This document shows, piece by piece, positions 1 to 64,000 of a stretch of 64,000 nucleotides of DNA. Under the pieces are notes generated by a model. The model did no database searches. It was not told the DNA's origin and saw nothing but the letters and a program-made list of their open reading frames with translations. The position numbers and the translations under genes were made by a program. Position 1 is the first letter of the stretch; the number at the start of each line of letters is the position of its first letter. Origin of the DNA: Tubulanus polymorphus (Eukaryota; Animalia; Nemertea); assembly GCF_964204645.1 (NCBI RefSeq), contig NC_134028.1, forward strand, positions 11,269,263 through 11,333,262. The letters are read 5' to 3'.

Positions 1-1597
1 CTATACTGGACCATTTGTTGACACTAACCTTAAATAAACTTCGTATGGATACAATCAAGATAATTCCACCCTATAATACCCTAAGATTGACGCGCAGCTT
101 AATTAAACATGGCGCCGTCATTCATTGAGGTAGTCATAATGTATCTCTAAGCACATTAAAATCACACTTGAATTACAAGTGTTGACTTATGACAAACAAT
201 TGAAATCTAGCAATTTGATTGGGAAAATAGCACTATAGTTCATATAAAGGACGAATGGTCGAGTGGCTGGTGTGAAGTGAAAAGTAGGATACCGGTATGG
301 AAATATTCATTTCATTGAAAACTAAACAAGAAAAAAATATATGAAAAAGGATTCAATTTTGGTCAGTGTGCTCTTTTAATGATAACTAACTGTTAACCAG
401 AATGAAACATTCGCAAAATTGATTATGGGCCTTTTGACTGAACAAATGTTCATAATTTTAATACATCCCTTGAATGACGAGAAACAACTAAAACTATGAG
501 TGACCCGTTAAAATACGGTACAAACTTGGTGAGAGCCTGGGTTTCATGGGATGTTTTTCATTATCATACGGACCAATCAGTACAGAAGCTCCCAAGTTCT
601 TCAAATTTGAGGCCAGTGCCGGTTACTGATAAAACAAGGTGACTTATGCACGGGATATCAAAACTAGATGAATCATTGAAAACATCACACAAAATAAATC
701 TTTATATCATACGCCTGAAGTATTAGTAATCGCCCTAGAAATGATAAATATCGTCCTATTCAATTGTGCCGCCATTTTGTTTGTTAAATAACACGCGCCA
801 GCTGATCCACCTCATTCAATGTTATGACGTTATGATAGAAGTCAAATCTGTGTCAACATAAATTTCAGATATCCAAGATTTTGAGAGGTTTCATCTTAGA
901 AAGCCCATAACTACCAAGAAAAAAGCGTCGGATCTTGGCGATATTGAGTTCTTCCGAGACAAATAGCATTGAATTTTCACATGTGTTATTTTGGACAGTT
1001 AAAGATGCTGCTCAAATATATCAAATTTTTGAAACTTTTTGGTAAATTTTTCAAAAACTATGAAACCCCGAATGAAATACTGTTGCACCACTGACATCTT
1101 CAACAACTTGATACCCCCCAAGTAAACACAGAATAAAGTTTATTATGATGTTTAATCATGATAGGGTGGGGCATATGTCGCAATTATTGGTGCGACATAT
1201 GTCACAGTTGTCGCAACAGTGGCTACGCCCCTGATAAAGGTTTGCTGAAATTATCTCATATATTATTCATTTGTTGAATACGCGGGACAGTGGGTCTAGA
1301 AACAGCCATGTTTCACAATGATGTTGTAAAACAGATTAAAAGAGATCGTAACCCAAGTTTCATAAGACGTTACTTACGGTTTGTTCTATTAGTGTGCTAA
1401 AATCTAAACTTTCAACTTTTCCCCAAGACCATTTTTTAGTGGATCTACATCAATCTCACGAATGATAAAATTGGACCTCCAACCGGGGAAATCTACGTTT
1501 CCACTGAAGATTTTGACCTGACCAGTGCACGATCGCAGTGCAGTTACTAGCTTATATGCTAATACTAATACTAATACTTGGTCTCTGATGCTATTAA

Positions 1598-2632
1598 CCC
1601 TTTCAATGCCAGTATTTTGTAATATATTAACCCTCTCCTGCCACTTACAATTAGTGGTTTTTGTAGGTATAACATACAATATATTCAATTAGCTCCATGG
1701 CTTTTACTTCTGAATTTAACTCATGCAAACTATATATGGTTAGCAAGTAAATGTACTAAGCTATCTTATCCCACCAAAAAAAGTGAGGCAGTATAAACTA
1801 GATCAACCAATGACGTCATCAAGATGGCCGCCGAACTCCATTCCAATCGAAAAATGAAATTTCAAACTCATATATCATGTTACAGTAAGCAAATATATGA
1901 TTATTTTCAATCTAATACACTTATATGTAATGATTGCTACACAATAAAGTTTATTTCATGTTGATAACTATGGTAATTAAGTTTTTATTGGTTTTTTTAT
2001 GCCAGAATATGGTCACTTCACTGATACCAAAATTCTCGGATTTCGAACACATTCAATTTTCAGTCAGATTCTTTTTAGCATGCCATATTTTGAAACAAGG
2101 ATAAGGACACAAGGGAATGTTACCACAAAAATAATGACCAGCTGGCTGAATTCCATCACTGTTATAATCATGATCATCCAAATTATTTTCAGCATTGCCA
2201 TGGTTACTGTCAAAATCATCACCCTCCTCAAAATCCGAACTACTATCCTCAACACCAAATTATGAATTCTCATCTCACGCTTCATCACTCAAATGTCCAA
2301 ATGTGTTATCATTCTGATCAAAAATATCAACGAATTGGTCCAACCTTAGTCGCTTTGTTGATCTAGCATTATCCATAAGACAATAAGCACACTTGTTATT
2401 ACACATCAAGTCATTTTCTAAGTGTTAATTTTAAGTAAAAGCGTAAAATTTTTCCATAAAAACTCTACGACCTTGAAGTTAAGTTTGTGTCTGTACTACC
2501 GATATAGTTCTATCAATATCCGCCAGGTGCAGACACTTCCTACTGATATTCATTCAGCTCCCGACTATTTCGGGAGTGGCAGTTTGGGGTGAAATTACGC
2601 TCCCGACTATCTCGGGAGCGGCAGTTATAGGG
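1598..2632. mobile_element. Possible piggyBac-like non-autonomous remnant
   Basis: Right end GGCAGTTATAGGG|TTAA at 2632 with two subterminal GCTCCCGACTATyTCGGGAG repeats (2557, 2599). Candidate left ends TTAA|CCCT at 1598 or 1631 match only loosely. Confidence 0.35.
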
Positions 2633-3415
2633 TTAAGGTAATTCTATCATTACCTAAAAGAGTCTACCAGTGCTATCCCTAATATACCTTTAGAGGTTGC
2701 TATTGCATCTTCGTACCCTTTAAAAAGTAGGCCTATTCATTTCTGCAAATTATTTACCTGGCAGGTCTAGGGAATTGAAATAAATTACCTTTGACTAGAA
2801 ATATTATATAAACATATATGAACTGATTAGCTGATTAATAATCATTGGTTTAACTCTAACGAAGTATTTTGGGTACTGGCTCTAGTCCATATGTATCAAC
2901 ACAGCAAAGTTTTAATCGTTGTGCCTTTCATTTTATTATGAACTACTATTTTATTCTATTCAACCTTTAAGGGCTGTTTAACTACTCGACCTGACCTAGT
3001 ACTAATTTGACCTTTACATTAGCTACTAACAGATTCAAACTCAACATTACTCTTCAACTGAGGAGAATTGTTGACTCTATTTGATACAGTATGAAATACT
3101 TTTGCTTCGGAGTTGAATTAGTACTTTGAAAAAAGCCAGTACATAGGAGTCAGAACACTAACTGGAGATTAACAACACTAGCATCCCTCTGACTGACACC
3201 TCATCATCGTCGTTGTCGTCGTCGTCATCATCATCAAATCATCAGGAGACCCTTTTTTGTGCCCTATTTTATGTTCATAGTAAATGTTCTGTATTCTTCA
3301 ATTGTTGTTTTACTTTCTCAGTTTCAGTGAACCTGTTGAACCAGCTTGGTTGGTTAATGTGGCTCAGGGGGCCTATTGATTGATCCTGCTTTGAAATATT
3401 GAAATAAGCCAATGT

Positions 3416-6400
3416 TCATTCAAATATCCAACATCGGTGAAAGTTTGAATACTGTATACATGTATATAGGTTTTCATGTTTTATGAATATTTTGCACTTC
3501 ATGGGTATTAGGCTAATTCCAATGTCAAACACATGACGTTGAATGGTCAAGGGCAGACGGTCAACACCAAGATAACACTCTTCGACCAATGTTTCATCAT
3601 AACATAGACGGCCTGATTCTTTCAACTCAAGCAAAGCGATTAACATGATCAACATAACACTGGAATTTGCAGTGACTAATAGTTTCTTTCATTTAGGACT
3701 ATGTACTATTAGCCAATTTTGGATTTGATTGTAATTGAAACTCTCAAACTCCTATCGAGAGACAAGTAAGACCATTTTACTAATCATGAGTATAAAATTA
3801 CTAAAATTCACGATTAAAAACAATCGTGTTGATTTTAATTACTAATTCAACGCATTTACTGAATAACCAATAGAGAAGGGAGTCTCTGTCTTTCCCCAAA
3901 CCGGGAAACCTATCAACGAAATGAGAAACAACGAGGAGGATAACCACAGACTCGAAGGAGCCTACCACAGATCCTTCACAATTGATGATGATGATGATGA
4001 AGTGGAAAGAACACAAGTTATGCTTGATTCTCATATTCAAATTCAATTAAAATTCAAACTTATCGTATTACATCATATTTACAAAGCATATCATTGGTTC
4101 AACAGTAATGGAAATTAGGACAGAACCAATATTATTACAGAATTTTCAAAAAGGTTATGAATTTCCATAACAAAATGAAGATTATTTTTCTAATAACTAG
4201 GAGTGACTGTCCCGTTTATTAGGAAACACACATAACTAGTGGAATAGGTTGATATTTACGCACATGTTGCAGGTATAAATTGTTTATCAGTATAGAATTA
4301 GTGATCGATAAAAGCCAAAATTAACATCAGCTCGATACCCAAACTAGATCAATTCATAATGTATCGATTGAAGCTACAATACAATATATGTATTTATTCC
4401 AATATTTCAATAAAAAGATTAATTCCTAGAAATCTATTCTAAATCCTAATATGTTCTTATATCAGTAAATGTATTCAACACCTATTGACTTGGCAGATTC
4501 TTAAGATGAGTTTCCTAATAGAACAGATCCATTTTTTAAGTGTGCTGATACAAAATAAATGCTTGGTCTAATCAATTCATATTTAATGACATTTTTGCCA
4601 CGTAAGTTTGGTTTCAAAGCTGAATCACATTAGACCTTTACACAGTGGTTGCATATTAGGTTCGAATCTGTCATTATATTGTATGCATCGGTATCTGAAT
4701 TTTCGATGATTCCTATCATCCTGAATGGCATGGTGCGTCTTCGCAGAAAACCATTTATCGCTGCTTTGCAGCTATATTTAGGGTTTCTGCTGCTTTCGCA
4801 GAAACCCTCTTGTAATTTTGTTGATTATTATTATTATAAATTTTCCACTTTCCAGCGAAAATTTTTTCATAAAATGTAACTCCTCTCAGATTCGATCACT
4901 AACAGCTTATAAACGTAATTTTCATTTCTGTCAGAAATAAAACTCAGTGCCTGACCATTTCGAATTTGCATATAGTAATTTATTATGAATTAATCCCGTG
5001 TAATTACCAGGTCTAAAAAGTGACAAGAATAACGCAAAGCATTGTCATCCACTGATAAAAGTACATTCCGAAAAGCCTACAAATTACCTGACGACCTTGA
5101 GGGTCAAATTCAACCGTAAATCACGGATTCAGACTTACAATTACCGGGTCCGTCATTTACTGCGGACAATATACAACCAACATGGCGGATGGCTGAAATC
5201 ATTTTCAGCTTAAATTTATCGCAAATTTATGACGATTTTTAGGACTTTAATGAACTATGATCCCTAAAATGAGTCAATTGATTAATTCTATTAGTAAATC
5301 AATTTATGTTGGCAACATTTCCTGAAGATTTCTGGCTCAAATCACCGTAATATGGACAGAAATGGTAGGGATTTTCATATGGAATTTTACTTCCGCCTTC
5401 ACTTAACGACTAGGATCGATGACAACAACAGCAGAGTTTATGTAATCTAAGGTGAGAATCCACTAACCAGGGAATGTTAGACATGATTTCTTGGTCTAAC
5501 TGCAGTTAAGGTTACCTTTCCACTGGGTGGTGCTATGATATGAGTACATATGGTAGCAAATGAGTACTCGGCAAAGCAATGATCATTGTTGGCTAATGCC
5601 TAGCTTTTTGGGGGATACGCCTAGAATAGATTTAGGTCCTTAATGTAGTGTGTAGAGCCAGTGGAAAGCCTTAGTAGTTAAAAAGGGACTGGTTTACACT
5701 TATGTATACGACTATTTATTTTGATTACTTTCTTTCCAGCTGTTAATCGTGGAATGAACAGGTCACTACGGTCTTCAATTCCTTTGCCGATTCTTGCAGC
5801 TGGTGGGAATATATTCAAACCACAGTGTGCAAGTGTACATTTCAAATTAAGCGTCTCAGATGCTGTAAGTACTTGACGTTTTGTGAAATTTTTTTTTTAT
5901 AATGTCATGTTTAAAATATTTGGATTAGTAATCAGTCGTGCTAGTGTACATGCAGAATTGGATTCATTGTTATTATGGGATGATAATTCACGGGCATCAA
6001 GAGTCCTACGATATACCCTTGATATGAGGCTTTTTAAAGTTTATCAGTGACTTGTTTTGGAGTAAACTGAATAGCCCTTAAAATACCAATTCCACACGGC
6101 TTAACGGATGCGAGACAGCAGTAATAGACGTTTCACGACAAACGCACGATTTAAATTGGTCTTCTAAGATATCTATTATACTTTCAGGTGGAAAGAGGTC
6201 AGATAGCATAAAAAATTGACTGTGGCTGACAAATTGACACGACGCAGATAAAGGGTTGAGGTTTCAAAAGATAACGCCAAAATGCTTGTATCATCAGGGG
6301 TAGACAAATTATCCGAAGATAAATGAAAACTCCACCCTGTTGATCGTCAGTTGATTTTGCTGTAATTATTTCATCTGGATAAATCGACACATTATTCATT

Positions 6401-9400
6401 TCAAAATCTGTGATCAGTAGAATTTCTTTCAATAAAATAAGAATGTATTTGACTAATGTATTCAGGAGTAAATTTGAATTGATGTCAAAACCAGAGAAAG
6501 CATTCTTCAAAAATTTTGAAAATTCTAGACTCATTATCAAATTCTGTGAAGTCATTTAAGGTTTTTTGCTCGAATCAAGCCAAGGGCTAAGATTAAATTC
6601 CTCACTGTCCTATAATGCTGAGTATGACGGAGTTTAAACACTGAAAAACGTTGGGCTGTGTAAGTGTAATTTGGATAAGTCAGCAATATAATGACGGCCC
6701 TGCCCCGCGCGCTCCATCTGAGACATAAACAAGTTGGACTGTATTGCTTCGATGCTTTGACAAATGGACTCCTTATATCCACATATCCAACATAATGTTG
6801 ACCCAGGTTGCGCTTCTTGGCAATAGTCATATGCTATGGGCTAGAATTATTTCGATGAAATCTTCGTACGCTTCCCAGTTCGACATATGAACTTATTAGG
6901 CAGAAACCCGTTATCGCTGCTACGCAGCTATATTTATTATTATTATTATTATTATTAATTTTCCACCTATTTTCGTCACATAAAATCCATCTTCATTCAG
7001 ATTCGGCAACTGACAGCTTCTTAAAGAAATGTATAAATTGATACTGTAATAACAGTCTGTCTGAACAAGCAGATTGTCTAAATGTACTGTCTATCCTATT
7101 TGAAACTTAAAATTAGTTACTAGGTAACTGTCAATAAAGAATTGAATTGAACCTGAATGCACATGTACCGATAATTCTATGCTCCGTAGAATATCAGGCC
7201 CGAGTCCAAGACTTCACGAGTCCGGCGTTCGCGAGTCCGACAGGTATTGTCTATCTTGTTGTTCTTGACCTTGGGCCTATTATAGTAGCCAATAAATACC
7301 ATTTTAAGTACGAATTTGTTAACCGTACGCGAGTTCCCTACATACGCCGTACGTGAGTTAGGTGAGGCTATATGTAAATTAACTTCCATCAACCTTGCAG
7401 TTGCGTTCTGTTGCTCAGTAAGTAAATCACTGGATTACTGCTGGATTTTTTTTTCATTTGGTTTCGAATCCCAATATTGCAAGTCAGAGCATGAACGTAC
7501 TCATATACGGCTAACCAGTGGAAATCACCGTACAGTAATGTACGGGTAACTCCAGCATTTTAAGTATTAAGTGAGTACGATAAGCCTACCATGCCTAAGT
7601 ACACTGTACTACAAACACAACTTTTTCCCTCTCGTCGGCCCTACACTGATGTTACTATAACTGGTGCCATTATCACATGGATAGGATTTGGTCAGGACTA
7701 GCCTAAAGTCTAATTCAGTTTATGCATTATTCACTAGATATTGTTAAAACAATACGGTGAAGTAGAAAGGCACACGCAGAAAGGCTAATTGATTTGAGCC
7801 CTGCAATTAAATTTTGCTGAGGCCTTGTCTAACCTGCTGACATTTATATTTAAGCCTAGATCCAAAACCTTCTATGTGGTCACGGCTTGTATACCAGAAA
7901 TCACGATGTAGGCCTGTACATTTTGCTGTACGTAGGTTTGGTCTACCGATTTCTCCTTGATTAATAAGTGTATGGTACAGCTGAACGCATTATACCAATG
8001 GGAATAGGGCATATTGTTTGGGCTTATTATTTCCTGCTTTAGAATATTGAAATAGCCTAACATTCATTCAAATATCCAACATCGGTGAAAGTTTGAATAC
8101 TGTAGGCTATAGGCCTACATGTACTGTTTACAATATAGGTTTTCATGTTCTATGAATATTTTGCAGTTCAAATGGGTTTATGCGGATTCCAATGTTAAAC
8201 GCATGAAATTAAATGGTCAAGGGCAGTCAACACCAAGAACTATCTTCGACCGATGTTGCATCATATTATAGATCTGATTCTTTCAACTCAAGCAAAGTGA
8301 TTCAACACGATCAACATAACACTGGAATAGGTTTGCAGTGACTAACAGTTCATTTCAATTAGACCTATGTACTTTTTAGCCAATTTGGATTTGATTGTAA
8401 TTGCAACTCTTGAACTGTTATCCAGAGACACGTAAGACAAGTGGAAAGAATACAAGTTATGCTGGATTCTCATATTCAAATTTAATTCAAATTCAAATTT
8501 ATTTTATTACATCATATTTACAAAGCATATCATTGGTTCATACAGTAAATGAAATTAGGACAGAACAAATATTATTATAGAATTTTCATAAAGGTAATGA
8601 ATATCCATAACAAAATGAACATTATTTGTCTAATAACTAAGAGTGACTGTCCCGTTTATTCTGAAACACACGTAACTAGTCGAATAGGTTTGATATTTAC
8701 TCACATATTGCAGGTATAAATTTTTTATCAGTATAGAATTTGTAACCCATAAAACCCTAAATCAACATCGGCCAAAACCCAGACCAATCAAATCATAATT
8801 TATTGATTGAATCTACACTACAATATATGTATTTATTCAAATATTTCAATAAAAAGATTAACTCCCTTAATCTATTCCAAATCATCATACGTTCTTATCT
8901 GTAAATTTACTCAACGTATCGACTCAGCAGATTCTTAATATGAGTTCTTAAGAACAGATCCATTTTTTAAGCGTGTTGATAGTACAGTATCATCAAGTTT
9001 TAAAGAGCATATTCCATCAAAATAGAATATTGTGTATAATTCATTTTCAAATGTGATGTATTCACAAATACCAAATATGGTTTGAATTTTAGTTCAGCCA
9101 TTACTGAGAAATATGACTTTTAAATCGGCAATTTCAGCACATGCTCACTGTTATTGTTTATCTTAGCAGGTGCGTGTTTCTGACGTCGTATCTGACAAAC
9201 GCTCGCGGCTTCCAGTCATTTCACTAGCCATTTCATGCAATATTTTATCGTTTTGGGAGTGATTTGAATTAATAAACTCTTACCATTGTATAGTGTTGCT
9301 ACCGTTGTATATAACATGATAATCGTATATAAGTGAGTAGCGCTGTAGGTCAGTGAATACGGTGAACAAATGGTTTATTTTATCGATTATACATAGGCTA

Positions 9401-9878
9401 CACGTACTAGCACACACGTACTTGTGTTGATTGCCATAGTTAACATCATAAATAGCAACACCCGCGGGTTGAATATGAAATATACGCACGGAGTGAAGGA
9501 TAAATAGATGACTATTCCGCTATTACAGCTAATTCGTGCTCCTTTTTTCAATACCGTAAGTCACATCTCAGGTCATTATATGTATACTCAAGTTTCTTCT
9601 GGTTATGAAATCGCGGAAAGTACAATTTTGATGATGGCATTTGCCCTTTAATGCCAAAATGAATCCCTGGCCGTATAAATTCACATTAGTTGATTGTATA
9701 TCCGCGTAAGTTTGGTCTCAAACCTGAATCACATTTGACATTTTGCACAGTGGTTACATATTAGGTTCAATCTGTCAATGCATTTCATTTTATGTATCAG
9801 TATTTACATTTTCTACAGCTCCCATCACCCTGAATGGCTTTGCAGAAAACCCGTTATCGCCACTTTGCAGCTATATTT
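3416..9878 (-). repeat. Tandem array of Helentron/HINE-like non-autonomous units
   Basis: Terminal motif GCAGAAA(A)CCCGTTATCGCTGCTTTGCAGCTATATTT recurs at ~4743, ~6900, ~9842 and 50920. Hairpin AGGGTTTCTGC..GCAGAAACCCT then (ATT)n follows at 4780. 3416-4778 and 8063-9878 are diverged direct copies. Confidence 0.6.
9004..9647. mobile_element. Kolobok/T2-like MITE (TTAA TSD)
   Basis: TTAA|AGAGCATATTCCATCA ... TGATGGCATTTGCCCT|TTAA imperfect TIR; absent from the paralogous copy near 4550. Confidence 0.6.
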
Positions 9879-10452
9879 TATTGTTGTGCCCATGGAATCT
9901 GGTTTGAGTCATTCAATTTCGAAAAATAAGAAAAAATACTACTAGCCACCGAAATGATCCGGAAATAAAACGTCAAAGGCGTGCATAACCAAACGAGCGC
10001 TGAAGATGCAATGTGTGTGTGTGTGTGTGTGCTTCTTCAGTGATGATAGAATGAACGGCACTCTCACACATCGGCGGTGCGCGCGTGTTATTCTCTTACA
10101 TCAGACAAACTAATCGGCTAAGTTAAATGAAATCCATATACAGGCATCACGCTGGGCCGAATTTATGTCCGGTAACTGGACATATTCCCAATCCAAAAAT
10201 AATTCAATTTTCCCAATTTGACAAAAAAAAACTCCCAATGAACTTTTGTTTAAAATAATTACTTCTATTTATTATGATGTTGCAAGCATTGTTAAGATAC
10301 AAGCACGTTCTCTACAATAACGTAATTGAAATATAATATTGTTCTACTGTAGGCCTAAACCATAGTTAGTTACCTAATCGTTGGTGGAAAGCTTTTTATA
10401 ATCGGATGAGCTTATACCAACGTTAGGGATGACAAGGGCCAAAACACGGTTG

Positions 10453-11250
10453 AACTAGGGGTCCAGGGACACCATGCCCACTTGGGAAGTGGTTCCGAAT
10501 GCTCAACAATCTAACAATTTCAATATTCAACGCCCCCTGGTGGCCATATACAAAAACCAATGACCTTGAAACTCACCACAATCATAGAACACGTCATGAG
10601 CTACAACTTTCTAAATGATTGTGGTAACAAAATACGCTTAGGTATCAATATAATGTGGAAAAACTTTTTCCCACTTACGAATGAGTACTGCTGACACAAA
10701 AGATGGCCACCAATTGCGTCATAATTGGCTGATGAAAAATACCTGTCTCAGGTATAAAACATCCCTTTCCAAAGAATACCCATCACAAATTGCAATGAGA
10801 AATGATAAACCCGTAGGAAGCTACAGGACTCAGAATTTGGGCCAAAATTAACATTTTTGGGCACTAAAAAGGTCATAGGACGGCCATCTTGAGTCCGATC
10901 GACCCAATTTTTGCTATGCTGATGGGCCCTGGGGGAATTCACATATATCCGAAAGATCAAGGTAATTGATCAAAGCGTCTTCAAAATTTCCCTCAAAAAG
11001 TTAAAAAATGTGTAAAAAGTGCTGATTTTGGCGAACAACAATGGCTGCCAGTCGGCCATCTTGAATCTGACAGGGCCAGTTTTTGGGCTGAAGATGTGTC
11101 TAGGGTAGATACATGTGTAACCTAAATATCAAGACATTACCTTGAAGCGTCTTCAAAACTTCTCAAAATAACTGGATTCCGTCTACGGACGGATGAACGA
11201 AAAGTGAACGCAATAGCCCGCTGGGACTAAAGTCCCAAGTGGGCTAAAAA
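10453..11250 (+). mobile_element. Helentron-associated (HINE/DINE-like) element
   Basis: Starts AACTAG, has a GGAC/GGAT microsatellite remnant, and ends with hairpin TAGCCCGCTGGGACTAAAGTCCCAAGTGGGCTA followed by an A-run. Confidence 0.5.
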
Positions 11251-12032
11251 AGTAACACTTCAAAAATATATTTTCTGTTCACTTCAGTCCACAATTAATG
11301 GCTTAAATCACAAACTAACACAGGTACCTTTTGAAATAATCCGATTTTATGTATGTTTCGAGCGATTAATCAACATTATTTTGAGAAATTAATTAATTTC
11401 TCCACCAATATCACCATTGGCCGCCATTTCTCTGTATTGCATACATGTGGCATGATAGACTAGGTGACCTACAGGGATTTAAATAAAACTTTCAAAATGA
11501 AACGACAATTTTTATTTTTGATAGTTTTCCAACTTATATTTCAAATCTTCGTGTTTTCCATTATAAATAATGAAAAAATAAATTCTGGTTGAAGAAAAAT
11601 GTAAATAAGTGTTGATTTCTTAATTTTTTTCAATTTCATCGTTTCGTCTCGTTAGTTTGTGTTGTGGTCCTGGCCTCTGTCCACAGGTGCCAGCACCCTC
11701 CACACGTTGGCCGCCGTCGAATTGACGGAAATTTACTCTCACTTAAGGCCGATTTGCACATGGATTAAGATCGTCAGGTGAGGTGTTATAGGTATCAAAC
11801 AAACTACGAATCTGTTGTGCGTTGATTACAACAAAGATTAGACGGATATCTTAAGAGACAATGAAATGCCAGGCAAATTCCTCGTGAGTCAAATTGACTC
11901 ACGAAGATTTCATTGAAAATTGACCTTCCCATTCCTGACTGTCGTTTGTGAAATTATCCGATCGTGAAACTAAACCAGTCAGGTTACTGACCACTAGATT
12001 CCCGGAAAACTTAAACTAGGCCACATATCAAG

Positions 12033-12347
12033 CAGTGCTTCATCTAGCCAAAAATAGAGGGACGGTCCGCCCTGCCCCCGAAAATAGCCGCCCTTGTGCC
12101 CTTCAGATGTGTCCCATGCTCGCCCTTGTGCCCTCATCACTTGCCGTAGGTCCGGACTTAAACAGTTTCTAGTCCTCAATCATAGCAGGGGGTACCTCGA
12201 TTCTATGCATTAGGGAACATTGCAGTTTGCCCCTAAAACCGACATGAGTGCGTTATTATGTGCCCTTGCTCCGATTGGAATCACGCACAAAAATGCCCTT
12301 ATTTGAAAACAGCACCCTGCCCTTTTTTAATGCTAGATGAAGCACTG
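12033..12347. mobile_element. MITE with 16-bp TIR and 5-bp TSD (hAT5-like)
   Basis: TIR CAGTGCTTCATCTAGC / GCTAGATGAAGCACTG flanked by TCAAG on both sides. Confidence 0.7.
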
Positions 12348-12696
12348 TCAAGTCTAGTCTGAATACCAGTCGTTGTTACCGGTTCCCTACAACGTCTGAC
12401 GCTAAAGTATCATATAGAGGTCAACTCCTGTTAATTGCAATGCGTCAACTAATTTTAGTGTCAAATCAAACCTGTGTACTAAAATGAATAAATTAGTTAC
12501 CTTAACTTTGAAAACGTGTTTTATAATAACATTTTTGATGATCTAAATCGCGAATCGGAAATTTATTGATTTGATTTGAATTGATTGCCATAATCGGGAT
12601 TTCCAATACGGACTAGATTAATAAAATGTGAAAAGTCAATATGTCTCTATAAAATTACTCTAAATGTCATTTTTTGTCGATAAAACCACAGGCACT

Positions 12697-13291
12697 TGAA
12701 TATGGGCTTTGAAAATGGATAAATATTTGATAATTTACCGGCGATACGTTGATCCTACTTTAATAGATCCGCCATGTTTTATAATAAATTTACCCATGAT
12801 GCAACACGCGCCGGTCGTTTAGCTATACTATACAGAAAGGCTGGAAACGATCCTATCTCCGTAATGCTTAAATCTACCCGCAGTTATCGGGACAGATGAC
12901 GTCACAGCAATTCCGAAGAGGCATCGCGAATTTTCAAAAATCAATTTTGTTGCCATTAAAAATCTTTAATGGAGCTAAAACAGTGTCAATGTTTCCAAAA
13001 AAATCATCTACAATTGAAATTATGGGCGCTCCTATATTTCAGGATTAAAATTGACACCAAGGACGTACTTCGACAATCATCGGCAGTGTTCGGCTGTCCC
13101 GATAACTTCGGGTACATTTAAGCATTACGGAGATAGGATCGTTTCCAGCCTTTCTGTATAGTATAGCTAAACGACCGGCGCGCATTGCATCATGGGTAAA
13201 TTCATTATAAAACATGGCGGATCTATTAAAGTAGGATTAACATATCGCAAGTAAATTATCAAATATTTATCCATTATCAAAGCCCATTTCA
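12697..13291. repeat. Foldback element with ~200-bp arms
   Basis: 12697-12895 is the near-perfect reverse complement of 13094-13291; the right arm stops where the LINE 5' region begins. Confidence 0.8.
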
Positions 13292-13541
13292 CCTCGACCC
13301 GCACTTTCACCTCCGCTCGGAACGTCGGGCGCTGTAGTAGGACATGGCCGCGAAATTTGTCGCTCTATAAATCTTGTGCAAAACTAACCGATTACTACCG
13401 TCAAGTAACTGAAATTAACCCTTAGAGGTTAAATTAAATACTCCGATGTTACACAGATGCAAGTATAGAAACGCCAGAGCTTATTAAGTCGTGAGTAGAC
13501 TCGAAATAGTGACGAAACTACACCGATCGTCGGAATTCAAA

Positions 13542-15509
13542 ATGGCGCCGTCCATACAAAGACCCGGAAATGAGGTGAAAGTAAGCATGAACACTTTGCA
13601 ATTCGTTAAACTGCCTACACTGGACGAGCTCCGCGTTAAGTACCTCTCCCTGGCACGAGAAACTCACCCGGATCGCAGCGTTATTCCAAATGCTACTGCA
13701 CAATTTCAAAAACTTAACAGCGCTTACGTGCATCTCAGAGAACACTTAAGCCATACCACAACCTCGGATAGACGGCGAAAATCATCAACAGAAAATGAAC
13801 TGGGTCTTTTAAACCAACAGATTAATATCTCAGAAAAGACTCAGTCAGTGGTTATTGACCTGTCAAGCAAAGACCCAAGTAGCAGTGTCAAATCATTCCT
13901 ATCCGAACTAAGGAACGATTATGGCAACCCTATAGACCGTGGTGACCACGGCCTCCATTTCAGTGGGACATATGTCGACTCTAATGACAACGCCCTCGGC
14001 ACAATCCACATAACCCTTTACAAGGGATCGGCTAAGAAATCTGCAAAATTACGTGTGCATGGCTCATCGTACCTCCTTTGACTTAGTGAAGATCTGCCTA
14101 AGATGTTAGAAAAGCTACTTAAGAAGAAGCCGGGGCCACCCCTACCGTTGCATGGACCCGCGAAGTCTCCCAAGTCAAGCTGCTTATCGTGCCCCGACCC
14201 GGACTCCAAGTCAATGATCCAATCCTCTCTATGCGAGGGGTGGACTCACAACAAATGCTCCAGGCTATCAGAGGACGACCTCTCTAAAGCTACGTCAAAT
14301 ATGGATGAAATTTACATCTGCCCCCCATGCAGTAATGCTGGGGAGCCAAACCAACCACTGATAAGTTGCGCTCCAGTTACCGCCCTCAATGGAAACACCA
14401 CCGCAGGGTGTCAAGTAGACATCGCAGAGTCCAATCGTGTCTCCATCGGGTGCCAAACCAGCCAGCCAGTGTTGGACAGTTCGGATATTCTTGACCTATT
14501 TAGATCGATTGAATCACAGCTGGTTAACGTCTCGCAACAAGCTGGCCAGTGTGCCAAATTGTCACACATGAAATCAATGCATGACCGTCTAGATGACCTA
14601 GTTAAGCGTGTAGATCATGTCTCGGATTTATCTACCGCTGTACCGATCATGCAGAAATCGTCCGAACAACTAAAGAAATTAGTAGACAGAAATGATAATC
14701 GCGTCAAAGATATCCTGGAGAAAACGTGCAATACGAACGCTCAAGTCATGTCAGCCCTAGAGCTGCTCAATGATTTGAAATCTACGGCTGCGAACAATTC
14801 ACCGGTAGCAAGGGAGGAGTCTTTACACGAAAATAGTCTCCTCGCTTCTAGTGATACTGATGGCCACAGGAATCTGATTGTCGACTCTGATAATGACACA
14901 ATCAGCAACGACCGACATATCAACACCTGCAGCCCGACACCTCGTGAGGCCTCACTAAGTCAAAGTCGGAATTATCGGAGCGTTTACATTATCGGCGATT
15001 CGAATACCAGATATATAGATCCGAAACGTTTCGTCAAAGATGCTTGCAAAGTATTCTCTAAGCGCGCTTTCACCATCAGGCAAGCATCGGATGTCGTAGA
15101 CAAAATCCAGCATGAGCGTCTGTCCTGCATCATACTGCATGTTGGCACCAACGATATAAGAAACCTCAATAGCGGTAGTGCTTGTGTAGACAAATACATC
15201 AACCTAGTTAATAAAATCAAGGACTACTTCCCAGGTGTGAAACTCGTTGTCTCATTAATTCCGCCGAGATTCGATACGCGAACCTTCGACATCCAGTCGA
15301 GATCATTTAACTCTTATATCGTATCATTAGCCGCGCACGACAGAAACACCACCGTAGTGAACAATGACAACCTTGATGATCAACAACGTTTCTACAAGGA
15401 CTCGATCCATCTCAACAAGAGAGACGGAATCAGGAGATTCACCAACAACTTAGCGACTGGTGTCCGCAGAGCTTTACAACTGTTCACCAGGCACTCCAGA
15501 TATCACTAG
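13542..15509 (+). pseudogene. LINE ORF1: J-domain + PHD-like finger + coiled coil + SGNH esterase
   Basis: ORFs 13491-14081 and 14103-15509 share a frame, separated by one TGA. Motifs: HPD with J-domain helices; CLSC..CEGWTHNKC..YICPPC; IIGDSN, LHVGTND, DSIHLN. Confidence 0.85.
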
Positions 15510-15625
15510 ATACTCTTATCTATATATATAAATTCTATTGTTACAGGTATTATCCTGTCACTTGCTTGTATTAAACAACTGCTGTGTATTTGTCTTAAAA
15601 TACTATAACTGTCACTACCCGTATC

Positions 15626-18600
15626 ATGCTCAATATATGTCATTGGAATATCCAGGGTGTGAAAAATGGATTTATATGTAAGACTGAGGACGAGTACTTT
15701 AAGAAACTTACCAACTGTTATGATGTTATATGCCTAACAGAGACATTTACTTGCCAAAACGATGAAATCTCAAACGAAATTTCTGGGTTCAAGAAGCTGC
15801 AATCGTGTAGAGCTAATCTGCCAAATGCCCGTAGAAATTATGGGGGCATTATAATATATGTTAAAGACTATCTAAGAAACTTTGTCAAAGTGGTTGAAAA
15901 CAATTCATCGGAAATAGTTTGGCTCAAAATAACTCCAAATTCCGGCACCAGAAATTCTAGTTCATTATATCTGGCCATTGCCTATATTAGCCCCTTAAAT
16001 TCCACTTACGGAGCAAAACACTCCGATGAAACTTTTCAACTCCTAGAGAGCAGCTGCTCTAAATACCGTAAACGCGGTGATGTAATGATTATAGGTGACC
16101 TTAATGCCCGGACCCCAGCAGCTAATGTTATACATAAAACAGATGAGGATGACTTCGCTTTTCTACCAAATATCCAGGAGCTTGTCTCCAAAAACGGTTA
16201 TATGCCCAACAGGAGAAGCAAGGATAAAACCATTAACAAAATGGGGAGAAATATGCTTGAAATGTGTGATACTGCCAATTTATGTATTTTAAACGGCAGA
16301 AGCCCCGGTGACTTTTTGGGCAAGTACACTTGTCATCAGTATAATGGTAGTAGCACTCCCGACCTTTGTATAGTAAACCAAGACCTGTTTCATAATGTCA
16401 GATATTTCCATGTCCATGACCTAAGTGAGCTGTCTGATCATTGTCCAATTGCTGTAGGCTTAAACTTTGAAAACCAGGAACCAACTAAAAATCATTCTAG
16501 CTTTAAAAAGAAATGTCTTGAAAACAAGCATTTCAAAAATTACAAGTCACCGTCCGATATTCAAAACCTGCTGTCAAACCCAGAAACTATACAAAAATTG
16601 CAGGATCTTAACAACAGTAACAGATGGACATCAGACAGCCCAACTCAAGAGTCAGTTGACCGGATAGTAGAGGATTTTGTTAATATTTCGAAGAATGATT
16701 GCCGAAAGCCAAGGGTAACCAAAGCACGCAAATCCTATAAGAAATGGTTTGATGATCAATGCCACCAAAAAAGCACCGAATCCGTAAATTAGGCAGACTT
16801 ATTAGTGAATTCCCATCAGATGATACCAGAGCTGAATACTTTAAAGCCAAAAAGGCTTACAAAAAGCTTATCAAATCAAAAAAACTAAAATTCAAACAGG
16901 CTCAACTTGATAAACTTAACCAGCCAAATCTACCACCCAGGACATTCTGGAACGCGGTCACTAATCTTGCACCTGGTGGTGATAAGAATAAAACTTATGA
17001 AGGCCCAAATGCGGAAGATCTACTACAGCATTTTATTAATATCAGTAAAGGGGAAAATCATACTGAAAATCAAATAGATACCAATACAGGCAATAACCCA
17101 ATCAACCCTAATACTCAAATATTCCATGAACTTGATTACAGAATAACTGAACGCGAAATACTTGAAGCAATCAATAAGCTTAAGAACAACAAATCCCCGG
17201 GGTTAGATAGCGTCACCAACGAATTACTAAAATTCGGACAAGAGGCAATCTCAAAAAGCTTACTACAAATCTTTAACCACGTCTACAGTAATGGTATCTT
17301 CCCGAGTTCTTGGGCCCAAGGAATAATAACACCCATCCATAAAGGTGGCGCGCCCAATAACCCGGATAACTATAGAGGTATAACGCTGAACAGTTGTCTA
17401 GGAAAGCTATTCTCCTCCATAATCAATAACAGACTTATTAAATATCTATGTTATAATAAAATTATCAATAAAAACCAGATAGGATTCATGCCAAAAGGCA
17501 ACACCTCTGATCATATATTTACGCTAAAGACCATCATTGACAAAAAATTGCTGAAATCACAAAAGCTATACACATGTTTTATTGATTTAAAACGAGCATT
17601 TGATTCCGTCTGGCACAAGGGACTTATGCATAAGCTAAACGATCTTAATCTTGGGCAACACTTTCAAAACATAATATCTAGCATGTACTCAAAAACAACC
17701 TGGTGCCTGAAAATCGGTACCAATATAACGTCTGAAATGTATCCCTCAAACGTGGGAGTAAAGCAAGGTGACATACTTAGCCCTATCCTGTTTAATATTT
17801 TCATAAATGATGTGATCGATATATTTGATGAATTGTGTGATCCTGTTCAATTACATAACTATCTCATAAATTGCTTATTATACGCTGACGATATCGTTTT
17901 GATATCAGAGTCCCAAAGAGGGCTCCAACGTTGTCTGGATAAGTTATATACCTATTTTCAGAGGTGGAAACTTGAAGTTATTATTAAAAAAAGTAAGGTC
18001 ATAGTATTTAGTCGTAAGGGTAACATTCCAGTGTCCCTAGACTTTAAGTACGGCAATCTAGCATTAGACATAGTGAAAGAATACAAGTACCTCGGTATAA
18101 TTTTTTCATCAGACGGTGTTTTTAACAACGCAAAGGTCCACCTGGTAAATAATGCTAGAAGAGCCATGTTCTCAATCCAAAAACTTATTGGTGCGGGTAA
18201 CTGCACCCCAGAAGTATGTATAAAACTTTTCGATAATTTGGTGGCACCAATTTTATTGTACAGCTGTGAAATTTGGGTCCCCTCAAAACAACTCCTAAGG
18301 AAAATCTCAAAAACTGATGTCTTTAACATTGAATTAGCATTTGAAAAAGATGACCACCTACAGAAACTGTTTATCTCGTTTTGTAAATATATACTTAATG
18401 TAACACGTCGAGCAACAAACATGGCTGTAATTGGTGAACTCGGTAAATACCCACTCTATATAGCTGCTTGTATGAGACTCCTGAAATTCTGGCATGCTGT
18501 GCACCAGAATCAGGACAGATTGGTGTACCACGCCATGCAAGAGTCAATCTTGTTGAACTCGACTTGGTATAACTTCCTCGCAAAACTTGCTGGCATCCTT

Positions 18601-19120
18601 AACCATTCAGAACTGATAGAGAATCCATCTAATTCTAAATCTTTTACCCGAGCTAAACATACACTACAAGAGAGATATAAAATTTTTTGGCACAAATGGA
18701 TATCAAATTCCCCAAAACTAGACTGCTACAAAAATCTAAATCCTGAATTTACCATGACGCCATTCTTAATGGATCCTATACTACCAAAACTGTTTAGAAC
18801 CAACATTTGTAAATTTAGGATAAGTAATCATCGTCTTCTGATAGAGCGAGGAAGATATACCAATTTACCAAGAGAGAATAGACTGTGCCAACACTGTAAT
18901 GCCATTGAAGATGAGTTTCATTTTATAGCCTAATAGAATGCTCTCGACTAAATGAAATAAGATATAACCTAAACAGAGCAGTGAGCTGTATATACCCAGA
19001 TGCCCCAAATTGGGAGGACCAGACCAAATTCAAAAAACTTCTCACAGATAAGAAACTACATGGTCCTATTGGGGAATACATCTCTAAAGGCTTTGAAATC
19101 CTAGACTCTGATAATAATTA
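15626..19120 (+). pseudogene. LINE ORF2: apurinic endonuclease + reverse transcriptase
   Basis: WNIQG, LTETF, GDLNA, SDH (APE); KSPGLD, NYRGITL, FIDLKRAFDSV, QGDILSP, YADD, YKYLG (RT). Frameshifts near 16770 and 18930. Confidence 0.95.
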
Positions 19121-19228
19121 ACACGAAACTGCTTTTATTCTTGTTATATTAATGTAAAATGTTTTTTTGTAAATACTATTTGTAAATATCACTCTGTGCA
19201 TCTCGACCCGAAAGGGTGTAAGCAGTAC

Positions 19229-20190
19229 CACAGGGACTTGTCATGACTGATAATGGATGAGACCAATGATGGGGGTACCAGTATCCCTGCAACTGCGCGG
19301 TCATACCTGTACGCTTATCTCATTTATTTGTATAATCCACGCGATGGGTGAGCTCACAAGCTCAAAATCGAAAATGAGGATGAACACGGCGTTCAACTTG
19401 TCATCAACTGGGCGGCCATTAATCACGTGATATCGTAGTAACGGGCTAAATATTTCACGCGCATTGATTGGCTTAGAGATTTCGAAAAACATTACAAAAT
19501 TTATTAAAAGTTCTGTTAATTAATAAAATATCCGTATTATGAAAATATAGTGCAACATTCGTCTGAGGGGTGGTATTATTAGCAAATATTTCCTTTTTTC
19601 AAGTCTACAGACGTAGACTTGTCGCGGTTCTATTAACATAGCCCGAACCTGCACGTCACGTGATTAATGGCCGCCAGCGCGATAGCGCGAGGTGACTTTT
19701 TCATATATTTGTTCGATTTTGAGCTTGCGAGCTCACCCATCGCGTGGATTATACAAATAAATGAGATAAGCGTACAGGTATGACCGCGTAGTTTTAAAAA
19801 ATGTATGGTTTGTTGGGGTTATCTCTAAGATTTCACATAGAAATCATCGTTTGAATTGAAAAAAACGACCATTTTGCTGTCCACCATAGAATCGGTACAC
19901 CTCCATTTTGAGCTATCTCTCGTCAAAAAAAGGTGATTTCGTTGTGAGATAATTGTCGGAGAGTGGTGGTTGTAGGCTCGTTCGAAGCAGAAAGTCTTCT
20001 AGGTTGTATTAAAGCTTATTTCATGTGAATCGGTTGAGAATTTTTGGAATTACAGTCGATTGAAGTGGAGAAGTCATTGTCAGATTGAAAATTTGTTGCC
20101 ACCCTTGTTTTTTATATTATACAGGGATAGTGGACCTGGTCATTGATATTGGTTTTATTCATTCACTATCAATTGTGACAAGTCCCTGTG
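19229..20190. mobile_element. Non-autonomous DNA transposon (8-bp TSD; P- or hAT-like) in the LINE 3' UTR
   Basis: TIR CACAGGGACTTGTCA / TGACAAGTCCCTGTG; TSD AGCAGTAC at 19221-19228 and 20191-20198; internal foldback 19291-19380 / 19712-19794. Confidence 0.85.
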
Positions 20191-20535
20191 AGCAGTACAA
20201 TAAAGAGTTTATTGAATTGAATTATATGGAAAATGACACTTACTCCGCAATAAGCTGGGCCAATTCAGGGTGGGAATTGCCTGCTAGGAGTTGCATTCCG
20301 CGTCTTTCCATACCAAACAGAGATGATTTTGATGCCATAGCTATATTTAGTGAAGTTTTTGCCGAGGGTGAATCACCGAACGATATTGCGTGCACACGAT
20401 TTAACAAATTATAGTAAAATGATTAATGTGTTGGATAGTCGAGATAATATTTTATTGGTTATGCCTAATCATCGGTCACAGAATCGGACTTATGTTCAAT
20501 AGACTGGTTACCGGTCTCAATCTTCAATTAGAGAT

Positions 20536-20856
20536 CATCCTCGCTTGCCAGGGGTCCGGTATCACTCCCGAACTCGCTTCCACCAGCCCCCTGGCCCCAC
20601 GAAGCGTGATTTCATTACTGGCGCTGTTGCGCATGACATCATACATCGATTTGCGAAATACTTCCTTTTTCGGTAAAACGTTCGCTGATTGGTCCATTTA
20701 AAAGGAAAACCAAGCCCAATGTCGTTTGTTACAAGCGCTGTGATTGGTACGACTGGATTCTGGTCGGCTAGTAACGACTCCAACGACTCGTGAGGTCAAG
20801 GGGTTCGGGGAACAGCTTTAGCGTAGTGGGTTCGAATCCCTTGACGGGTGAAGATG
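20536..20856 (+). mobile_element. ~320-bp element with 9-bp TSD, copy 1
   Basis: Ends CATCCTCGC..GTGAAGATG; flanks ATTAGAGAT / ATTAGAGAC; contains B-box-like GGTTCGAATCCC. Confidence 0.7.
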
Positions 20857-21328
20857 ATTAGAGACCGGTTGTGCCCATCCTCCATTTTACATTTTCAATG
20901 CATGTCAAATAAGGTCAAACATGTAAAGTAGCAAGTTACTTCATTCAGTCACTTCCTGGTTAAGATGGCGTCTCTTCGAATCTGCTTAGCTTCGAGAGCG
21001 ATATCAAAATTGTCCTTTACAATGGACGGAAAGACATTAATTGCTGTGTATCAGATATATCCGCTGATAATTTACCTGGTACTCGGAATACAAACTAACA
21101 AGGATCGAAATCTATTGCGAGGCGAGCTCTGCCGCGACCGTCACTGAATACAGAACATTCTGAAGGAACAGGGGACATCCTTTCTATACCGTTCGTGAGA
21201 TGTATTTAGTGAATTGATGTTTTAATACAGTGTTGTAAAATGACTATATTAAGTATCTGAATGAAGTTTACAATCGTTGAACTCCTAAGTGCTTTGTGAG
21301 ATCAGATATTAGGATCCACCTCAGCCTA
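20857..21328 (+). repeat. Unclassified repeat; inverted partner at 24616-25075
   Basis: Reverse-complement match to 24616-25075 (e.g. AAGATGGCGTCTCTTCGAATCTGCTTAGC, GGATCCACCTCAGCCTA). Confidence 0.8.
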
Positions 21329-21750
21329 AAATCTTTCACAATTGAATTATATTTTTGATTTAAAACCCATGTTGTTATTCCAAAATGTCTCCCCGAGAAA
21401 GCTAAATAACATAACTCACTTTCTCTAACTTTTGAATCATGTAAATTTGCACAATAATCTATGATAAATAATGTATTTGTTCCTTTATAAATATTAATTG
21501 CTATTTTTATACAATTATCTAAATTTTTTTTTACTGTTTTAGGATCTAATATAATAAACTTTTTTATCTTAACTATATCCCTATTATATGTTTTATTCAT
21601 TTCATAAGTAGGGCAGAATAATATTATATTATCAAAATGATTCTTATAAATGGTTTCTAACAAATCTCAAATGAAATGTGTTTTACCACAGTTGGTTACT
21701 CCTGTAACTAACATATTATGCGGTTCAAATATAAATAAATCTTTATTCAT
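21329..21750 (-). pseudogene. Packaging ATPase fragment (copy A)
   Basis: MNKDLFIFEPHNMLVTGVTNCGKT Walker A, SGRH motif; premature stop; cut at 21329. Confidence 0.85.
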
Positions 21751-22119
21751 TTATTCTTTTAATTTTACTAGATAAAATCCATTCATTAAATTTATCATCA
21801 TACCCTTTATATTTCACCAAAGAATACTTATTTCCTTTAATAGTTTTTGGTTGTATTCTTCTAAGTTCTTCATATCTATTAAATCTGCTTGCCATTGTTG
21901 ATCAATATATGAAACCATAACTTTTCTTGTTAAATAATTTTTATCCATTTTCTTATGGATTTGGTATGTTGGTTGTTTTTGTAACCATAATCTTAGTTCA
22001 CTATATTTTATATTTTCTTTATCAGATTTAATTTTATCCCATAATTCTGAAACACTAGAATATGATACTTCACTCTCTGGGTTATAATATAAATCTCTTA
22101 AATATTGTTCTTTTTTCAT
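21743..22119 (-). pseudogene. Integrase with catalytic core deleted (copy A)
   Basis: N-terminus up to WQADLIDM is joined near 21840 to the chromodomain tail (YSLVKYKGYDDKFNEWI). Confidence 0.8.
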
Positions 22120-22125
22120 CTTATT

Positions 22126-23082
22126 TTAATCCATCAATAATAATTTAGATTTATTTTCAACGACTTTATCATTTGACTTATTTTCTGGTATAATAGGTTT
22201 ATCATTATCATCATCTTTATTATTCGATTTAGCTTAATATTTATATATAACACCAGAGAATACAATTACTGTGATTAACCCAATTTTGATATATAAGTAA
22301 TTATTTCTTCAAGTATTATAAGAATTAGATGGATTATCATTCGAATCAATATCAGATAATTTCTGTGATTCATTTATATCAGTTAATTTCTTTTTTTTAG
22401 CTGTTTTCAATTCTGAAGATCTTTTACCTAATTCACTAGCCCATTTAATTTGTTTTTCAGATCTAGGTCTCTTCTTAATATCATCACTCATTTATTTTAG
22501 TTAATTTTTGTTCTGATTTAATATCAGTTTCGATATTATCTGATTTATTATCTGATTCGATATTATCTGGTTTATTTACTGTAGGTTTGAAATTAGAAAA
22601 TGTTATTACGCCAGTAGAAATTAATATCATTATTCCGCCTTATTGGAATGAAGCGTATCCAACCCATTTCTGTAATTCTGTCATAACTAAATAATAATTT
22701 TTAAATCACTATATAATTTATTTTCATCATCAATTGGTATTACTCGGTTACATAATTTAGAGTAACATTTAACTATTCCATCACTTATAGAGTCGTTTAT
22801 TCTAGCTAATCTAGCTTCTTCGTATATTTTGAAATGTTTGATTACTTTATCTGGTTTCATATTATCTAATTCTTGAAAAGTTATAATTCTATTTAAGAAT
22901 TCGTTACGCTTTCCGCTGGCAATTAATAATTCTAGATGATGCTTACATGTTAAATAGTATTTATAATCAATATTATTATTTTGAATACAATTAGTAACTA
23001 CTCTATCATTATTATCTGTAATACCTAAATCTTCAATTGTCTTTTCAATATCAATACTATTTTTACTCGATTTCTTCGACAT
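22126..23082 (-). pseudogene. Genes X and Y (copy A)
   Basis: Homologous to 54742-55735 and to Polinton 45775-46664; frameshifts/stops. Confidence 0.75.
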
Positions 23083-23423
23083 TTATATTAGAGAAAAAGT
23101 GAAAAAAATATTATAAGTAATCTTCAAATGATACTAATAACTCTCTGGGTCAAAACTAGTGTTTGATAAGTAATACTAGCTATTTGAAGATAATGAATTT
23201 TTATTCAAATCTTATCAAAATCTATTTAATTACTTTTTGAAAAGAAATAATAGATTTTGAAAAAATTGAAATAATGGCTAGTTGAAGATATGTAATTTTT
23301 AATACTTTTTTTAAAATTAGGATTTAATACCTCACTACTTTTGTCTATCTAAAGGAGCAGTAACTATAACTGTCCAGACAAGTCATTTCGGATTCTCGAT
23401 ATTAAATTCCTGTAAACTATTCT

Positions 23424-24106
23424 TTAACCACTTAATGAAGATTCAATGTATTGTTCATTATTTGGATCACTGTTCCATAATTCAATGAATTTCTTTGCTT
23501 TATCTAACTGATCTAAATATAATTGTAAATCTAGTCCATTTCCTTCCCTAATATTTTCCTTCTTTTCAAGATGTCTTAAATTTTTCCAATTCCAAATCAA
23601 TTTCTCATTGTGTTCATCGTTCATGTTAAATTTAGAAATCGGCAACACATGATCAATGTCGAAATATTCACCATAATTATTCATATTCATTTTTTCATTG
23701 AACTGATATATAATCCAGGATTTTAAGAATTCATCTGAACAATCCAATTAATAAGATAGTGTAACTGAATGTTTATCTTTACTGAATAAATGTGATAATC
23801 TAGACCTTAAGCATTGTTTCAATTTAAAATTAAAATCTGTTCGGCGCCTTTCTTTTTGATAATTTTTATTCAGTTCTTTATAATATTCTCTATTATTTGC
23901 TTGATATTGCTTAATCGAATCTTTGCCTGTTTCAGTATTATTTCTATAATTTTGTTTGTCACTTAGTTTACTACAAGTTTTACAATAACTTTGCTTACCA
24001 TCTTTCTGAGTTTTTGATTGTAATATTCTGATAATGATTTATCTAATTCACATTTTGAACATTTCTTATGGTGAATATTTATAGTTTGTGACTGTTTACT
24101 CTCCAT
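23424..24106 (-). pseudogene. HNH-family endonuclease (copy A)
   Basis: CSKC..CKTC N-terminus, IDHVLPISKF, NWKNLRHLEKKEN. Confidence 0.7.
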
Positions 24107-25184
24107 TTTGATATCCAATTTTTCATTAAAATTGATTAACATGTTTCCCTTTCTCTAAGTGAGATTTAGTTTTATTGTGTCTTGCTTTTTGAAATTTATC
24201 TATATTGATTTTACATGTTGGACAGTAGTACTTCTTATTTGCTTCCATTTTAATATCAAATTTTTTATTAAAATTGATTTTAGAAGTTATTCATATATAA
24301 AATATCATTTATATGAATATTATTAGAGTAATTGGTAATGTCTTGTTTCAAGTCAAAGGTTGAGGGGGTGAGTGAGTAGAAAAATGAAAATAAATTCGAG
24401 CGTGCGAGAATTTATTTTCATTTTTTTATGAGCTTTCAGTGAAAAAGAATTGGTCGTGATAAATTTTATATTCGATTTCTTGCAAAGTCAACATTGACAT
24501 TGTGTGGTCCATGTGGAGGAGGATATTGCGAATTTCCAGTGTGATCTGAGTAACTTGTCTTGACCAAGTCTCTTAATTTGACTGTCCCAACTTGCTGTCT
24601 GTATCAGGAAATCAGTAGGCTGAGGTGGATCCAAATATCTGATCTCACAAAGCACTAAGGAGTTCAACAATTGTAAAGTTTATTCAGATACTAAATATAG
24701 TCATTTTACAACACTGTATTAAAACATCATTTCACTAAATACATCTCACGAACGGTAGATATAGAAAGGATGTCCCCTGTTCCTTCAGAATGTTCTTTAT
24801 TCAAGGACGGGCGCGCATAGCTCAACTCGCATTAGATTTCGATCCTTGTTAGTTTGTATTCCGAGTACCAGGTAAATTATCAGCGGATTTATCTGATACT
24901 TACAGCAATGTCTTTCCGTCCATTGTAAAGGGCAATTTTGATATCGCTCAAAGCTAAGCAGATTCGAAGAGACGCCATCTTAACCAGGAAGTAACTTGCT
25001 ACTTTACATGTTTGACCTCGTTTGACATGCATCGAAAATGTAAAATGGAGGATGGGCACAACTGGTCTCTAATTGACGATAGAGACCGGTAAGCAGTCTA
25101 ATGAGAGGGGACAGGCAACCAGTCTACTATGTATGGTCTGAAATTCGACTGGATTATGAGAATGCCGGTTTGCTAGTGTATCTA

Positions 25185-25510
25185 CATCTTCACCCGTCAA
25201 GGGATTCGAACCCACTACGCTAAAGCTGTTCCCGAACCCCTTGACCTCACGAGTCATTGGTGTCGTTACTAGCCGACCAGAATCCGGTCGTACCAATCAC
25301 AGCGCTTGTAACAAACCGACAGTAGACTCCTGTTGGTTTTCCCGTTAAATGGACCAATCAGCGAAAGTTTTACCGAACAAGGAAGTATTTCGCAAATCGA
25401 TATATGACGTCATGCGCGACAGCGCCAGTAATGAAATCACGCTTCGTGAGGCCAGGGGGCTGGTGGAAGTGAGTTCGGGAGTGATACTGGACCCCTGGCA
25501 AGCGAGGGTG
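25185..25510 (-). mobile_element. ~325-bp element with 9-bp TSD, copy 2
   Basis: Same family as 20536-20856; perfect TSD GTGTATCTA at 25176-25184 and 25511-25519. Confidence 0.8.
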
Positions 25511-26711
25511 GTGTATCTATTGCTCGGGTTAGTTTTACTACCAACGGATGGCGCTGTATGTAAATTTCACATAAATCAATGACTTTCGGCTATTAGCGGT
25601 ACTTACGACCACTCGAAAACATCTTTCTTACTCGATCAAAGTTACACAACACAGTGTGCTTGAATTTAAAGAGCCCTACACCGAGATCCATTTTTGAGGA
25701 TTTCAAAATGCATAGAAAATTCAGATTTCCAAACCACGCATTTTCCAATGCAATCTTTGAAAGAATTGAATGATTTAGATTTGATCATTTATTTCCTCCT
25801 CACTCATCATCGTACAAGATACTAATTTTTTTTCCATTTCAAGCCGAGCACCGACCGGGGCGGCCGATCGCGTGGAGTGTTCATTTAAAGGCTTAACGAC
25901 TAAATTCTACAAAAGTTTGTGAGTTGAAATACTTCGAATGACATATCAGTGGCAAAAATCAATACTTTAAAATTTTCAAATCCGTTTTAATCACTGGAGG
26001 TTGGCGCTGATTTAAATCACTTGATACACGAATAGAACACGAATAAAAATGCGAAAAACGTCGTCAGAAATTGATTTAATCATGTATTAGATGTAAAATC
26101 GTAGAAAAGGTTGGCGGGTATTTGACGCGGCCTTTATTTGTAGGTTGGCTGCGAGGGTAGTGCGCACATGCATGGATTGTCTTTACAAACTGAATGTCGA
26201 GCATGCGCACTGCAAACAAAATGGCGGAAACTCTCTTCGAAAAAAATGGGTTTGACTATATCGTATCACTCACAACCACCTTTTGATGGCTAGGTCTAGT
26301 TCCTATCCATCGATTCTGCTGCCCTCTATATATAATAAAATATAATAAAATATAGGTACTAGTATAGGTGTTAGGGTTCTGCGTTAGGGTCAAAGGCCTC
26401 AAGAGGGTGAGAAAAGGGTCCAGGGGTTAGGGTTAGGGTTAGGGTAAGGTAAGGCTGTGTAGTTAAAGGGTAACTGCACTTTCTTTAAATTTCAAAATAT
26501 GATGTATTCTATTCTCATTTAATAGCTAATTATAATCATTATTATGTAGACTTTCAAAATCAAGAGGCATTTTGTCTCAATTCGAATGCCAAATAGGTAT
26601 AAAATTAAGTTGAATTGCTCTTGTAGCTTATTTCTTATTCATTTCTATAGACATCATTTCCGAGCCGTCACTTTAGTGACGTAGTTCTATTAATAGACGC
26701 AGTACCACGCG

Positions 26712-26804
26712 AGTAATTGGAAAAGTGGGCTTTCAGACCAGAGGACGAGAGGACGAGACACCTCTCATCACCACAAGTAATTTTTTTTTCTTATAAATGG
26801 GAGA
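26712..26804 (+). repeat. Polinton left TIR
   Basis: AGTAATTGGAAAAGTGGGC...TTATAAATGGGAGA is the reverse complement of 47179-47271. Confidence 0.97.
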
Positions 26805-29800
26805 GAGTGACAACACACAAAACAAATTGATGTTAATGAAAATCAATATTATTGCACATATTGTAAAAAATACGTCGATAAATCTAATAAAACACGACAT
26901 GAAAAAACTGCAAATCACATAAAAAATGTTATAGATTTTGAAACACCAGAAAATTCCAATGAAAGAAAAGAAAAATTAGAAAATATGAATGTGGATGAAA
27001 TAAAATGTGAAGTTTGTAATGAATTTATAGTAAAAAGGAATTATAAAAAACATATCAAATCACAAAAACACCATCAAAATTTAAGTAATTATATTTTAGG
27101 AATAGATTATTTCAATGATAAACCTCAAAAAGTAAAAAAACCAACTTCAAAAACTAAATCCATTTCAAATAAACGTTACATGGAAAATGTTAGAAATTAT
27201 ATCGATTCACTAGAATTAAAAGATACAATTGAAATTTTAGAAACATTACATAGTAAAATTGGTCCTGCAGCCATTATATTTAGATTTTTTAAAGGTACAA
27301 AAATAGTAGATTATAGTAAATTTAATGAAATAATGGGAAAAATACTAGATTTCATAACAGATGTTGAATATCCAAAAATTAGTATCTCTGGGAAAGTAAG
27401 TTTTTTTAAAGTCAGAAGATAAAATGGATTATGATATTCAAACAATGATTCAAACTTTACAACAGAAAAGGATATTAAAGGATCATCTTATATTAAATTA
27501 CCATTTACAACAAAAGCAGTAATAAATGTTCAAAATGAAGATAATGAAGGTTTTCTATGGTCAATTATTAGTTGCTTACACCCAACAGAAGATATTACGC
27601 ATAGATTTAGAATAACAAATTACCGGAAATATGAAACATTATATAAAATTGATCAATATCCAGTAACTATAAAGATGATTCCTAAAATAGAAAAAGTTAA
27701 TAATTTAAAAATAAATGTATTTGAATTAATGCAATTACCAAAGACAAAAGGTGAAATTATTAAAGATTATACATTAGAAGCTTTATATTTAACAGAATAT
27801 TATGATGATGAAAATGCTATAGATTTGTTATATTACAAAAAAAGATGAAAATGAACATTATATGTGGTTAAAACAAATTGATTTATTCTTTAGAACAGAA
27901 AGTGATCATCATCATAAAATTTATCTATGTAGAAAATGTTTATCTAAATTTATAACTGAGAATACATTATTAAAACATAAAGAATTATGTGATAATAAAG
28001 ATTTTTGCAAATTAATAATGCCAACAAAAAAAGATTGTAAGTTGAAATTTATCAATCATAAATTTAAAAATATTGTTCCATTTGTAATTTATGGGGATTT
28101 CGAATCGTTGAATGAAGAATTAACTGATCAAGATAGAAAAGAAATATACAATAAAAAGCAATTTTTAAAATCAATGGATAAAGGAAATGAATTAAATGAA
28201 GATATAATTCAAGATCCACCAATTATAAACACAATTAAAAAAGTTCATCAAAGAGCTGCTGCTTATGGAATTAACATAAAATGAAATTATCCTGAATTAT
28301 ATGAAAGTCAATATATTTCTTTTAGAGGTGAAGATGTAGTTAATGATTTTTGTAACAAAATAATTGAAATAGAAAGTGATTTTGCAAAATTATTAAACAA
28401 AAATAAAAGAATAGTTATGACAAAAGAAGATGAAATTGATTTTAATTATGCAACTCATTGTTGTTATTGTGAAAAACGTTTTTATTCATTTGATAAAAAA
28501 GTTAGAGATCACGATCATTTAAATTCAAAAAATCGTGGAGCTGCTCATGAAGATTGTAATTTACAAGCTAAGAAAGTTAATTTCGTACCAATATTATTTC
28601 ATAATTTATCGGGCTATGATACCCATCTATTTATAAAACAATTATCAGGAAAATTGGGCGCAATTAATCAAGAAATAGAAGAATATAATGCTATGAATGG
28701 TACAAATACAAGAAAATATGATTTTAAACTATTAGCTAAGACATCTGAAAATTACATTTCATTTCAATTTGGTTGCATTAGATTTTTAGATTCTTATAGA
28801 TTTTTAGCAAGTTCATTATATAATTTAGCAAAAAGTTTAGTTGATAATGATTTTGTAATAACTCGACATTATTACCCAAATGAACAAGATTTTAAATTAG
28901 TGAGATATAAAGGCGCAATTCCTTATTCATTTTATAAAACACATGGTGATTTTAATGTAACAGAATTATTAAAAGAACAACTTTATGATCAATTAAAAGA
29001 GGAGTATGTGAAAGATGAAGTTTTTAATAGAACATTAAATATTTGGGACCATTTTAAGATAGAAAATCATGGTGAATTAGTTGATCTTTACTTGAAATCA
29101 AATGTTATGATATTGGCTGATATATTTGAAAAATTTAGAGAAGTTAATTTAAATTATTTTAATGTTGATCCCTGTTATTGTTATTCAAGTCCTGGTTTAA
29201 CTTGGCAATGTGGTTTAAAATATACTAACGTAGAATTAGATTTATTAAAAGAACCAGACATGGTTTTATTATTTGAAAAATCAATTAGAGGTGGAATTAG
29301 TGGTGATGGGAGATAGGTATTTTAAAGCAAATGATGAATGTAAATTATTATGTATTGACGCCAATAATTTATATGGTTGGGCAATGATGCAACTTCAACC
29401 ATACAAAATTTTTATATTAACAGAAGTTGAAAATGATGATAAAACTGATTGGGAAAGCGCAATTATGAGTTTAAAAGATGAGGCACCAATTGGTTATTTC
29501 TTTGTTGTTGATTTAGAATATCCTGATAACATAAAGTTTAAAACAAGAATCTTACCTTATTGCCCAGAACATTTAACCGTAGATGATAGTTATTTAAGTG
29601 AATACCAGAAGAAAATAAAACCGAAAGATCATGTTTTTACAGAAAAATTGATATTAACACAAAATAATAAATATAATTATATTGTTCATTATAGAATGTT
29701 AAAATTTTATCTAAAACAAGGAATGAAATTAAAGAAAGTACGTAGATATAATGAATTTGATCAATCGAAGTGGTTAGAAAAATATATAGATTTTAATACA

Positions 29801-31121
29801 CAACAGAGAACCATATCAAAAACAGATTTTGAAAAAGATTTCTTCAAATTAATGAATAATAGTTTTTATGGTAAAACATGTGAAATATTAGAAATAGAAA
29901 TGATATTGAATTAGTAAATAATTCTGAACGATTAAGACATTTATAATCAAGCCCTTGAAATTTAGGAAATAAAAGATTCGAAGATTATTTAACAGCAGTA
30001 AAATTAAAAAGAACGTCAATGAAATTTAATAAACCTATATTCATTGGTTCAACTGTTTTAGAAGTATCAAAATTATTAATGTATGATTTTTATTATAATG
30101 TTTTACAACCACTTTTTGGGGAAAAGCATATTGAAATATTATATTTTGATTCTGTAACAGCTGACACCCCAATATTATTAAAATACAATAACCAAATATT
30201 AATTAGAAGAATTTCAGAAATAATTCCAAAAAAAAATGAACTTTATATTTCATATGGTGAAAAAGAATTAATACAAATAAATGGATTAATGGATGTTTGG
30301 ACAAGAAATGGATGGAAAAAATTAAAGAATATAAATAGACATAAAACAAATAAGAAAATCTATAGAGTTAGAACTAAATTAGGGTTTGTAGATGTTACAG
30401 AAGATCATAGTTTAATAAAACGAAATGGTAATGAAATAGAACCAACTGATATAAAAATTGGAGATGAATTATTACATAAAAGATTTTTCCAAAGAATGAA
30501 TCATATGTCATTTGATGAAATAATTGATAATATTTATAATATAGAACGTGAATCATTAGAAGAAAAAGAATATTTTATCAAAGGATTCTTTATGGGTGAT
30601 GGTTCAGCAGGTGTGTATAATTATGTTTGGGGTAATAAATAGTGTTGGTATTTGCGCAATCAAGATTTGAAATTATTAGAAAGAATAATGAAATACTGTG
30701 AAGAAGTTTTATTCACATAAAACATTTTGAATCATGGATGTTATGAAATCATCAGCAGTTTATAGAATACTCGTTAATAACCCTAAAGATTTTGCTATAA
30801 AATATAATGACGAATTCTATATTCAAGCAATAGTGAAAAGTAATACTTCAACCAAAGAAAAGATAGTGCCAGATTATGTATTAAATGCAGAATATAATCT
30901 TAGAAAATGGTTCTTCATTGGATTCTACGCAGCAGATGGTGCTAAAAAATTTACGAGTTCTCCAGCAATAACATTTGCACAAAAAGGTAAAGTTGGTATT
31001 TCAGGATTGAATCTATTATGTAATTCATTAGGGGCGAACTCTTTTATCGCGACCGAAACCTCCATTCGAACTCCCCGGTGAAAAGTAAAATAGAATGCGA
31101 TCGGAGGAAGTGTGGAGACCC

Positions 31122-32528
31122 ATGATGGCGACGGCGGGTGACAGTTTAACGCTGGCTTTGCCACTCTGATCAGAGTTATTTGATAACGACGATCTAGAGT
31201 CCTATCACTATCACAACGTCGAAGAAGAGAAACTTAAATATCAAGTTGTACTATGCTCGACTCAGTAAGTATCTTAAACACGCACAAGCCATGAGGTTTA
31301 CTTTCTTTTCAATTCAATTAATATGATTTTATTTCGTTTGTCTTAGACTTAATTTTGTTAATAATTAAGTTGCATATGACCTGCATGATAGGAGCTAGGG
31401 GGCATAAATATGTTAAAAGCCACTAAAAGTTAATGTCAGTCTTGTCTGGTGTTCAACATCTACAACTTCCGTGAAAAGTTCTATCATTTTTTATTTTTCA
31501 GGCTGCGGTCAGACAGGATAAAAATAAACATGTACACAGAAAATATAGCAAGTGAATACTTGGACGAAGATTTCAAACGTTTATTCAGATTATCTCGAGG
31601 CACATATGCAACTCTGAGTAATCTACTCGAACCATTACCAGAGATGCAAACTGCAGTAATAAACAGAGGTCGACAGGCAGTTAACGCAGAAAAAAAGATC
31701 CTTGCCACTTTGTGGTATCTAGGTACATTGGACACAATTAGACAAATCTCAGACAGGTTCGATGTTTCTGAATCGTGTGTTCTAAAGTGTATTACAACGG
31801 TATTATCTGCTATAACTAATGGACTTACAAAAAAGATAATTAAATGGCCATCAGTTGAAGAGCAGGAAGAGATTTCTGATGGATTTTACCAACGTAATGG
31901 TTTTCCTGGAATTATTGGGGCAATTGATTGCACACACGTTGAAATTAAAGCTCCTCGCAGGCCAGATAAACAAGTGTTTGTGAACCGGAAATCATATCAT
32001 TCCATGAATGTTCAGGCAGTGTGTAAAGACGACATGCGCTTCACCCATATTTATGTCGGCTGGCCGGGAAGCGTGAATGATTCGAGAATATTAAAAAACA
32101 GTGACTTGTAGAATAATTTCGGTTTATTTGGTGACAAACATATTCTGGGCGATGGAGGTTATCCCTGTCGCAGATGGTTAGTGAGGCCATATCGTAACGA
32201 TGGCAATATGACTCGAGCTCGTAGACGATTTAATTACTTGTTGTCCAGTAATAGAGCAGTCATAGAAAGAGCGTTTGGTAGAGTTAAAGGTCGATTTAGG
32301 CGTCTCCATTATGTCAATGTCCATTCCATTAAAAAAATTATTATTATCATCACCTCTGCATTTGTCTTGCATAATATCTGTTCAATGTCAGATGAAGATG
32401 ATCTTGAAGATTTACATGACGTTGTTGACGATGGCCTGGAGGCAAATAATGGTGCCGAGATCATAGGTGCTGATCATGAAGGAGAACAGTATAGAAACGA
32501 TTTAAGATTGCAATTGGTTGGAGAGTAG
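31122..32528 (+). pseudogene. Harbinger (HARBI1-like) DDE transposase
   Basis: FRLSR, GAIDCTH, NRKSYHS, GWPGSVNDSRI, GDGGY, IERAFG; in-frame TAG at 32109; inferred intron 31265 (GTAAGT) to 31501 (TTTCAG). Confidence 0.9.
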
Positions 32529-33617
32529 TATATCTTCTACCTTGCATACAAAGTTTTAATGCATTTGTAACACTTAAGTCATTAAATTAGTATTCAAGTC
32601 ATTTCTTTTTGTCCAATTCAATTATTTGCACACAGGTGACACAGAAGTTTGGTTTAGAGACTGAGGATGTTTGATGTATCAACTTTTATCAAAATGCGGC
32701 CTCGACTCCCTGCCCCATTAGAATTTCACCAATTTTAGACTGCCTTAATAGCCACAATAACAACAATTGTTTTCATTATAATATACGAGGAGTTTAAAGC
32801 AATCAATTTCGAATTTATCATAACAGTGCATGCCTGGCTTCATGTGCAAAGTATACTATGCGTTGGATTTTTGTGGCTATTAAAATTTCTGCCAAAAGTT
32901 TATCATTCAAACTTCTCGGTTAACCCCCTTACACTGGATGCTGACCAGGGCCCCTAACTCCTTCCAAACCAAAAATGTTTTTCAAGGTCCTTGGATTTTG
33001 AAAATTTTAAGGTTTAAGGCCTAGTTGTTATACACACAGATTCTACTGAATTAAATGGTTTACCTGGATAAACAGTACTGATTTAGGAGTCTTAAATTGT
33101 GATATGAAAGTGATGTATACACTCCTCGAAAAGTCCTTGAATTCTGGAATGACTGATCCGTAGGAACCCTGCTGATTGGAAACTGTTTCTCTGTTCCATA
33201 CCGCCCACAATTTTACTAAAGAGAATGCCATGAAAGGTATTACAGCAAAGGAACAAAATGTTATTATAAACGTAAAATAAAATTTTTATTATGGAAATCC
33301 TCCATCATAAAATTATAAAAATATAAATGATAATATAATTTCCCCATTTTATCACGTAACCAAAATTTCCCTCATTTTTAGAACCGCTCCCCTTACCGCA
33401 AATTCAAACAGTATGTAATAGGATTGTGAAATGATATAGTACGAGATATACCGTAGCATAAGTCATTTACAAATATTTTCAATCAAATTAGTGAAAACTG
33501 TAATGTACAACTGAAAAAAAACTTGAGGTAGTCAGACTTATGCGTACCTTTTATCATAAAACAGCATTTAAAATACTGTATTGAACAAGCTGGATCTTTA
33601 CTTTTTTGAAATAGCAC

Positions 33618-34292
33618 TTACAAAATCTTTGAACAAAGACATTTTTCATTATGCATTTGCATGGCCATGTCCTTGTCTATTTTACGTCGTTCCTCAGCTC
33701 TTTCTTCCATGGCCCCCAAATATTCAATTACTGTTGAAGCTGCTGATTTTTTTGTTCTACATTTATCCGATGGAGAGATTTCATCAAGCTTTCGTTTTTT
33801 AACAATAGGTGATAATTCACTATCATCATCAGTAGATGAATCATGAAGAGGATTACTATCTCTACTACTGAAAGTAACTGGTTTTATATTTGCCGATTTT
33901 ACACCAAGAGCGTCATCCAGCTCATTTTCATACACATAATCTTTGACATAGCCTGAACCCGATTTATTTTTTGCATCTTTTACATTTTTAAACCCTGTAT
34001 TTATAGTTCTCCATCTACCCCTTATTTGCTCAGCACTAAAATCAAAATCATCATTCTGCATTTCTTTTGCGATCTTCATCCACAACATGGACTTACGCAT
34101 CTTCCCTTCATTTACTTTATCAATATTTTTGCGATACAAATCGATCAACTTGAGGGTTGACTGTTTGGTCCATTTTCCACTTGCAGTACCAGCCTCGTCC
34201 ACTATTACACTCCGAGTTTCGGAAACAGTTAGATTTTCAATTGACCCTGAAAAAAAACCTAGTCTAATAACTTTGGAAGAATAAACCATCAC
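33618..34292 (-). CDS. Harbinger Myb/SANT-like DNA-binding protein (last exon)
   Basis: WTKQSTLKLIDLY..LWMKIAKEM..QIRGRWRTI trihelix tryptophans; upstream exons not resolved. Confidence 0.85.
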   Translation of the reverse strand: MMVYSSKVIRLGFFSGSIENLTVSETRSVIVDEAGTASGKWTKQSTLKLIDLYRKNIDKVNEGKMRKSMLWMKIAKEMQNDDFDFSAEQIRGRWRTINTGFKNVKDAKNKSGSGYVKDYVYENELDDALGVKSANIKPVTFSSRDSNPLHDSSTDDDSELSPIVKKRKLDEISPSDKCRTKKSAASTVIEYLGAMEERAEERRKIDKDMAMQMHNEKCLCSKIL

Positions 34293-35295
34293 ATGTTTTT
34301 AAATAATTTGCAACCAAATCCTTTCCAAATTTTAAAAAAATAATGTTTTGTTGATTTTCTGCAGTATTGCAATGTCAATGCTTCTTGACTTCCTTATTGC
34401 CAACTGCCAAATGAATCTACTAAAATATTAAATTTGGCCACGATGCCCCTGAAATATATGTTTAATATGCAGTTAGATAGAAAACATTCGAATATGATGC
34501 ATATGTACATACCTGAAGTTGATGCTTCTTTATATTCAATATGAAATGCTACACCGGCATCTTGCGTTTCTCCTATAATTTAATCAAGGCGACAAATTTA
34601 AAACTGGAATTTTGACACGTACAACTTACAAAACCGTTCAAAAAGTGAAAACGGGCCTATAGCCAATGTAGAGTGATTCTTTAAAAATATGCATACCGGT
34701 GCCACCCTGTGCACGTGCGCACAAAACGTATCATAATTTCGTAGCAGAGTTTTCAGAATACATGTATCTAAAAATATTACATAAACAAGAAATCAACATG
34801 TACTGAGTGGAAGTATTACGAGATAATGAAGATTAGAGTTAACTACAAAACTCCATGAATTAAAAGTCATCTAAATATTTAAATCATTAGTTGAAAAAGG
34901 CAAGTCATGAATTAACATAAATTACCATATTCATTGTGGCACAGTCGACTAATTATGAAAAGTTACACTAAACACAAGTAACACTACGACACTGAATTGA
35001 TTCTGCATTCATTCTAATGAGGTTCAGTATGCCGCCACAGCTTATGCCTTACCTCTTTGATGAATTATTCTATTATAGATATCATTTTCGACGACAAGTG
35101 TTATCGTCTGGCCATTCCTCTCAATCGTTAAGGCTTTTGTTGAACCAAGGTTGTCCTGGCCAGAAGGTGCTCTGTAAATATAAATTAATCCTACAAAATT
35201 AATTTAATTTTTTAAGCTACTCTAAAAAAAATTAAACCTTCGGCCTATAGATACATAACCCTATTTTTTCCAATTGCCATGTTATAAAGAAGCAA

Positions 35296-35513
35296 GGTAA
35301 AAGTGCAGATCCGCACCTCTCGTGATCGACGCAATCTACTGAATGACTGAATCCAGGCTAAAATCTTTCTAATGATGATATCTTAAAATTTACCAATGGC
35401 AATGTACTGAATTGAATTGCTGATGTCTGATGACATTTTGAATCTGAAACAATGATATCTAATGTAATTGATTGAACCGTTTATGCGAAGAGGTGTGGAT
35501 CTGCACTTTTACC
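35296..35513. mobile_element. Merlin-like MITE inside Harbinger 1
   Basis: TIR GGTAAAAGTGCAGATCCrCACCTCT; 8-bp TSD AGAAGCAA at 35288-35295 and 35514-35521. Confidence 0.8.
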
Positions 35514-36578
35514 AGAAGCAACTTAGGCCTGCCCTTAGGAGGTTAAGTGATCTGCAAATGGAATACTGCTACTTTTTAATGAATAAAATTGCATTGGATT
35601 GAATTTGTTTGATTACAGGCTAAGTTGAAAACACGTCGCCGATGGACGGATGAGGCGCATATATTATTGCGCGTCGGATGTCTATGATCAATAGAATGCA
35701 AACCTGGATAACAATATACAAATATGTCTTTTCCAACAAGAAAATAGAGAGGATAGGTAGAAAATAATAGGATTCATACCGCACTGTCACACGTTCGGTC
35801 GCCATGTTGGCTCCACACAAAATCCGAATCACACCACCTCGACAGAAAGGAGGTTTCGGAGACTCCAAAAAGTCACGTGACCAATAAAAGAGTACGATTG
35901 GAGGCAAACGGATTCTCCGATCTGATAAAAGAGTTCGCCCTAGGTTTTAATATGAATATTGGATTGATTAAATCTATGCCAAATTGTTTTAATCTAAGGC
36001 ATACAGAAAAAGAAATAACTGAAGAAGTTAAAGATTTATTTGAAACATCTAACCCATCAGATTATGTTTATGATTTATCAACTGAAGATGGCACATTTAC
36101 CTGTGGATTTCCATTAATAGCGGCCAATACTGATGCGTACATACTAAAAATCAAGACAAATGACATAACAAAAGACTTAAAAACATTAAAACATCATTTT
36201 GATTCTAGCAATTATCCCAAAGATCATGAACTATTTAGCAATGATAATAAAGATTCTTGGTAAGTTTAAAGATGAATTAGGGGGTGATGAAATGATTGAA
36301 TTTGTTGGGATAAGAAGTAAAATGTATAGTTATAGAACAAAAGATCATGAAGCTAAAAAGTTAAAAGGAATAACAAAACATGTGGTTGATAAACATATAG
36401 AGTTTCAAGATTGTACTAAGTGTTTATATAACTCAATTGTAATGAAACATAAAATGAATTGTTTAAGATCAGAAGATCACGAGATGTACATTAATGAAGT
36501 TGAAAGAACTAGTTTGAATCCATTTGATGATAAAAGATATATTTTGGCCGATGGAATAAAAACATTACCTTATGGTTA

Positions 36579-37451
36579 TTAAAACATAAAATCAAGATCA
36601 TCATACTCGAAATCGCTACTGGTTTCTTCATTTTTATTTAATTGTTTAGGTTCTTCCATTTCATTTTTCTCATTTAAATAAAGTTCTATATTGTACCACA
36701 TTTCATCTCGCTTTCTTTGTTTCTTTTTGTTCGTTAATTCATCAAATGGAATTATAATATCGATGTTTAAAAAATTTACAATCTTATTTAAAAAGAATTC
36801 ATAATTAATTGAATCTGTTATTCTATTATCCACATAATATCTTAATATTTTTTTTGAATGTTTCTTTTATATTTTCCATATCTTGTTCTGTTAATTTAGG
36901 TTTTTTATAATAATCGTTGAATAATAGATATAAATACATTTTCTTTTCTTGTGTGTTAAATGTTGATGGAATAATTGTTTTATAATATCTTTTTTAGTTA
37001 TTTCACCATTTTTATTTTCTATCATTTTCATTTTGTCAAGCCATTGCTTATATTCTGGTGTATGATCTTCCATAGAAAATATCTCAAATATTTCATTTAG
37101 ATTTTTTAATTTTGGTTCTATAAGAATATCTCTAGTTTTTTCATCACCCCATAAATTCCTTTGCCATCCACATTCATTACAAAACATCACAGAATTTTCT
37201 TGTCTTAAGTACTCATAAATACATTGTGGGCATTTTTTTCTATCATAGCTTGGTAATAGATCTTCATTAAGTTCTTGGTATTTACTTACGTTTTCTTTAT
37301 GTTTTTTTGTTCTATTAAGTAGATTTAAATTACTTGTTGTAATAACCAATTTACAATATTTACAATATGTTTTTCTTACTAATTCATTATATTGTTTTTC
37401 TAACTTTTCAAGTGTTTCTTCATTATCTGGTAACGTTTTCTCATATTTCAT
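36579..37451 (-). pseudogene. Polinton accessory Zn-binding protein (two ORF pieces, possibly one gene)
   Basis: YCKYC, CPQC..CNECG; convergent with pPolB. Confidence 0.5.
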
Positions 37452-37459
37452 TTTTTCTA

Positions 37460-37890
37460 ATATTTTATTTTTTCTTTCATTGAATTCTGTTTCAAATTTA
37501 TTAGAAATTTTATCTATATGTGCTTTACGAAATTGATGATTCTCCCAATCTTCTATATTTTCAGGGCTATATTTTATTCGACAATGCTCACAGAAATGAT
37601 CTTTTACATTATTCTTATCATAGAATAAGAAAGGTCTTTTCCAAATAATTTCAGGTTCAGTTTCAACAGAATTACTATTACTTTCGTTACTATCAACATT
37701 AACCGTTGTGTCTTTAATTTTACACTTCTCTGAATGTTTTTTAACATAATTTCTTGAGAATAATTTATTACAATTTGGGCAGTTTATTTTAGGGGGTTTA
37801 TAATTTTCATCATGTTTTTTTCATATGTCGAGCCATATTACTTTTTCTTAGAAGTTCACCACAAATTTCACATGGTATCTTCTCATCCAT
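37460..37890 (-). pseudogene. Polinton C2H2 zinc-finger protein, frameshifted
   Basis: TAAATG start; MDEKIPCEICGELLRKSNMARHM, then CPNCNK and CEHC in other frames. Confidence 0.55.
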
Positions 37891-37959
37891 TTATTTAGGA
37901 AAAATTTTATCAAAATTAATTTTTAGTGATGAGAGGTAATTTTTTTATGTTATAAATAA

Positions 37960-38715
37960 ATGGTAGAATTAAAAGAATACTGAATATTTGTTGATTCTAG
38001 AAGACTTACAAATTATAAATCACATTATTTACTAGTACAATTAGATAGAGAATTTAAGAATTGTGTTGATTTAAAATTAATAAATGTAAGTTTATGTAAT
38101 TCTTTTTATAATATATCGGATAAAACCTTTGAACATAGAGGGTTTATGATTTATATGAGAAATAAATATAAATGGTTTCATCTATTTTTAAAACCAGGAT
38201 TATATAATTTAGAATCATTAGCGCAGGAAATTAATAGAAGAGCTCGGTTGAAAATCGGGGGCACTTCTGTATTTGAAATTAAATTTAATAAAATTGATAG
38301 TACTAATAAAATAAGAATAAAGATATCTAATGAACAGCATAAATTCATGGTAAACAAACCAATGGCTAAAATGTTAGGAATTAAACCGCTTACAGTTACT
38401 GGAAACGCAGAAGGAATCTCAAATATAATACCTTTTACACACTTTTATATTTATTGCAATTTAATCGATCCTACAAAAACTTTCGAAGCTACTAAAGAAA
38501 CAATTTGTAGTTCTAGTATATTAACTATTTTACGGCTAAAAAATGTTAAACAATTTGGAACTCAAATAAATTATAATTTAACAGAATGTGATTTTAAACC
38601 TTGTATTCCTCAATTTAATAATTTTAGATTAGAAGTAAGAAATCATAATGGATATTTAATTGATTTGAATAACTTTCCTATAATTTATGAATTAATTATA
38701 AGATGTAGAGAGTAA
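37960..38715 (+). pseudogene. Minor capsid protein (penton) candidate
   Basis: One TGA at codon 8; IFVDS..NSFYNI at the N-terminus, FYIYCNLID..FRLEVRNHNGYLIDLNNFPIIYELII at the C-terminus, the pattern of Polinton pentons. Confidence 0.7.
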
Positions 38716-38731
38716 TTTTTTCACTATATAA

Positions 38732-39292
38732 ATGAATATAACTGTTGGAGCGAGTATATGTTTTGGATTCGATTTTAAATATGAGAAAGAAATGAAATTT
38801 AACAGTACTGATGTAATTACGCGTATTAAAAATATTGCATTTTCTAATGAAACAACATTTGAGTATGAAAAAACAATAGATAAAGAAACTTTAAATGTAG
38901 AAAAGATTGTTAACGCTTTAGCATTTACTGGTGGTGGTTATTTATTTAAGCATATTGATAAGAATGGTTCATTATCAGAACAAAAAAGACATAATTTAGC
39001 ATTAGAGAAATACAATAAAGCAGCAGAAGAATATAGAGAAAAGTGGCAAAACTATATGGATTATATTAACAAGGAATTATATGATCAGAAAATTTCATAT
39101 AGAGATTTTCAATCAGTTGATGATGCAATGAGTTTATATAACGCAGTAACAAATAAAGAAAAATTACATCTATACAAACCTAAATTATCAGATTATTATA
39201 CCCCAAGTAAAGAAGAACAGAAATATGAAATAATTTGGATTTTAGGCGGAACAGTTATTGTTATATTTGTAGCATATAAATTTACTAATTAG
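38732..39292 (+). CDS. Polinton protein of unknown function with C-terminal TM helix
   Basis: ALAFTGGGYLF..EQKRHNLALE; hydrophobic tail; TAAATG start. Confidence 0.7.
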   Translation: MNITVGASICFGFDFKYEKEMKFNSTDVITRIKNIAFSNETTFEYEKTIDKETLNVEKIVNALAFTGGGYLFKHIDKNGSLSEQKRHNLALEKYNKAAEEYREKWQNYMDYINKELYDQKISYRDFQSVDDAMSLYNAVTNKEKLHLYKPKLSDYYTPSKEEQKYEIIWILGGTVIVIFVAYKFTN

Positions 39293-39311
39293 TAATTTTT
39301 TTGCTAAATAA

Positions 39312-39742
39312 ATGGATGATAAAGTTGATAATATTGATATTATTCCTCATGATATAAATAAAACTAAATTAAAAATAAATTTAGAAAAACAAATATTAGA
39401 ATTTGAAAGTGACTTAAAAATAAAAAAGAAATATTTAAAAAGTAAAATTGTATATTTTTTATTATCAGTGGTTCAGTTACAATTAGTTCTGTAATAACAT
39501 TTCTAGCAAAATTCAGTCCATTACCACCTTTAGCTATATCAATTGGTGTGTAAGGTTTAAGTTCAAGTGTTAGAACTGGCATAAGTTCAAAATTAAATAT
39601 AAAAAGTAATAAAGAAAAAATTAAAACTAATATAAAAGAAATTAATAAATTAAAAAACACACTAGATTATATAATAAGTTTAAACGGTAACATAACAGTT
39701 GAAGAACAAGATAAGTTATTAAAAGAATTAATAAATTATTAA
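39312..39742 (+). pseudogene. Small protein with hydrophobic hairpin and coiled coil
   Basis: TAAATG start; frameshift near 39460; SGSVTISSVITFLAKFSPLPPLAISIGV followed by K/E-rich helix. Confidence 0.5.
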
Positions 39743-39758
39743 TTTTTTTATTATATAA

Positions 39759-41132
39759 ATGGTAGATAGTTTTCCAAAAGCTTTTCAATATAACAAATCA
39801 ATTAAATATAATATTCCTGCAATAGATTTTAACAAAAATATTACATATAAAAATTTAGTTTTAAATTCATCAACTAATCTAGAAATTTATGTTACTGAAA
39901 CACAGTTTTTTATTTCTAAGATGGAAAATATATTTAATAAATATGAAGTTACTTTTACTTGAGATGAACATCATATATATAAAGTAAAATCTAATATGAA
40001 ATATTGGCAGAATCAATTAAATTTTGCTGTTTAATGTGCAACAACTGGTTGTGGTATAAGTTGGAATGATCATTTAAATAACTTAGATAAAAATTTGAAT
40101 TATTCTGATTTAAAATTAATTCACACAATATTTAGATTTCACACATATTTTCAAATCAGAATAATTTTAAATGAATTAGAATGTCCTTTACCCGGATCTA
40201 AATTGTTTAAAGAATTGGATAATAATATTAATCCATCTAAGTTTTTTAAAATATGTAATGAATTTAATATAAATATTAATTCTGATTTTAGAGTGCATGG
40301 TAAATTGCAAGGTATTGGTGAACAGTATGAAATAAAAAGAATTGATTATATGCATAGAATTGGAGCTTATCATAATTATAAAATTGATAATAATAATTGT
40401 TGGATTAATTTTATTTTAGAAAATAGTGAAGATTTTACTGAAGCTGGAATACAAAGAATAAATCAATCTATTAGAACTTATTTGATATGTATTTTAGGTG
40501 CGCAAGTTGAAACAAGATCACCAATAGTTGGAAATGATAACACTTCATTTGATACACAGAAACAATTCAAAGTATTATTTGAAGATTCCATTCATAATGA
40601 TAAAAATAGATTGATTCCAGAAAACATTGTAAGATATCAAAATTATTTAGATAAATCACATATTAGATTAAATTATTGTATAGGCCCTAATCTATTAATT
40701 ATTTATAATGATTTAGTATTAAAGATGGGAAATATAATTGGTTATAATAATCTAATTAAAACTGCAACAATAAATAATTCATTTGGATTGAATGATATAA
40801 ATAAAAAGATAATTACTGCTCCAAAATTAATGGAAGGTGAAAAAAATAAAAAACATATTCGATCAACAGAAACTAAAACTAATAATATAAAATTAAATAA
40901 TGATTCTAAACCGGATTACAATACTATTGAAAATGGTGCCGCACGGCACCCACACGGTGATATTAAAACTGATAATATTCAACATGAAATAATTAAACTA
41001 AATGATGATAATAAATCCCATGAAAATGCTAAATTAGCTATAACTTGTATAGGAATTGTAATCGGAGGAACATTATATTTTAAATTTCAATTTTTTTATT
41101 ATGTAAATGGCAGAAGGTGGAGAAGCTTATGA
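39759..41132 (+). pseudogene. Polinton protein of unknown function
   Basis: ORFs 39759 and 40095 are in frame across stops; WQNQLNFAV.CATTGCG, FRFHTYFQ, ILGAQVETRS; hydrophobic C-terminus. Confidence 0.7.
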
Positions 41133-42533
41133 AGTGGGAGAAATGGGAAATAATAATGATGATAATAATGATGATGATAATAATGATGCTGAAACTAATA
41201 TTGATAATGATGATGAAACAGCGTATAGTTCTAATTTAGGAAATAGTGGTTCTAATGCCCCATTAACAGCTGACTATGATAGAAGAACTAGATCGAGAAT
41301 AAATCCTGAAAATGAAAATTCAGATTTAGTAAAACAAAATTTAGAATATAATGAATATATTCATTATTTCCAACCTATATTTGGAAGATCTGGGTATAAT
41401 ATAAATGCCAGAGGCGCCAGACTTTTAGTACAAGAATTAAAATTTTTTTTAAGGTGAATTTCATTATCGTTTGAAAGATGATTATTATATTGATATCTCT
41501 TATAAAAAACTAAACAAAAAATTAGCAGAATCAACTTTGCTTAAGTTAGACCTATCTTGAATTAAAAGAATAAGAAATAGTAATGAAATAGAAAATGGTA
41601 CCAGCACAGAAATTATTAAAAATGAAAGAGTATTTAAACAAAGAATTAATGACTTATTTGAAACAATCAATAATAATTTAGAACCAGAAACAACTTCTGG
41701 TAAACTTAAATCAAATAAAGTTCCAATTGAAAAACTTTTACCAAATGGTTTACTTGATGCAACAGATCAAGAATTAGAAGATTTAGATATATTTTCTGAT
41801 AAAGCAATAAGAGAAATTATTAGTATAAGAAATGAAGCTGATAAATTTGCACATAATATAAGTATAAGAGATTTTAAAATTAGAACTTTAGAAAAAGATA
41901 GAACTGATAAAATTAAAGAAATAGAACAATTAAAATTAGATAGAGATAATAAAGTTATTGAAGAAATTGAATTTATAAAAAGAAATGCATATTTAGAAAA
42001 AGAAATAGATGATTTAGAATATAACAGAATTTCAGAAAGAAGAAATTAAATTATTATTAAAATTATATGATTATAATATTAATAGATTAAAAGTTATTTT
42101 TAAAAATTTGTTGATTAAACCAGATTCAGAAATATCATTGAAAGATAGAATAAAATTATTATTTAAGTTAGAAGGAATAACAATTCTTTCAATTCTAACG
42201 GCTGTAACTATGGTATTTACAACAATTGGTTTAGCTATATCAAATTCACTGAAATCTACACCATATCCTAATAAACCAGATAAACCCCCGAATGATAATA
42301 ATTCTATACAAGATAAAGTTAAGGATGGTTTAAAAAAATTAGCAAAATATTTATGGGAACTATCTAAAAAATCTGCTGCAGCTTTACCCGGAGTTATTGC
42401 ACCAATTGTTGGTTTTATATTGAAATCTGCAGGAAACATAATTAACTTTGCTGCTGAACATATTATTTTATTTTTAATTACAGTTGTAAGTGCTATTATT
42501 TTTGGGTTAGTGAATATGACAAAAAATAGATAA
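41107..42533 (+). pseudogene. Acidic N-terminus / coiled-coil / multi-hydrophobic-helix protein
   Basis: TAAATG start; frameshifted; C-terminal hydrophobic and amphipathic helices (AAALPGVIAPIVGFIL). Confidence 0.6.
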
Positions 42534-42553
42534 TTAATTTTTTTGTTAAATAA

Positions 42554-43796
42554 ATGAGTGGGAGTTATATAAATCCTTCTAAGAATCATAGAATATCTAA
42601 TGCTATTAAAGCAGAAAGATCTCATCATATAATTACTCATAACCCTTCCAATATTAATCCCGATGAAACTTTATAGAATCCCTAGATTATCAAAAAATAC
42701 TTTTTATGTTCCAAATAGTATTTATTTATCAGCTGATATAAAAGTAACTGGCAATAATAATAATTATATTGTTGATAGTGTTCGAAGATATTTGATTAAA
42801 AAATTAACTATAAAGATTGGTCCAGAAACAGTTTTCTCATTAGATGATTATAATTTATTTATGCATTATAAAGATTTATGGTTGACTAAAGAAGATAGAA
42901 ATAATATGATATTTCAAGGCATCCAATCAGAAAACCAAAATAAATTAAGATCAGGAGCTAATGACGCAATAGTAACTCGTACCGCAGATAATTTGATTAA
43001 AAAGATTTATGGAAGCAAATATCAAATTCCATTAAAGTTTGAATTGATAAATAATAATGCACCTTTGTATAAATACGCAATACAAGAAGATGTTATATTC
43101 GAAATAACATTTGCTCCTGTAAATGAAATTGTATTATCTAGCGTTGTTAAAGATATGGGTTATAAATTATCAAATATATGTTTAGAATATGATACAGTAA
43201 CTGATGAAAATATTGCTAACACAATTCAAACTCAATACAATCAAGGATTTTCATCATTATATGATTATATTGATAAATTTAAAACTGTAACTATTAATGC
43301 AAGTGATGAAATAATTAATGAGAATATTAACTTCCCAAGAAGATCTATTAAAGGTATATTAATATTTTTCACAACTGCAACATATTCTACTGGCGCAATA
43401 CAGGTCGATAATTATCATAATCCTGAAATAACAAAAGTAGTAATAACTATCGAAGGAATAGCAAATAAAATATTTTGTCAATCAATGAGAATGATAGATC
43501 AATGGCCAGAAATTAGAAAACATTTTATGAATGAAAAAGTAAAATCATCTGAAAATTGTAATATTAATCAAATTGATTATTATACCGGCAATAAATATGC
43601 ATTATGGTTAGATTTCAGAACAACAGAGGATAATTCATTACATGGTTCTGGGAAAAAACTACAGAACACTAAAGATGGAATACAATTATTCATGAAAAAG
43701 AAAAAAGGAATCAAAAATTTTAAAATGCACATTTATATTATATCTGACGCGAAATTAAATATTGTAAATTCTCAATTAGGTAGTATTCAATATTAG
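42554..43796 (+). pseudogene. Major capsid protein (double jelly-roll) candidate
   Basis: ~410 codons with one frameshift near 42675; INPSKNHR..ITHNPSNINP, LSNICLEYD, NINFPRRSIKGIL, YALWLDFRTTEDNSLHGSG resemble Polinton MCPs. Confidence 0.8.
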
Positions 43797-43826
43797 AAAT
43801 ATTAAGTTAAAATTAACAATATATAA

Positions 43827-44953
43827 ACGGGTGGTAAAAAAACTCCTAAAACTAAAGAACAATATTTAAGAAATTTATATTACAACCCTGAGAGTTCGGT
43901 TGCTTATTCTTCTGTAAAAATTATATGGCGTCAAGTAAAACAAGATAAATTAGTTAAGATAATCCCACAAGATTTAGTTAAATATAAAGATATAAATGAA
44001 TTTATGTCAGAACAACCAACATATACAACACATAAAAAAATTGTTAGAAAATATAAAACTCGTAAAACTATGGTAAGTTATGTAGATCAACAGTGGCAAG
44101 GAGATTTAATTGATATGAAAAATGTGAAGAAAGATAATGATGATTATTCGTGGATATTGAATATGATTGATATTTTTAGTCGTTATGTATGGAGCTTCCC
44201 ACTTTACAGAAAAGATGCTGTACAAACATCAAATGTTTTAAGAAAATTTCTTTCGGATGATAAACTAAAACCAGAAAAAATACAATTTGATGATGGAAAA
44301 GAATTTGATAATTCACTAGTTCATGAACTCTTAGATAATCATAATATTAGATATTTTTCAACAAAATCGGATAAAAAAGCAGCAGTTGTTGAACGATTTA
44401 ATAGAACATTAAGAACAAGAATGTGGAAATATTTTACAGCAAATAATACTTTTAAATGGATTGATGTTTTACCAAAATTGATAGAAGGTTATAATAATTC
44501 TTACCATTCTTCTATTGGAATGAAACCTATTGATGCTAGAAAACCTGAAAATGCTGAAATTGTTTGGAATAATTTATATGGAGCATTTCTCGTAGATGAT
44601 TTTGGAGAACCTAAATTTAAGTTGGTCAAAATGTTAAAATTTCTAAGTATAAAAAGATATTTGACAGAGGATACGATCGTAATTTTACTAGAGAAATATA
44701 TAAAATAAAAAAGGTAATAACAACAAAACCATATGCCTATAAATTAGAAGATTTAGATGGTGAAGAAGTTGATGGGTACGTTTATGAAGAAGAATTAAGT
44801 TTAACTACTGAAAATCTAGAACAAGAATATAAAATTGAAAAAGTGTTAAAAACAAAAACTATTAAAAGAAAAAAATATTCTTTGGTAAAATGGGTTGGAT
44901 GGCCAGATAAATTTAATGAATGGATATTATCAAGTAAAATTAAAAATATATAA
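43827..44953 (+). pseudogene. Retroviral-like (rve) integrase with C-terminal chromodomain
   Basis: WQGDLIDM, IDIFSRY, QFDDGKEF, VERFNRTL; YKIEKVLK..LVKWVGWPDKFNEWI. Start appears mutated (TAAACG); frameshifts after 44620. Confidence 0.92.
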
Positions 44954-45544
44954 ATGAATAAGGAATTATTTATATTTGAGCCTCATAATATGTTAATTTC
45001 TGGCGTAAAAAATTGTGGAAAAACTTATTTTATATTAAATTTATTAGAAACTATTTATAAAAACTATTTTGATAAAATAGTATTATTTTGTCCAACATAT
45101 GAATTTAATCAAACTTATGATAGAAATATTACTAGAAATAATAAATTTATTATATTTAATCCTAAAACAGTTAAAGAAAATTTAGATGATTGTATTAAAA
45201 TAGCAATTGATATATATAAAGGATCTAATACATTATTTATCATAGATGATTGTGCTAATCTACATGATTCAAAAGTTAGAGAAAGTGAGTTATGCTATTT
45301 AGCTTTTTCTGGGAGACATTTTGGGATAACAACATGGGTTTTAAATCAAAAATATAATTCAATTGTTAAAGATTTTAGAGAAAACATTAGATTTCTAGTT
45401 TTATTCTACAATAAAGATAGAAAATCGATGAAAAATGCACTTGAGGAAAATGATATTATTCCACATGATTTACACAATGAATATATGGATAAATTGAAAA
45501 ATAATAAAAGATCAAAATTACGATTACAGCACCCATTTAAATAA
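44954..45544 (+). CDS. A32/FtsK-like packaging ATPase
   Basis: Walker A GVKNCGKT, Walker B FIIDD, SGRH, LNQ. Confidence 0.92.
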   Translation: MNKELFIFEPHNMLISGVKNCGKTYFILNLLETIYKNYFDKIVLFCPTYEFNQTYDRNITRNNKFIIFNPKTVKENLDDCIKIAIDIYKGSNTLFIIDDCANLHDSKVRESELCYLAFSGRHFGITTWVLNQKYNSIVKDFRENIRFLVLFYNKDRKSMKNALEENDIIPHDLHNEYMDKLKNNKRSKLRLQHPFK

Positions 45545-45556
45545 GAATTTATTTAA

Positions 45557-45743
45557 ATTCAACTAGCTTGTTAATCTAGTATATTTTAGTTACATTCTAG
45601 TTGAATTCTAGTTGTTAGTAGTTGAAACACAAATCAAATAAAATTCAACAAGAAATAAATAAAAACAACAATATTTCAACTAGCTTGTTAATCTAGTTGA
45701 ATTCTAGTTACATTCTAGTTGAATTCTAGTTTAATTCTAGTTG
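45557..45743. repeat. Intergenic CTAG-rich direct repeats
   Basis: TTCAACTAGCTTGTTAATCTAGT twice plus several (GA)ATTCTAGTT units. Confidence 0.7.
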
Positions 45744-45774
45744 CAACAACACAACTAATTTGTTTGTTATGTAA

Positions 45775-46664
45775 ATGGGAGGGGAAAAGAAAATAAAATC
45801 TAAAAATAGTGATGTTCCAATTGAAAAAACTTAAGATGATTTAGGAATAACAGAAACAAAATTAACTCCAGATGATGGTGCTTTAAATAATGTTACAACA
45901 AATAATAATTATGAATATTATCTTTACTGCAAACATCAATTAGAAATATTAATAGCATCTAGGAAATGTAAAAATTTTATCGGTAAAAATTTAACTTATA
46001 ATGAATTAGATACAATGAAATCAGATGAAATTATTAGATTATTTAAGATTTATGAAACTGCGAGAACAGCTAGAATTAATGATGCGATATCAGAAAATGT
46101 AGTAAGAGGTTACAGTAAATTATGTAAATACATGCTACCAATTGAAGATGAAAATAGATTATATTCCGATTTAAAAAATGATTATTTAGTTATGACTGAA
46201 TTAAATAAATGGATTGGATATTTATCATTTCAATTAGGTGGATTTATGACATTATTATCAACTGGAGTTATAACATTTTCAAATATTGAATGTAAAAACT
46301 TTTCTATAATAAATGAGCAAGGTGGAAGAAGTGAAGAAAAAACCGAGAAATCCGAAACAAATTGAATGGTCTCGACAATTAGGAATTAAATCACAAGAAT
46401 ATAAAAAAGCTGTAAAAGAAAAATAAGTAATGAAAACGTTAATAAAAATGGTGAAAATATTGTTATTTCTACTCCTTCTAATAATAGAATATTTGATAAA
46501 TATCTATATTTTGCAGCTGGATTTGTAATTGTATTCATTTTGATTGGGTGTAGTTGGTATAAGAAATCAAATAAAATTTATGATATTTATAATTCTGAAA
46601 CAACTGCTATTAAAAATGAAAATACTTCTGGAATTCCAAAATTGACAATAAAAAAATGGATTAA
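45775..46664 (+). pseudogene. Polinton genes X (45775-46365) and Y (46313-46664)
   Basis: YYLYCKH, LYSDLKNDYLVMTEL; Y has PKQIEWSRQLG plus a TM helix; homologous to genes in copies A-C. Confidence 0.75.
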
Positions 46665-46860
46665 TATTTTAGAAAAAAGCAAACAATTTTTTTTAATTAA
46701 TTGAATATCACCTTGTGGGTTCCGTACGGCACCATCTCACTACTTTAACTATCACTGTGTGGGTGCCGTTTATGGCACCATCTCCGCGGAGCAATTGAAT
46801 TGTCCAGATAAGTCATTTCGGATTCTAGATATTCATTATTTTTATTATCAATTTATTTTT

Positions 46861-47186
46861 TTAATCAATAATTTCTAAATCATGATGACCATCTTCATTT
46901 TTTCCAGGATAGATTATTTCAAATCCTTCTAAATCTTTTAATTCCTCTGTACTCAATGCAACCCATTTATCAGGTAAAAATACTTTAAATTCTTGCGATG
47001 TACTAACATTACAGTAACTTAAATTCGCTGATACTTTCTCTCCATATTTAGTTTTTATCTTTTCTAATTTCAATATTTTATGTTCAATTTCTTTTGTAAC
47101 ATCAACTAACTTTTTTATTTCAAATTGGTTTTTGCTGGTTTTATTCTGTTACTTATTGTTGCTAAGAATGTTTTTCTATCTCCCAT
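46861..47186 (-). pseudogene. Small beta-rich protein (possible OB-fold), start codon inside right TIR
   Basis: KLEKIKTKYGEKVSANL..FKVFLPDKW; frameshift near 47120; fold is a guess. Confidence 0.45.
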
Positions 47187-47271
47187 TTATAAGAAAAAAA
47201 AATTACTTGTGGTGATGAGAGGTGTCTCGTCCTCTCGTCCTCTGGTCTGAAAGCCCACTTTTCCAATTACT
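47179..47271 (-). repeat. Polinton right TIR
   Basis: Reverse complement of 26712-26804. Confidence 0.97.
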
Positions 47272-47469
47272 CACGCGTTCAGCAGAAGCAATGTATACAC
47301 TGAACAGGTGCGCGAACATCAAAATCATCAATTCTGACTAAATTGAATAGATTTTTCCAATTATGAAATTACCTAGCCTTATTGTATACTATAATATATC
47401 GTTTAGCGTAAAAAGTAGAAAATCTTTTAAAAAGTGTCAGTTACCCTTTAAAGCAATCGGTGGGATCTC

Positions 47470-47545
47470 GTCGAGCTCAGTGGTCTAGTGGGGAAACGTT
47501 ACGCTAGCAATCAATTGACCCGGTTTCGAGTCTCACTCAGTACAT
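47470..47545 (+). repeat. tRNA-derived SINE-like head
   Basis: A-box-like TGGTCTAGTGG and B-box-like GGTTTCGAGTC; no complete cloverleaf. Confidence 0.35.
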
Positions 47546-48012
47546 TCTATTTTCTCTTCATCATCTTTGATCCACTATCGTTGAATTTTCCCAAGTCGTA
47601 CACCTTCATGCGCATGCGTTAGAGCCACCCAATTGGAATTAGACCTAAGCTCCCACTAGCCTACAAAAGGTGGTTGTGAGTCATACGATATAGTCACACC
47701 CCCCAAAAAAATCGCCCCCTCCGATATTGTTACAATATCAAACACTGAAATTCAATCCTTTGTTAAATTGGTAGCCAGTGTAGATGAGCAAGTATCGTGG
47801 TCCCTAAAATTAAACGCATTCGGTTATTAGTTCCGACTACTAGTCGACTAGATGAGATTCATACTCTACAAGTGTCTGCTCATACCCAGTCGCTGATACC
47901 CAAGGCGTTTTTATTTAAGCAACTCGTCATAACGCGCGTTATCTGCTGCGTATGTTAGCGTATCCATAATCGAATTCGCTTGAATAAACGGCCGCCGCGT
48001 TGCTGCAACAAA

Positions 48013-49447
48013 ATGGCGGACCAGGAAGTAAACGTGCGGCGTGAAATCGCACGTAACAATTTATGTACTTTTATGATAGATGAATGTTTCAGTGTACCGG
48101 ATACGCGCTCTTGCGTAGGCCTATACCATTGTCGAAAAAGAAAATTATTCGAGGACGACGTAATTGACGAATTTAAGGTTACTGAAGAACTCAAATATCT
48201 AAAAGAAAAAAAAATACCTCGAATTTAAAACTTTCTGTCTGCAATTATCAGTAGATATACACCGGACGATTTCAAGGCTCGATTTAGAATTAGCAGAACG
48301 ACCCTTGATGTCCTGAAAGACCATGTCATCCCTATACTCGCTGCTGACAGGGAAAGAAACTCTTGTATATCGTACGAAAAACAAATGTTGATTTATGTTT
48401 ATTATTGTGCTACTCAAGACCCGTTGATAAGAGTGGCTGACGTATTTGGAGTTTGTGAAGCTTCAGTCTTTAAGATAATTGGTGAGTTCGTTGTTTGATT
48501 ATTTTTCTGAGAACTGTAGCCGACACCTTAAGAGTTGATATTGATCAAGAGATAAATGCAGAAAAAATTAAAATATGACTTGCTACATATTGTCTATTCT
48601 TCCAGCCACCATCAGCCAAGTCATGAACACCAAGCTGCTGAAGAAATTTATTAAGTGGCCGACTGGTGACAATATTTATCAAGTTTTTCGTGGATTTGAG
48701 CAAATGCGACAATTTCCAAAGTATCGTCTAATACCACTCTGATTTTGTAGAATAATCATAATGACCAATTGTGTTTATAAAACGTTCTCTTCTTAATTTT
48801 AAAAGGTAATTGGTGCTCTGGATGGTACACACATTCCTATTAAGACACCGGTAAAGGACCCAGAGACGTTTCTTAACCGTAAGAAATACCATTCGATAAA
48901 TGTTGCCGCCATATGTGATCATCGGATGATTTTCACGTATGTCTATGTTGGATGGCCAGGTTCGACACATGATTCCCGAGTGTTCAAAAACTCCAAACCT
49001 GGACTTGCTTGTGAAGATCTTGAGAAGCGACGTAAGCTTTTTCCAGAAAATAGCCATTTATTGGCAGACTCGGCCTATGAATTGAGTGATGTCATACTAA
49101 CACCATTCCGAGATACCGGTGGACTAGAAAGATTAGAAAAGAACTACAACTTTCTACACAGTTCTACCCGAATGAGGATCGAAAATGCTTTTGCCTTATT
49201 GAAAGGCCGTTTGCGCCGACTTAAATATATTGATATGCATGACCCAAACAGACTGGTAGATTTTATAATAAGTTCTTTTGTCTTGCACAATATCTGTTTG
49301 TTAAGTAGTGACTCAGTGGAAGATTATTTAAATGAAGGTGATGAAGAACAAATCGATGATGATAATGTTACTCATGGAAATGAACCTCTTCCATCAGCCA
49401 TTGCAAAACGTCGTGCTATTGCAGTAATCCTAGAAGTATTCGAGTAG
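48013..49447 (+). pseudogene. Harbinger transposon 2 DDE transposase (spliced, frameshifted)
   Basis: FKARFRISR; introns ~48482-48604 and ~48721-48806; VIGALDGTH, GWPGSTHDSRV, ADSAY, IENAFALLKGR. Confidence 0.88.
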
Positions 49448-49613
49448 GTTCAAAAGATTTCAAAAATCAATGCGTACGTGTCTCTGTAAGATCCAAAGTA
49501 ATTTTTCAGTTGTGTATAATGATTATGATACAATGTATGAAAATACAATGCTCTCTTCCAAATTACACAGATTTTCTTTTCCATTTTGCATGTGGTGGAG
49601 ACTTGCAGTAATA

Positions 49614-49776
49614 CAGTAGACTCCCGTCAGCTCAAATTGAATGGCGAAAGCTGATTACAAAATCATTCGGTTAAATGGATTTTGAGTTCGAGAGTTCTAT
49701 AGAAAACATAGGAGACAGGAAAAAAATTAATGACTTGCCAAGTTGAGTGTATTTTAGGTTTGAGGGGAATCTACTG
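49614..49776. mobile_element. Tc1/pogo-like MITE
   Basis: TA|CAGTAGACTCCC ... GGGAATCTACTG; right TA not intact. Confidence 0.45.
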
Positions 49777-50377
49777 AGTACAGCGTGTTGAAAACAGGGA
49801 AAATAATCCCGTGTTAAGTGATGAGCTCTCCATGTAAATCCTGATCTAAATTTGATTTCGGGGTATATTTTTCATTGATACATATATGTAATTAGCTGCA
49901 TGTAGTACAGAATATGAAGCAGCTCAAGACTAAATTAGATTCCTCTCCCTTAAAACACCAGATCTACCCTTGCTTCCTGGATCCCAGGAATGATGATCCT
50001 CTTAGTATACTTAATATACGGCCACGAAAGAAACTACAAATGGACGGATTGAGGCTAATAGCTGTCAACAAAGGGACCATGATTTTAAGGATAGAACCTA
50101 TTAAATGAATGAATTTTACTACATCGAATTACTCAAATCAACTTTATTTTTCTTGTTTCTAGACAAGATGAACCTGCATTGTGTTTGAAAGACAATCGGT
50201 CGTCCCATATAATATACAGATGAAATATATATAAAAATTTAAAAATCTAGACATCACTTGAACAGAAAATTTAACTAACAAAATGCTTACGCTTGCACAG
50301 AAAATAAAATTCATAAAATGCTAACATCTGCATTAAAATACAAAACTGATATTTGGTCCTATTTCACTTTCTCTTTT

Positions 50378-51238
50378 TTAGAATTTATCTACTAGTTTTT
50401 GAAGGAGGTCTAACTTTTTCACCTCTGTTGCCCTCAGCAAATCTAATTAGGGTTTTTTTGCTTTCGTCGAAAACCCTCTTGAAATTCTGTTGATTATTAT
50501 TATTATTATATATTTTCCGCCGATTTCGTCAAATAAATTTCATCTTCATTCAGATTCGGCAACTGACAGCTTCGAAACGAAATGTATAAATTGATACTGT
50601 AATAACGGTCTCTCTGAACCAACAGATTGTCTGAATGTACTTTCCATCCTATTTGAAACTTGAAATTACTTATTAGGTTACTGTAAATGAAGAATTGAAT
50701 TGAATTGTTAGACAACAAGCACCGGCGAAATAACAGTTTGTGACGTCATTTAGTAAGTAAATAAAGGAGGGCTCCGAGAATTTCCAAATCACGGGTGACT
50801 ATACTGGGGTTAGACCATTCAACCAAAAAGAGGATTGCTCCGATAATATCCAAATCATCTCATTTTATTTTTTCCATCGAATACCCGGTAATTAATTTTT
50901 CCTTTCGATCACATGCATCCAGAAAACCCGTTATCGCTGCTTTGCAGCTATATTTTTTGTTTTTCAATCTCCATGATCTGTTGATGTTGCGTTTCCATTT
51001 GATGAGACAATTTCTCATTTTCCTCCAATTTCTGTTGATGGAAACTTTCGAGTGATTTCAATACTTTTGATTTCTTTGGTGTTTGGACACTTTTAAGTTT
51101 ATACGAAGCGGGCAAACTATCAAACAGATCATTTTCGGTGTCAGTAGAAGACCCTCTATCATTTGGTTCATCGGAAAAGGAATCCGAAATGACATCTGGA
51201 TGGGTGTTTTGTTTCGCACCAAAAATATTGTCCAACTC
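50378..51238 (-). pseudogene. Harbinger 2 Myb/SANT-type gene, 3' part only
   Basis: ELDNIFGAK..EKQK/LDLLRATEVKKLDLLQKLVDKF*; convergent with the transposase; split by 50447-50957 and cut at 51239 by copy B. Confidence 0.7.
50447..50957 (-). mobile_element. Helentron/HINE-like insertion (same family as 3416-9878)
   Basis: Same terminal motif, hairpin and (ATT)n; inserted in a T-run without a TSD; removal restores the Myb-gene frame. Confidence 0.75.
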
Positions 51239-51390
51239 AGTAATAGGGGTAATAGGCTTTCATACCAAAGGTCGAGAGGTCGAGAAAGTAAAAAAATAAA
51301 AAATAAATTCTCGCACACTCGAATTTATTTTTTATTTTTACTCACTCGCCCCTTCAACCTTTGATATGAAAGCCTATTACCCCTATTACT
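51239..51390. repeat. Terminal palindrome of copy B
   Basis: AGTAATAGGGGTAATAGGCTTTCATA ... TATGAAAGCCTATTACCCCTATTACT. Confidence 0.9.
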
Positions 51391-51622
51391 CTTAAAATAT
51401 TCATATACATGAATAACATTTAAATTGATAGATTATTCAATATAAAAGTGTGAGCTCTTATAGAATAGATATATAGATATATTTTAAACATTATTTCAAT
51501 ATTTATATTTGTATGAGTTAGATTTTTAAACGTTAAAAGTGTTAGTAAAGTGTGATTGAAATAATACATATATAAATCATTGAACTTCTAAAATCAATTA
51601 AGTAAAAAAATATGTATAATAA

Positions 51623-52292
51623 ATGGAATCAGAACAACCACAAACTATCAATATTACAAATAACACTGGCGTCATAAATATATATTACAAGAAGAGTTCT
51701 AAGTGTGAATTAGATAAATTAGCTTTAACAGAATTTAGTAAGCGTAAGATTAGCAAAGATGGTTTTCAATATTGCTGTAAAACTTGTACTAAACTATATA
51801 CCAAACAATACCGAGAAGATAATATAGAACATTACAATTATTATATGGCAGAATATATGAGAGAAAGATATCAAACAGATCTTAATTTTAGATTGAAACA
51901 ATGCTTAAGATCTAGATTAACACAATTATTCAACAAAGAAACACATTCAGAAACACTATCTAATTTATTGGGTTGTTCAGATGAATTCTTAAAATCATGG
52001 ATTATATTTCAATTCGATGATAAAATGAATATAGATAATTATGGGGATTATTACCATATTGATCATGTGTTACCAATATCTAAATTTAACATGAATGATG
52101 AATACAATAAAAAACTTTGGATTGGGTTGGAAAAATTTAAGGCCTTTAGAAAAGAAGGAAAACATAATTAAATCTAATAAACTAGATTTACAGTTATATT
52201 TAGATCAACTGGATAAAGCAAAGACATTTGTTGAATTATGGAATAGTATTTCACAGAATCAACCGCATTCTGAGGTTTTAATCAGTGGTTAG
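51623..52292 (+). pseudogene. HNH-family endonuclease (copy B)
   Basis: SKDGFQYCCKTC, LLGCSDEFLKSWI, HIDHVLPISKF, WKNLRPLEKKEN; frameshift near 52115; C-terminal part duplicated at 54217-54432. Confidence 0.75.
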
Positions 52293-52657
52293 AAAACCGG
52301 CAATTCTATTTGAGTCTTGTTTGTATATAATACATAGCTCTTGTTTACTACTAAAACATATGTTGCCAAATATATCTTGTTCTCAATTCTAAAGAATTAA
52401 TTAACTTCATCATGAAGAACATTTGTTACAATCCAGGCAAACATGCAGAAATAATTAGTTTGGTCGAACGTGCGCCACGTCGGCAGTTAGAAATCAACTT
52501 TCACATACATAGTACGTATTGGATATTCTCTCTCAAAACACAGTTTACAGTTCTAAATCTAAATGTAAGTACCGTTTTTGTAGTTATTATGAAGTAGGGA
52601 AACCTTTAAACATATTTAAGTACAGTAATTCATTTTCACGACATCTTTTAGATTAAA

Positions 52658-53739
52658 ATGGAATACAGAGATCGACCAGAAATGCCAAGTCAACCATCGG
52701 AAGAGGAACCAGAAACGATGGATAGTGAAACACAGGAATCAATAGAAATGGGGGATAAAACTCTCGTAATGGGGTACCCGCGAAACCAGCTATCCCACCA
52801 GATGGCGCAACAAGCAGTAGGTCGTTCGTTTTCAAAATTAGTTCATTTTCAATGACATTTGAACTGGATTTTTGAACTCCTCAATCCATATACTATCACA
52901 GCACCTACCAATATACAATACTTTCATTCTTCTAATCGGATGTTGGTAAAGTTTCCAAAAATGATTCATTCATTTAAGAGAAAAGTTAATTTAGGTTTAA
53001 TTGAAATGTAGACGAAATCGAACGTGGACGACCAACTATCTACTAGCGACACCTGGCGGATCCTCGCCTGCCATACGTGGAATCCTCGATTGCCACAGTA
53101 GCACTGCGGGTACCCCATTGACGAACAAACTTCACAAAAATTACAAGAACATTTGGATTATCATCAAGAAATGGTGAAAATTCTGAGTGATGTAATACAT
53201 AATAAACAATTACCGCGCGAACTACAATTACCAAAATTACCAGCAACGCGACTTAAATTGCTGTTGGGACTCAAAGAATCGAAAACTAAGAAAATGAGTG
53301 GAGAAGAGTTGAACGAGTTTTTAAAATCTAAATTAATCATTGACACAGAACATTTAAACTTTCCGAAAATACAAAGTGTAGAAGTTATTTCATTTGCTGA
53401 AATTACTGATATCTTTAAAAAAAAGTTATAAAACCATATTAAATAGAAAAGCAAATCACCTATGGGACCACATCATTTTCGGGGGTTATCTAAATATAGG
53501 GTTTTCAATGTTTGATAAAGAAACTGAGGGGATTTCTTGGGGGCTGTGGGTTAAAAAGAACATAGATATCAGTGCCGGTTTGGAAAGAAAACTGGGAAGA
53601 GTAGGTAGATTAATAAAATATGAAAAATTCAAAATATTAGGATTAGCATTTAGTAGTCAGATATTTACCAGAAATTGAAGAAATTGAAGAAATGATTGGA
53701 AACAATCCAGTAATTAAAGAATTCTGGACAAAATTATAA
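52658..53739 (+). pseudogene. Unknown accessory gene, decayed (deleted version at 60595-61061)
   Basis: ORF fragments conserved between copies B and C (VKILSDVIHNKQLPRELQLPKLPATRLKLLLG). Confidence 0.5.
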
Positions 53740-53810
53740 ATTATAACACTGAAGGTCTTAGATATCAAAAAATGTAATCTCGATTGTATATATCTGTTTT
53801 AATATTGTAT

Positions 53811-54009
53811 TGTTTACTGTTAACTAAGTATAACGCAATAACCGGTCCGATTGGACCGCTTTTCTATTGTTCTCCATTGTTCTATTATCGATCGTTGTTA
53901 ATGGCGGCGGTTGTTCTGTATTGATTGTTTACTGTTAACTAAGTATTGCGCAATAACCGGTCCGATTGGACCGCTTTTCTATTGTTCTCCATTGTTCTAT
54001 TATCGATCG
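53811..54009. repeat. Direct repeat pair, also at 60281-60510
   Basis: CGCAATAACCGGTCCGATTGGACCGCTTTTCTATTGTTCTCCATTGTTCTATTATCGATCG twice; GGTCC-GATT-GGACC hairpin. Confidence 0.8.
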
Positions 54010-54741
54010 CTAAAATTTACATAATAAATATATTTGTTTATGAAATAATATTTCCACCAGTCGTTTCGTTGAAATGATTTTCAGTTGAGGATTTATTATC
54101 GAGGATCCGAAATGACTTATCAAAAGCAGCGAGGAATGAAAAAGGATGACATTAGTCGAAGAAATGGAAGAGGATTCTAAAATGTTAATCAATTTTAATA
54201 AAAATTTGATTTATAAATGGAAAGGAATGATGAATACAATAAAAAACTTATTTGGAATTGGAAAAATTTAAGACCTCTTGAAAAGAAAGAAAATAAAATA
54301 AAATCTAATAAACTAGATTTACAGTTATATTTAGAACAGTTAACAAAGGCAAAGAAATTTATTGATCAATGGAACAATGATCCAAATAATGAACAATACG
54401 TTGAGGAATTTGATATCAAGGATCCGAAATGACTTATCTGGACAGTTATAATTACTGCTCCTAATAGATAAACAAAAGTAGTGAGATATCAAATAGAATT
54501 CAAATAAAATATATTAAAAAAACAATAACTTCAACTAGCCATTATTTCTATTTTAATTTTTGATATATTCTTTTACAATTCTTTTCAAAAGAGAATACTT
54601 TATATCACAAATAAAAAATACTAAAAAAACAATAACTAATACTAAAATTCTTTACCTTTAACTAAGCTAGTATTAATCTAAAGAGATACTGGTATCATTT
54701 TATAATAATTATATTTTTTTTCGCTTTTTTCTCTAATATAA

Positions 54742-55344
54742 ATGTCAAAGAAATCGAGTAAGAATAGTATTGGTATTGAAAAGACATTTGATGATTTGGG
54801 TATAAGTGATAATAAAGAAACAGTTGTAACTAATTGTGCTCAAGTTAATTGTAATATTGATTATGAATACTATTTATATTGTAAACACCATCTTGAATTA
54901 CTAATTGCTGGCGGGAAATCTAAAGAGTTTTTAACTAAGATAATTACTTTTCAAGAATTAGATGCTATGAAACCCGATAAAGTAATAAAATATTTTAAGA
55001 TTTATGAAGAAGCAAGATTAGCTAGAATAAATGATTCTATTTCAGATGGTATTGTCAAATGTTATTCTAAGTTATGTAACCAGTTAATACCAATTGATGA
55101 TGAAAATGAATTATACAGTGATTTGAAAAATGACTACTTAGTTATGACTGAATTACAAAAATGGGTTGGTTATGCTTCATTCCAATTAGGATCGGTTATG
55201 ACATTAATTTCTACTGGTGTCATTACATTTTCGAATATCAAGCCTATGGAATATAAATCAGGTAAGAACGAAACAGATGTACTACAACCAAACGCCGAAA
55301 CAGAAAATGAATCAGAACAAAAATTAACTAAAATAAATGAGTGA
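54742..55344 (+). CDS. Gene X, unknown function (copy B, intact)
   Basis: 200-aa ORF with TAAATG start; homologous to Polinton 45775-46365. Confidence 0.8.
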   Translation: MSKKSSKNSIGIEKTFDDLGISDNKETVVTNCAQVNCNIDYEYYLYCKHHLELLIAGGKSKEFLTKIITFQELDAMKPDKVIKYFKIYEEARLARINDSISDGIVKCYSKLCNQLIPIDDENELYSDLKNDYLVMTELQKWVGYASFQLGSVMTLISTGVITFSNIKPMEYKSGKNETDVLQPNAETENESEQKLTKINE

Positions 55345-55735
55345 TGGAGTTAAGAAAAAGGCTAGATCCGAGAAACAAATTAAATGGGCAAGAGAATTAG
55401 GTAAAAGATCTTCAGAATTAAAAAAAGCTAAGAAAAAGAAATTAACTGATATAAATGAATCACAGACTTTATCTGATAATAATTCAAATAATAATCCATC
55501 TAATTCTTCTAATGCTGGTAGTAGTAATTACTTATATATTACAATTGGATTAGTAACAGTTATTATATTATCTGGTGTAATATATAAATCAAAATTCAAA
55601 TCTGATGATAAAGATGATTCCAATGATGATCGGAAACTTAGTTATCCGTGTACAGACAATAAACCTATCATACCAGAAAATAAGTCAAATCATAAAACCA
55701 TTGAAACTAAATCTAAATTATTATTAATGGATTAA
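55337..55735 (+). CDS. Gene Y, basic N-terminus + TM helix (copy B, intact)
   Basis: RSEKQIKWARELG; YLYITIGLVTVIILSGVIY. Confidence 0.8.
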   Translation: MSDGVKKKARSEKQIKWARELGKRSSELKKAKKKKLTDINESQTLSDNNSNNNPSNSSNAGSSNYLYITIGLVTVIILSGVIYKSKFKSDDKDDSNDDRKLSYPCTDNKPIIPENKSNHKTIETKSKLLLMD

Positions 55736-55741
55736 AATAAG

Positions 55742-56827
55742 ATGAAAAAAGAACAATATTTAAGAGATTTATATTATAACCCAGAAAGTGAAGTATCATA
55801 TTCTAACGTTTCAGAATTATGGAATAAAAATAAATCTGATAATGAAAATATAAAATATAGTGAATTGAAATCATGGTTACAAAATCAACCAACATATCAA
55901 ATACACAAGAAAATGGATAAAACATATTTAACAAGAAAAGTTATGGTTTCATATATCGATCAACAATGGCAAGCAGATTTAATTGACATGAAGAACTTAG
56001 AAGAATACAACAAAGGATATTTCTGGATATTAAATGTTATATACATATTCAGTAGATACGCATGGTCAATTCCAATCAAAAATAAAACTGGTATAGAAGT
56101 AACAAGTGCTTTTAAGAATATATTTAAAGAAGCTATTCCAGATAAGATACAATTTGATGAAGGTAAGGAATTCTATAACAAATATTTAAAAAAACTATTA
56201 TCTGATAACGATGTAGATTATTTTTCAACACACTCAGATAAAAAAGCATTACTTATAGAAAGGTTTAATAAAACATTGAAAACTAGAATGTGGAAATATT
56301 TTACTGCTAATGAAACATATATTTATATCGATGTATTAGATGATTAAGTGAAAGGTTATAATAATTCTAAACATAGTTCTATAAATATGAAACCTATACA
56401 AGCTAGAAAAGAAGATAATTCGGAAATAGTTTGGAATAATTTATATGGAGCATTTGTTACACATGATTTCGGTGAACCTAGATTTAAAATTGGACAACAC
56501 GTTAGAATATCTAAATATAGAAAAACCTTTTATAAAGGTTATACCCCTAATTTTACAGAAGAAATATTTAAGATTAAAAAGATAATATTAACTAAACCAT
56601 TTGTTTATAAACTAGAAGATCTAAAAGATGAAGAAATATTAGGTTATTTCTATGAACAAGAATTATCACTTGTACCAAATCCAGATGAAATAGAATACAA
56701 AATGGAAAAAGTATTGAAAACAAAAACTCTTAAAAGAAAAAAGTATTCTTTGGTGAAATATAAACGATATGATGATAAATTTAATGAATGGATTTTATCT
56801 AGTAAAATTAAAAGAATAAATGAATAA
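55742..56827 (+). pseudogene. rve integrase + chromodomain (copy B)
   Basis: WQADLIDM, QFDEGKEF, IERFNKTL; single TAA at 56345. Confidence 0.92.
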
Positions 56828-57083
56828 AGATTTATTTATATTTGAACCGCATAATATGTTAGTTACTGGAGTAACCAATTGTGGTAAAACACATTTCATA
56901 TTAGATTTGTTAGAAACTATTTATAAGAATCATTTTGATAATATAATATTATTCTGTCCTACTTATGAAATGAATAAAACATATAATAGAGATACAGTTA
57001 AGATGAAAAATTTTATTATATTAGATCCTAAATAAATTAAAGAATAATAAAGGTTCAAAATTATTACTGAGACTACAATTTCC
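56820..57083 (+). pseudogene. Packaging ATPase, internally deleted (copy B)
   Basis: Walker A GVTNCGKT; jumps near 57030 to C-terminal NKLKNNKGSKLLLRLQFP. Confidence 0.85.
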
Positions 57084-57188
57084 AAGATTCTTGCCAAGAA
57101 AGTAAAAAGGTAAGAATCTTACTTTCTTACTCGTACGTCTAGTACATAGATATATAAATTAGTTTCTATAATATTCCAAATTAGGATT

Positions 57189-57800
57189 TTATTTTATAGA
57201 TTTATATTCATAGGGAAATTGTAGTCTCAGTAATAATTTTGAACCTTTATTATTCTTTAATTTATTCATATATTCATCATGTAATTCAGTAGGTATAATT
57301 TGATTTTCTTCCAATGATTTTTGCATAGATTTTTTATCTTTGTTATAAAATAAAACTAGAAATCTTATATTCTCCCTAAAGTCTTTAACAATTGAATCAT
57401 ATTTTTGATTTAAAACCCATGTTGTTATCCCCAAATGTCTCCCAGAGAAAGCTAAATAACATAACTCACTTTCTCTCACTTTTGAATCATGTAAATTAGC
57501 ACAATCATCTACTATGAATAATGTATTTGATCATTCATAAGCATCAATTGCTATTTTAATACAATTATCTAAATTTTCTTTTACTGTTTTAGGATTTAAT
57601 ATAATAAACTTTTTTATCTTAACTATATCTCTATTATATGTTTTATTCATTTCATAAGTAGGACAAAATAATATTATATTATCAAAATGATTCTTATAAA
57701 TAGTTTCTAACAAATCTAATATGAAATGTGTTTTACCACAATTGGTTACAGCAGTAACTAACATATTATGCGGTTCAAATATAAATAAATCTTTATTCAT
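57189..57800 (-). pseudogene. Packaging ATPase (copy C)
   Basis: NCGKT, SGRH; frameshift near 57530. Confidence 0.88.
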
Positions 57801-58914
57801 TTATTCTTTTAATTTTACTAGATATAATCCATTCATTAAATTTATCATCATATCCTTTATATTTCACCAAAGAATACTTTTTTCCTTTGAGAGTTTTTGT
57901 TTTCAATACTTTTTCTATTTTGTATTCTATTTCATCTGGATTTGGTACAAGTGATAATTCTTGTTCATAGAAATAACCTAATATTTCTCCATCTTTTAGA
58001 TCTTCTAATTTATAAACAAAAGGTTTAGTTAATATTATCTTTTTAATCTTGAATATTTCTTCTGTAAAATTAGGGGTATAACCTTTATAAAAGGTTTTTC
58101 TATATTTAGATATTCTTACGTGTTGTCCTATTTTTAATTTAGGTTCTCCGAAATCATGTGTAACAAACGCACCATATAAATTATTCCAAACTATTTCTGA
58201 ATTATCTTCTTTTCTAGCTTGTATAGGTTTCATATTTATAGCACTATGTTTACAATTATTATAACCTTTCACTAAATCATCTAACACATCGATATATTTA
58301 TATGTTTCATTAGCAGTAAAATATTTCCACATTCTAGTTTTCAATGTTTTATTAAATCTTTCTATAATAGATGCTTTTTTTTATCTGAGTGTGTTGAAAA
58401 ATAATCTACATCGTTATCAGATAATAGTTTTTTTAAATGTTAGTTATAAAATTCCTTACCTTCATCAAATTGTATCTTATCTGGAATAGCTTCTTTAAAT
58501 ATTGATTTAAAAGCATTTGTCACTTCTATACCAGTTTTTTTTTTTGATTGGAATTGACCATGCGTATCGACTGAATATGTCTATAACATTTAATATCCAG
58601 AAACATCCTTTATTATGTTCTTCTAAGTTCTTCATGTCAATTAAATCTGCTTGCCATTGTTGATCAATATATGAAACCATAACTTTTCTTGTTAAATAAG
58701 TTTTATCCATTTTCTTGTGTATTTGATATGTTGGTTGATTTTGTAACCATGATTTCAATTCACTATATTTTATATCATCGTGTGGGTGCCATACGGCACC
58801 ATTACCATTTTCATTATCAGATTTAATTTTATCCAATAATTCTGAAACGTTAGAATATGATACTTCACTTTCTGGGTTGTAATATAAATCTCTTAAATAT
58901 TGTTCTTTTTTCAT
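57793..58914 (-). pseudogene. rve integrase + chromodomain (copy C)
   Basis: Same motifs as B; homopolymer frameshifts; 33-nt in-frame insert at 58774-58806. Confidence 0.9.
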
Positions 58915-58921
58915 CTTATTT

Positions 58922-59869
58922 TAATCCATTAATAATAATTTAGATTTAGTTTCAATGACTTTATGATTTGACTTATTTTCTGGTATAATAGGTTTATTGT
59001 CATTGGAATCATCTTTATCATCAGATTTGAATTTTGATTTATAACTATAATAACTGTTACTAATCCAATTGTAATATATAAGTAATTATTACTTCCAGCA
59101 TTAGAAGAATAAGATGGATTGTTATTTGAATCAATATCAGATAAAGTCTGTGATTCATTTATATCAGTTAATTTCTTTTTCTTAGCTTTTTTTAATTCTG
59201 AAGATCTTTTACCTAATTCTCTTGCCCATTTAATTTGTTTCTCGGATCTAGGCTTTTTCTTAACGCCATCACTCATTTATTTTAGTTAATTTTTGTTTTG
59301 ATTCATTTTCTGTTTCACTGTTTGGTTGTAGTACATCTGTTTCGTTCTTACCTGATTTATATTCCATAGGCTTGATGTTCGAAAATGTTATGACACTAGT
59401 AGAAATTAATGTCATAACCGATCCTTATTGAAATGAAGCATATCCAACCCATTTTTGTAATTCAGTCATAACTAAATATTCATTTTTCAAATCACTATAT
59501 AATCTATTTTCATCATCAATTGGTATTCTGGTTACATAACTTAGAATAACATTTGACAATACCATCTGAAATAGAATCATTTATTCTAGCTAATCTTGCT
59601 TCTTCATAAATCTTAAAATATTTTATTACTTTATCTGGTTTCATAGAGTCTAATTCTTGAAAAGTAATAATTCTATTTAAAAACTCTTTAGATTTTCCGC
59701 CAGCAATCAATAGTTCTAGGTGGTGTTTACAATATAAATAGTATATATAATCAATATTACAATTAACTTGAGCACAATTAGTTACAAATGTATCTTTATT
59801 ATCACTTATACCCAAATCATCTAATGTTTTTTCAATATCAATACTATTCTTGCTCGATTTCTTTGACAT
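58922..59869 (-). pseudogene. Genes X and Y (copy C)
   Basis: Near-identical N-termini to the copy B genes; frameshifted. Confidence 0.8.
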
Positions 59870-61389
59870 TTATATTAGAGAAATTTAATAAGAAAAATAT
59901 TATAAGTATTCTTCAAATGATACTAGATAGTTAAAGTTAAAGAATTCTTGTATTGACTACTGATACTAGCTATTTGAATTTAAGGAATTTCTATTTGAAT
60001 CTATTCAAAATACAAAGTATTCTCTTTTTGAAAAGAAAATATTAAAAATATAATAGAATTCACTAGCAGTTGAAGTTATTGTTTTTTTATTATATTTTAT
60101 TTAAATTAGGATTTAATATCTCACTACTATTGTCTATCTATTAGGAGCAGTAATTATAACTGTCCAGATAAGTCATTTCGGATCCTCGATAATAAATCCT
60201 CAAACTGAAAATAAATTCAAAGAAACGACTGGTGGAATTACTATTTCATAAACACATATATTTATTATACAAATTTTAGCGATCGATAATAGAACAATGG
60301 AGAACAATAGAAAAGCGGTCCAATCGGACCGGTTATTGCGCAATACACAGTTATATTTTTATTCTGTAAACTACAACATTCAAACATAGAAATGTAACCA
60401 ATCAATATTGAGCAGCTGTTTCCGTCAACAACGATCAATAATAGAACAATGGAGAACAATAGAAAAGCGGTCCAATCGGACCGGTTATTGCGCAATACAC
60501 AGTTAACAGTAATCAATACAATATTAAAACAGATATATACAATCAAGATTACATTTTTTGATATCTATATTACAAAGACCTTCAGTGTTATAATTTATAA
60601 TTTTGTCCAGAATTCTTTAATTACTGGATTGTTTCCAATCATTTCTTCAATTTCTGGTAAATATCTGACTACTTCACTAAATGCTAATCCTAATATTTTG
60701 AGTTTTTCATATTTTATTAATCTACCTACTCTTCTCAGTTTTCTTTCAAAACCGGCACTGATATCTCCACTCATTTTCTTATTTTTCGATTCTTTGACTC
60801 CCAACAGCAATTTAAGTCGCGTTGCTGGTAATTTTGGTAATTGTAGTTCGCGCGGTAATTGTTTATTATGTATTACATCACTCAGAATTTTCACCATTTC
60901 TTGATGATAATCGAAATGTTCTTGTAATTTTGTGAAGTTTGTTCGTCAATTACGAGAGTTTCATCCTCCATTTCTATTGATTCCTGAGTTTCACTATCCA
61001 TCGTTTCTGGTTCCTCTTCCGATGGTCGGCTTAGAATTTCTGGTCGATCTCTGTATTCCATTTTAATCTAAAAGATCTCGTGAAAATGAATTACTGTACT
61101 TAAATATGTTTAAAGGTTTCCCTACTTCATAATAACTACAAAAAAACGGTACTTACATTTAGATTTAGAACTGTAAACTGTGTTTTGAGAGAGAATATCC
61201 AATACGTACTATGTATGTGAAAGTTGATTTCTAACTGCCGACGTGGCGCACGTTCGACCAAACTAATTATTTCTGCACAGATGTTCTTTGTGATGAAGTC
61301 AATTAATTCTTTAGAATTGAAAAAAAGATATATTTGGCAACATATGTTTTAGTAGTAAGCAAAAGCTATGTATTATATACATACAAAGC

Positions 61390-61997
61390 TCAAATGTCTT
61401 TGCTTTATCCAGTTGATCTAAATATAACTGTAAATCTAGTTTATTAGATTTAATTATGTTTTCCTTCTTTTCTAAAGGTCTTAGATTCTTCCAATTCCAA
61501 ATAAGTTTTTTATTGTATTCATCATTCATGTCAAATTTAGAAATCGGCAACACGTGATCAATATGAAAGTATTCACCATAATTATCTATATTCATTTTAT
61601 CGTTGAATTGATATATAATCCATGATTTTAAGAATTCATCTGAACAACCCAATAAATTAGATAGTGTTTCTGATTGTGTTTCTTTGTTGAATAATTGTGT
61701 TAATCTAGTCATTAAGCATTGTTTCAATCTAAAATTAAGATCTGTTTGATATCTTCCTCTCATATATTCTGCCATATAATAATTATAATGTTCTATATTA
61801 TCTTCTCGATATTGTTTGGTATATAGTTTAGTACAAGTTTTACAGCAATATTGAAAACCATCTTTGCTAATCTTACGCTTACTAAATTCTGTTAAAGCTT
61901 ATTTATCTAATTCACATTTAGAACACTTCTTGTAGTATATATTTAATACACCAGTATTATTTGTAATATTGATAGTTTGTGGTTGTTCTGATTCCAT
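61390..61997 (-). pseudogene. HNH-family endonuclease (copy C)
   Basis: TAAATG start; HIDHVLPISKF..NWKNLRPLEKKEN. Confidence 0.75.
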
Positions 61998-62233
61998 TTA
62001 TTATACATATTTTTTTACTAAATTGATTTCAGAAGTTCAATGATTTATATCATGTATTATTTCAATCACACTTTACTAACACTTTTAATGTTTAAAATCT
62101 AACTCATACAAATATAAATATTGAAATAATGTTGTAAATATATCTATCTATATATCTATTCTATAAGAGCTTACACTTTTATATTGAATAATCTGTCAAT
62201 TTAAATGTTATTCATTTACATGATTATTTTAAG

Positions 62234-62422
62234 AGTTATAGGGATAATAAGCTTTCAGGTTAAAGGTTGAAGGGGCGAGTGAGTAAAAAATGAAAATAAC
62301 AATAATTTACAGTTGAATTAGGAGTATGCGCGACTAATTCAACTGTAAATTATTGTCATTTTCATTTTTTTACGAGCTCGACCCTTCGACCTTTGATCTG
62401 AAAGCCTATTATCCCTATTACT
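62234..62422. repeat. Terminal palindrome of copy C
   Basis: AGTTATAGGGATAATAAGCTTTCAG ... CTGAAAGCCTATTATCCCTATTACT with a longer central stem than copy B. Confidence 0.88.
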
Positions 62423-63521
62423 CTTCAGGTAAACGCGCCTCCCGCAAAACGGCATCGATCATGATTCAGGCGAACGTTAACTGGCGAACGGGTGGGAACG
62501 TCTTATCTAGCTTAATGGGCACGCCTATCTCGTGACGTCGTAGAAAGTTGTTTAGATCACGCTGGCATTTGAGCTCGCCTTTTGCAATGAACAGAAAATC
62601 GTCAAGAATATGTACAACGAAAGAGCACCCTAACTTATGAACAGCTACCCACTTTAAACAAGACGAGAAACGATCGAAAATAGCGCACGAACTAGAGGGC
62701 CCCATCGGCAAAACAGCATCAACATAAAACTTGCCGTCCAAGGTAAAGCCCAACAAGGGTTGATCAAACTCGCTTATGGGGATAATGCGAAACGCGGATT
62801 CTATATCTGTTCTTGCAAGGTAAACGTCCGGACCCAGAGATTTGATTATATCGATTGCATCTTGAATAGTTGAATATTTAATGGCGGATGCATCCACGGG
62901 GACAAAGTCGTTAACCGAAGAACCCTTTGGGTAGGACAGGTGATGGATAACCCTAAAGCCCCCCGAGCTTTTGGGCACGACGCCGAGGGGCGAAACATGA
63001 ATTGGAGCGCCATCTGGCATAAATGGGTCACTGAAGGGACCCCTAACTCTCCCCAAATCAAGTTCTTTCGTAATCTTTTCCCGAACCACATTGGGATGAT
63101 CCCTAGCTGACTTTAAATTTGTGATACCGCGGCTTGCGATTGGTCCCCCGAAAAAACTGTCGATGCGGAAACCGTGTTGAAAACCGTTGATTAGTAAATC
63201 GCGTTGCTCAGAGTCGTAATCCAAAATGTAGGGTAGAAGTTTAGTTATTCTAACCGGTGTGGGGAGGCTTGGCAGCCTTGGGTCTTTCGGGACGCTGGTT
63301 GCCAGTGCCGGCTGACCGGGCACAATTGACTGCCGAGTGTGAGCCCCTGCAAAATTTACATCTGTGTGCATTAGATGCAGGATTTCCGGGTAAACCCAGA
63401 GAAGCTGTTGTACGCAAAACAGACTTTGGTGAGCGATTGCGAGGAGCTGTTGCGAAAGGACTGGTTGGAGGGGCGTCGAGTTTTGGACTCCATCCAAAGC
63501 TCCCAATCGACGGTGTCCCAA
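62423..63521 (-). pseudogene. Ngaro/DIRS-type reverse transcriptase, 3'-truncated by copy C
   Basis: PTPV, GFRI, NLKSA, SPLGVVPK, FRVIHHLSYP, DIESAFR, LPMG, ILDDF; reads on to REARLPE at the 62423 junction. Confidence 0.88.
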
Positions 63522-64000
63522 CTGCGAGTGGCCCCCTCGGATGAGAAACGTGCTGCCCGGAAATTCATGTCGTAAAATGACCAGTCCCCCCCTTGGGCGG
63601 CCAAATTTTGGACACTGCGGCCATATTTTAGTAAAGGTATGGCGTCAGCCGGACACCTTCGAAGATGCACCGTACAAAATATTTCATACGCACGCACCCA
63701 TTGTTCGATCGACTTCAAGGCGGCCACCTTGGATGGGGCGATGGACAGGGCAGGCGTTTCCTGACCCATGTTGGGCACCACACTGAACGAATATGTGCTG
63801 CTAGGCTTACGCAGGAGCATTGTGAAATCGACAAACTTCCCTGCCCATATGTTTTCCTTTAATTTTTCAGGAACCAGGGCATCCAGCGGGACAGACGAGG
63901 AGTGGAATCTGTCGAAGATGTTAGGCGGTTGCTCTAAAACCTGCACTGCAGTGCCCCCATTACCTTCATCTGATGGAATTGGCGGCTCGACCACGGTAAC
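63371..64000 (-). CDS. Ngaro/DIRS gag-like ORF1 (runs off the window)
   Basis: KENIWAGKFVDFTMLL, WSFYDMNFR, CFAYNS; overlaps the RT ORF. Confidence 0.75.
   Translation of the reverse strand, partial: VTVVEPPIPSDEGNGGTAVQVLEQPPNIFDRFHSSSVPLDALVPEKLKENIWAGKFVDFTMLLRKPSSTYSFSVVPNMGQETPALSIAPSKVAALKSIEQWVRAYEIFCTVHLRRCPADAIPLLKYGRSVQNLAAQGGDWSFYDMNFRAARFSSEGATRSWDTVDWELWMESKTRRPSNQSFRNSSSQSLTKVCFAYNSFSGFTRKSCI

Follow-up and report, generated by a model that had tools for sequence, protein, structure and literature searches.

Class C J-proteins use an HPD motif and a basic helix II to trigger ATP hydrolysis by Hsp70, and a neighbouring domain presents one client. Polyomavirus T antigens likewise use a J-domain to stimulate Hsp70. 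Esterase-type (type IV) ORF1 proteins (ORF1ps) of RTEX, CR1 and L2 LINEs, represented by ZfL2-1 (PDB 4c1b), RTEX-*_BF and RTEX-1_SK, are encoded ahead of an APE-RT gene and carry a coiled coil followed by a catalytic SGNH esterase; in the available excerpts of two reports, their tabulated domains comprise coiled coil, ARM, esterase, PHD, RRM, CCHC and zf/lz (PMC3905857, PMC4120745). According to the excerpts of the former, esterase-type ORF1ps have no recognised RNA-binding domain (PMC3905857).

We analyzed a stretch of 64,000 nucleotides from Tubulanus polymorphus (RefSeq GCF_964204645.1, contig NC_134028.1, positions 11,269,263–11,333,262, forward strand), hereafter the window. It contains a LINE ORF1 that resembles the type IV proteins in gene order, coiled coil and esterase and has a PHD finger as in other ORF1 types. 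Unlike the tabulated type IV proteins, it also carries a J-domain and a predicted TBP/KA1-like domain. Such a J-bearing esterase-type ORF1 is apparently undescribed so far: no description of a J-domain in a LINE ORF1 was found in the literature searched (full text and few subscription papers, with Repbase outside the scope). The literature covered included excerpts of PMC5408684, PMC11203168 and PMC5753468; the available excerpts of PMC7386202 do not mention a J-domain, and in those of PMC9004415, PMC9940879 and PMC5563155 the search term was unrelated to a LINE J-domain. The RTEX-BF entries in Repbase may already note a J-domain, because the lancelet-type proteins described below resemble RTEX-BF ORF1s in layout.

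Layout and decay of the LINE copy

The annotated parts of the LINE copy lie at positions 13542–20224 of the window and comprise an ORF1 with an esterase, a downstream APE-RT ORF2 and a 3′ tail, as in an APE-type LINE with a type IV ORF1. Its features and those adjoining it are:

12687–13302, no strand assigned: palindromic element, high-copy, just 5′ of the LINE; right end inferred from symmetry
13542–15509, + strand: LINE ORF1 of 655 codons with a single premature TGA; encodes a J-domain, a linker, the TBP/KA1-like domain, a PHD, a coiled coil and an SGNH esterase
13569–13763, + strand: J-domain, residues 10–74, based on Pfam, model, fold matches and conservation
13824–14126, + strand: alpha/beta domain, predicted TBP/KA1-like, residues 95–195, without a Pfam family
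14181–14330, + strand: PHD finger, residues 214–263, partly decayed in the window copy; Pfam PHD E 0.0096, below the cut-off
14499–14786, + strand: probable coiled coil, about residues 320–415, by eye from the translation
14973–15479, + strand: SGNH esterase, residues 478–646; active-site Ser, Asn and His present
15626–19121, + strand: ORF2, with APE endonuclease, reverse transcriptase and C-terminal Cys/His motif; frameshifts near 16760–16790 and near 18926
19122–20224, + strand: 3′ UTR, interrupted by an inserted element; AATAAA at 20199–20204, then a short ATTGA-type repeat tail
19229–20190, no strand assigned: TIR element, high-copy, inserted in the LINE 3′ UTR with an 8-bp target duplication

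The ORF1 frame runs from the ATG at 13542 to a TAG ending at 15509 and is interrupted by a single TGA at 14079–14081. Because ORF2 is frameshifted twice, besides the TGA in ORF1, the window copy is dead. The LINE begins at or after about 13303, its exact first base not being fixed; with the 5′ end thus approximate, the longest word common to the flanks tested is at most 7 bases. In the 3′ UTR, the sequencing runs show joints from 19220/19222 to 20193/20194 across the inserted TIR element and a loose end at 19228. A palindromic element is nested inside the TIR element at 19291–19793.

We take the C-terminal Cys/His motif of ORF2 and the short-repeat tail to be RTEX features; both are present here. 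By its layout and these motifs, the window LINE is likely an RTEX element. Its long ORF1, coiled coil and late esterase match the RTEX-type layout in the available part of Table S1 of PMC3905857, where the esterase of RTEX-1_SK spans 481–640 (RTEX-BF families similar), as against 478–646 in the window ORF1.

The earlier note, which was drawn from the sequence alone, had described a PHD finger, a coiled coil and an SGNH esterase in frame with the J-domain. The PHD and esterase are indeed in frame, the coiled coil is assigned by eye, and the TBP/KA1-like domain between J and PHD had been overlooked. The esterase scores 32.7 bits with Pfam Lipase_GDSL_2 (cut-off 32.9), the LINE ORF1 esterase 4c1b is the top PDB match of alignment A1, and the active-site Ser, Asn and His are retained in nearly all aligned esterases of relatives. 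The coiled coil has weak bZIP/coiled-coil Pfam matches in relatives. At PHD residue 228 the window copy has Ser, and 18 of 29 reads encode Cys.

Four sequencing runs were compared over 12600–20300. X5 comprises raw reads that a different study produced; X2, possibly the source sample itself, is not independent. One RNA run yielded no aligned reads. At position 14081, all 29 covering X5 reads have G, giving TGG, as do a contig from X1 and another from X2, and the codon encodes W in 33 of 33 aligned HPD-type relatives. The TGA is thus private to the window copy, and the guess that it stands for TGG was right. X5 depth is 19–22 over the J segment and 25–34 over the remaining ORF1, and contigs of other LINE copies span the J segment, so other copies have the segment too, as the J-domain proposal demanded. 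Depth climbs from about 20 at the LINE 5′ end to 60–77 at 18000–19000, as expected of 5′-truncated LINE copies. An assembly artefact was rejected as an explanation.

ORF1 shows a sign of constraint: among the best-supported 40 of 534 differences between copies, 12 of the 19 in ORF1 are synonymous, where 5.5 would be expected (P 0.0015), a figure that speaks for the whole ORF1 and is not a dN/dS for J, the differences having been chosen by read support and including the window copy's own decay. One of these 40 lies in the J segment and is synonymous. A second dead copy spanning the J segment has lost 4 bases and gained 10 within ORF1, at 13611 and 14224.

Other mobile elements lie elsewhere in the window. 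Several decayed Polinton/Maverick-like segments occupy AT-poor/AT-rich blocks at 21268–61900, with integrase-like, polymerase-like and capsid-like ORFs identified by eye and a weak Pfam match to an A32-type ATPase. Harbinger-like transposase and Myb/SANT-like ORFs at 31434–34298 and 48803–49447, and a DIRS/Ngaro-like reverse transcriptase ORF at 62466–63644 (− strand), were likewise recognized by eye.

The J-domain, its neighbour and their relatives

The J peptide first highlighted lies at 13620–13736, in the frame opened by the ATG at 13542, with the HPD codons at 13665–13673. Pfam DnaJ (PF00226) matched residues 23–66, scoring 32.2 bits in a 73-aa fragment and 29.8 bits in one of 179 aa (cut-off 27.8); on the whole 655-aa read-through the score was 27.5 bits, slightly below the cut-off. 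A 42-residue gapless alignment joins the J segment to a solved DnaJ J-domain, and the best Atlas score, 0.89, was to DnaJ clusters, which we treat as a lead only. The helix II–HPD–helix III pattern, composed after the sequence was seen, has a single occurrence across all six window frames and none in 20,000 ORF1 shuffles. A chance motif was rejected.

Residues 1–200, folded using a 48-row alignment, gave a model with pLDDT 86.4 and pTM 0.69 (single-sequence folding, at pLDDT 38, was set aside). The model has helices at 10–18, 27–41 and 51–74, followed by a loose linker that leads to an alpha/beta domain (95–195); helix I of the J-domain is present and there is no separate helix IV. Its top three fold matches are J or J-like domains: Tim16 (Z 9.1; rmsd 1.8 over 62 residues), Rbj (Z 8.1; rmsd 1.6 over 61 residues) and RabJ (Z 7.8), with rmsd 1.6–2.8. 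The polyomavirus T-antigen J-domain (PDB 1faf) matched at Z 6.8. With Foldseek, the ORF1 N-terminal model had no match reaching E 0.001. Thus the note's J-domain at the start of ORF1, with HPD and the helix II/III pattern intact, withstood both Pfam and structure prediction. Its extent needed correction: 13542–13750 was originally given, and the domain, helix I included, spans about 13569–13763.

A HMMER search with the read-through ORF1 returned 735 matches with E values up to 0.001. Of these 735, the top 150 were examined together with P0001 and P0002, 152 proteins in all. The J profile matched 42 of the 152, a sample that favours HPD-bearing proteins, given an HPD-bearing query and the choice of the best 150, and that includes near-copies (up to 98% in J). 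Pfam DnaJ agreed in 41 of the 42, at up to 84 bits; P0018 fell short of E 0.0002. The suggested survey of other ORF1s thus brought out further J-domains.

These 42 proteins form two groups. In the main group (34 proteins including the query), HPD is kept in 33 (32 of 33 relatives), with H in 34/34, P in 33/34 and D in 34/34, in line with the expectation that the motif would be a family feature. K or R follows HPD in 34/34, F55 is found in 34/34, N59 in 32/34, A61 and Y62 in 33/34 each, and a basic residue occupies position 35 in 28 of 33 proteins. Pairwise identity averages 43% in J and 37% in the following domain, against 10% in the linker. Residues 27–45, which include helix II, carry a net charge of +1 to +5 in the 33 relatives. 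In the window copy the J-domain is worn, with net charge 0 over the same residues, Leu at position 35 and a degenerate helix I.

The second, lancelet-type group (8 proteins, of which the 4 looked up are from Branchiostoma) has HPD in 0/8 and lacks the basic helix II; the J fold is kept according to Pfam. It forms one side of a branch both in the esterase tree (7 rows, support 99/93) and in a second-domain tree (7 rows, support 89). Because this clade lost HPD yet keeps the fold, a J fold is able to persist without its Hsp70 motif. Two lancelet proteins of the family, P0002 and P0003, are labelled 'G-protein coupled receptor' by their source, and the metagenomic member P0068 of the wider set is labelled 'curved DNA-binding protein CbpA'; both labels are likely mis-annotations.

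The relatives share the order of domains from J to esterase, and of 20 clusters of relatives looked up, 5 comprise 3 to 9 members each, located on separate contigs that are mostly megabase-long. From domain order and copy number, we infer that the J-bearing relatives are LINE ORF1s; some invertebrate database proteins named 'DnaJ domain' are then likely retrotransposon products. By sequence and predicted fold, the J-domain is confirmed, and it is a trait shared widely within this family. The esterase tree holds 42 rows: 14 main-group and 7 lancelet-type rows long enough to be included, and 21 esterase ORF1-like proteins without a J-domain. The HPD label needs three changes on this tree; since supported branches force only one, the tree is compatible with a single origin without establishing one.

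Other searches were less productive. In the 9 loci that a metagenome scan returned, the + strand ORFs read showed no J-domain ahead of the esterase. Genome and viral scans yielded only generic prokaryotic or viral J-domains among 80 of 567 and 80 of 511 matches, two further scans returned nothing, and none of these scans placed a relative beside an RT gene. A word-index protein search returned no match with residues 1–215 or alignment A1, and two with the esterase region.

The alpha/beta domain of residues 95–195 is present in all 42 J-bearing proteins among the 152 examined, always after J. Its structural matches include the KA1 domains of METTL16 (Z 7.1, rmsd 4.0, 102 aligned), SAD-B (6.7), Chk1 (6.7) and TUT1 (5.8), as well as Med18/20 and CYTH (Z 7.0) and RNase H3 (Z 6.6, rmsd 2.4, 69 aligned), all tied at Z 7.1 or below, within the range of common folds, some to proteins unconnected with RNA, and obtained from a domain that was not folded alone. 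We take a TBP/KA1-like arrangement as a lead from this model. The KA1 domains of METTL16 and TUT1 have been solved with U6 RNA, and RNA binding by the modelled domain would be a guess. Three extra strong matches of residues 95–195 begin just ahead of the domain and may be cut short, and six weak matches have different N-termini. L009 (434–2962) has a distant TBP/KA1-like form and a PHD without J.

Among J-free esterase ORF1-like proteins, P0039, P0059, P0067, P0078 and P0120 have an RNase H1 N-terminal (Cauli_VI) domain at the N-terminus, and P0065, P0096 and P0118 a whole RNase H domain there. In the 64 esterase ORF1-like proteins scanned, the former occurs in 4 and the latter in 3. The N-terminal slot of these proteins is exchangeable. 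A NADAR domain lies within L009 (434–2962), P0031, P0054 and P0096, and P0031 combines J, PHD and NADAR in one protein; NADAR in a Tx1 ORF1 is already reported in the available excerpt of PMC12477816.

Proposed function and alternatives

Given a predicted J fold, an HPD conserved in the main group and a J segment in other copies, the ORF1 J-domain probably recruits host Hsp70, as the earlier note had supposed; its further step, to RNP assembly or RT activation, stays conjectural. The reading we favour, at a probability of about 0.55, is that ORF1p would be a class C J-protein directing host Hsp70 onto the element's own ribonucleoprotein (RNP). ORF1p would multimerize via its coiled coil, and the TBP/KA1-like domain would grip element RNA, an RNA–DNA hybrid or an acidic membrane. 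The tethered J-domains could then load Hsp70 onto ORF1p or co-assembled ORF2p, and Hsp70 would fold, solubilize or strip the RNP, which would be remodelled for reverse transcription without need of host J-proteins.

The RNP is suggested as the client because the TBP/KA1-like partner is invariant while PHD is often lost, and work on the element's nucleic acid because in sister proteins the same slot is filled by an RNase H1 N-terminal domain or by RNase H. Hepadnaviral RT, which according to the available part of PMC3820986 requires Hsp40/Hsp70/Hsp90 to bind its own RNA, supports the RNP reading as a precedent. Counting against it are the HPD-less clade, the J-free esterase ORF1s, the neutral helix II of the window copy and the dispensability of ZfL2-1 ORF1 in HeLa cells (PMC3905857, available excerpt).

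A wider version of this reading, to which we give slightly less than even odds, is that a widespread LINE lineage encodes a dedicated Hsp70 co-chaperone, made of J and an undescribed TBP/KA1-like RNA-binding domain. This module would be portable between esterase ORF1 lineages, Hsp70 would uncoat or activate the RNP, and the lancelet clade would have an HPD-less J-like form. The modelled TBP/KA1-like domain would then be a candidate for the RNA-binding module missing from esterase-type ORF1ps. The proposal bears on the activation of ORF2p and on the way the ORF1p coat of a LINE RNA is shed or rearranged. With an element-encoded J-domain, chaperone dependence is addressable by one point change, and the HPD-less clade and J-free relatives offer natural controls.

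Alternatively, ORF1p could act on chromatin, its PHD reading histone tails and its J-domain bringing in Hsp70, which would loosen nucleosomes or silencing complexes, either at the target site or at the element's own promoter. J and PHD share one N-terminal module in many members, a targeting role has been proposed for PHD in LINE ORF1 (PMC4120745, excerpt), and a plant complex of methyl-reader, J-protein and Hsp70 controls transposon expression (SILENZIO; PMC8616336, excerpt). We nonetheless consider this unlikely: the 14 members of one subgroup, and others besides, retain HPD with a PHD that is missing or decayed, as against the 42/42 for the TBP/KA1-like domain.

The J-domain might instead be a decoy or inhibitor, occupying host Hsp70 or J-proteins that serve silencing or RNP clearance, with the HPD-less lancelet form as a Tim16-like inhibitor. 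Retention of the fold by an HPD-less clade would fit, as would the best single fold match, J-like Tim16, although its Z of 9.1 is within 1 of the HPD-type J at 8.1; the human L1 ORF1p interactome also includes host chaperones (PMC3753637, excerpt). The near-invariant HPD and basic helix II of the main group suit an activating J-domain, and a decoy, for which our data hold no direct support, seems to us quite improbable.

Retention of the helical hairpin as a structural or oligomerizing module with no Hsp70 role would explain the fold kept without HPD in eight proteins and the worn J surface of the window copy. It is very improbable, because HPD sits in a loop and yet 33 of 34 proteins retain it at the J identity given above. 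Finally, it is barely credible that J is a host fragment captured by the window copy alone (rejected, since reads and contigs of other copies cover the segment at a depth close to that of the rest of ORF1) or that the relatives are domesticated host genes, as the scans that placed none beside an RT gene might suggest, when the relatives share the full J-to-esterase order, several are represented by 3 to 9 variants that lie on separate contigs, and the ORF1 in the window directly precedes APE-RT.

Comparison with known J-domain and chaperone systems

The window ORF1 resembles class C J-proteins and the polyomavirus T antigen in its three-helix J fold and HPD, fused to unrelated domains. Like class C J-proteins, it is without a G/F region or DnaJ client domain, and like the T antigen its J-domain is carried by a genetic parasite. 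It differs from the T antigen in that J is encoded by a retrotransposon, in an RNP protein. Tim16/Pam16 (PDB 2guz_B) has a J fold without HPD, as does the lancelet-type clade, whereas the window protein and the main group have HPD. Hepadnaviral RT belongs to a reverse-transcribing element whose RNP formation depends on Hsp40/Hsp70 (PMC3820986, available part), as that of the window LINE would. Hepadnaviruses borrow the Hsp40 of the host, whereas the window LINE carries its own J-domain, its chaperone dependence being putative. If the wider co-chaperone reading is true, this LINE lineage would be the first retroelement known with its own chaperone trigger, the very component that hepadnaviruses take from their host.

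Follow-up and report, generated by a model that had tools for sequence, protein, structure and literature searches.

The window, a stretch of 64,000 nucleotides from the nemertean Tubulanus polymorphus, holds an integrated and decayed Maverick/Polinton together with three small elements (Table 1). The large element carries hallmarks of the Maverick/Polinton family: TIRs flanked by a 6-bp TSD (26706-26711 and 47272-47277), pPolB and an rve integrase, and a double jelly-roll major capsid protein (MCP) accompanied by an A32-like ATPase. Its genes are interrupted by stops and frameshifts, and both pPolB (PF03175) and the integrase (PF00665) are broken. Without the nested transposon it measures about 15.6 kb. 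Its GC content is about 24% overall, and per kb about 20-27% in its own genes versus 31-48% in the host/LINE part of the window. Members of the family are numerous in the host, with 10,400 contigs from one sequencing run; such a copy number is easier to reach without the need of a germ-line helper and counts against dependence on a helper virus.

Table 1. Features of the window, with coordinates as positions in the window
Feature	Position	Strand	Evidence and gene start
Maverick/Polinton, integrated and decayed	26712..47271	.	TIRs, TSD, gene content
Left TIR, 93 nt, identical to right TIR	26712..26804	+	T-tract and TAAATG start used by pPolB (26797)
Right TIR	47179..47271	-	same T-tract and TAAATG; starts ORF at 47186(-)
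pPolB	26797..36582	+	PF03175 E 4e-6; pieces align to pPolB of L005, L022, L023, L030, L044
Intein in pPolB motif C, itself split by transposon	30151..36128	+	TIGR01445 33.9 bits (cut-off 24.5)
Nested Harbinger-like transposon (DDE transposase and Myb gene)	31032..35940	.	its genes without TAAATG
Broken zinc-finger/zinc-ribbon gene, weak VLTF3-like C-terminal part	36579..37890	-	TAAATG with T-tract; PF04947 sub-threshold
Gene of ~250 aa, candidate minor capsid protein by size only	37960..38715	+	TAAATG; homologue L002:565-1329
ORF fusing start of one L002 gene with body of another	38732..39292	+	TAAATG with T-tract
Small membrane-protein-like gene	39312..39742	+	TAAATG with T-tract; weak SLATT match in L002 homologue
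Conserved gene, ~440 aa	39759..41090	+	TAAATG with T-tract
Conserved gene, ~480 aa	41107..42533	+	TAAATG with T-tract
Double jelly-roll MCP, frameshifted	42554..43796	+	TAAATG with T-tract; fold of homologue
rve integrase and chromodomain, broken	43824..44953	+	PF00665, PF00385; TAAACG at expected start (43824-43829)
A32-like packaging ATPase	44954..45544	+	PF04665 E 3e-13; TAAATG
Conserved gene, ~200 aa	45775..46365	+	TAAATG
Conserved gene, ~130 aa	46313..46704	+	TAAATG
Small conserved gene starting within right TIR	46861..47186	-	homologue L002:125-469
Small related element: integrase, ATPase, two accessory genes	51239..57150	+	TAAATG at 51623, 54742, 55337, 56820
Second small element, inverted relative to first	57150..62425	-	TAAATG at 61997, 59869, 59276, 57800
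Third small element, more decayed	21325..24430	-	TAAATG at 23082, 22491, 21750

The MCP fold was computed on a homologue that is 76% identical (P0001; pLDDT 91.7), and in Foldseek this model matched PBCV-1 and iridovirus capsids at E 1e-16 versus E 6e-12 for mavirus. Viral contig scans with the MCP gave no relative, and the PDB sequence search with its profile returned nothing. The contig scan with the ATPase alignment also gave no relative, the one with dNK found one, the 408-aa ORF of locus L001 had no usable Atlas match, and the ORF at 37960-38715 had no family match above cut-off in the Pfam scan. The intein is missing from the pPolB of aligned relatives, and the viral contig scan with it gave no relative. 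Its nearest non-Polinton hosts include polymerases, the best solved-structure match being Pol delta and not poxvirus E9 in both cases checked. These intein hosts count against a poxvirus-like helper.

A maturation protease is typical of group 1 Polintons, and the Pfam scan of 46 window ORFs gave no protease match. From this and from its capsid features, rather than from a phylogeny with named references, the element is provisionally placed in group 2. The gene content of group 2 is variable (10.64898/2026.06.19.733378). With the group 2 Maverick/Polintons (Polintoviricetes), termed 'adintoviruses' in the available portion of PMC8502044, the element shares TIRs, the 6-bp TSD, pPolB, the rve integrase, the A32-like ATPase and the double jelly-roll capsid. 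It differs in bearing a poxvirus-late-like signal on nearly all genes, an intein in pPolB and a VLTF3-like ORF, with no protease found.

A two-part signal at gene starts

The sequence-only reading had listed TAAATG at 12 starts of the large element and at starts of the small elements, with TAAACG before the integrase. All 12 were found, as were the TAAACG and the four starts of the first small element, in which neither capsid nor pPolB was seen. However, the starts at 26797(+) and 47186(-) are one sequence within the identical TIRs, which leaves 11 independent TAAATG starts and one miss, the integrase; TAA thus precedes ATG at 11 of 12 independent gene starts. In the small elements the listed starts hold, but the integrase starts at 55742, 58914 and 22119 read TAAG before the ATG. 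Because stops and frameshifts disrupt the window genes, their starts were compared with homologous proteins of an intact relative, L002, which anchors all large-element starts except 41107 and 26797. The L002 proteins align from residue 1-3 at 38732, 39312, 39759, 42554, 44954 and 45775; at 37960, 37890, 46313 and 47186 the alignment begins at residue 7-22.

The chance rate of TAA before ATG is about 5-8% overall. Within the element TAA precedes 28 of 606 non-start ATGs (4.6%), and a shuffle null puts the rate for the first ATG following a stop at 6.5%, against which 11 of 12 has a binomial p of about 1e-12. The claimed lack of the motif from the LINE, Harbinger and Ngaro genes is borne out, with TAA before none of the eight first ATGs of their ORFs. 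The earlier argument from AT-richness and absence of introns fared less well: the Polinton genes are AT-rich, but both traits are common to family members without the motif and were dropped as evidence for this reason.

The signal has two parts, TAAAT and a T-tract whose peak lies 9-10 nt before it. Among 49 starts in relatives, T occupies position -9 relative to TAAAT in 90% and position -10 in 80%, compared with 29% and 33% among 78 TAAATG sites that are not starts; at the window starts the counts are 10/11 and 9/11. Conservation extends to an A-rich pair at -15/-14, and G follows ATG in 35 of the 49 starts. When a matrix was trained on nothing but the 17 nt preceding 21 starts in distant relatives, it told the 12 window starts apart from 28 further TAAATG sites within the element (AUC 0.94, p 8e-6). 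Vaccinia late promoters, in the sections available from PMC11980589 and PMC5294985, likewise overlap the start codon with TAAAT(G), G being the usual next base, and have a conserved T ten nt upstream amid other Ts. As a predicted promoter, the two-part signal of this lineage is laid out like a poxvirus late promoter. Unlike in poxviruses, it stands before genes of all classes, the polymerase among them, within an element that lacks RNA polymerase.

Distribution of the signal among relatives

TAAATG begins 46 of 54 ORFs of at least 100 aa in 13 loci of the lineage (intact relatives), against 1 of 49 ORFs in 14 AT-rich family loci (GC <=0.39) outside it; the loci are related to each other, and p-values overstate independence. 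Among homology-anchored core genes the motif is found at 31/34 in the lineage and 12/12 in other TAAATG lineages. It persists at 44% GC in L005 (3/4 starts), and AT-rich loci lack it or nearly so, namely L022 (26% GC, 1/7), L035 (28%, 0/4), L014 (0/3) and L061 (0/4). The base at -3 is T at TAAATG starts, the opposite of the Kozak-like purine found in most other family members. AT content or Kozak bias, suggested by the low GC of the element, is refuted as the cause by these contrasts and by the null rate, and deserves almost no credence.

TAA could also result from the close packing of genes, serving as an upstream stop codon, an AATAAA poly(A) signal or a read-through guard. AATAAA does lie within 60 nt of 17/49 stops (background 0.15), partly because AATAAATG contains AATAAA, and the ATPase start at 44954 abuts the integrase stop. 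However, this is the sole window start whose TAA is the stop of the upstream gene (1/11, and 1/49 in relatives), and the T-tract at a fixed distance is left unexplained. Moreover, the motif is kept in the TIRs and in head-to-head pairs, where there is no same-strand upstream gene; these cases largely refute stop-start coupling and poly(A)-signal overlap, and gene packing is very improbable. Seven loci contain head-to-head pairs, 14-30 nt apart, in which both genes start with TAAATG. Short head-to-head gaps of 3-18 nt, by first-ATG calls, are also present in the motif-less loci L026, L033 and L065 and weaken the head-to-head argument for a helper virus.

The TAAATG elements do not form one clade (AU p 4e-5; 25 of 74 rows of the MCP tree), as expected if promoters follow helpers; the tree is quick and unrooted, leaves out nine loci for short capsid coverage and, owing to long branches, places L066 and L077 unsurely. 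In the sister locus L011, a T-tract with TATA stands at 9/12 starts (background 1.9%), an arrangement described for late promoters of asfarviruses in the accessible part of PMC5294985. Alternatively, the signal may be an element-specific core promoter or translation-start signal used by unaided host machinery, its likeness to poxviruses being convergence on AT-rich DNA. The shortness and AT-richness of the motif, the G after ATG, the occurrence of the trait in several branches and the high copy number all speak for convergence. Yet both parts and their spacing fit the published vaccinia layout, the host-type elements of the window lack the motif (0/8), and most family members have a purine at -3 instead, so that we hold convergence to be unlikely.

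Transcription by a proposed helper virus or by host polymerase

The promoter reading is strengthened by the lineage-wide motif, by the failure of AT content and Kozak bias to explain it, and by a T-tract at the published vaccinia spacing; dependence on a helper virus, the other part of the earlier proposal, is something we infer. On the sequences compared, there is about an even chance that a poxvirus-like helper supplies the late machinery which transcribes this Polinton lineage in virophage fashion. The integrated copy would stay silent until the helper infects the cell, and the RNA polymerase and late factors of the helper would then recognise the T-tract and start inside TAAAT. Slipping on the AAA of TAAAT, which is described as yielding a poly(A) leader in the available text of PMC6211774, would add a 5' poly(A) leader and replace the leader otherwise missing where the start codon touches the initiator. 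A single late wave would produce pPolB, capsid, ATPase and integrase together, leading to particles and new insertions; if the VLTF3-like gene is genuine, it would draw the polymerase of the helper towards the element.

As in virophage-like satellites, the scanned ORFs include no RNA polymerase of the element's own. In the Pfam scan of 46 window ORFs and 39 ORFs of TAAATG loci, there was no poxvirus RNA polymerase subunit or capping enzyme, and no pox-specific gene besides the A32-like ATPase, which all Polintons carry. Parallels are found in elements that share promoters with a helper; for instance, nearly all mavirus genes are reported to carry the late motif of CroV. Like mavirus with CroV, the pacmanvirus transpoviron (PMC11788076) and the megavirus system (PMC11464507), all integrating or episomal, the window Polinton is a small DNA element without RNA polymerase that bears promoter motifs of a large DNA virus. 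It differs from them in its Polinton-type capsid, its probable animal host and a motif of poxvirus type rather than mimivirus or asfarvirus type. In keeping with a poxvirus-like helper, two entomopoxvirus-associated PLVs from poxvirus occlusion bodies belong, as divergent members, to the mavpol2 capsid clade; no integrase was detected in the two that bear pPolB (PMC11296320, portion available). Yeast pGKL virus-like elements also have pPolB, TIRs, a TAAAN initiator adjoining the start and poly(A) leaders, according to excerpts of PMC6211774, but are cytoplasmic, encode their own RNA polymerase and capping enzyme, and have neither capsid nor integrase.

Another route would dispense with the helper: host RNA polymerase II could recognise a true NCLDV-type late promoter in the nucleus through an element-encoded VLTF3-like factor. 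This is allowed because the element may carry a late-factor-like gene. The ORF at 36579-37890(-) weakly matches PF04947 (E 2e-4, 21.5 bits, gathering 25), rising to 24.1 bits (E 3e-5, cut-off 25) with one break read as X, and is conserved in the lineage of L002 (P0226, P0229). However, the intact homologues P0226 and P0227 have no PF04947 match, whole or trimmed. A weak PF04947 ORF (E 6e-4) is also present in the sister locus L011, which has a promoter variant of its own; a single-sequence model of that ORF (pLDDT 42.6) was too poor for fold comparison, and the viral contig scan gave it no relative. A word-index search with the middle part of the window gene found no match, its C-terminal part had no usable Atlas match, and PDB sequence searches with VLTF3-like pieces returned nothing. 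VLTF3 also occurs in some PLVs (10.64898/2026.06.19.733378; PMC8502044, in part), and mriyaviruses, in the portion of PMC11253617 available, keep VLTF2 and VLTF3 in the absence of RNA polymerase. VLTF3 is there said to serve viruses without RNA polymerase that probably use the nucleus, a use that counts against a helper. Against the host-polymerase route, no VLTF2, TBP or TFIIB match was found in the 46 window and 39 TAAATG-locus ORFs. Furthermore, the VLTF3-like gene and pPolB bear the same signal, so the cascade would lack a trigger unless initial reading by the host provided one. If transcription began inside TAAAT, almost no leader would result without slippage of the polymerase, and slippage is described for poxviral and yeast-plasmid polymerases (PMC6211774, in part). 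We judge this host-polymerase route rather unlikely, though less so than convergence.

A literature search found no report of a TAAATG-type late promoter in Polintons. Poxvirus-associated relatives were published without promoter analysis, the words 'transcription', 'motif' and 'promoter' being absent from the main text of PMC11296320 as available, and PMC9952930 and PMC5127031 hold no promoter passage. Maverick virions have not been seen in animals (10.64898/2026.06.19.733378). It is a tentative possibility, drawn from gene-start motifs, that a branch of animal-genome Maverick/Polintons are provirophages of Pokkesviricetes, each lineage copying the late promoter of its helper (poxvirus-type TAAATG here, asfarvirus-type TATA in L011). 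Gene-start motifs would then name the helper family, predict unseen poxvirus-like viruses in the hosts and explain why no Maverick particles have been seen in uninfected animals. With a known viral late promoter copied, the question of how animal Mavericks are expressed and make particles becomes cheaply testable. If the element encodes its own factor, an NCLDV-type late system would cooperate with polymerase II of the host in an element of 15 kb. If a helper is used, animals would carry provirophages against poxvirus-like viruses, possibly as an inducible defence.

The window element and its neighbours

The element at the centre of the window is a Maverick/Polinton. It is flanked by identical 93-nt TIRs and a 6-bp target-site duplication, and its genes include pPolB, an rve integrase with a chromodomain and an A32-like ATPase. 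One further gene product has 955 homologues, and the structure model of the closest of these (pLDDT 91.7) matches PBCV-1 and iridovirus capsids, which have the double jelly-roll fold (E about 1e-16). Several Bartonella assemblies have entries for capsid homologues (the P0024 protein cluster, 54% identical), which probably stem from host DNA that contaminated the bacterial records. Most genes of the window element contain stops or frameshifts, marking a decayed copy. Three smaller related elements lie near it in the window, and many divergent copies of the family are found in three DNA-like sequencing runs from one organism. An animal host is probable from the window's LINE type and telomere-like repeat. 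The small elements have the appearance of non-autonomous Polinton satellites.

Features of the window and of related loci
Feature	Position	Remarks
Maverick/Polinton	26712-47271	
Capsid gene	42554-43796	
Zinc-finger gene	36579-37890(-)	
Intein in pPolB motif C	30151-36128	interrupted by Harbinger-like transposon
Harbinger-like transposon	31032-35940	inside the intein
Small elements	51239-62425 and 21325-24430	integrase and ATPase, no capsid or pPolB
Self-complementary ends of small elements	51239-51390, 62231-62425	
Imperfect palindrome	57031-57266	junction of inverted small-element pair
LINE	13542-18933	GDSL esterase domain in ORF1, of a type typical of animal CR1/L2 elements; DnaJ-like ORF ahead of ORF1
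TTAGGG-type repeat, short run	26400-26450	~260 nt left of Polinton
Weak VLTF3-like ORF	L011 6543-7052	
Deoxynucleoside kinase gene	L002 10340-10981	PF01712, E 2e-31; TAAATG start
Head-to-head start codons, 14-15 nt apart	L042 2766-2781; L077 2476-2492	

The pPolB gene also carries an intein. Of 105 intein matches, five lie in Polinton-type pPolBs, share the insertion site of the window's intein and group with it in one clade (support 96, fasttree), which is embedded in a set of inteins from RNA-primed PolBs and topoisomerase II. Numerous host copies cover the window intein. For an element probably located in an animal genome, carrying an intein is unusual, and a search of titles and abstracts listed no paper on such a case.

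TAAATG at gene starts

The sequence-only reading held that TAAATG marks the starts of nearly all Polinton-type genes. All the sites it named are present, and the motif does stand on nearly all genes (11 of 12 independent ones, the integrase being the sole exception), but two of the sites are one TIR sequence counted twice. Alignment with the proteins of L002, an intact relative, anchors ten of the 12 start positions. TAA precedes 28 of 606 other ATGs in the element. Enrichment over chance was borne out by a shuffle null for first ATGs (6.5%; p about 1e-12, this and other p-values being upper bounds on the evidence because related loci are non-independent), as was the claim that LINE, Harbinger and Ngaro ORFs lack the motif (0/8 first ATGs).

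The feature is shared across the window element's lineage. A capsid alignment collected 82 loci, made up of the 80 best among 235 metagenome matches and 2 others; of the 64 in which the capsid gene's start was locatable, 15 have TAA directly before it. Thirteen loci were treated as the window's lineage, 12 in its 99-supported clade together with L067, which is absent from the tree. TAA directly precedes ATG at 46 of the 54 ORFs of at least 100 aa in these loci versus 1 of 49 in 14 AT-rich family loci outside the lineage, which rules out AT content as the explanation. Homology-anchored core genes, excluding two rows without a start, have the motif in 31/34 cases in the lineage, 12/12 in six other TAAATG loci and 1/17 in seven sister loci. 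Kozak context is ruled out because most other family members carry a purine at -3, and stop-start coupling because the previous gene's stop supplies TAA in only 1 of 49 cases and the motif is retained in TIRs and at head-to-head gene pairs. A single clade of TAAATG elements is rejected (AU p 4e-5, 25-row subset of the 74-row tree), with at least three changes, gain and loss being indistinguishable on this unrooted tree.

A two-part signal and its viral counterparts

Upstream of TAAAT, 49 starts of the lineage have T at -9 in 90%, T at -10 in 80% and A at -15 in 80%; at the 78 TAAATG sites in these loci that are not starts, the figures for T are 29% at -9 and 33% at -10. The window's 11 starts have these Ts in 10/11 and 9/11 cases, respectively. 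A matrix trained on distant relatives, solely on the 17 nt preceding each of 21 starts, separates the 12 starts of the window element from its 28 other TAAATG sites, ranking the starts higher with an AUC of 0.94; two starts (37960 and 45775) score low. A promoter layout of T-tract plus TAAATG is well supported. The vaccinia late promoter has TAAAT(G) over the start codon and a conserved T ten nt upstream amid other Ts (PMC11980589, PMC5294985). The poly(A) leader arises by slippage at the TAAAT initiator (PMC6211774), and in salmon gill poxvirus TAAATG marks many genes (PMC4542343). The layout in the window's lineage is alike, as judged against published descriptions rather than a poxvirus promoter set. 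In the head-to-head pairs of two relatives, L042 and L077, each initiator read on the opposite strand gives its partner Ts at about -10 to -12, a possible two-way promoter.

A sister lineage (L011, L012, L014, L015 and L061) lacks TAAATG. In L011, a T-tract followed by TATA lies within 13 nt of 9 of the 12 starts, at 49% GC. This arrangement is close in layout to the late promoters of asfarvirus, built of TATTT and TATATA parts (PMC5294985), and to those of the same type used by the pacmanvirus transpoviron (PMC11788076).

Candidate readers of the signal

Promoters shared with giant-virus helpers are established for virophages and transpovirons (PMC11464507, PMC11788076). Mavirus is one such virophage. 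Poxvirus-associated PLVs, including two divergent mavpol2 members, have been described in a paper whose main text holds no promoter analysis (PMC11296320). The word "promoter" is absent from the main texts of PMC8502044, PMC10748475, 10.64898/2026.06.19.733378, 10.64898/2026.10.13.758929 and 10.1101/2024.03.23.586382; it occurs twice in PMC8097293 and seven times in 10.64898/2026.07.28.741278. No report of TAAATG starts in Polintons appeared among the top-ranked literature matches, a coverage of main texts outside subscription journals.

The TAAATG-start feature is real; the helper is putative. Dependence on a helper virus, raised by the sequence-only reading, fits a promoter of poxvirus late layout across the genes of an element with no RNA polymerase gene. 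Against a helper, no helper sequence was seen, a scan of 46 ORFs from the window and 39 from TAAATG loci (the latter among 97 locus ORFs scanned out of 244 listed) yielded no poxvirus polymerase subunit, the element family is abundant in the host, the two intein-bearing polymerases examined are delta-like rather than poxviral, and short head-to-head gaps are present also in loci without TAAATG. In the main alternative, which is rather unlikely, an element-encoded late factor would have the signal read by host polymerase II. The zinc-finger gene would be the candidate, with its zinc ribbon and a C-terminal part matching VLTF3 just below the cut-off, and mriyaviruses retain VLTF3 without a polymerase (PMC11253617). 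However, its two intact homologues (P0226 and P0227) have no VLTF3 match, and the name is therefore unconfirmed. The two readings could be combined, with the factor acting on the helper's polymerase. Helper dependence itself is given an even chance: the Polinton would await a poxvirus-like helper and, once that virus infects, have its genes transcribed in the helper's late phase.

Follow-up and report, generated by a model that had tools for sequence, protein, structure and literature searches.

In this study we describe a decayed LAGLIDADG intein in catalytic motif C of the protein-primed DNA polymerase B (pPolB) of a Polinton. The window, by which we mean the whole stretch of 64,000 nucleotides analysed here, likely belongs to an animal genome. 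Taken as a whole, the reading we propose, with this likely host, a likely single entry from a giant virus and a likely spread by homing, appears probable to us.

The intein lies in a Polinton/Maverick bordered on both sides by CACGCG, a 6-bp target-site duplication, and a self-BLAST gave 95/96 identity between its left and right ends. The element, and a Harbinger/PIF transposon that sits inside the intein, comprise the following features:

26712..47271, plus strand: Polinton/Maverick, 20560 bp (15648 bp without Harbinger), with TIRs and target-site duplication
26712..26805, plus strand: left TIR, 94 bp, beginning AGTAAT
26826..30150, plus strand: pPolB N-extein, Beta-class, with zinc finger, EndoVII-like insert, exonuclease and polymerase motifs up to YFD
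30151..31031, plus strand: intein 5' part with block A (Ser1), block B (TEDH), LAGLIDADG motifs 1 and 2 and block H
31032..35940, no strand: Harbinger/PIF transposon in the intein, with 17-bp perfect TIRs and TAG duplication
31029-31031 and 35941-35943: the two copies of the TAG duplication
31434-32528, plus strand: DDE transposase (DDE_Tnp_4) of the Harbinger
33618-34298, minus strand: Myb/SANT gene of the Harbinger
35944..36128, plus strand: intein 3' part with block F (VYDL) and block G ending in Ala-Asn
36129..36582, plus strand: pPolB C-extein, beginning with Thr+1 (TDAY), with a frame change near 36251
42633..43796, plus strand: candidate major capsid protein, a 387-codon ORF named from its position and size
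43827..44953, plus strand: rve integrase with C-terminal chromodomain, in two frames
44954..45544, plus strand: A32-type packaging ATPase (Pox_A32 E 3e-13)
47178..47271, minus strand: right TIR, 94 bp, identical to the left TIR

According to the profile search, pPolB, integrase and ATPase are all encoded by this one element. The candidate capsid ORF presumably resembles Polinton capsids; repeated searches for a double jelly-roll capsid protein gave no database match for it. An adenain-like protease had no match among the window ORFs of at least 100 aa, and the Rfam search returned no matches. The protein that hosts the intein is a PF03175-type pPolB and not an RNA-primed PolB (PF00136), and its N-extein is broken by stops at 28282, 29944 and 29956 and by several frame changes.

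The insert separates the first Asp from the Thr of YxD-TD in motif C, with the boundaries YFD|SVTADT from 30151 and LIAAN|TDAY at 36128/36129, and without the Harbinger it measures 1066 nt or ~355 codons. It holds Ser as block A nucleophile at 30151, a block B (VDVTEDH) with Thr-x-x-His, two LAGLIDADG motifs with their acidic residues (FIKGFFMGDG and FFIGFYAADG), the block F Asp (VYDL), the terminal Asn and Thr+1. A first-pass annotation of this DNA had claimed the same split, blocks and length, all of which we recovered, and had called the insert an intein, for which a check against Hint profiles was run. The Pfam Intein_splicing match of the N-terminal piece alone stays below cut-off (17.8 vs 35.8); its score against TIGR01445 intein_Nterm is 34.1 bits, above the cut-off of 24.5, and over 357 columns the insert shares 62% identity with an unbroken intein, so its motifs are not due to chance. 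Judged by its sequence, the insert is confirmed as a class 1 (canonical) intein with a predicted splicing route. The copy is dead, as had been claimed: besides the Harbinger and the damage to the polymerase, the insert does have a stop at 30640 and a frameshift near 30709 (previously put at ~30710), and a second stop at 30728 had been missed. The penultimate residue is indeed Ala and not His. We do not read this as decay or as an anomaly, since His is likewise missing from 260 of the 489 relatives extracted (His 229, Lys 218, Ser 15, Phe 9, Ala 2). Nor do we accept a co-conversion tract for the copy in the window: at four residues its downstream flank is closer to P0367 than to P0487, the nearest relative of this copy, but change on the P0487 branch can explain the pattern.

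Unbroken intein-bearing pPolBs, whose existence the first-pass annotation had thought possible, are present in public assemblies (P0001, the P0133 family, P0146, P0147 and P0004). These proteins match Pfam pPolB plus Intein_splicing and/or LAGLIDADG; LAGLIDADG_3 is above cut-off in 5/5 of them, and P0133 passes PF14890. Ser1 is invariant among 69 aligned relatives, Thr-x-x-His of block B occurs in all five full-length Polinton relatives, and Ser1, the block B Thr and His, the block F Asp, the terminal Asn and Thr+1 are conserved across relatives, the penultimate residue being Ser in P0001 and Lys in P0004. Moreover, the acidic residues of both LAGLIDADG motifs are kept in 5/5 full-length unbroken inteins. 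Modelling (pLDDT 92.9) gives the P0001 intein a predicted Hint-LAGLIDADG fold: its best PDB matches are the TliVMA, PhoVMA, PI-PkoII and PI-PfuI inteins, the I-DmoI fold was also matched, and its best BFVD matches are giant-virus polymerases. An earlier fold of P0003 was set aside (7 rows, C-terminus missing, pLDDT 53), and phmmer of P0003 against PDB gave no matches; the fragments P0231, P0236, P0239, P0304, P0305 and P0331 were compared by BLAST only. No Polinton locus with an intein was found in viral, metagenome or prokaryote contigs, with P0001 among the queries. The only inteins recovered by these scans were of giant-virus type or weak archaeal ones, the phage collection gave a single weak match, and no pPolB-type flank occurred among the locus inteins of the insertion-site tally.

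From where did the intein come? One tree was built from mimivirus, the Polinton rows, the best-ranked 70 of 115 cluster representatives (300-450 aa) and 20 of the remaining 31 representatives. In it, 8/8 Polinton inteins form one clade (support 100/100), nested among pol-c inteins of RNA-primed PolBs in a clade that is supported at 100/99 and includes four members from Imitervirales. A second tree places 6/6 Polinton inteins at 100/99 inside a 98/96 clade; neither tree contained an archaeal pol-c intein. The giant-virus sister group differs between them (73/95 in one, a long-branch join in the other), and L018-type viruses were rejected as donor because of this instability, even though they share the GFPLIVKN end. 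The trees agree with the giant-virus affinity claimed earlier, and the pol-c site named then is borne out by the YxD|TD position and by kinship with inteins of that site. Because its host is a pPolB and not PF00136, we regard the Polinton intein as a variant at the pol-c site, outside the known allele set. A jump from RNA-primed to protein-primed polymerase, also proposed in that annotation, is retained; its placement in this very element is not, the intein having more likely entered the Polinton pool once and then spread. The transfer may have happened during co-infection, and perhaps in an animal rather than in an earlier host.

Among the polymerases the intein is scattered. It requires 5 changes for 5 rows, and a single clade was rejected (p-AU 0.0003); a quick polymerase tree with P0004, from which P0437 and P0446 were dropped (site not matched by the pattern), required 7 changes for 7 rows, with all Beta-class carriers inside one 100-supported subclade. 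P0004 belongs to the other polymerase class, and its extein is ~24% identical to P0001/P0133 compared with 46-49% for its intein; between the classes, intein identity is 42-49%. Within Beta, intein and extein trees share their branching order and the identities are alike (62 vs 57, 51 vs 45, 42 vs 48%), and long co-descent with repeated loss therefore fits these data as well as homing among kin.

Empty sites had been predicted, and we found them in six members of the P0133 family as well as in the closest relatives of the window polymerase, where the site reads YFDTDS. Among 120 listed relatives, 99 sites are empty versus 2 filled. The P0133 cluster has 136 members; among the 15 listed, 7 carry a 346-aa intein, 6 are precisely empty and 2 do not cover the site. 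This evidence is at the protein level and comes from 13 of the 136 members. The intein occupies residues 1042-1387, and exactly those residues are absent in the six empty members. Intein-plus and empty alleles are otherwise 94-98% identical, and every fixed difference between them (10/10) lies at most 45 residues from the site, within the closest 90 columns, with none in the remaining 1101 (Fisher p = 4e-12, which overstates the clustering because the sequences are not independent). The extein polymorphisms at 863, 1458 and 1520 occur in intein-plus and empty alleles alike. The six empty alleles represent three site haplotypes, none of which matches the intein-plus flank. At the level of sequence, homing with co-conversion should leave just such a pattern, the cutting itself being predicted.

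It might be argued that a genuine giant-virus intein descended mostly vertically in one Beta subclade with many losses, some by conversion from empty relatives, and that the P0133 flanks reflect ordinary recombination between subfamilies and not nuclease-driven homing. The congruent branching and similar identities of Beta inteins and exteins, and the confinement of all Beta carriers to one subclade, speak for such a history, and the three empty haplotypes could equal three loss events. However, the excess of empty over filled sites would need very many precise losses, P0004 requires a lateral jump between polymerase classes, and the nuclease has kept its acidic residues, something a long-idle nuclease would not be expected to do. 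We consider this explanation unlikely. Slightly less likely still is that intein and homing are real and that the host of the window is a fungus or protist, which would mean Polinton first but not animal first. Mucoromycota are the commonest phylum in two of the top three Atlas pPolB clusters (4 and 5 members with a record), Mollusca also occurring in the Atlas clusters near the window pPolB, and Beta-like polymerases are described outside animals (PMC8502044). Among the 52 ORFs in the flanks of the element, none was recognised as a host gene. On the other hand, the flanking LINE ORF1 (DnaJ plus esterase) has look-alikes in Arthropoda, Annelida, Chordata, Brachiopoda and Ctenophora, all six look-alike clusters with taxa being animal (only the first scores at least 0.9), and of the 120 listed pPolB matches, those with a eukaryote name are four insects at 38-41%. 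Very improbable, finally, is a Hint-like cleavage domain without extein ligation, as in hedgehog or bacterial intein-like domains: the penultimate His is missing in the window, P0001 and P0004, but the mimivirus intein, described as canonical, also has Lys there (PMC549080), the splicing residues listed above are conserved, many unbroken near-identical copies exist, and a working polymerase needs extein ligation because the insert splits its catalytic motif.

On the reading we favour, splicing of the precursor in an unbroken element would follow the class 1 route, with a Ser1 shift aided by the block B Thr and His, then transfer to Thr+1 and Asn cyclisation, restoring the catalytic motif. Since splicing rebuilds this motif, the intein would be costless to keep and hard to lose. 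Once freed, the intein would cleave the empty site in a further Polinton that shares its nucleus; repair templated by an intein-plus copy would then transfer the intein together with short flanks. Unlike single-copy animal genes, a many-copy host element that moves horizontally would keep providing new empty targets, and surviving empty copies would tend toward altered target sites. The window intein died together with its element. The bolder proposal, that animal germlines harbour a live homing intein of giant-virus LAGLIDADG type that moved from RNA-primed to protein-primed polymerase, jumped between Alpha and Beta and spreads from copy to copy while empty copies evolve cut-resistant motifs, seems to us possible but falls somewhat short of probable.

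According to reviews, canonical inteins are known from prokaryotes, unicellular eukaryotes, fungi and giant viruses, and animals have only hedgehog-type Hint domains (PMC7765530, PMC5784728). The literature, leaving aside paper supplements, Repbase annotations and subscription papers, yielded no Hint-type intein in pPolB or animal nuclear DNA. A full intein in a Polinton would be a way into the latter. Homing requires that donor and target DNA meet in a single compartment; an intein descended from giant viruses would therefore be a physical trace of cells shared by Polintons and Nucleocytoviricota, and the Alpha/Beta jump points to recombination between distant Polintons; both bear on the question whether animal Polintons are virophage-like viruses. 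With filled and empty alleles side by side, the P0133 family allows homing, co-conversion and the escape of target sites to be tested within a single many-copy family.

The window element shares TIRs, the 6-bp duplication, pPolB, integrase and ATPase with Beta-class adintoviruses or group 1 Polintons (PMC8502044); the main text of Starrett 2021 (PMC8502044) mentions neither intein, homing nor LAGLIDADG. Closest to the Polinton inteins are the pol-c inteins of mimivirus PolB and other Nucleocytoviricota, which lie in the same tree neighbourhood at ~39-41% identity and have the same site (YGD|TDS equivalent), Ser1, Asn and Thr+1, ~350 aa, LAGLIDADG and a non-His penultimate residue (Ogata 2005, PMC549080). 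Their host is the RNA-primed PolB of a giant virus, whereas the Polinton inteins sit in the protein-primed PolB of an integrated element of 15-20 kb, with flanks that vary (YFD, YMD, YLD, SSD, ASD) unlike the mimivirus-type site. The archaeal PI-PkoII (2cw7), TliVMA (7qsu/7qss) and PI-PfuI (1dq3) have the same Hint and two-motif LAGLIDADG fold as predicted for the P0001 intein; they reside in archaeal cellular genes and show 13-18% identity to it in structural alignments. HNH and VSR nuclease inserts have been reported inside Polinton pPolB2 (Jeong 2023, bioRxiv 2023.08.22.554363), whose main text mentions no intein, Hint or LAGLIDADG, and Krupovic 2024 (PMC11071308) speculates that they result from intein invasions. 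The window differs from these in a complete splicing domain that splits motif C and in precisely empty alleles in relatives. The survey of Green 2018 (PMC5784728) lists nuclear inteins such as Prp8, VMA1 and others from fungi, amoebozoa, choanoflagellates, algae and an apusozoan, together with viral inteins from giant viruses; the part of this survey considered here has no entry for an animal nuclear or Polinton intein. Inteins of the Prp8/VMA1 type also home in nuclear DNA, but the window intein sits in a many-copy mobile element.

The reading frame of the protein-primed DNA polymerase (pPolB) in the Polinton is interrupted at 30151 (...IEILYFD|SVTADTP) and resumes at 36128/36129 (...FPLIAAN|TDAYILK). 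The first-pass annotation had described an intein here, split as YFD|SVTADT...LIAAN|TDAY with blocks A and B, two LAGLIDADG motifs, block F and a terminal Asn with Thr at +1, and we read all of these in place. After removal of a nested Harbinger the insert measures 1066 nt; the C-extein reads TDA (36129-36140). The window contains:

13488-18933, LINE; ORF1 has a DnaJ domain first, then an esterase, and ORF2 an endonuclease and reverse transcriptase
21200-24800 and 51300-62300, additional Polinton remnants, which contain integrase, chromodomain and ATPase sequences and share 69-84% identity with the main element; the polymerase motif C region was looked for here and none was found
23427-23747 (-) and 51623-52171, ORFs in these remnants with a weak HNH match (HNH_4, E 0.005 for the former)
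26712-47271, main Polinton with 94-bp TIRs beginning AGTAAT, flanked by a CACGCG duplication
from 30151, intein part 5' of the Harbinger, with block B (VDVTEDH), two LAGLIDADG motifs and block H
31032-35940, Harbinger with 17-bp TIRs and a TAG duplication, encoding a DDE_Tnp_4 transposase together with a Myb/SANT protein
35296-35513, small element inside the Harbinger, bounded by 25-bp inverted ends
to 36128, intein part 3' of the Harbinger, with block F (VYDL), ending in Ala-Asn
48803-49447, second Harbinger-type transposase, its DNA not strongly similar to the Harbinger in the intein
51.3-62.3 kb, large mirror-image structure in which the arms are 91-98% alike
62466-63644 (-), reverse transcriptase ORF (RVT_1), which we take to resemble DIRS

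This copy is dead, as had been claimed: two stops (30640 and 30728) and a frameshift near 30709 break the intein, and the polymerase has three further stops and several frame changes. The N-terminal piece of the intein scores above the TIGR01445 cut-off but below that of Pfam Intein_splicing. The Polinton genes identified by profile searches are pPolB, an A32 ATPase and an rve integrase carrying a chromodomain; no protease was found among ORFs of at least 100 aa. An ORF of 387 codons is a capsid candidate, with no matches in Pfam, NCBIfam, viral contigs or the PDB. We assign the polymerase, on sequence grounds, to the divergent type named Beta in the available part of Starrett 2021 (PMC8502044), because its PF03175 score is weak and its identity to P0004, a strong-PF03175 protein, is ~24%. 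Clusters of pPolB look-alikes mix phyla, Mucoromycota and Mollusca among them, and the eukaryote-named matches among those listed are four insects. Profile and ORF searches found no host genes in the window; look-alikes of the flanking LINE ORF1 come from animal phyla in all six cases with taxa. We consider an animal host likely.

Intact copies had been predicted, and protein searches recovered complete pPolBs whose intein, at the same site, is unbroken: P0001 (354 aa, 62% to the window intein), the P0133 family (346 aa, 48%), P0146 and P0147 (337-339 aa, ~40%) and P0004 (350 aa, 46%). All five retain Ser1, TEDH, both acidic LAGLIDADG residues, the block F Asp, Asn and Thr+1. The P0001 intein, aligned with 68 relatives, has a predicted fold with pLDDT 92.9, which matches archaeal Hint-LAGLIDADG inteins in the PDB and giant-virus polymerases in BFVD. 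The penultimate residue is His in 229, Lys in 218, Ser in 15, Phe in 9 and Ala in 2 of 489 extracted inteins (a redundant set). P0002 and P0003 are partial carriers, and the fragments P0231, P0236, P0239, P0304 and P0305 match Polinton inteins best. P0231 (167 aa, on a 710-bp NCBI contig) has the junction YFD|SVTADT of the window and is its closest relative among the matches listed (78% over query residues 1-89). The 140-aa fragment P0331 starts its intein at YTD|SVTAD and best matches the P0004 intein (53%); its upstream extein has no match among the other sequences compared, and it is possibly a third polymerase class invaded. P0375, labelled Sulfurimonas in UniRef, is a pPolB of Polinton type with 54% identity to the window; the label probably stems from a mis-binned contig.

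Intein-plus polymerases are scattered among empty ones (five changes for five rows; seven for seven in a quick polymerase tree), and a single clade is rejected (p-AU 0.0003). The P0004 extein shares ~24% identity with those of P0001 and P0133 (611 columns), its intein 46-49%; this intein adjoins the window and P0001 inteins with 99/88 (95-row tree) and 98/84 (55-row tree). It has thus made a lateral jump from one polymerase class to another. Within Beta, the shared branching order of intein and extein trees and their similar identities speak against a purely mobile intein; they would fit co-descent as well as homing among close relatives.

Intein-minus alleles had also been proposed. Among 120 listed of 391 window-polymerase relatives, the site is empty in 99, filled in 2 and not covered or matched in 19; the nearest relatives read YFDTDS with an extein 81% identical. 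The P0133 family holds both states. Of its 136-member cluster, 15 members are listed, and their contigs range from 57 kb to 1 Mb: seven have the intein, six are missing precisely residues 1042-1387 and two leave the site uncovered. Compared with P0133, the empty members show 94-98% identity. Filled and empty classes share no residue at ten positions, all within 1035-1040 and 1391-1431 and none in the other 1101 columns; three extein polymorphisms are common to both. The empty alleles form three site haplotypes, none matching the filled flank. Such a pattern would result from homing with co-conversion, together with the survival of targets that resist cutting; the accessible part of PMC10643990 reports both for archaeal MCM inteins. 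Recombination without cutting can produce it as well. Motif C is unusually varied in empty alleles (DCDS, DTDA or DTDC instead of DTDS; P0356, P0358-P0360, P0362 and P0363 of the P0133 family, P0439, P0443, P0446, P0450 and P0377), which may reflect escape from cutting.

The anticipated kinship with pol-c inteins held, but no donor was singled out. In the 95-row tree the eight Polinton inteins group together with 100/100 support (bootstrap not fully converged), within a larger clade (100/99) of RNA-primed-polymerase pol-c inteins; motif-B and topoisomerase inteins lie outside. The 55-row tree agrees (100/99 within 98/96). The Aylward 2021 supplement places four contigs of the wider clade in Imitervirales (IM_01 twice, IM_07, IM_13); two of six ids checked are absent from it. 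Because the two trees disagree on the sister group, we name no donor. A prokaryote-genome scan gave archaeal matches of 23-40%, mostly covering part of the query and left out of the trees, and two full-length matches of 32% in bacterial bins. Since the Polinton inteins are nested in a giant-virus-type clade, the transfer would have run from giant virus to Polinton. P0005 and P0006, divergent giant-virus-type polymerases, carry two related inteins each (motifs B and C), and P0024, P0112, P0265, L014 and L083 are same-family inteins in type II topoisomerases at DxD|TDG.

Class 1 splicing would rebuild DTD, following established intein chemistry (PMC7765530, in part). The freed intein might then cut empty Polinton copies, with filled copies serving as repair template. 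Entry may have taken place in a cell occupied by both a Polinton and a giant virus; in insects, Polinton-like viruses sharing cells with entomopoxviruses have been reported (PMC11296320, in part).

Full-text literature searches, with Repbase and most subscription papers outside their coverage, turned up no description of a Hint-type intein either in a pPolB or in the nuclear DNA of an animal. The available parts of PMC12220804, PMC3671162 and PMC5718144 contain general mentions only, and that of PMC11071308 has one sentence which, citing Jeong, suggests that nuclease inserts arose from inteins. In the portions available, the inserts of Jeong 2023 are HNH/VSR only, and Starrett 2021 mentions no intein. 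PMC5784728 (section 5, in part) lists nuclear inteins with no animal nuclear or Polinton entry, and PMC549080 (in part) describes the mimivirus intein as canonical. The element here is real and of a familiar type, sits at an already known site and shows signs of having moved recently; its host class has not been described before, and the kingdom is probably also new for such an intein.

Follow-up and report, generated by a model that had tools for sequence, protein, structure and literature searches.

A high-copy Polinton derivative without pPolB, found as inverted, mutated copies and likely dependent on full-length Polintons

Two inverted, mutated copies, A and B, of a Polinton (Maverick) derivative that is present in high copy, has no pPolB, and likely depends on full-length Polintons probably account for positions 51239 to 62422 of the window, the 64-kb stretch of DNA that was analyzed as a whole. 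Self-comparison of the window revealed three copies of one Polinton-type unit, A, B, and C, as a preliminary description had claimed, and the gene order given there is present in them: terminal palindrome, HNH-like gene, X, Y, integrase, and ATPase, with an extra segment that is found in A and B only and is absent from C (table 1). An alignment of A with B spans 4732 columns at 93.8% identity and includes 10 indels of at least 20 nt, whereas C is approximately 80% identical to both for the greater part of its extent, rising to 93% across the integrase end and the ATPase. A and B have two minority variants in common: both contain the extra segment, and both have lost a small zinc-finger ORF. 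Frameshifts or stops are present in all three copies; all are dead, and the activity is therefore historical. The right end is missing from A, B, and C, in agreement with the preliminary description, and we found neither a right terminus nor a target-site duplication for any of the three window copies.

Table 1. Coordinates of the unit copies, their parts, and neighboring elements in the window
Feature	Position	Strand	Remarks
Copy A	51239-57083	+	From self-comparison
Terminal palindrome, A	51239..51392	+	154 nt, starts AGTAATAGGGG; DNA fold -52.3 kcal/mol, z -16.3
HNH-like nuclease ORF, A	51623..52171	+	182 aa, C-terminus out of frame
Extra segment (variable), A	52263..54208	.	1.96 kb, 34% GC vs. 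25% elsewhere in A
ORF X, A	54742..55344	+	200 aa
ORF Y, A	55337..55735	+	132 aa; basic N-terminus, low-complexity stretch, one hydrophobic segment
Integrase, A	55742..56827	+	Two ORFs (55742-56347, 56387-56827); rve core and chromo-like C-terminus
ATPase remnant, A	56820..57083	+	First 71 codons, 323-nt internal deletion, last 53 nt
Copy B	62422-57085	-	From self-comparison; inverted relative to A
Terminal palindrome, B	62231..62422	-	192 nt; DNA fold -63.2 kcal/mol, z -16.4
HNH-like ORF, B	61311..61997	-	57% identity to HNH of L003
Extra segment, B	60203..61395	.	Shorter than that of A by indels of 348, 262, and 317 nt
ORF X, B	59272-59869	-	Frameshifted
ORF Y, B	58929-59276	-	Frameshifted
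Integrase, B	57793..58914	-	Broken into two ORFs; 11-codon in-frame insertion 58776-58808, missing in A
ATPase, B	57189..57800	-	203 sense codons and one in-frame stop; A32/FtsK type
Non-coding tail behind ATPase stop, B	57084..57188	-	Contains short stem-loop
Copy C	21326-24440	-	Truncated at both ends; palindrome inner arm, small zinc-finger ORF (24248-24126), HNH, X, Y, integrase with ~700-nt deletion, ATPase part (first 142 codons)
Resident full-length Polinton, other lineage	26712..47271	+	~100-nt TIRs starting AGTAATTGG; 6-bp duplication CACGCG on both sides
Reverse-transcriptase ORF of another element	62466..63521	-	Pfam RVT_1 E 9e-8; cut by terminus of B

The most unusual feature of the unit is a terminal palindrome of 154–192 nt, in which the outer arm agrees with the resident Polinton's inverted repeat at 27 of 31 nt and in an alignment. 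In a shuffle control, none of 200 shuffles folded as well as the palindrome of A or B; the two differ at the apex, where B is 37 nt longer and the difference is symmetric. The ends of the unit resemble those of this pPolB-bearing element, and are thus of the kind carried by an autonomous element in the same genome. A and B begin with AGTAAT, at 51239 and 62422, respectively, in line with the earlier claim that two of the copies start at AGT; C does not start there, because the outer arm of its palindrome has been lost. The companion claim that these copies cut genes of other elements applies to B, which interrupts a reverse-transcriptase ORF; the ORF in the flank of A matched no family in the family search. 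At the B terminus (62422/62423) 2055 reads from run X5 have loose ends with an agreement of 0.35, and because the flanks there are highly diverse we regard the AGT terminus as a real mobile-element end.

Short reads from run X5 were mapped to copy B and accepted at 85% likeness, so that they may include related lineages. Depth along B is 400–950, compared with 5.8 and 27 in two flank bins, which places the unit at roughly 100–200 copy equivalents with a single-copy depth based on one or two bins. Depth is uniform from the terminus to the ATPase stop, is approximately 55–60% of that of the remaining element over the extra segment, and rises at the terminal palindrome to 2–3 times the body value. 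The unit is thus present in many copies at different sites, as for a non-autonomous DNA-transposon derivative, and read depth, diverse flanks, and the match to the Polinton inverted repeat together bear out that it is real, mobile, and high-copy with Polinton-type ends. B differs from the majority of reads at 27 assessable sites, and at 26 of these A carries the majority base; a 33-nt in-frame indel in the integrase, by which A and B differ, also occurs as a joint in 73 reads. These observations support the assignment of A and B to different sublineages of the family and, with it, the proposed independence of A and B.

The HNH-like ORF of copy A is 52% identical to an intact 256-aa homolog in L003, one of four related contigs from other sources (L001–L004) with 70–82% nucleotide identity to the window family. 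Across 38 sequences D168, H169, and N192 never vary, and H166 and N201 hardly do. Scores against the Pfam HNH and HNH_4 models are below the cut-offs (HNH_4 E 0.056 for copy A), Pfam HNH families were assigned to 2 of 67 homologs, Foldseek ranked Cas9 HNH domains highest (E 0.025), and VIA gave Z of at most 5.0. With a conserved motif, sub-threshold Pfam scores, and weak fold matches, the HNH label is modestly supported. A direct repeat of approximately 150 nt, derived from the HNH 3' end, brackets the extra segment of A (52093-52243 and 54225-54374); the ORFs of this segment had no match in the family search. ORF X has six homologs at approximately 60% identity and no usable match in an Atlas search, and a homolog stands after the ATPase in the resident Polinton, whereas homologs of Y are present in L001–L004. 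The integrase of copy A scores 29.7 bits against rve (cut-off 32.6) and 17.5 bits against Chromo, both below cut-off, compared with rve scores of 44.4 bits for the resident Polinton integrase and 36.4 bits for an intact relative in L002, both of which pass. Copy A's integrase is 52–57% identical to that of the resident Polinton, and the unit carries a retrovirus-like (rve) integrase of the kind that characterizes Polintons. The ATPase of copy A ends 8 codons short of the stop; that of copy B is 79% identical to the ATPase of the resident Polinton, which itself scores against Pox_A32 at E 3e-13.

The resident Polinton encodes pPolB, a capsid protein, integrase, ATPase, X, and Y, and is a candidate for the helper type, the element itself being disrupted. 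It is 73–75% identical to the unit over the integrase–ATPase stretch and 83–85% identical in the ATPase gene, with a different gene order. Closer parallels in gene order are found in the related contigs: L003 encodes pPolB, HNH, X, Y, and integrase, with pPolB directly upstream of HNH, and L002 and L001 encode X, Y, integrase, and ATPase, after which the opposite strand carries a zinc-finger gene and a capsid gene. The alignment of copy A to L003 starts at position 4058, the pPolB stop of L003 being at 4062, and copy C aligns in addition to positions 1-65, upstream of pPolB. A tblastn search of the window with pPolB from L003 and the window pPolB pieces matched only 27180-36576, inside the resident Polinton, and none of the three copies. 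Because the same block sits inside full Polintons of relatives, the window family is best regarded as a putative internal deletion derivative that lost pPolB, and the block from HNH to ATPase is not the self-contained design that had been proposed, being internal to full Polintons in L003, L001, and L002. The claim that the unit has no polymerase holds at the family level, as there is no pPolB between the terminus and the HNH gene, and because of this missing gene dependence on a helper for replication is likely. The unit would have arisen through internal deletion of pPolB, been inserted by an integrase, its own or that of a helper, acting on AGT...ACT ends, and been replicated by the protein-primed polymerase of the helper; replication primed from the terminal hairpin is a less likely alternative.

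What the intact form of this derivative looked like bears on the earlier description of a capsid-less satellite of 5–6 kb, which finds no support in that form: the capsid gene follows the ATPase in L001 and L002, and no copy has a right terminus. One possibility, which we would put somewhat short of even, is that the window copies are remnants, the left arms of longer elements whose intact form runs past the ATPase hairpin to a zinc-finger gene, a capsid gene, and a virion module. Such a form matches the gene order in L001 and L002 and the capsid fold of the relatives, where the capsid gene is predicted to encode a double jelly-roll (pLDDT of the model 88.6; Foldseek matches to capsid proteins of iridovirus and PBCV-1 at E 4e-16). 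Given the capsid gene that follows the ATPase in relatives, intact members of the family may supply their own capsids. Most reads also run on past the ATPase stop in fairly uniform sequence, with 145 loose ends at 57189 and an agreement of 0.73, and the three relatives with a stop plus downstream sequence (L001, L002, and L004) all have palindromes directly behind the ATPase stop that are internal and intergenic. Against longer elements, all three window copies stop within the ATPase gene or no more than approximately 105 nt beyond it, and such stops would be unlikely under random truncation of an element of approximately 14 kb (an estimated few percent per copy). Moreover, no homolog of the zinc-finger genes of the relatives and no second capsid gene were found anywhere in the 64-kb window, and A, B, and C have no capsid homolog and no penton or protease gene. 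The observation that had been named as contradicting a satellite, extension of intact copies past the ATPase into pPolB or capsid genes, is closely approached in the relatives, at 70–82% nucleotide identity, and not in copies of the same family.

The shared end point at the ATPase can also be read as the real limit of a compact satellite of approximately 5.5–6 kb that ends soon after the ATPase hairpin and borrows polymerase and capsid from full Polintons, a reading we consider doubtful. It accommodates the high copy number and the even read coverage between the terminus and the end of the ATPase gene. The ATPases of the copies are, furthermore, much closer to that of the resident Polinton (79–82% amino acid identity) than are the integrases (50–57%), which would fit a need to function with the capsid of a helper. 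However, the right terminus and a duplication are missing from every copy, the relatives have this block in an internal position, and the tail of B behind the ATPase does not significantly resemble either the terminal palindrome or the Polinton inverted repeat.

A and B meet at the post-ATPase hairpin, and there positions 57040-57083 are complementary to 57214-57257 at 44 of 44 nt. The stem-loop in the B tail (stem 57110-57116 and 57124-57130, loop 57117-57123) is a site where other copies fold back, with opposite-strand joints at 57112-57124 in 27 reads in 4 rows; depth in the tail is 70–130, compared with approximately 800 within the ATPase gene. Breakage or template switching at this hairpin is the most likely origin of the A/B join. 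It is unlikely, in our judgment, that 51239-62422 is instead one palindromic element of 11.2 kb, formed when a linear Polinton genome switched strands as it was being replicated, so that two left arms became joined at the hairpin apex, and inserted via two identical ends. The two inverted arms do reach both AGT termini exactly, and their center lies at the hairpin where the relatives also have palindromes; a small central replacement would suffice (approximately 84 nt lost and 25 nt gained), and the arms share the two minority variants described earlier. A chromosomal fold-back, in which flanks would have been copied too, is ruled out by the exact stop of the arms at the termini. An origin of the arms from one molecule, inserted as one unit, is not borne out: taken as a single element, A and B are flanked by the 6-mers CAACTC and CTTCAG, which is no 6-bp duplication, and the two flanks are unrelated. 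The arms also differ by the family-polymorphic 33-nt indel, the symmetric 37-nt apex difference, and 8 further indels of at least 20 nt, and the excess of palindrome over body depth departs from the expected 1:1. An assembly artefact, or an ordinary autonomous Polinton with its polymerase elsewhere, is very improbable: long-read chimeras can yield palindromic joins and the junction 57083/57084 is thinly covered by short reads (depth 2.7 in 57062-57082), but A and B are not one copy folded by the assembler because the arms differ by 6% and 10 large indels, reads cover the junction between palindrome and HNH gene as deeply as the family at large, and no copy retains a pPolB remnant.

Like autonomous Polintons/Mavericks (animal polintoviruses), the pPolB-less unit has an AGT terminus resembling the AGT...ACT ends of the resident element with its 6-bp duplication, an rve integrase that ends in a chromo-like tail, and a packaging ATPase of the A32/FtsK type, and it has X and Y in common with the resident Polinton and L001–L004. 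Unlike them, the window copies are without pPolB, capsid, penton, and protease genes, and the repeat is folded as a palindrome at one end rather than forming simple inverted repeats at both. Snap-back defective genomes of linear strand-displacement DNA viruses, for example incomplete adenovirus, carry one end duplicated in inverted orientation and so have two identical ends. The arms of A and B differ by family-level polymorphisms, and the window case is an integrated germline copy for which an origin from one molecule is not borne out. In butterflies, the available text of the Pannagram preprint describes polinton-related insertions that lack polB, are still mobile, and occur in groups of similar insertions, and its authors also ask how such elements are mobilized (10.1101/2025.02.07.637071). 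As described there, the butterfly elements retain their capsid genes as well as an inverted repeat at each end, and their loss of polB went along with the insertion of a retrotransposon (10.1101/2025.02.07.637071), whereas in the window unit the deletion is clean and the copy number far higher. For endogenous virophages and polinton-like viruses of Halocafeteria, the accessible portion of a further preprint places palindromes at the tips of the inverted repeats, adjoining the insertion site and preferentially in elements without pPolB, and proposes hairpin priming of replication (10.64898/2026.07.28.741278). The window offers a parallel, with a palindrome on the pPolB-less unit and none on the pPolB-bearing element; as far as that portion describes them, the Halocafeteria palindromes are approximately 52 nt long and belong to elements of a protist with other replication genes (10.64898/2026.07.28.741278), whereas those in the window are several-fold longer (table 1) and lie in what is apparently an animal genome, on a unit in which no replication gene was recognized. 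Transpovirons, virophages, and phage satellites may offer an analogy as small elements leaning on a larger virus for missing functions; for the window unit, helper dependence, packaging, and an extrachromosomal form are putative. Unlike those systems, the window unit would derive by deletion from the helper's own kind, as non-autonomous transposons do.

Self-comparison of the window yields three copies of a single Polinton unit, here called A, B and C, as a preliminary description had proposed; the outer termini that it had placed at 51239 and 62422 coincide exactly with those of A and B, and its gene order is likewise recovered. The unit, a real and abundant Polinton derivative that lacks a polymerase and has an unusual palindromic end, consists of a terminal palindrome, an HNH-like ORF, a variable extra segment of 1.96 kb that is found in A and B only, the ORFs X and Y, an rve integrase with a chromo-like tail, and an A32-type ATPase. 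The alignment of A with B spans 4732 columns at 93.8% identity and has 10 indels of at least 20 nt. C is ~80% identical to A/B over most of its length and 93% identical at the integrase end and in the ATPase (21325-21902 vs 56718-57048 and 57375-57902), an unevenness that suggests recombination or conversion between sublineages. All three copies are damaged: A has a split integrase and a 323-nt deletion within the ATPase; in B, X, Y and the integrase are frameshifted and the ATPase is interrupted by one in-frame stop; and C is missing ~700 nt of integrase sequence, the palindrome's outer arm and the final third of the ATPase.

Copies of the polymerase-less unit in the window and related Polinton-type contigs (L001-L004) from other sources
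Feature	Coordinates	Strand	Basis	Gene content
Copy A	51239-57083	+	window self-comparison	
Copy B	62422-57085	-	window self-comparison	
Copy C	24440-21326	-	window self-comparison	
L003				pPolB (1241 aa), HNH (256 aa), X, Y, integrase
L002				X, Y, integrase, ATPase; on the opposite strand zinc-finger, 415-aa and tape-like membrane proteins
L001				as L002, plus an HNH gene between Y and integrase on the opposite strand
L004				order of the resident Polinton: capsid, integrase, ATPase, X, Y

Mobile elements (LINE, Harbinger, DIRS-like reverse transcriptase) crowd the window. C sits between inverted ~800-nt arms (20536-21328 and 24616-25510, 90-93% complementary) that are part of another, GC-richer element, and its truncated ATPase directly adjoins the inner edge of one arm. 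A LINE-like element at 13542-18933 has reverse transcriptase and endonuclease ORFs, upstream of which lie ORFs with DnaJ and GDSL/SGNH esterase domains. Nine ORFs to the left of A matched no Pfam family, and a tRNA scan of the 64-kb window returned no genes.

A begins with AGTAATAGGGG at 51239, and B begins identically at 62422. Both starts form imperfect palindromes, 154 nt long in A and 192 nt in B, which as single-stranded DNA fold at -52.3 kcal/mol (z -16.3) and -63.2 kcal/mol (z -16.4), respectively, with 0 of 200 shuffles as good in either case; the apex in B exceeds that in A by 37 nt, which flank a conserved loop on either side. BLAST matches the outer arm at 27 of 31 nt to the inverted repeat of the resident Polinton (26712-47271), a full-length pPolB-bearing element of another lineage, and pairwise alignment shows the likeness too. 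The resident element itself has plain ~100-nt repeats and a 6-bp duplication, CACGCG. The palindrome is present on the pPolB-less unit and absent from the pPolB-bearing resident, with one case of each in the window. Reads cover the palindrome at 2 to 3 times the depth of the unit's body, indicating that there are either two such ends per element or ends common to other elements.

A search for homologs of X identified 6 among 207 candidates, and a scan of metagenome contigs with the alignment of X homologs yielded 5 loci among 328 pattern matches. The loci of these relatives are 70-82% identical to the window copies at the DNA level, and their frames are intact. Relatives were not found in scans of viral contigs with the X alignment and the ATPase of L002, nor did a Protein Atlas search for X give a usable match. 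The X, Y and integrase proteins of L002 are identical to those of L003. The model of the 415-aa protein of L002 (pLDDT 88.6) has 261 PDB matches at E <=0.001, led by capsid proteins of iridovirus and PBCV-1 (E 4e-16) and including mavirus at 4e-11; by its predicted structure, this is a double jelly-roll capsid protein. The gene orders in the relatives indicate that full Polintons contain the HNH-X-Y-integrase-ATPase block internally and that it is in itself ordinary Polinton content. The self-contained design that the preliminary description had proposed for this gene set is not supported. In L004, Y is followed by a deoxynucleoside kinase gene (10340-10981; Pfam dNK, E 2e-31).

A aligns to L003 only from position 4058 on, and the pPolB gene of L003 stops at 4062; C additionally matches L003 at 1-65, upstream of pPolB. 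Within the window, pPolB homologs were found in the resident element only and are absent from A, B and C. Together, the alignment edges at the L003 polymerase gene and the absence of pPolB from the copies identify the family as a pPolB deletion derivative. The resident pPolB, judged against the intact polymerase of L003, is interrupted between ~30170 and 36114 by an apparent intein that sits within the conserved Asp-Thr-Asp motif of the polymerase (Pfam Intein_splicing, E 0.0055 only), and this putative intein is in turn split by a Harbinger element (31530-34289) with DDE_Tnp_4 and Myb ORFs. Between the unit and the resident Polinton, the ATPase proteins (57189-57800 and 44954-45544) are 79-82% identical, the integrases only 50-57% and the X proteins 62-72%. 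A non-coding stretch of ~70 nt upstream of X (54417-54489; 23396-23326 in C) is 80-82% identical to positions 2449-2516 of L004, which fall between two virion-module ORFs; this shared stretch may be a promoter-like element.

In two relatives the HNH-like gene occupies two different positions, and both L004 and the resident element lack it, a variable placement that would fit a nuclease gene that is free-standing and mobile. Support for its identity as an HNH protein is no more than modest. Among homologs the motif residues are invariant, and Pfam HNH families match 2 of 67 homologs; the protein's own Pfam scores are below cut-offs, its best Foldseek matches are Cas9 HNH domains at E 0.025 only, and VIA Z is at most 5.0. 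A PDB sequence-profile search gave ribosomal L7 as the top match (E 0.012, over a low-complexity stretch), with HNH-bearing chains at E 0.08 and 0.75. A nematode paper describes HNH as a domain inside pPolB rather than as a gene of its own.

Copy number and flanks were assessed with reads from one Illumina run (X5) with the same species label, comprising ~12% of the run and mapped on B at 85% likeness. Between palindrome and ATPase, B is covered at a depth of 400-950, against ~1750 in the palindrome bin and 5.8 and 27 in the two flank bins. Assuming a single-copy depth of 4-6, we infer from these few bins roughly 100-200 copy equivalents of the unit. At 62422/62423, 2055 reads leave into unlike sequence with an agreement of only 0.35, revealing many different flanks, as at a transposon end. 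The extra segment has ~55-60% of the depth of the remaining unit, and the 92-nt tandem repeats inside it (53803-54009 and 60280-60523) vary in copy number among reads (a joint going back 91 nt, 125 reads). At the far end, depth falls from ~800 in the ATPase to ~300 at its stop codon (57189-57191), then to 77-133 over most of the B tail and 21 at its last 20 nt. Because 145 reads turn loose at 57189 with an agreement of 0.73, most copies must run beyond the ATPase stop with a fairly uniform tail of their own.

The ATPase of A breaks off at 57083, 8 codons short of its stop, and that of B reaches its stop at 57189 and is followed by a 105-nt tail. For comparison of the two copies, we used the 35 sites, the best supported of 689 rows, at which the read majority departs from B. 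Among the 27 sites assessable in A, 26 have the majority base and 1 has the base of B. A also lacks 33 nt of the integrase of B (58776-58808; 11 codons, in frame), a skip found in 73 reads as well, with similar skips in ~66 more at a depth of ~410. As had been suggested from sequence alone, A and B therefore belong to different sublineages. A late local inverted duplication is ruled out by the single one of 27 private changes of B present in A, a chromosomal fold-back that copied the flanks too by inverted arms that end exactly at the element termini, and an insertion of A into the tail of B by the absence of a duplication (CAACTC vs CGTACG). The B tail had also been taken by eye for a second AGTAA-type end, which we dropped, as local alignment of the tail to the terminal palindromes and the Polinton terminal repeat scores within shuffles. 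The tail contains a stem-loop (loop 57117-57123) at which 27 reads in 4 joint rows switch strand, with a shorter side of at most 43 nt, pointing to a longer hairpin there in other copies. A palindrome with 50-74 nt arms lies directly behind the ATPase stop in all 3 relatives that hold the stop and downstream sequence. Beside the centre of the A/B palindrome, 44 nt (57040-57083 and 57214-57257) are 100% complementary, although overall divergence between the arms is 6%; chance (~7%, an estimate) or arm-to-arm correction near the centre could explain this.

For the intact form of the unit, a longer element carrying a capsid module like that of L001 and L002 is by a narrow margin the most probable of several readings, though less likely than not. 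The gene content of the relatives speaks for it; the ends of A, B and C, which all lie inside the ATPase gene or shortly after it, speak against it, as does the absence from the window of a zinc-finger gene of the relatives' type and of a second capsid gene. A compact intact unit of ~6 kb, the original proposal, is nearly as probable. It is unlikely that A and B are a single inserted palindromic element of ~11 kb, a fold-back form for which adenovirus snap-back genomes are a known comparison. Both breakpoints are nearly symmetrical at the hairpin, and A and B have two minority variants in common, the extra segment and the loss of a small zinc-finger ORF that is kept in C; the flanks, however, are CAACTC and CTTCAG and belong to unrelated sequences. 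A search inside the window for an uninterrupted copy of either flank found no empty site, only short repeats from the left flank. An artefact or another explanation is very improbable. Compact or folded-back intact copies, if they exist, would make the unit a genuine parasite of an endogenous virus.

The unit combines Polinton-type ends, loss of pPolB, a retained integrase and ATPase, high copy number and diverse flanks. An rve integrase would insert it by acting on the AGT...ACT ends, and the polymerase of full Polintons would replicate it in trans. The integrase probably stayed under selection for a time, because the 11-codon insertion is in frame and occurs in about two-thirds of reads, with the 1-2 nt frameshifts confined to B; the frame would have been open long enough for this insertion to spread through most of the family. 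Polinton copying and movement have so far been inferred rather than demonstrated. Polymerase loss together with an estimated hundred or more copies provides natural evidence on trans-mobilisation. It is quite improbable, on present evidence, that the unit is a self-integrating Polinton parasite in which protein-primed replication was swapped for hairpin priming. Here the terminal palindrome of 150-190 nt would allow synthesis by a cellular or helper polymerase to begin without pPolB, the neighboring HNH-like nuclease would resolve the hairpin, the unit's own integrase would serve insertion, and the packaging ATPase would load the unit into helper capsids. Such a strategy would explain how the unit exceeded 100 copies while full Polintons remained few.

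The Polinton literature for comparison includes the 2006 work of Kapitonov and Jurka. Our literature search found no description of fold-back, snap-back or deletion-derivative Polintons, or of a polymerase-less Polinton family of this build. A review-type text uses "non-autonomous polintons" in passing, for Tlr1 only. In butterflies, a preprint reports polinton insertions that lack polB yet are mobile; unlike the copies described here, these retain capsid genes and both repeats. A closer parallel comes from a protist, where a preprint proposes palindrome-primed replication for pPolB-less endogenous virophages and polinton-like viruses (10.64898/2026.07.28.741278). A pPolB-less unit with a terminal palindrome echoes the link that this preprint draws between palindromes and pPolB-less relatives, and the pattern allows the choice between protein and hairpin priming to be tested in a second host, distant from the first.
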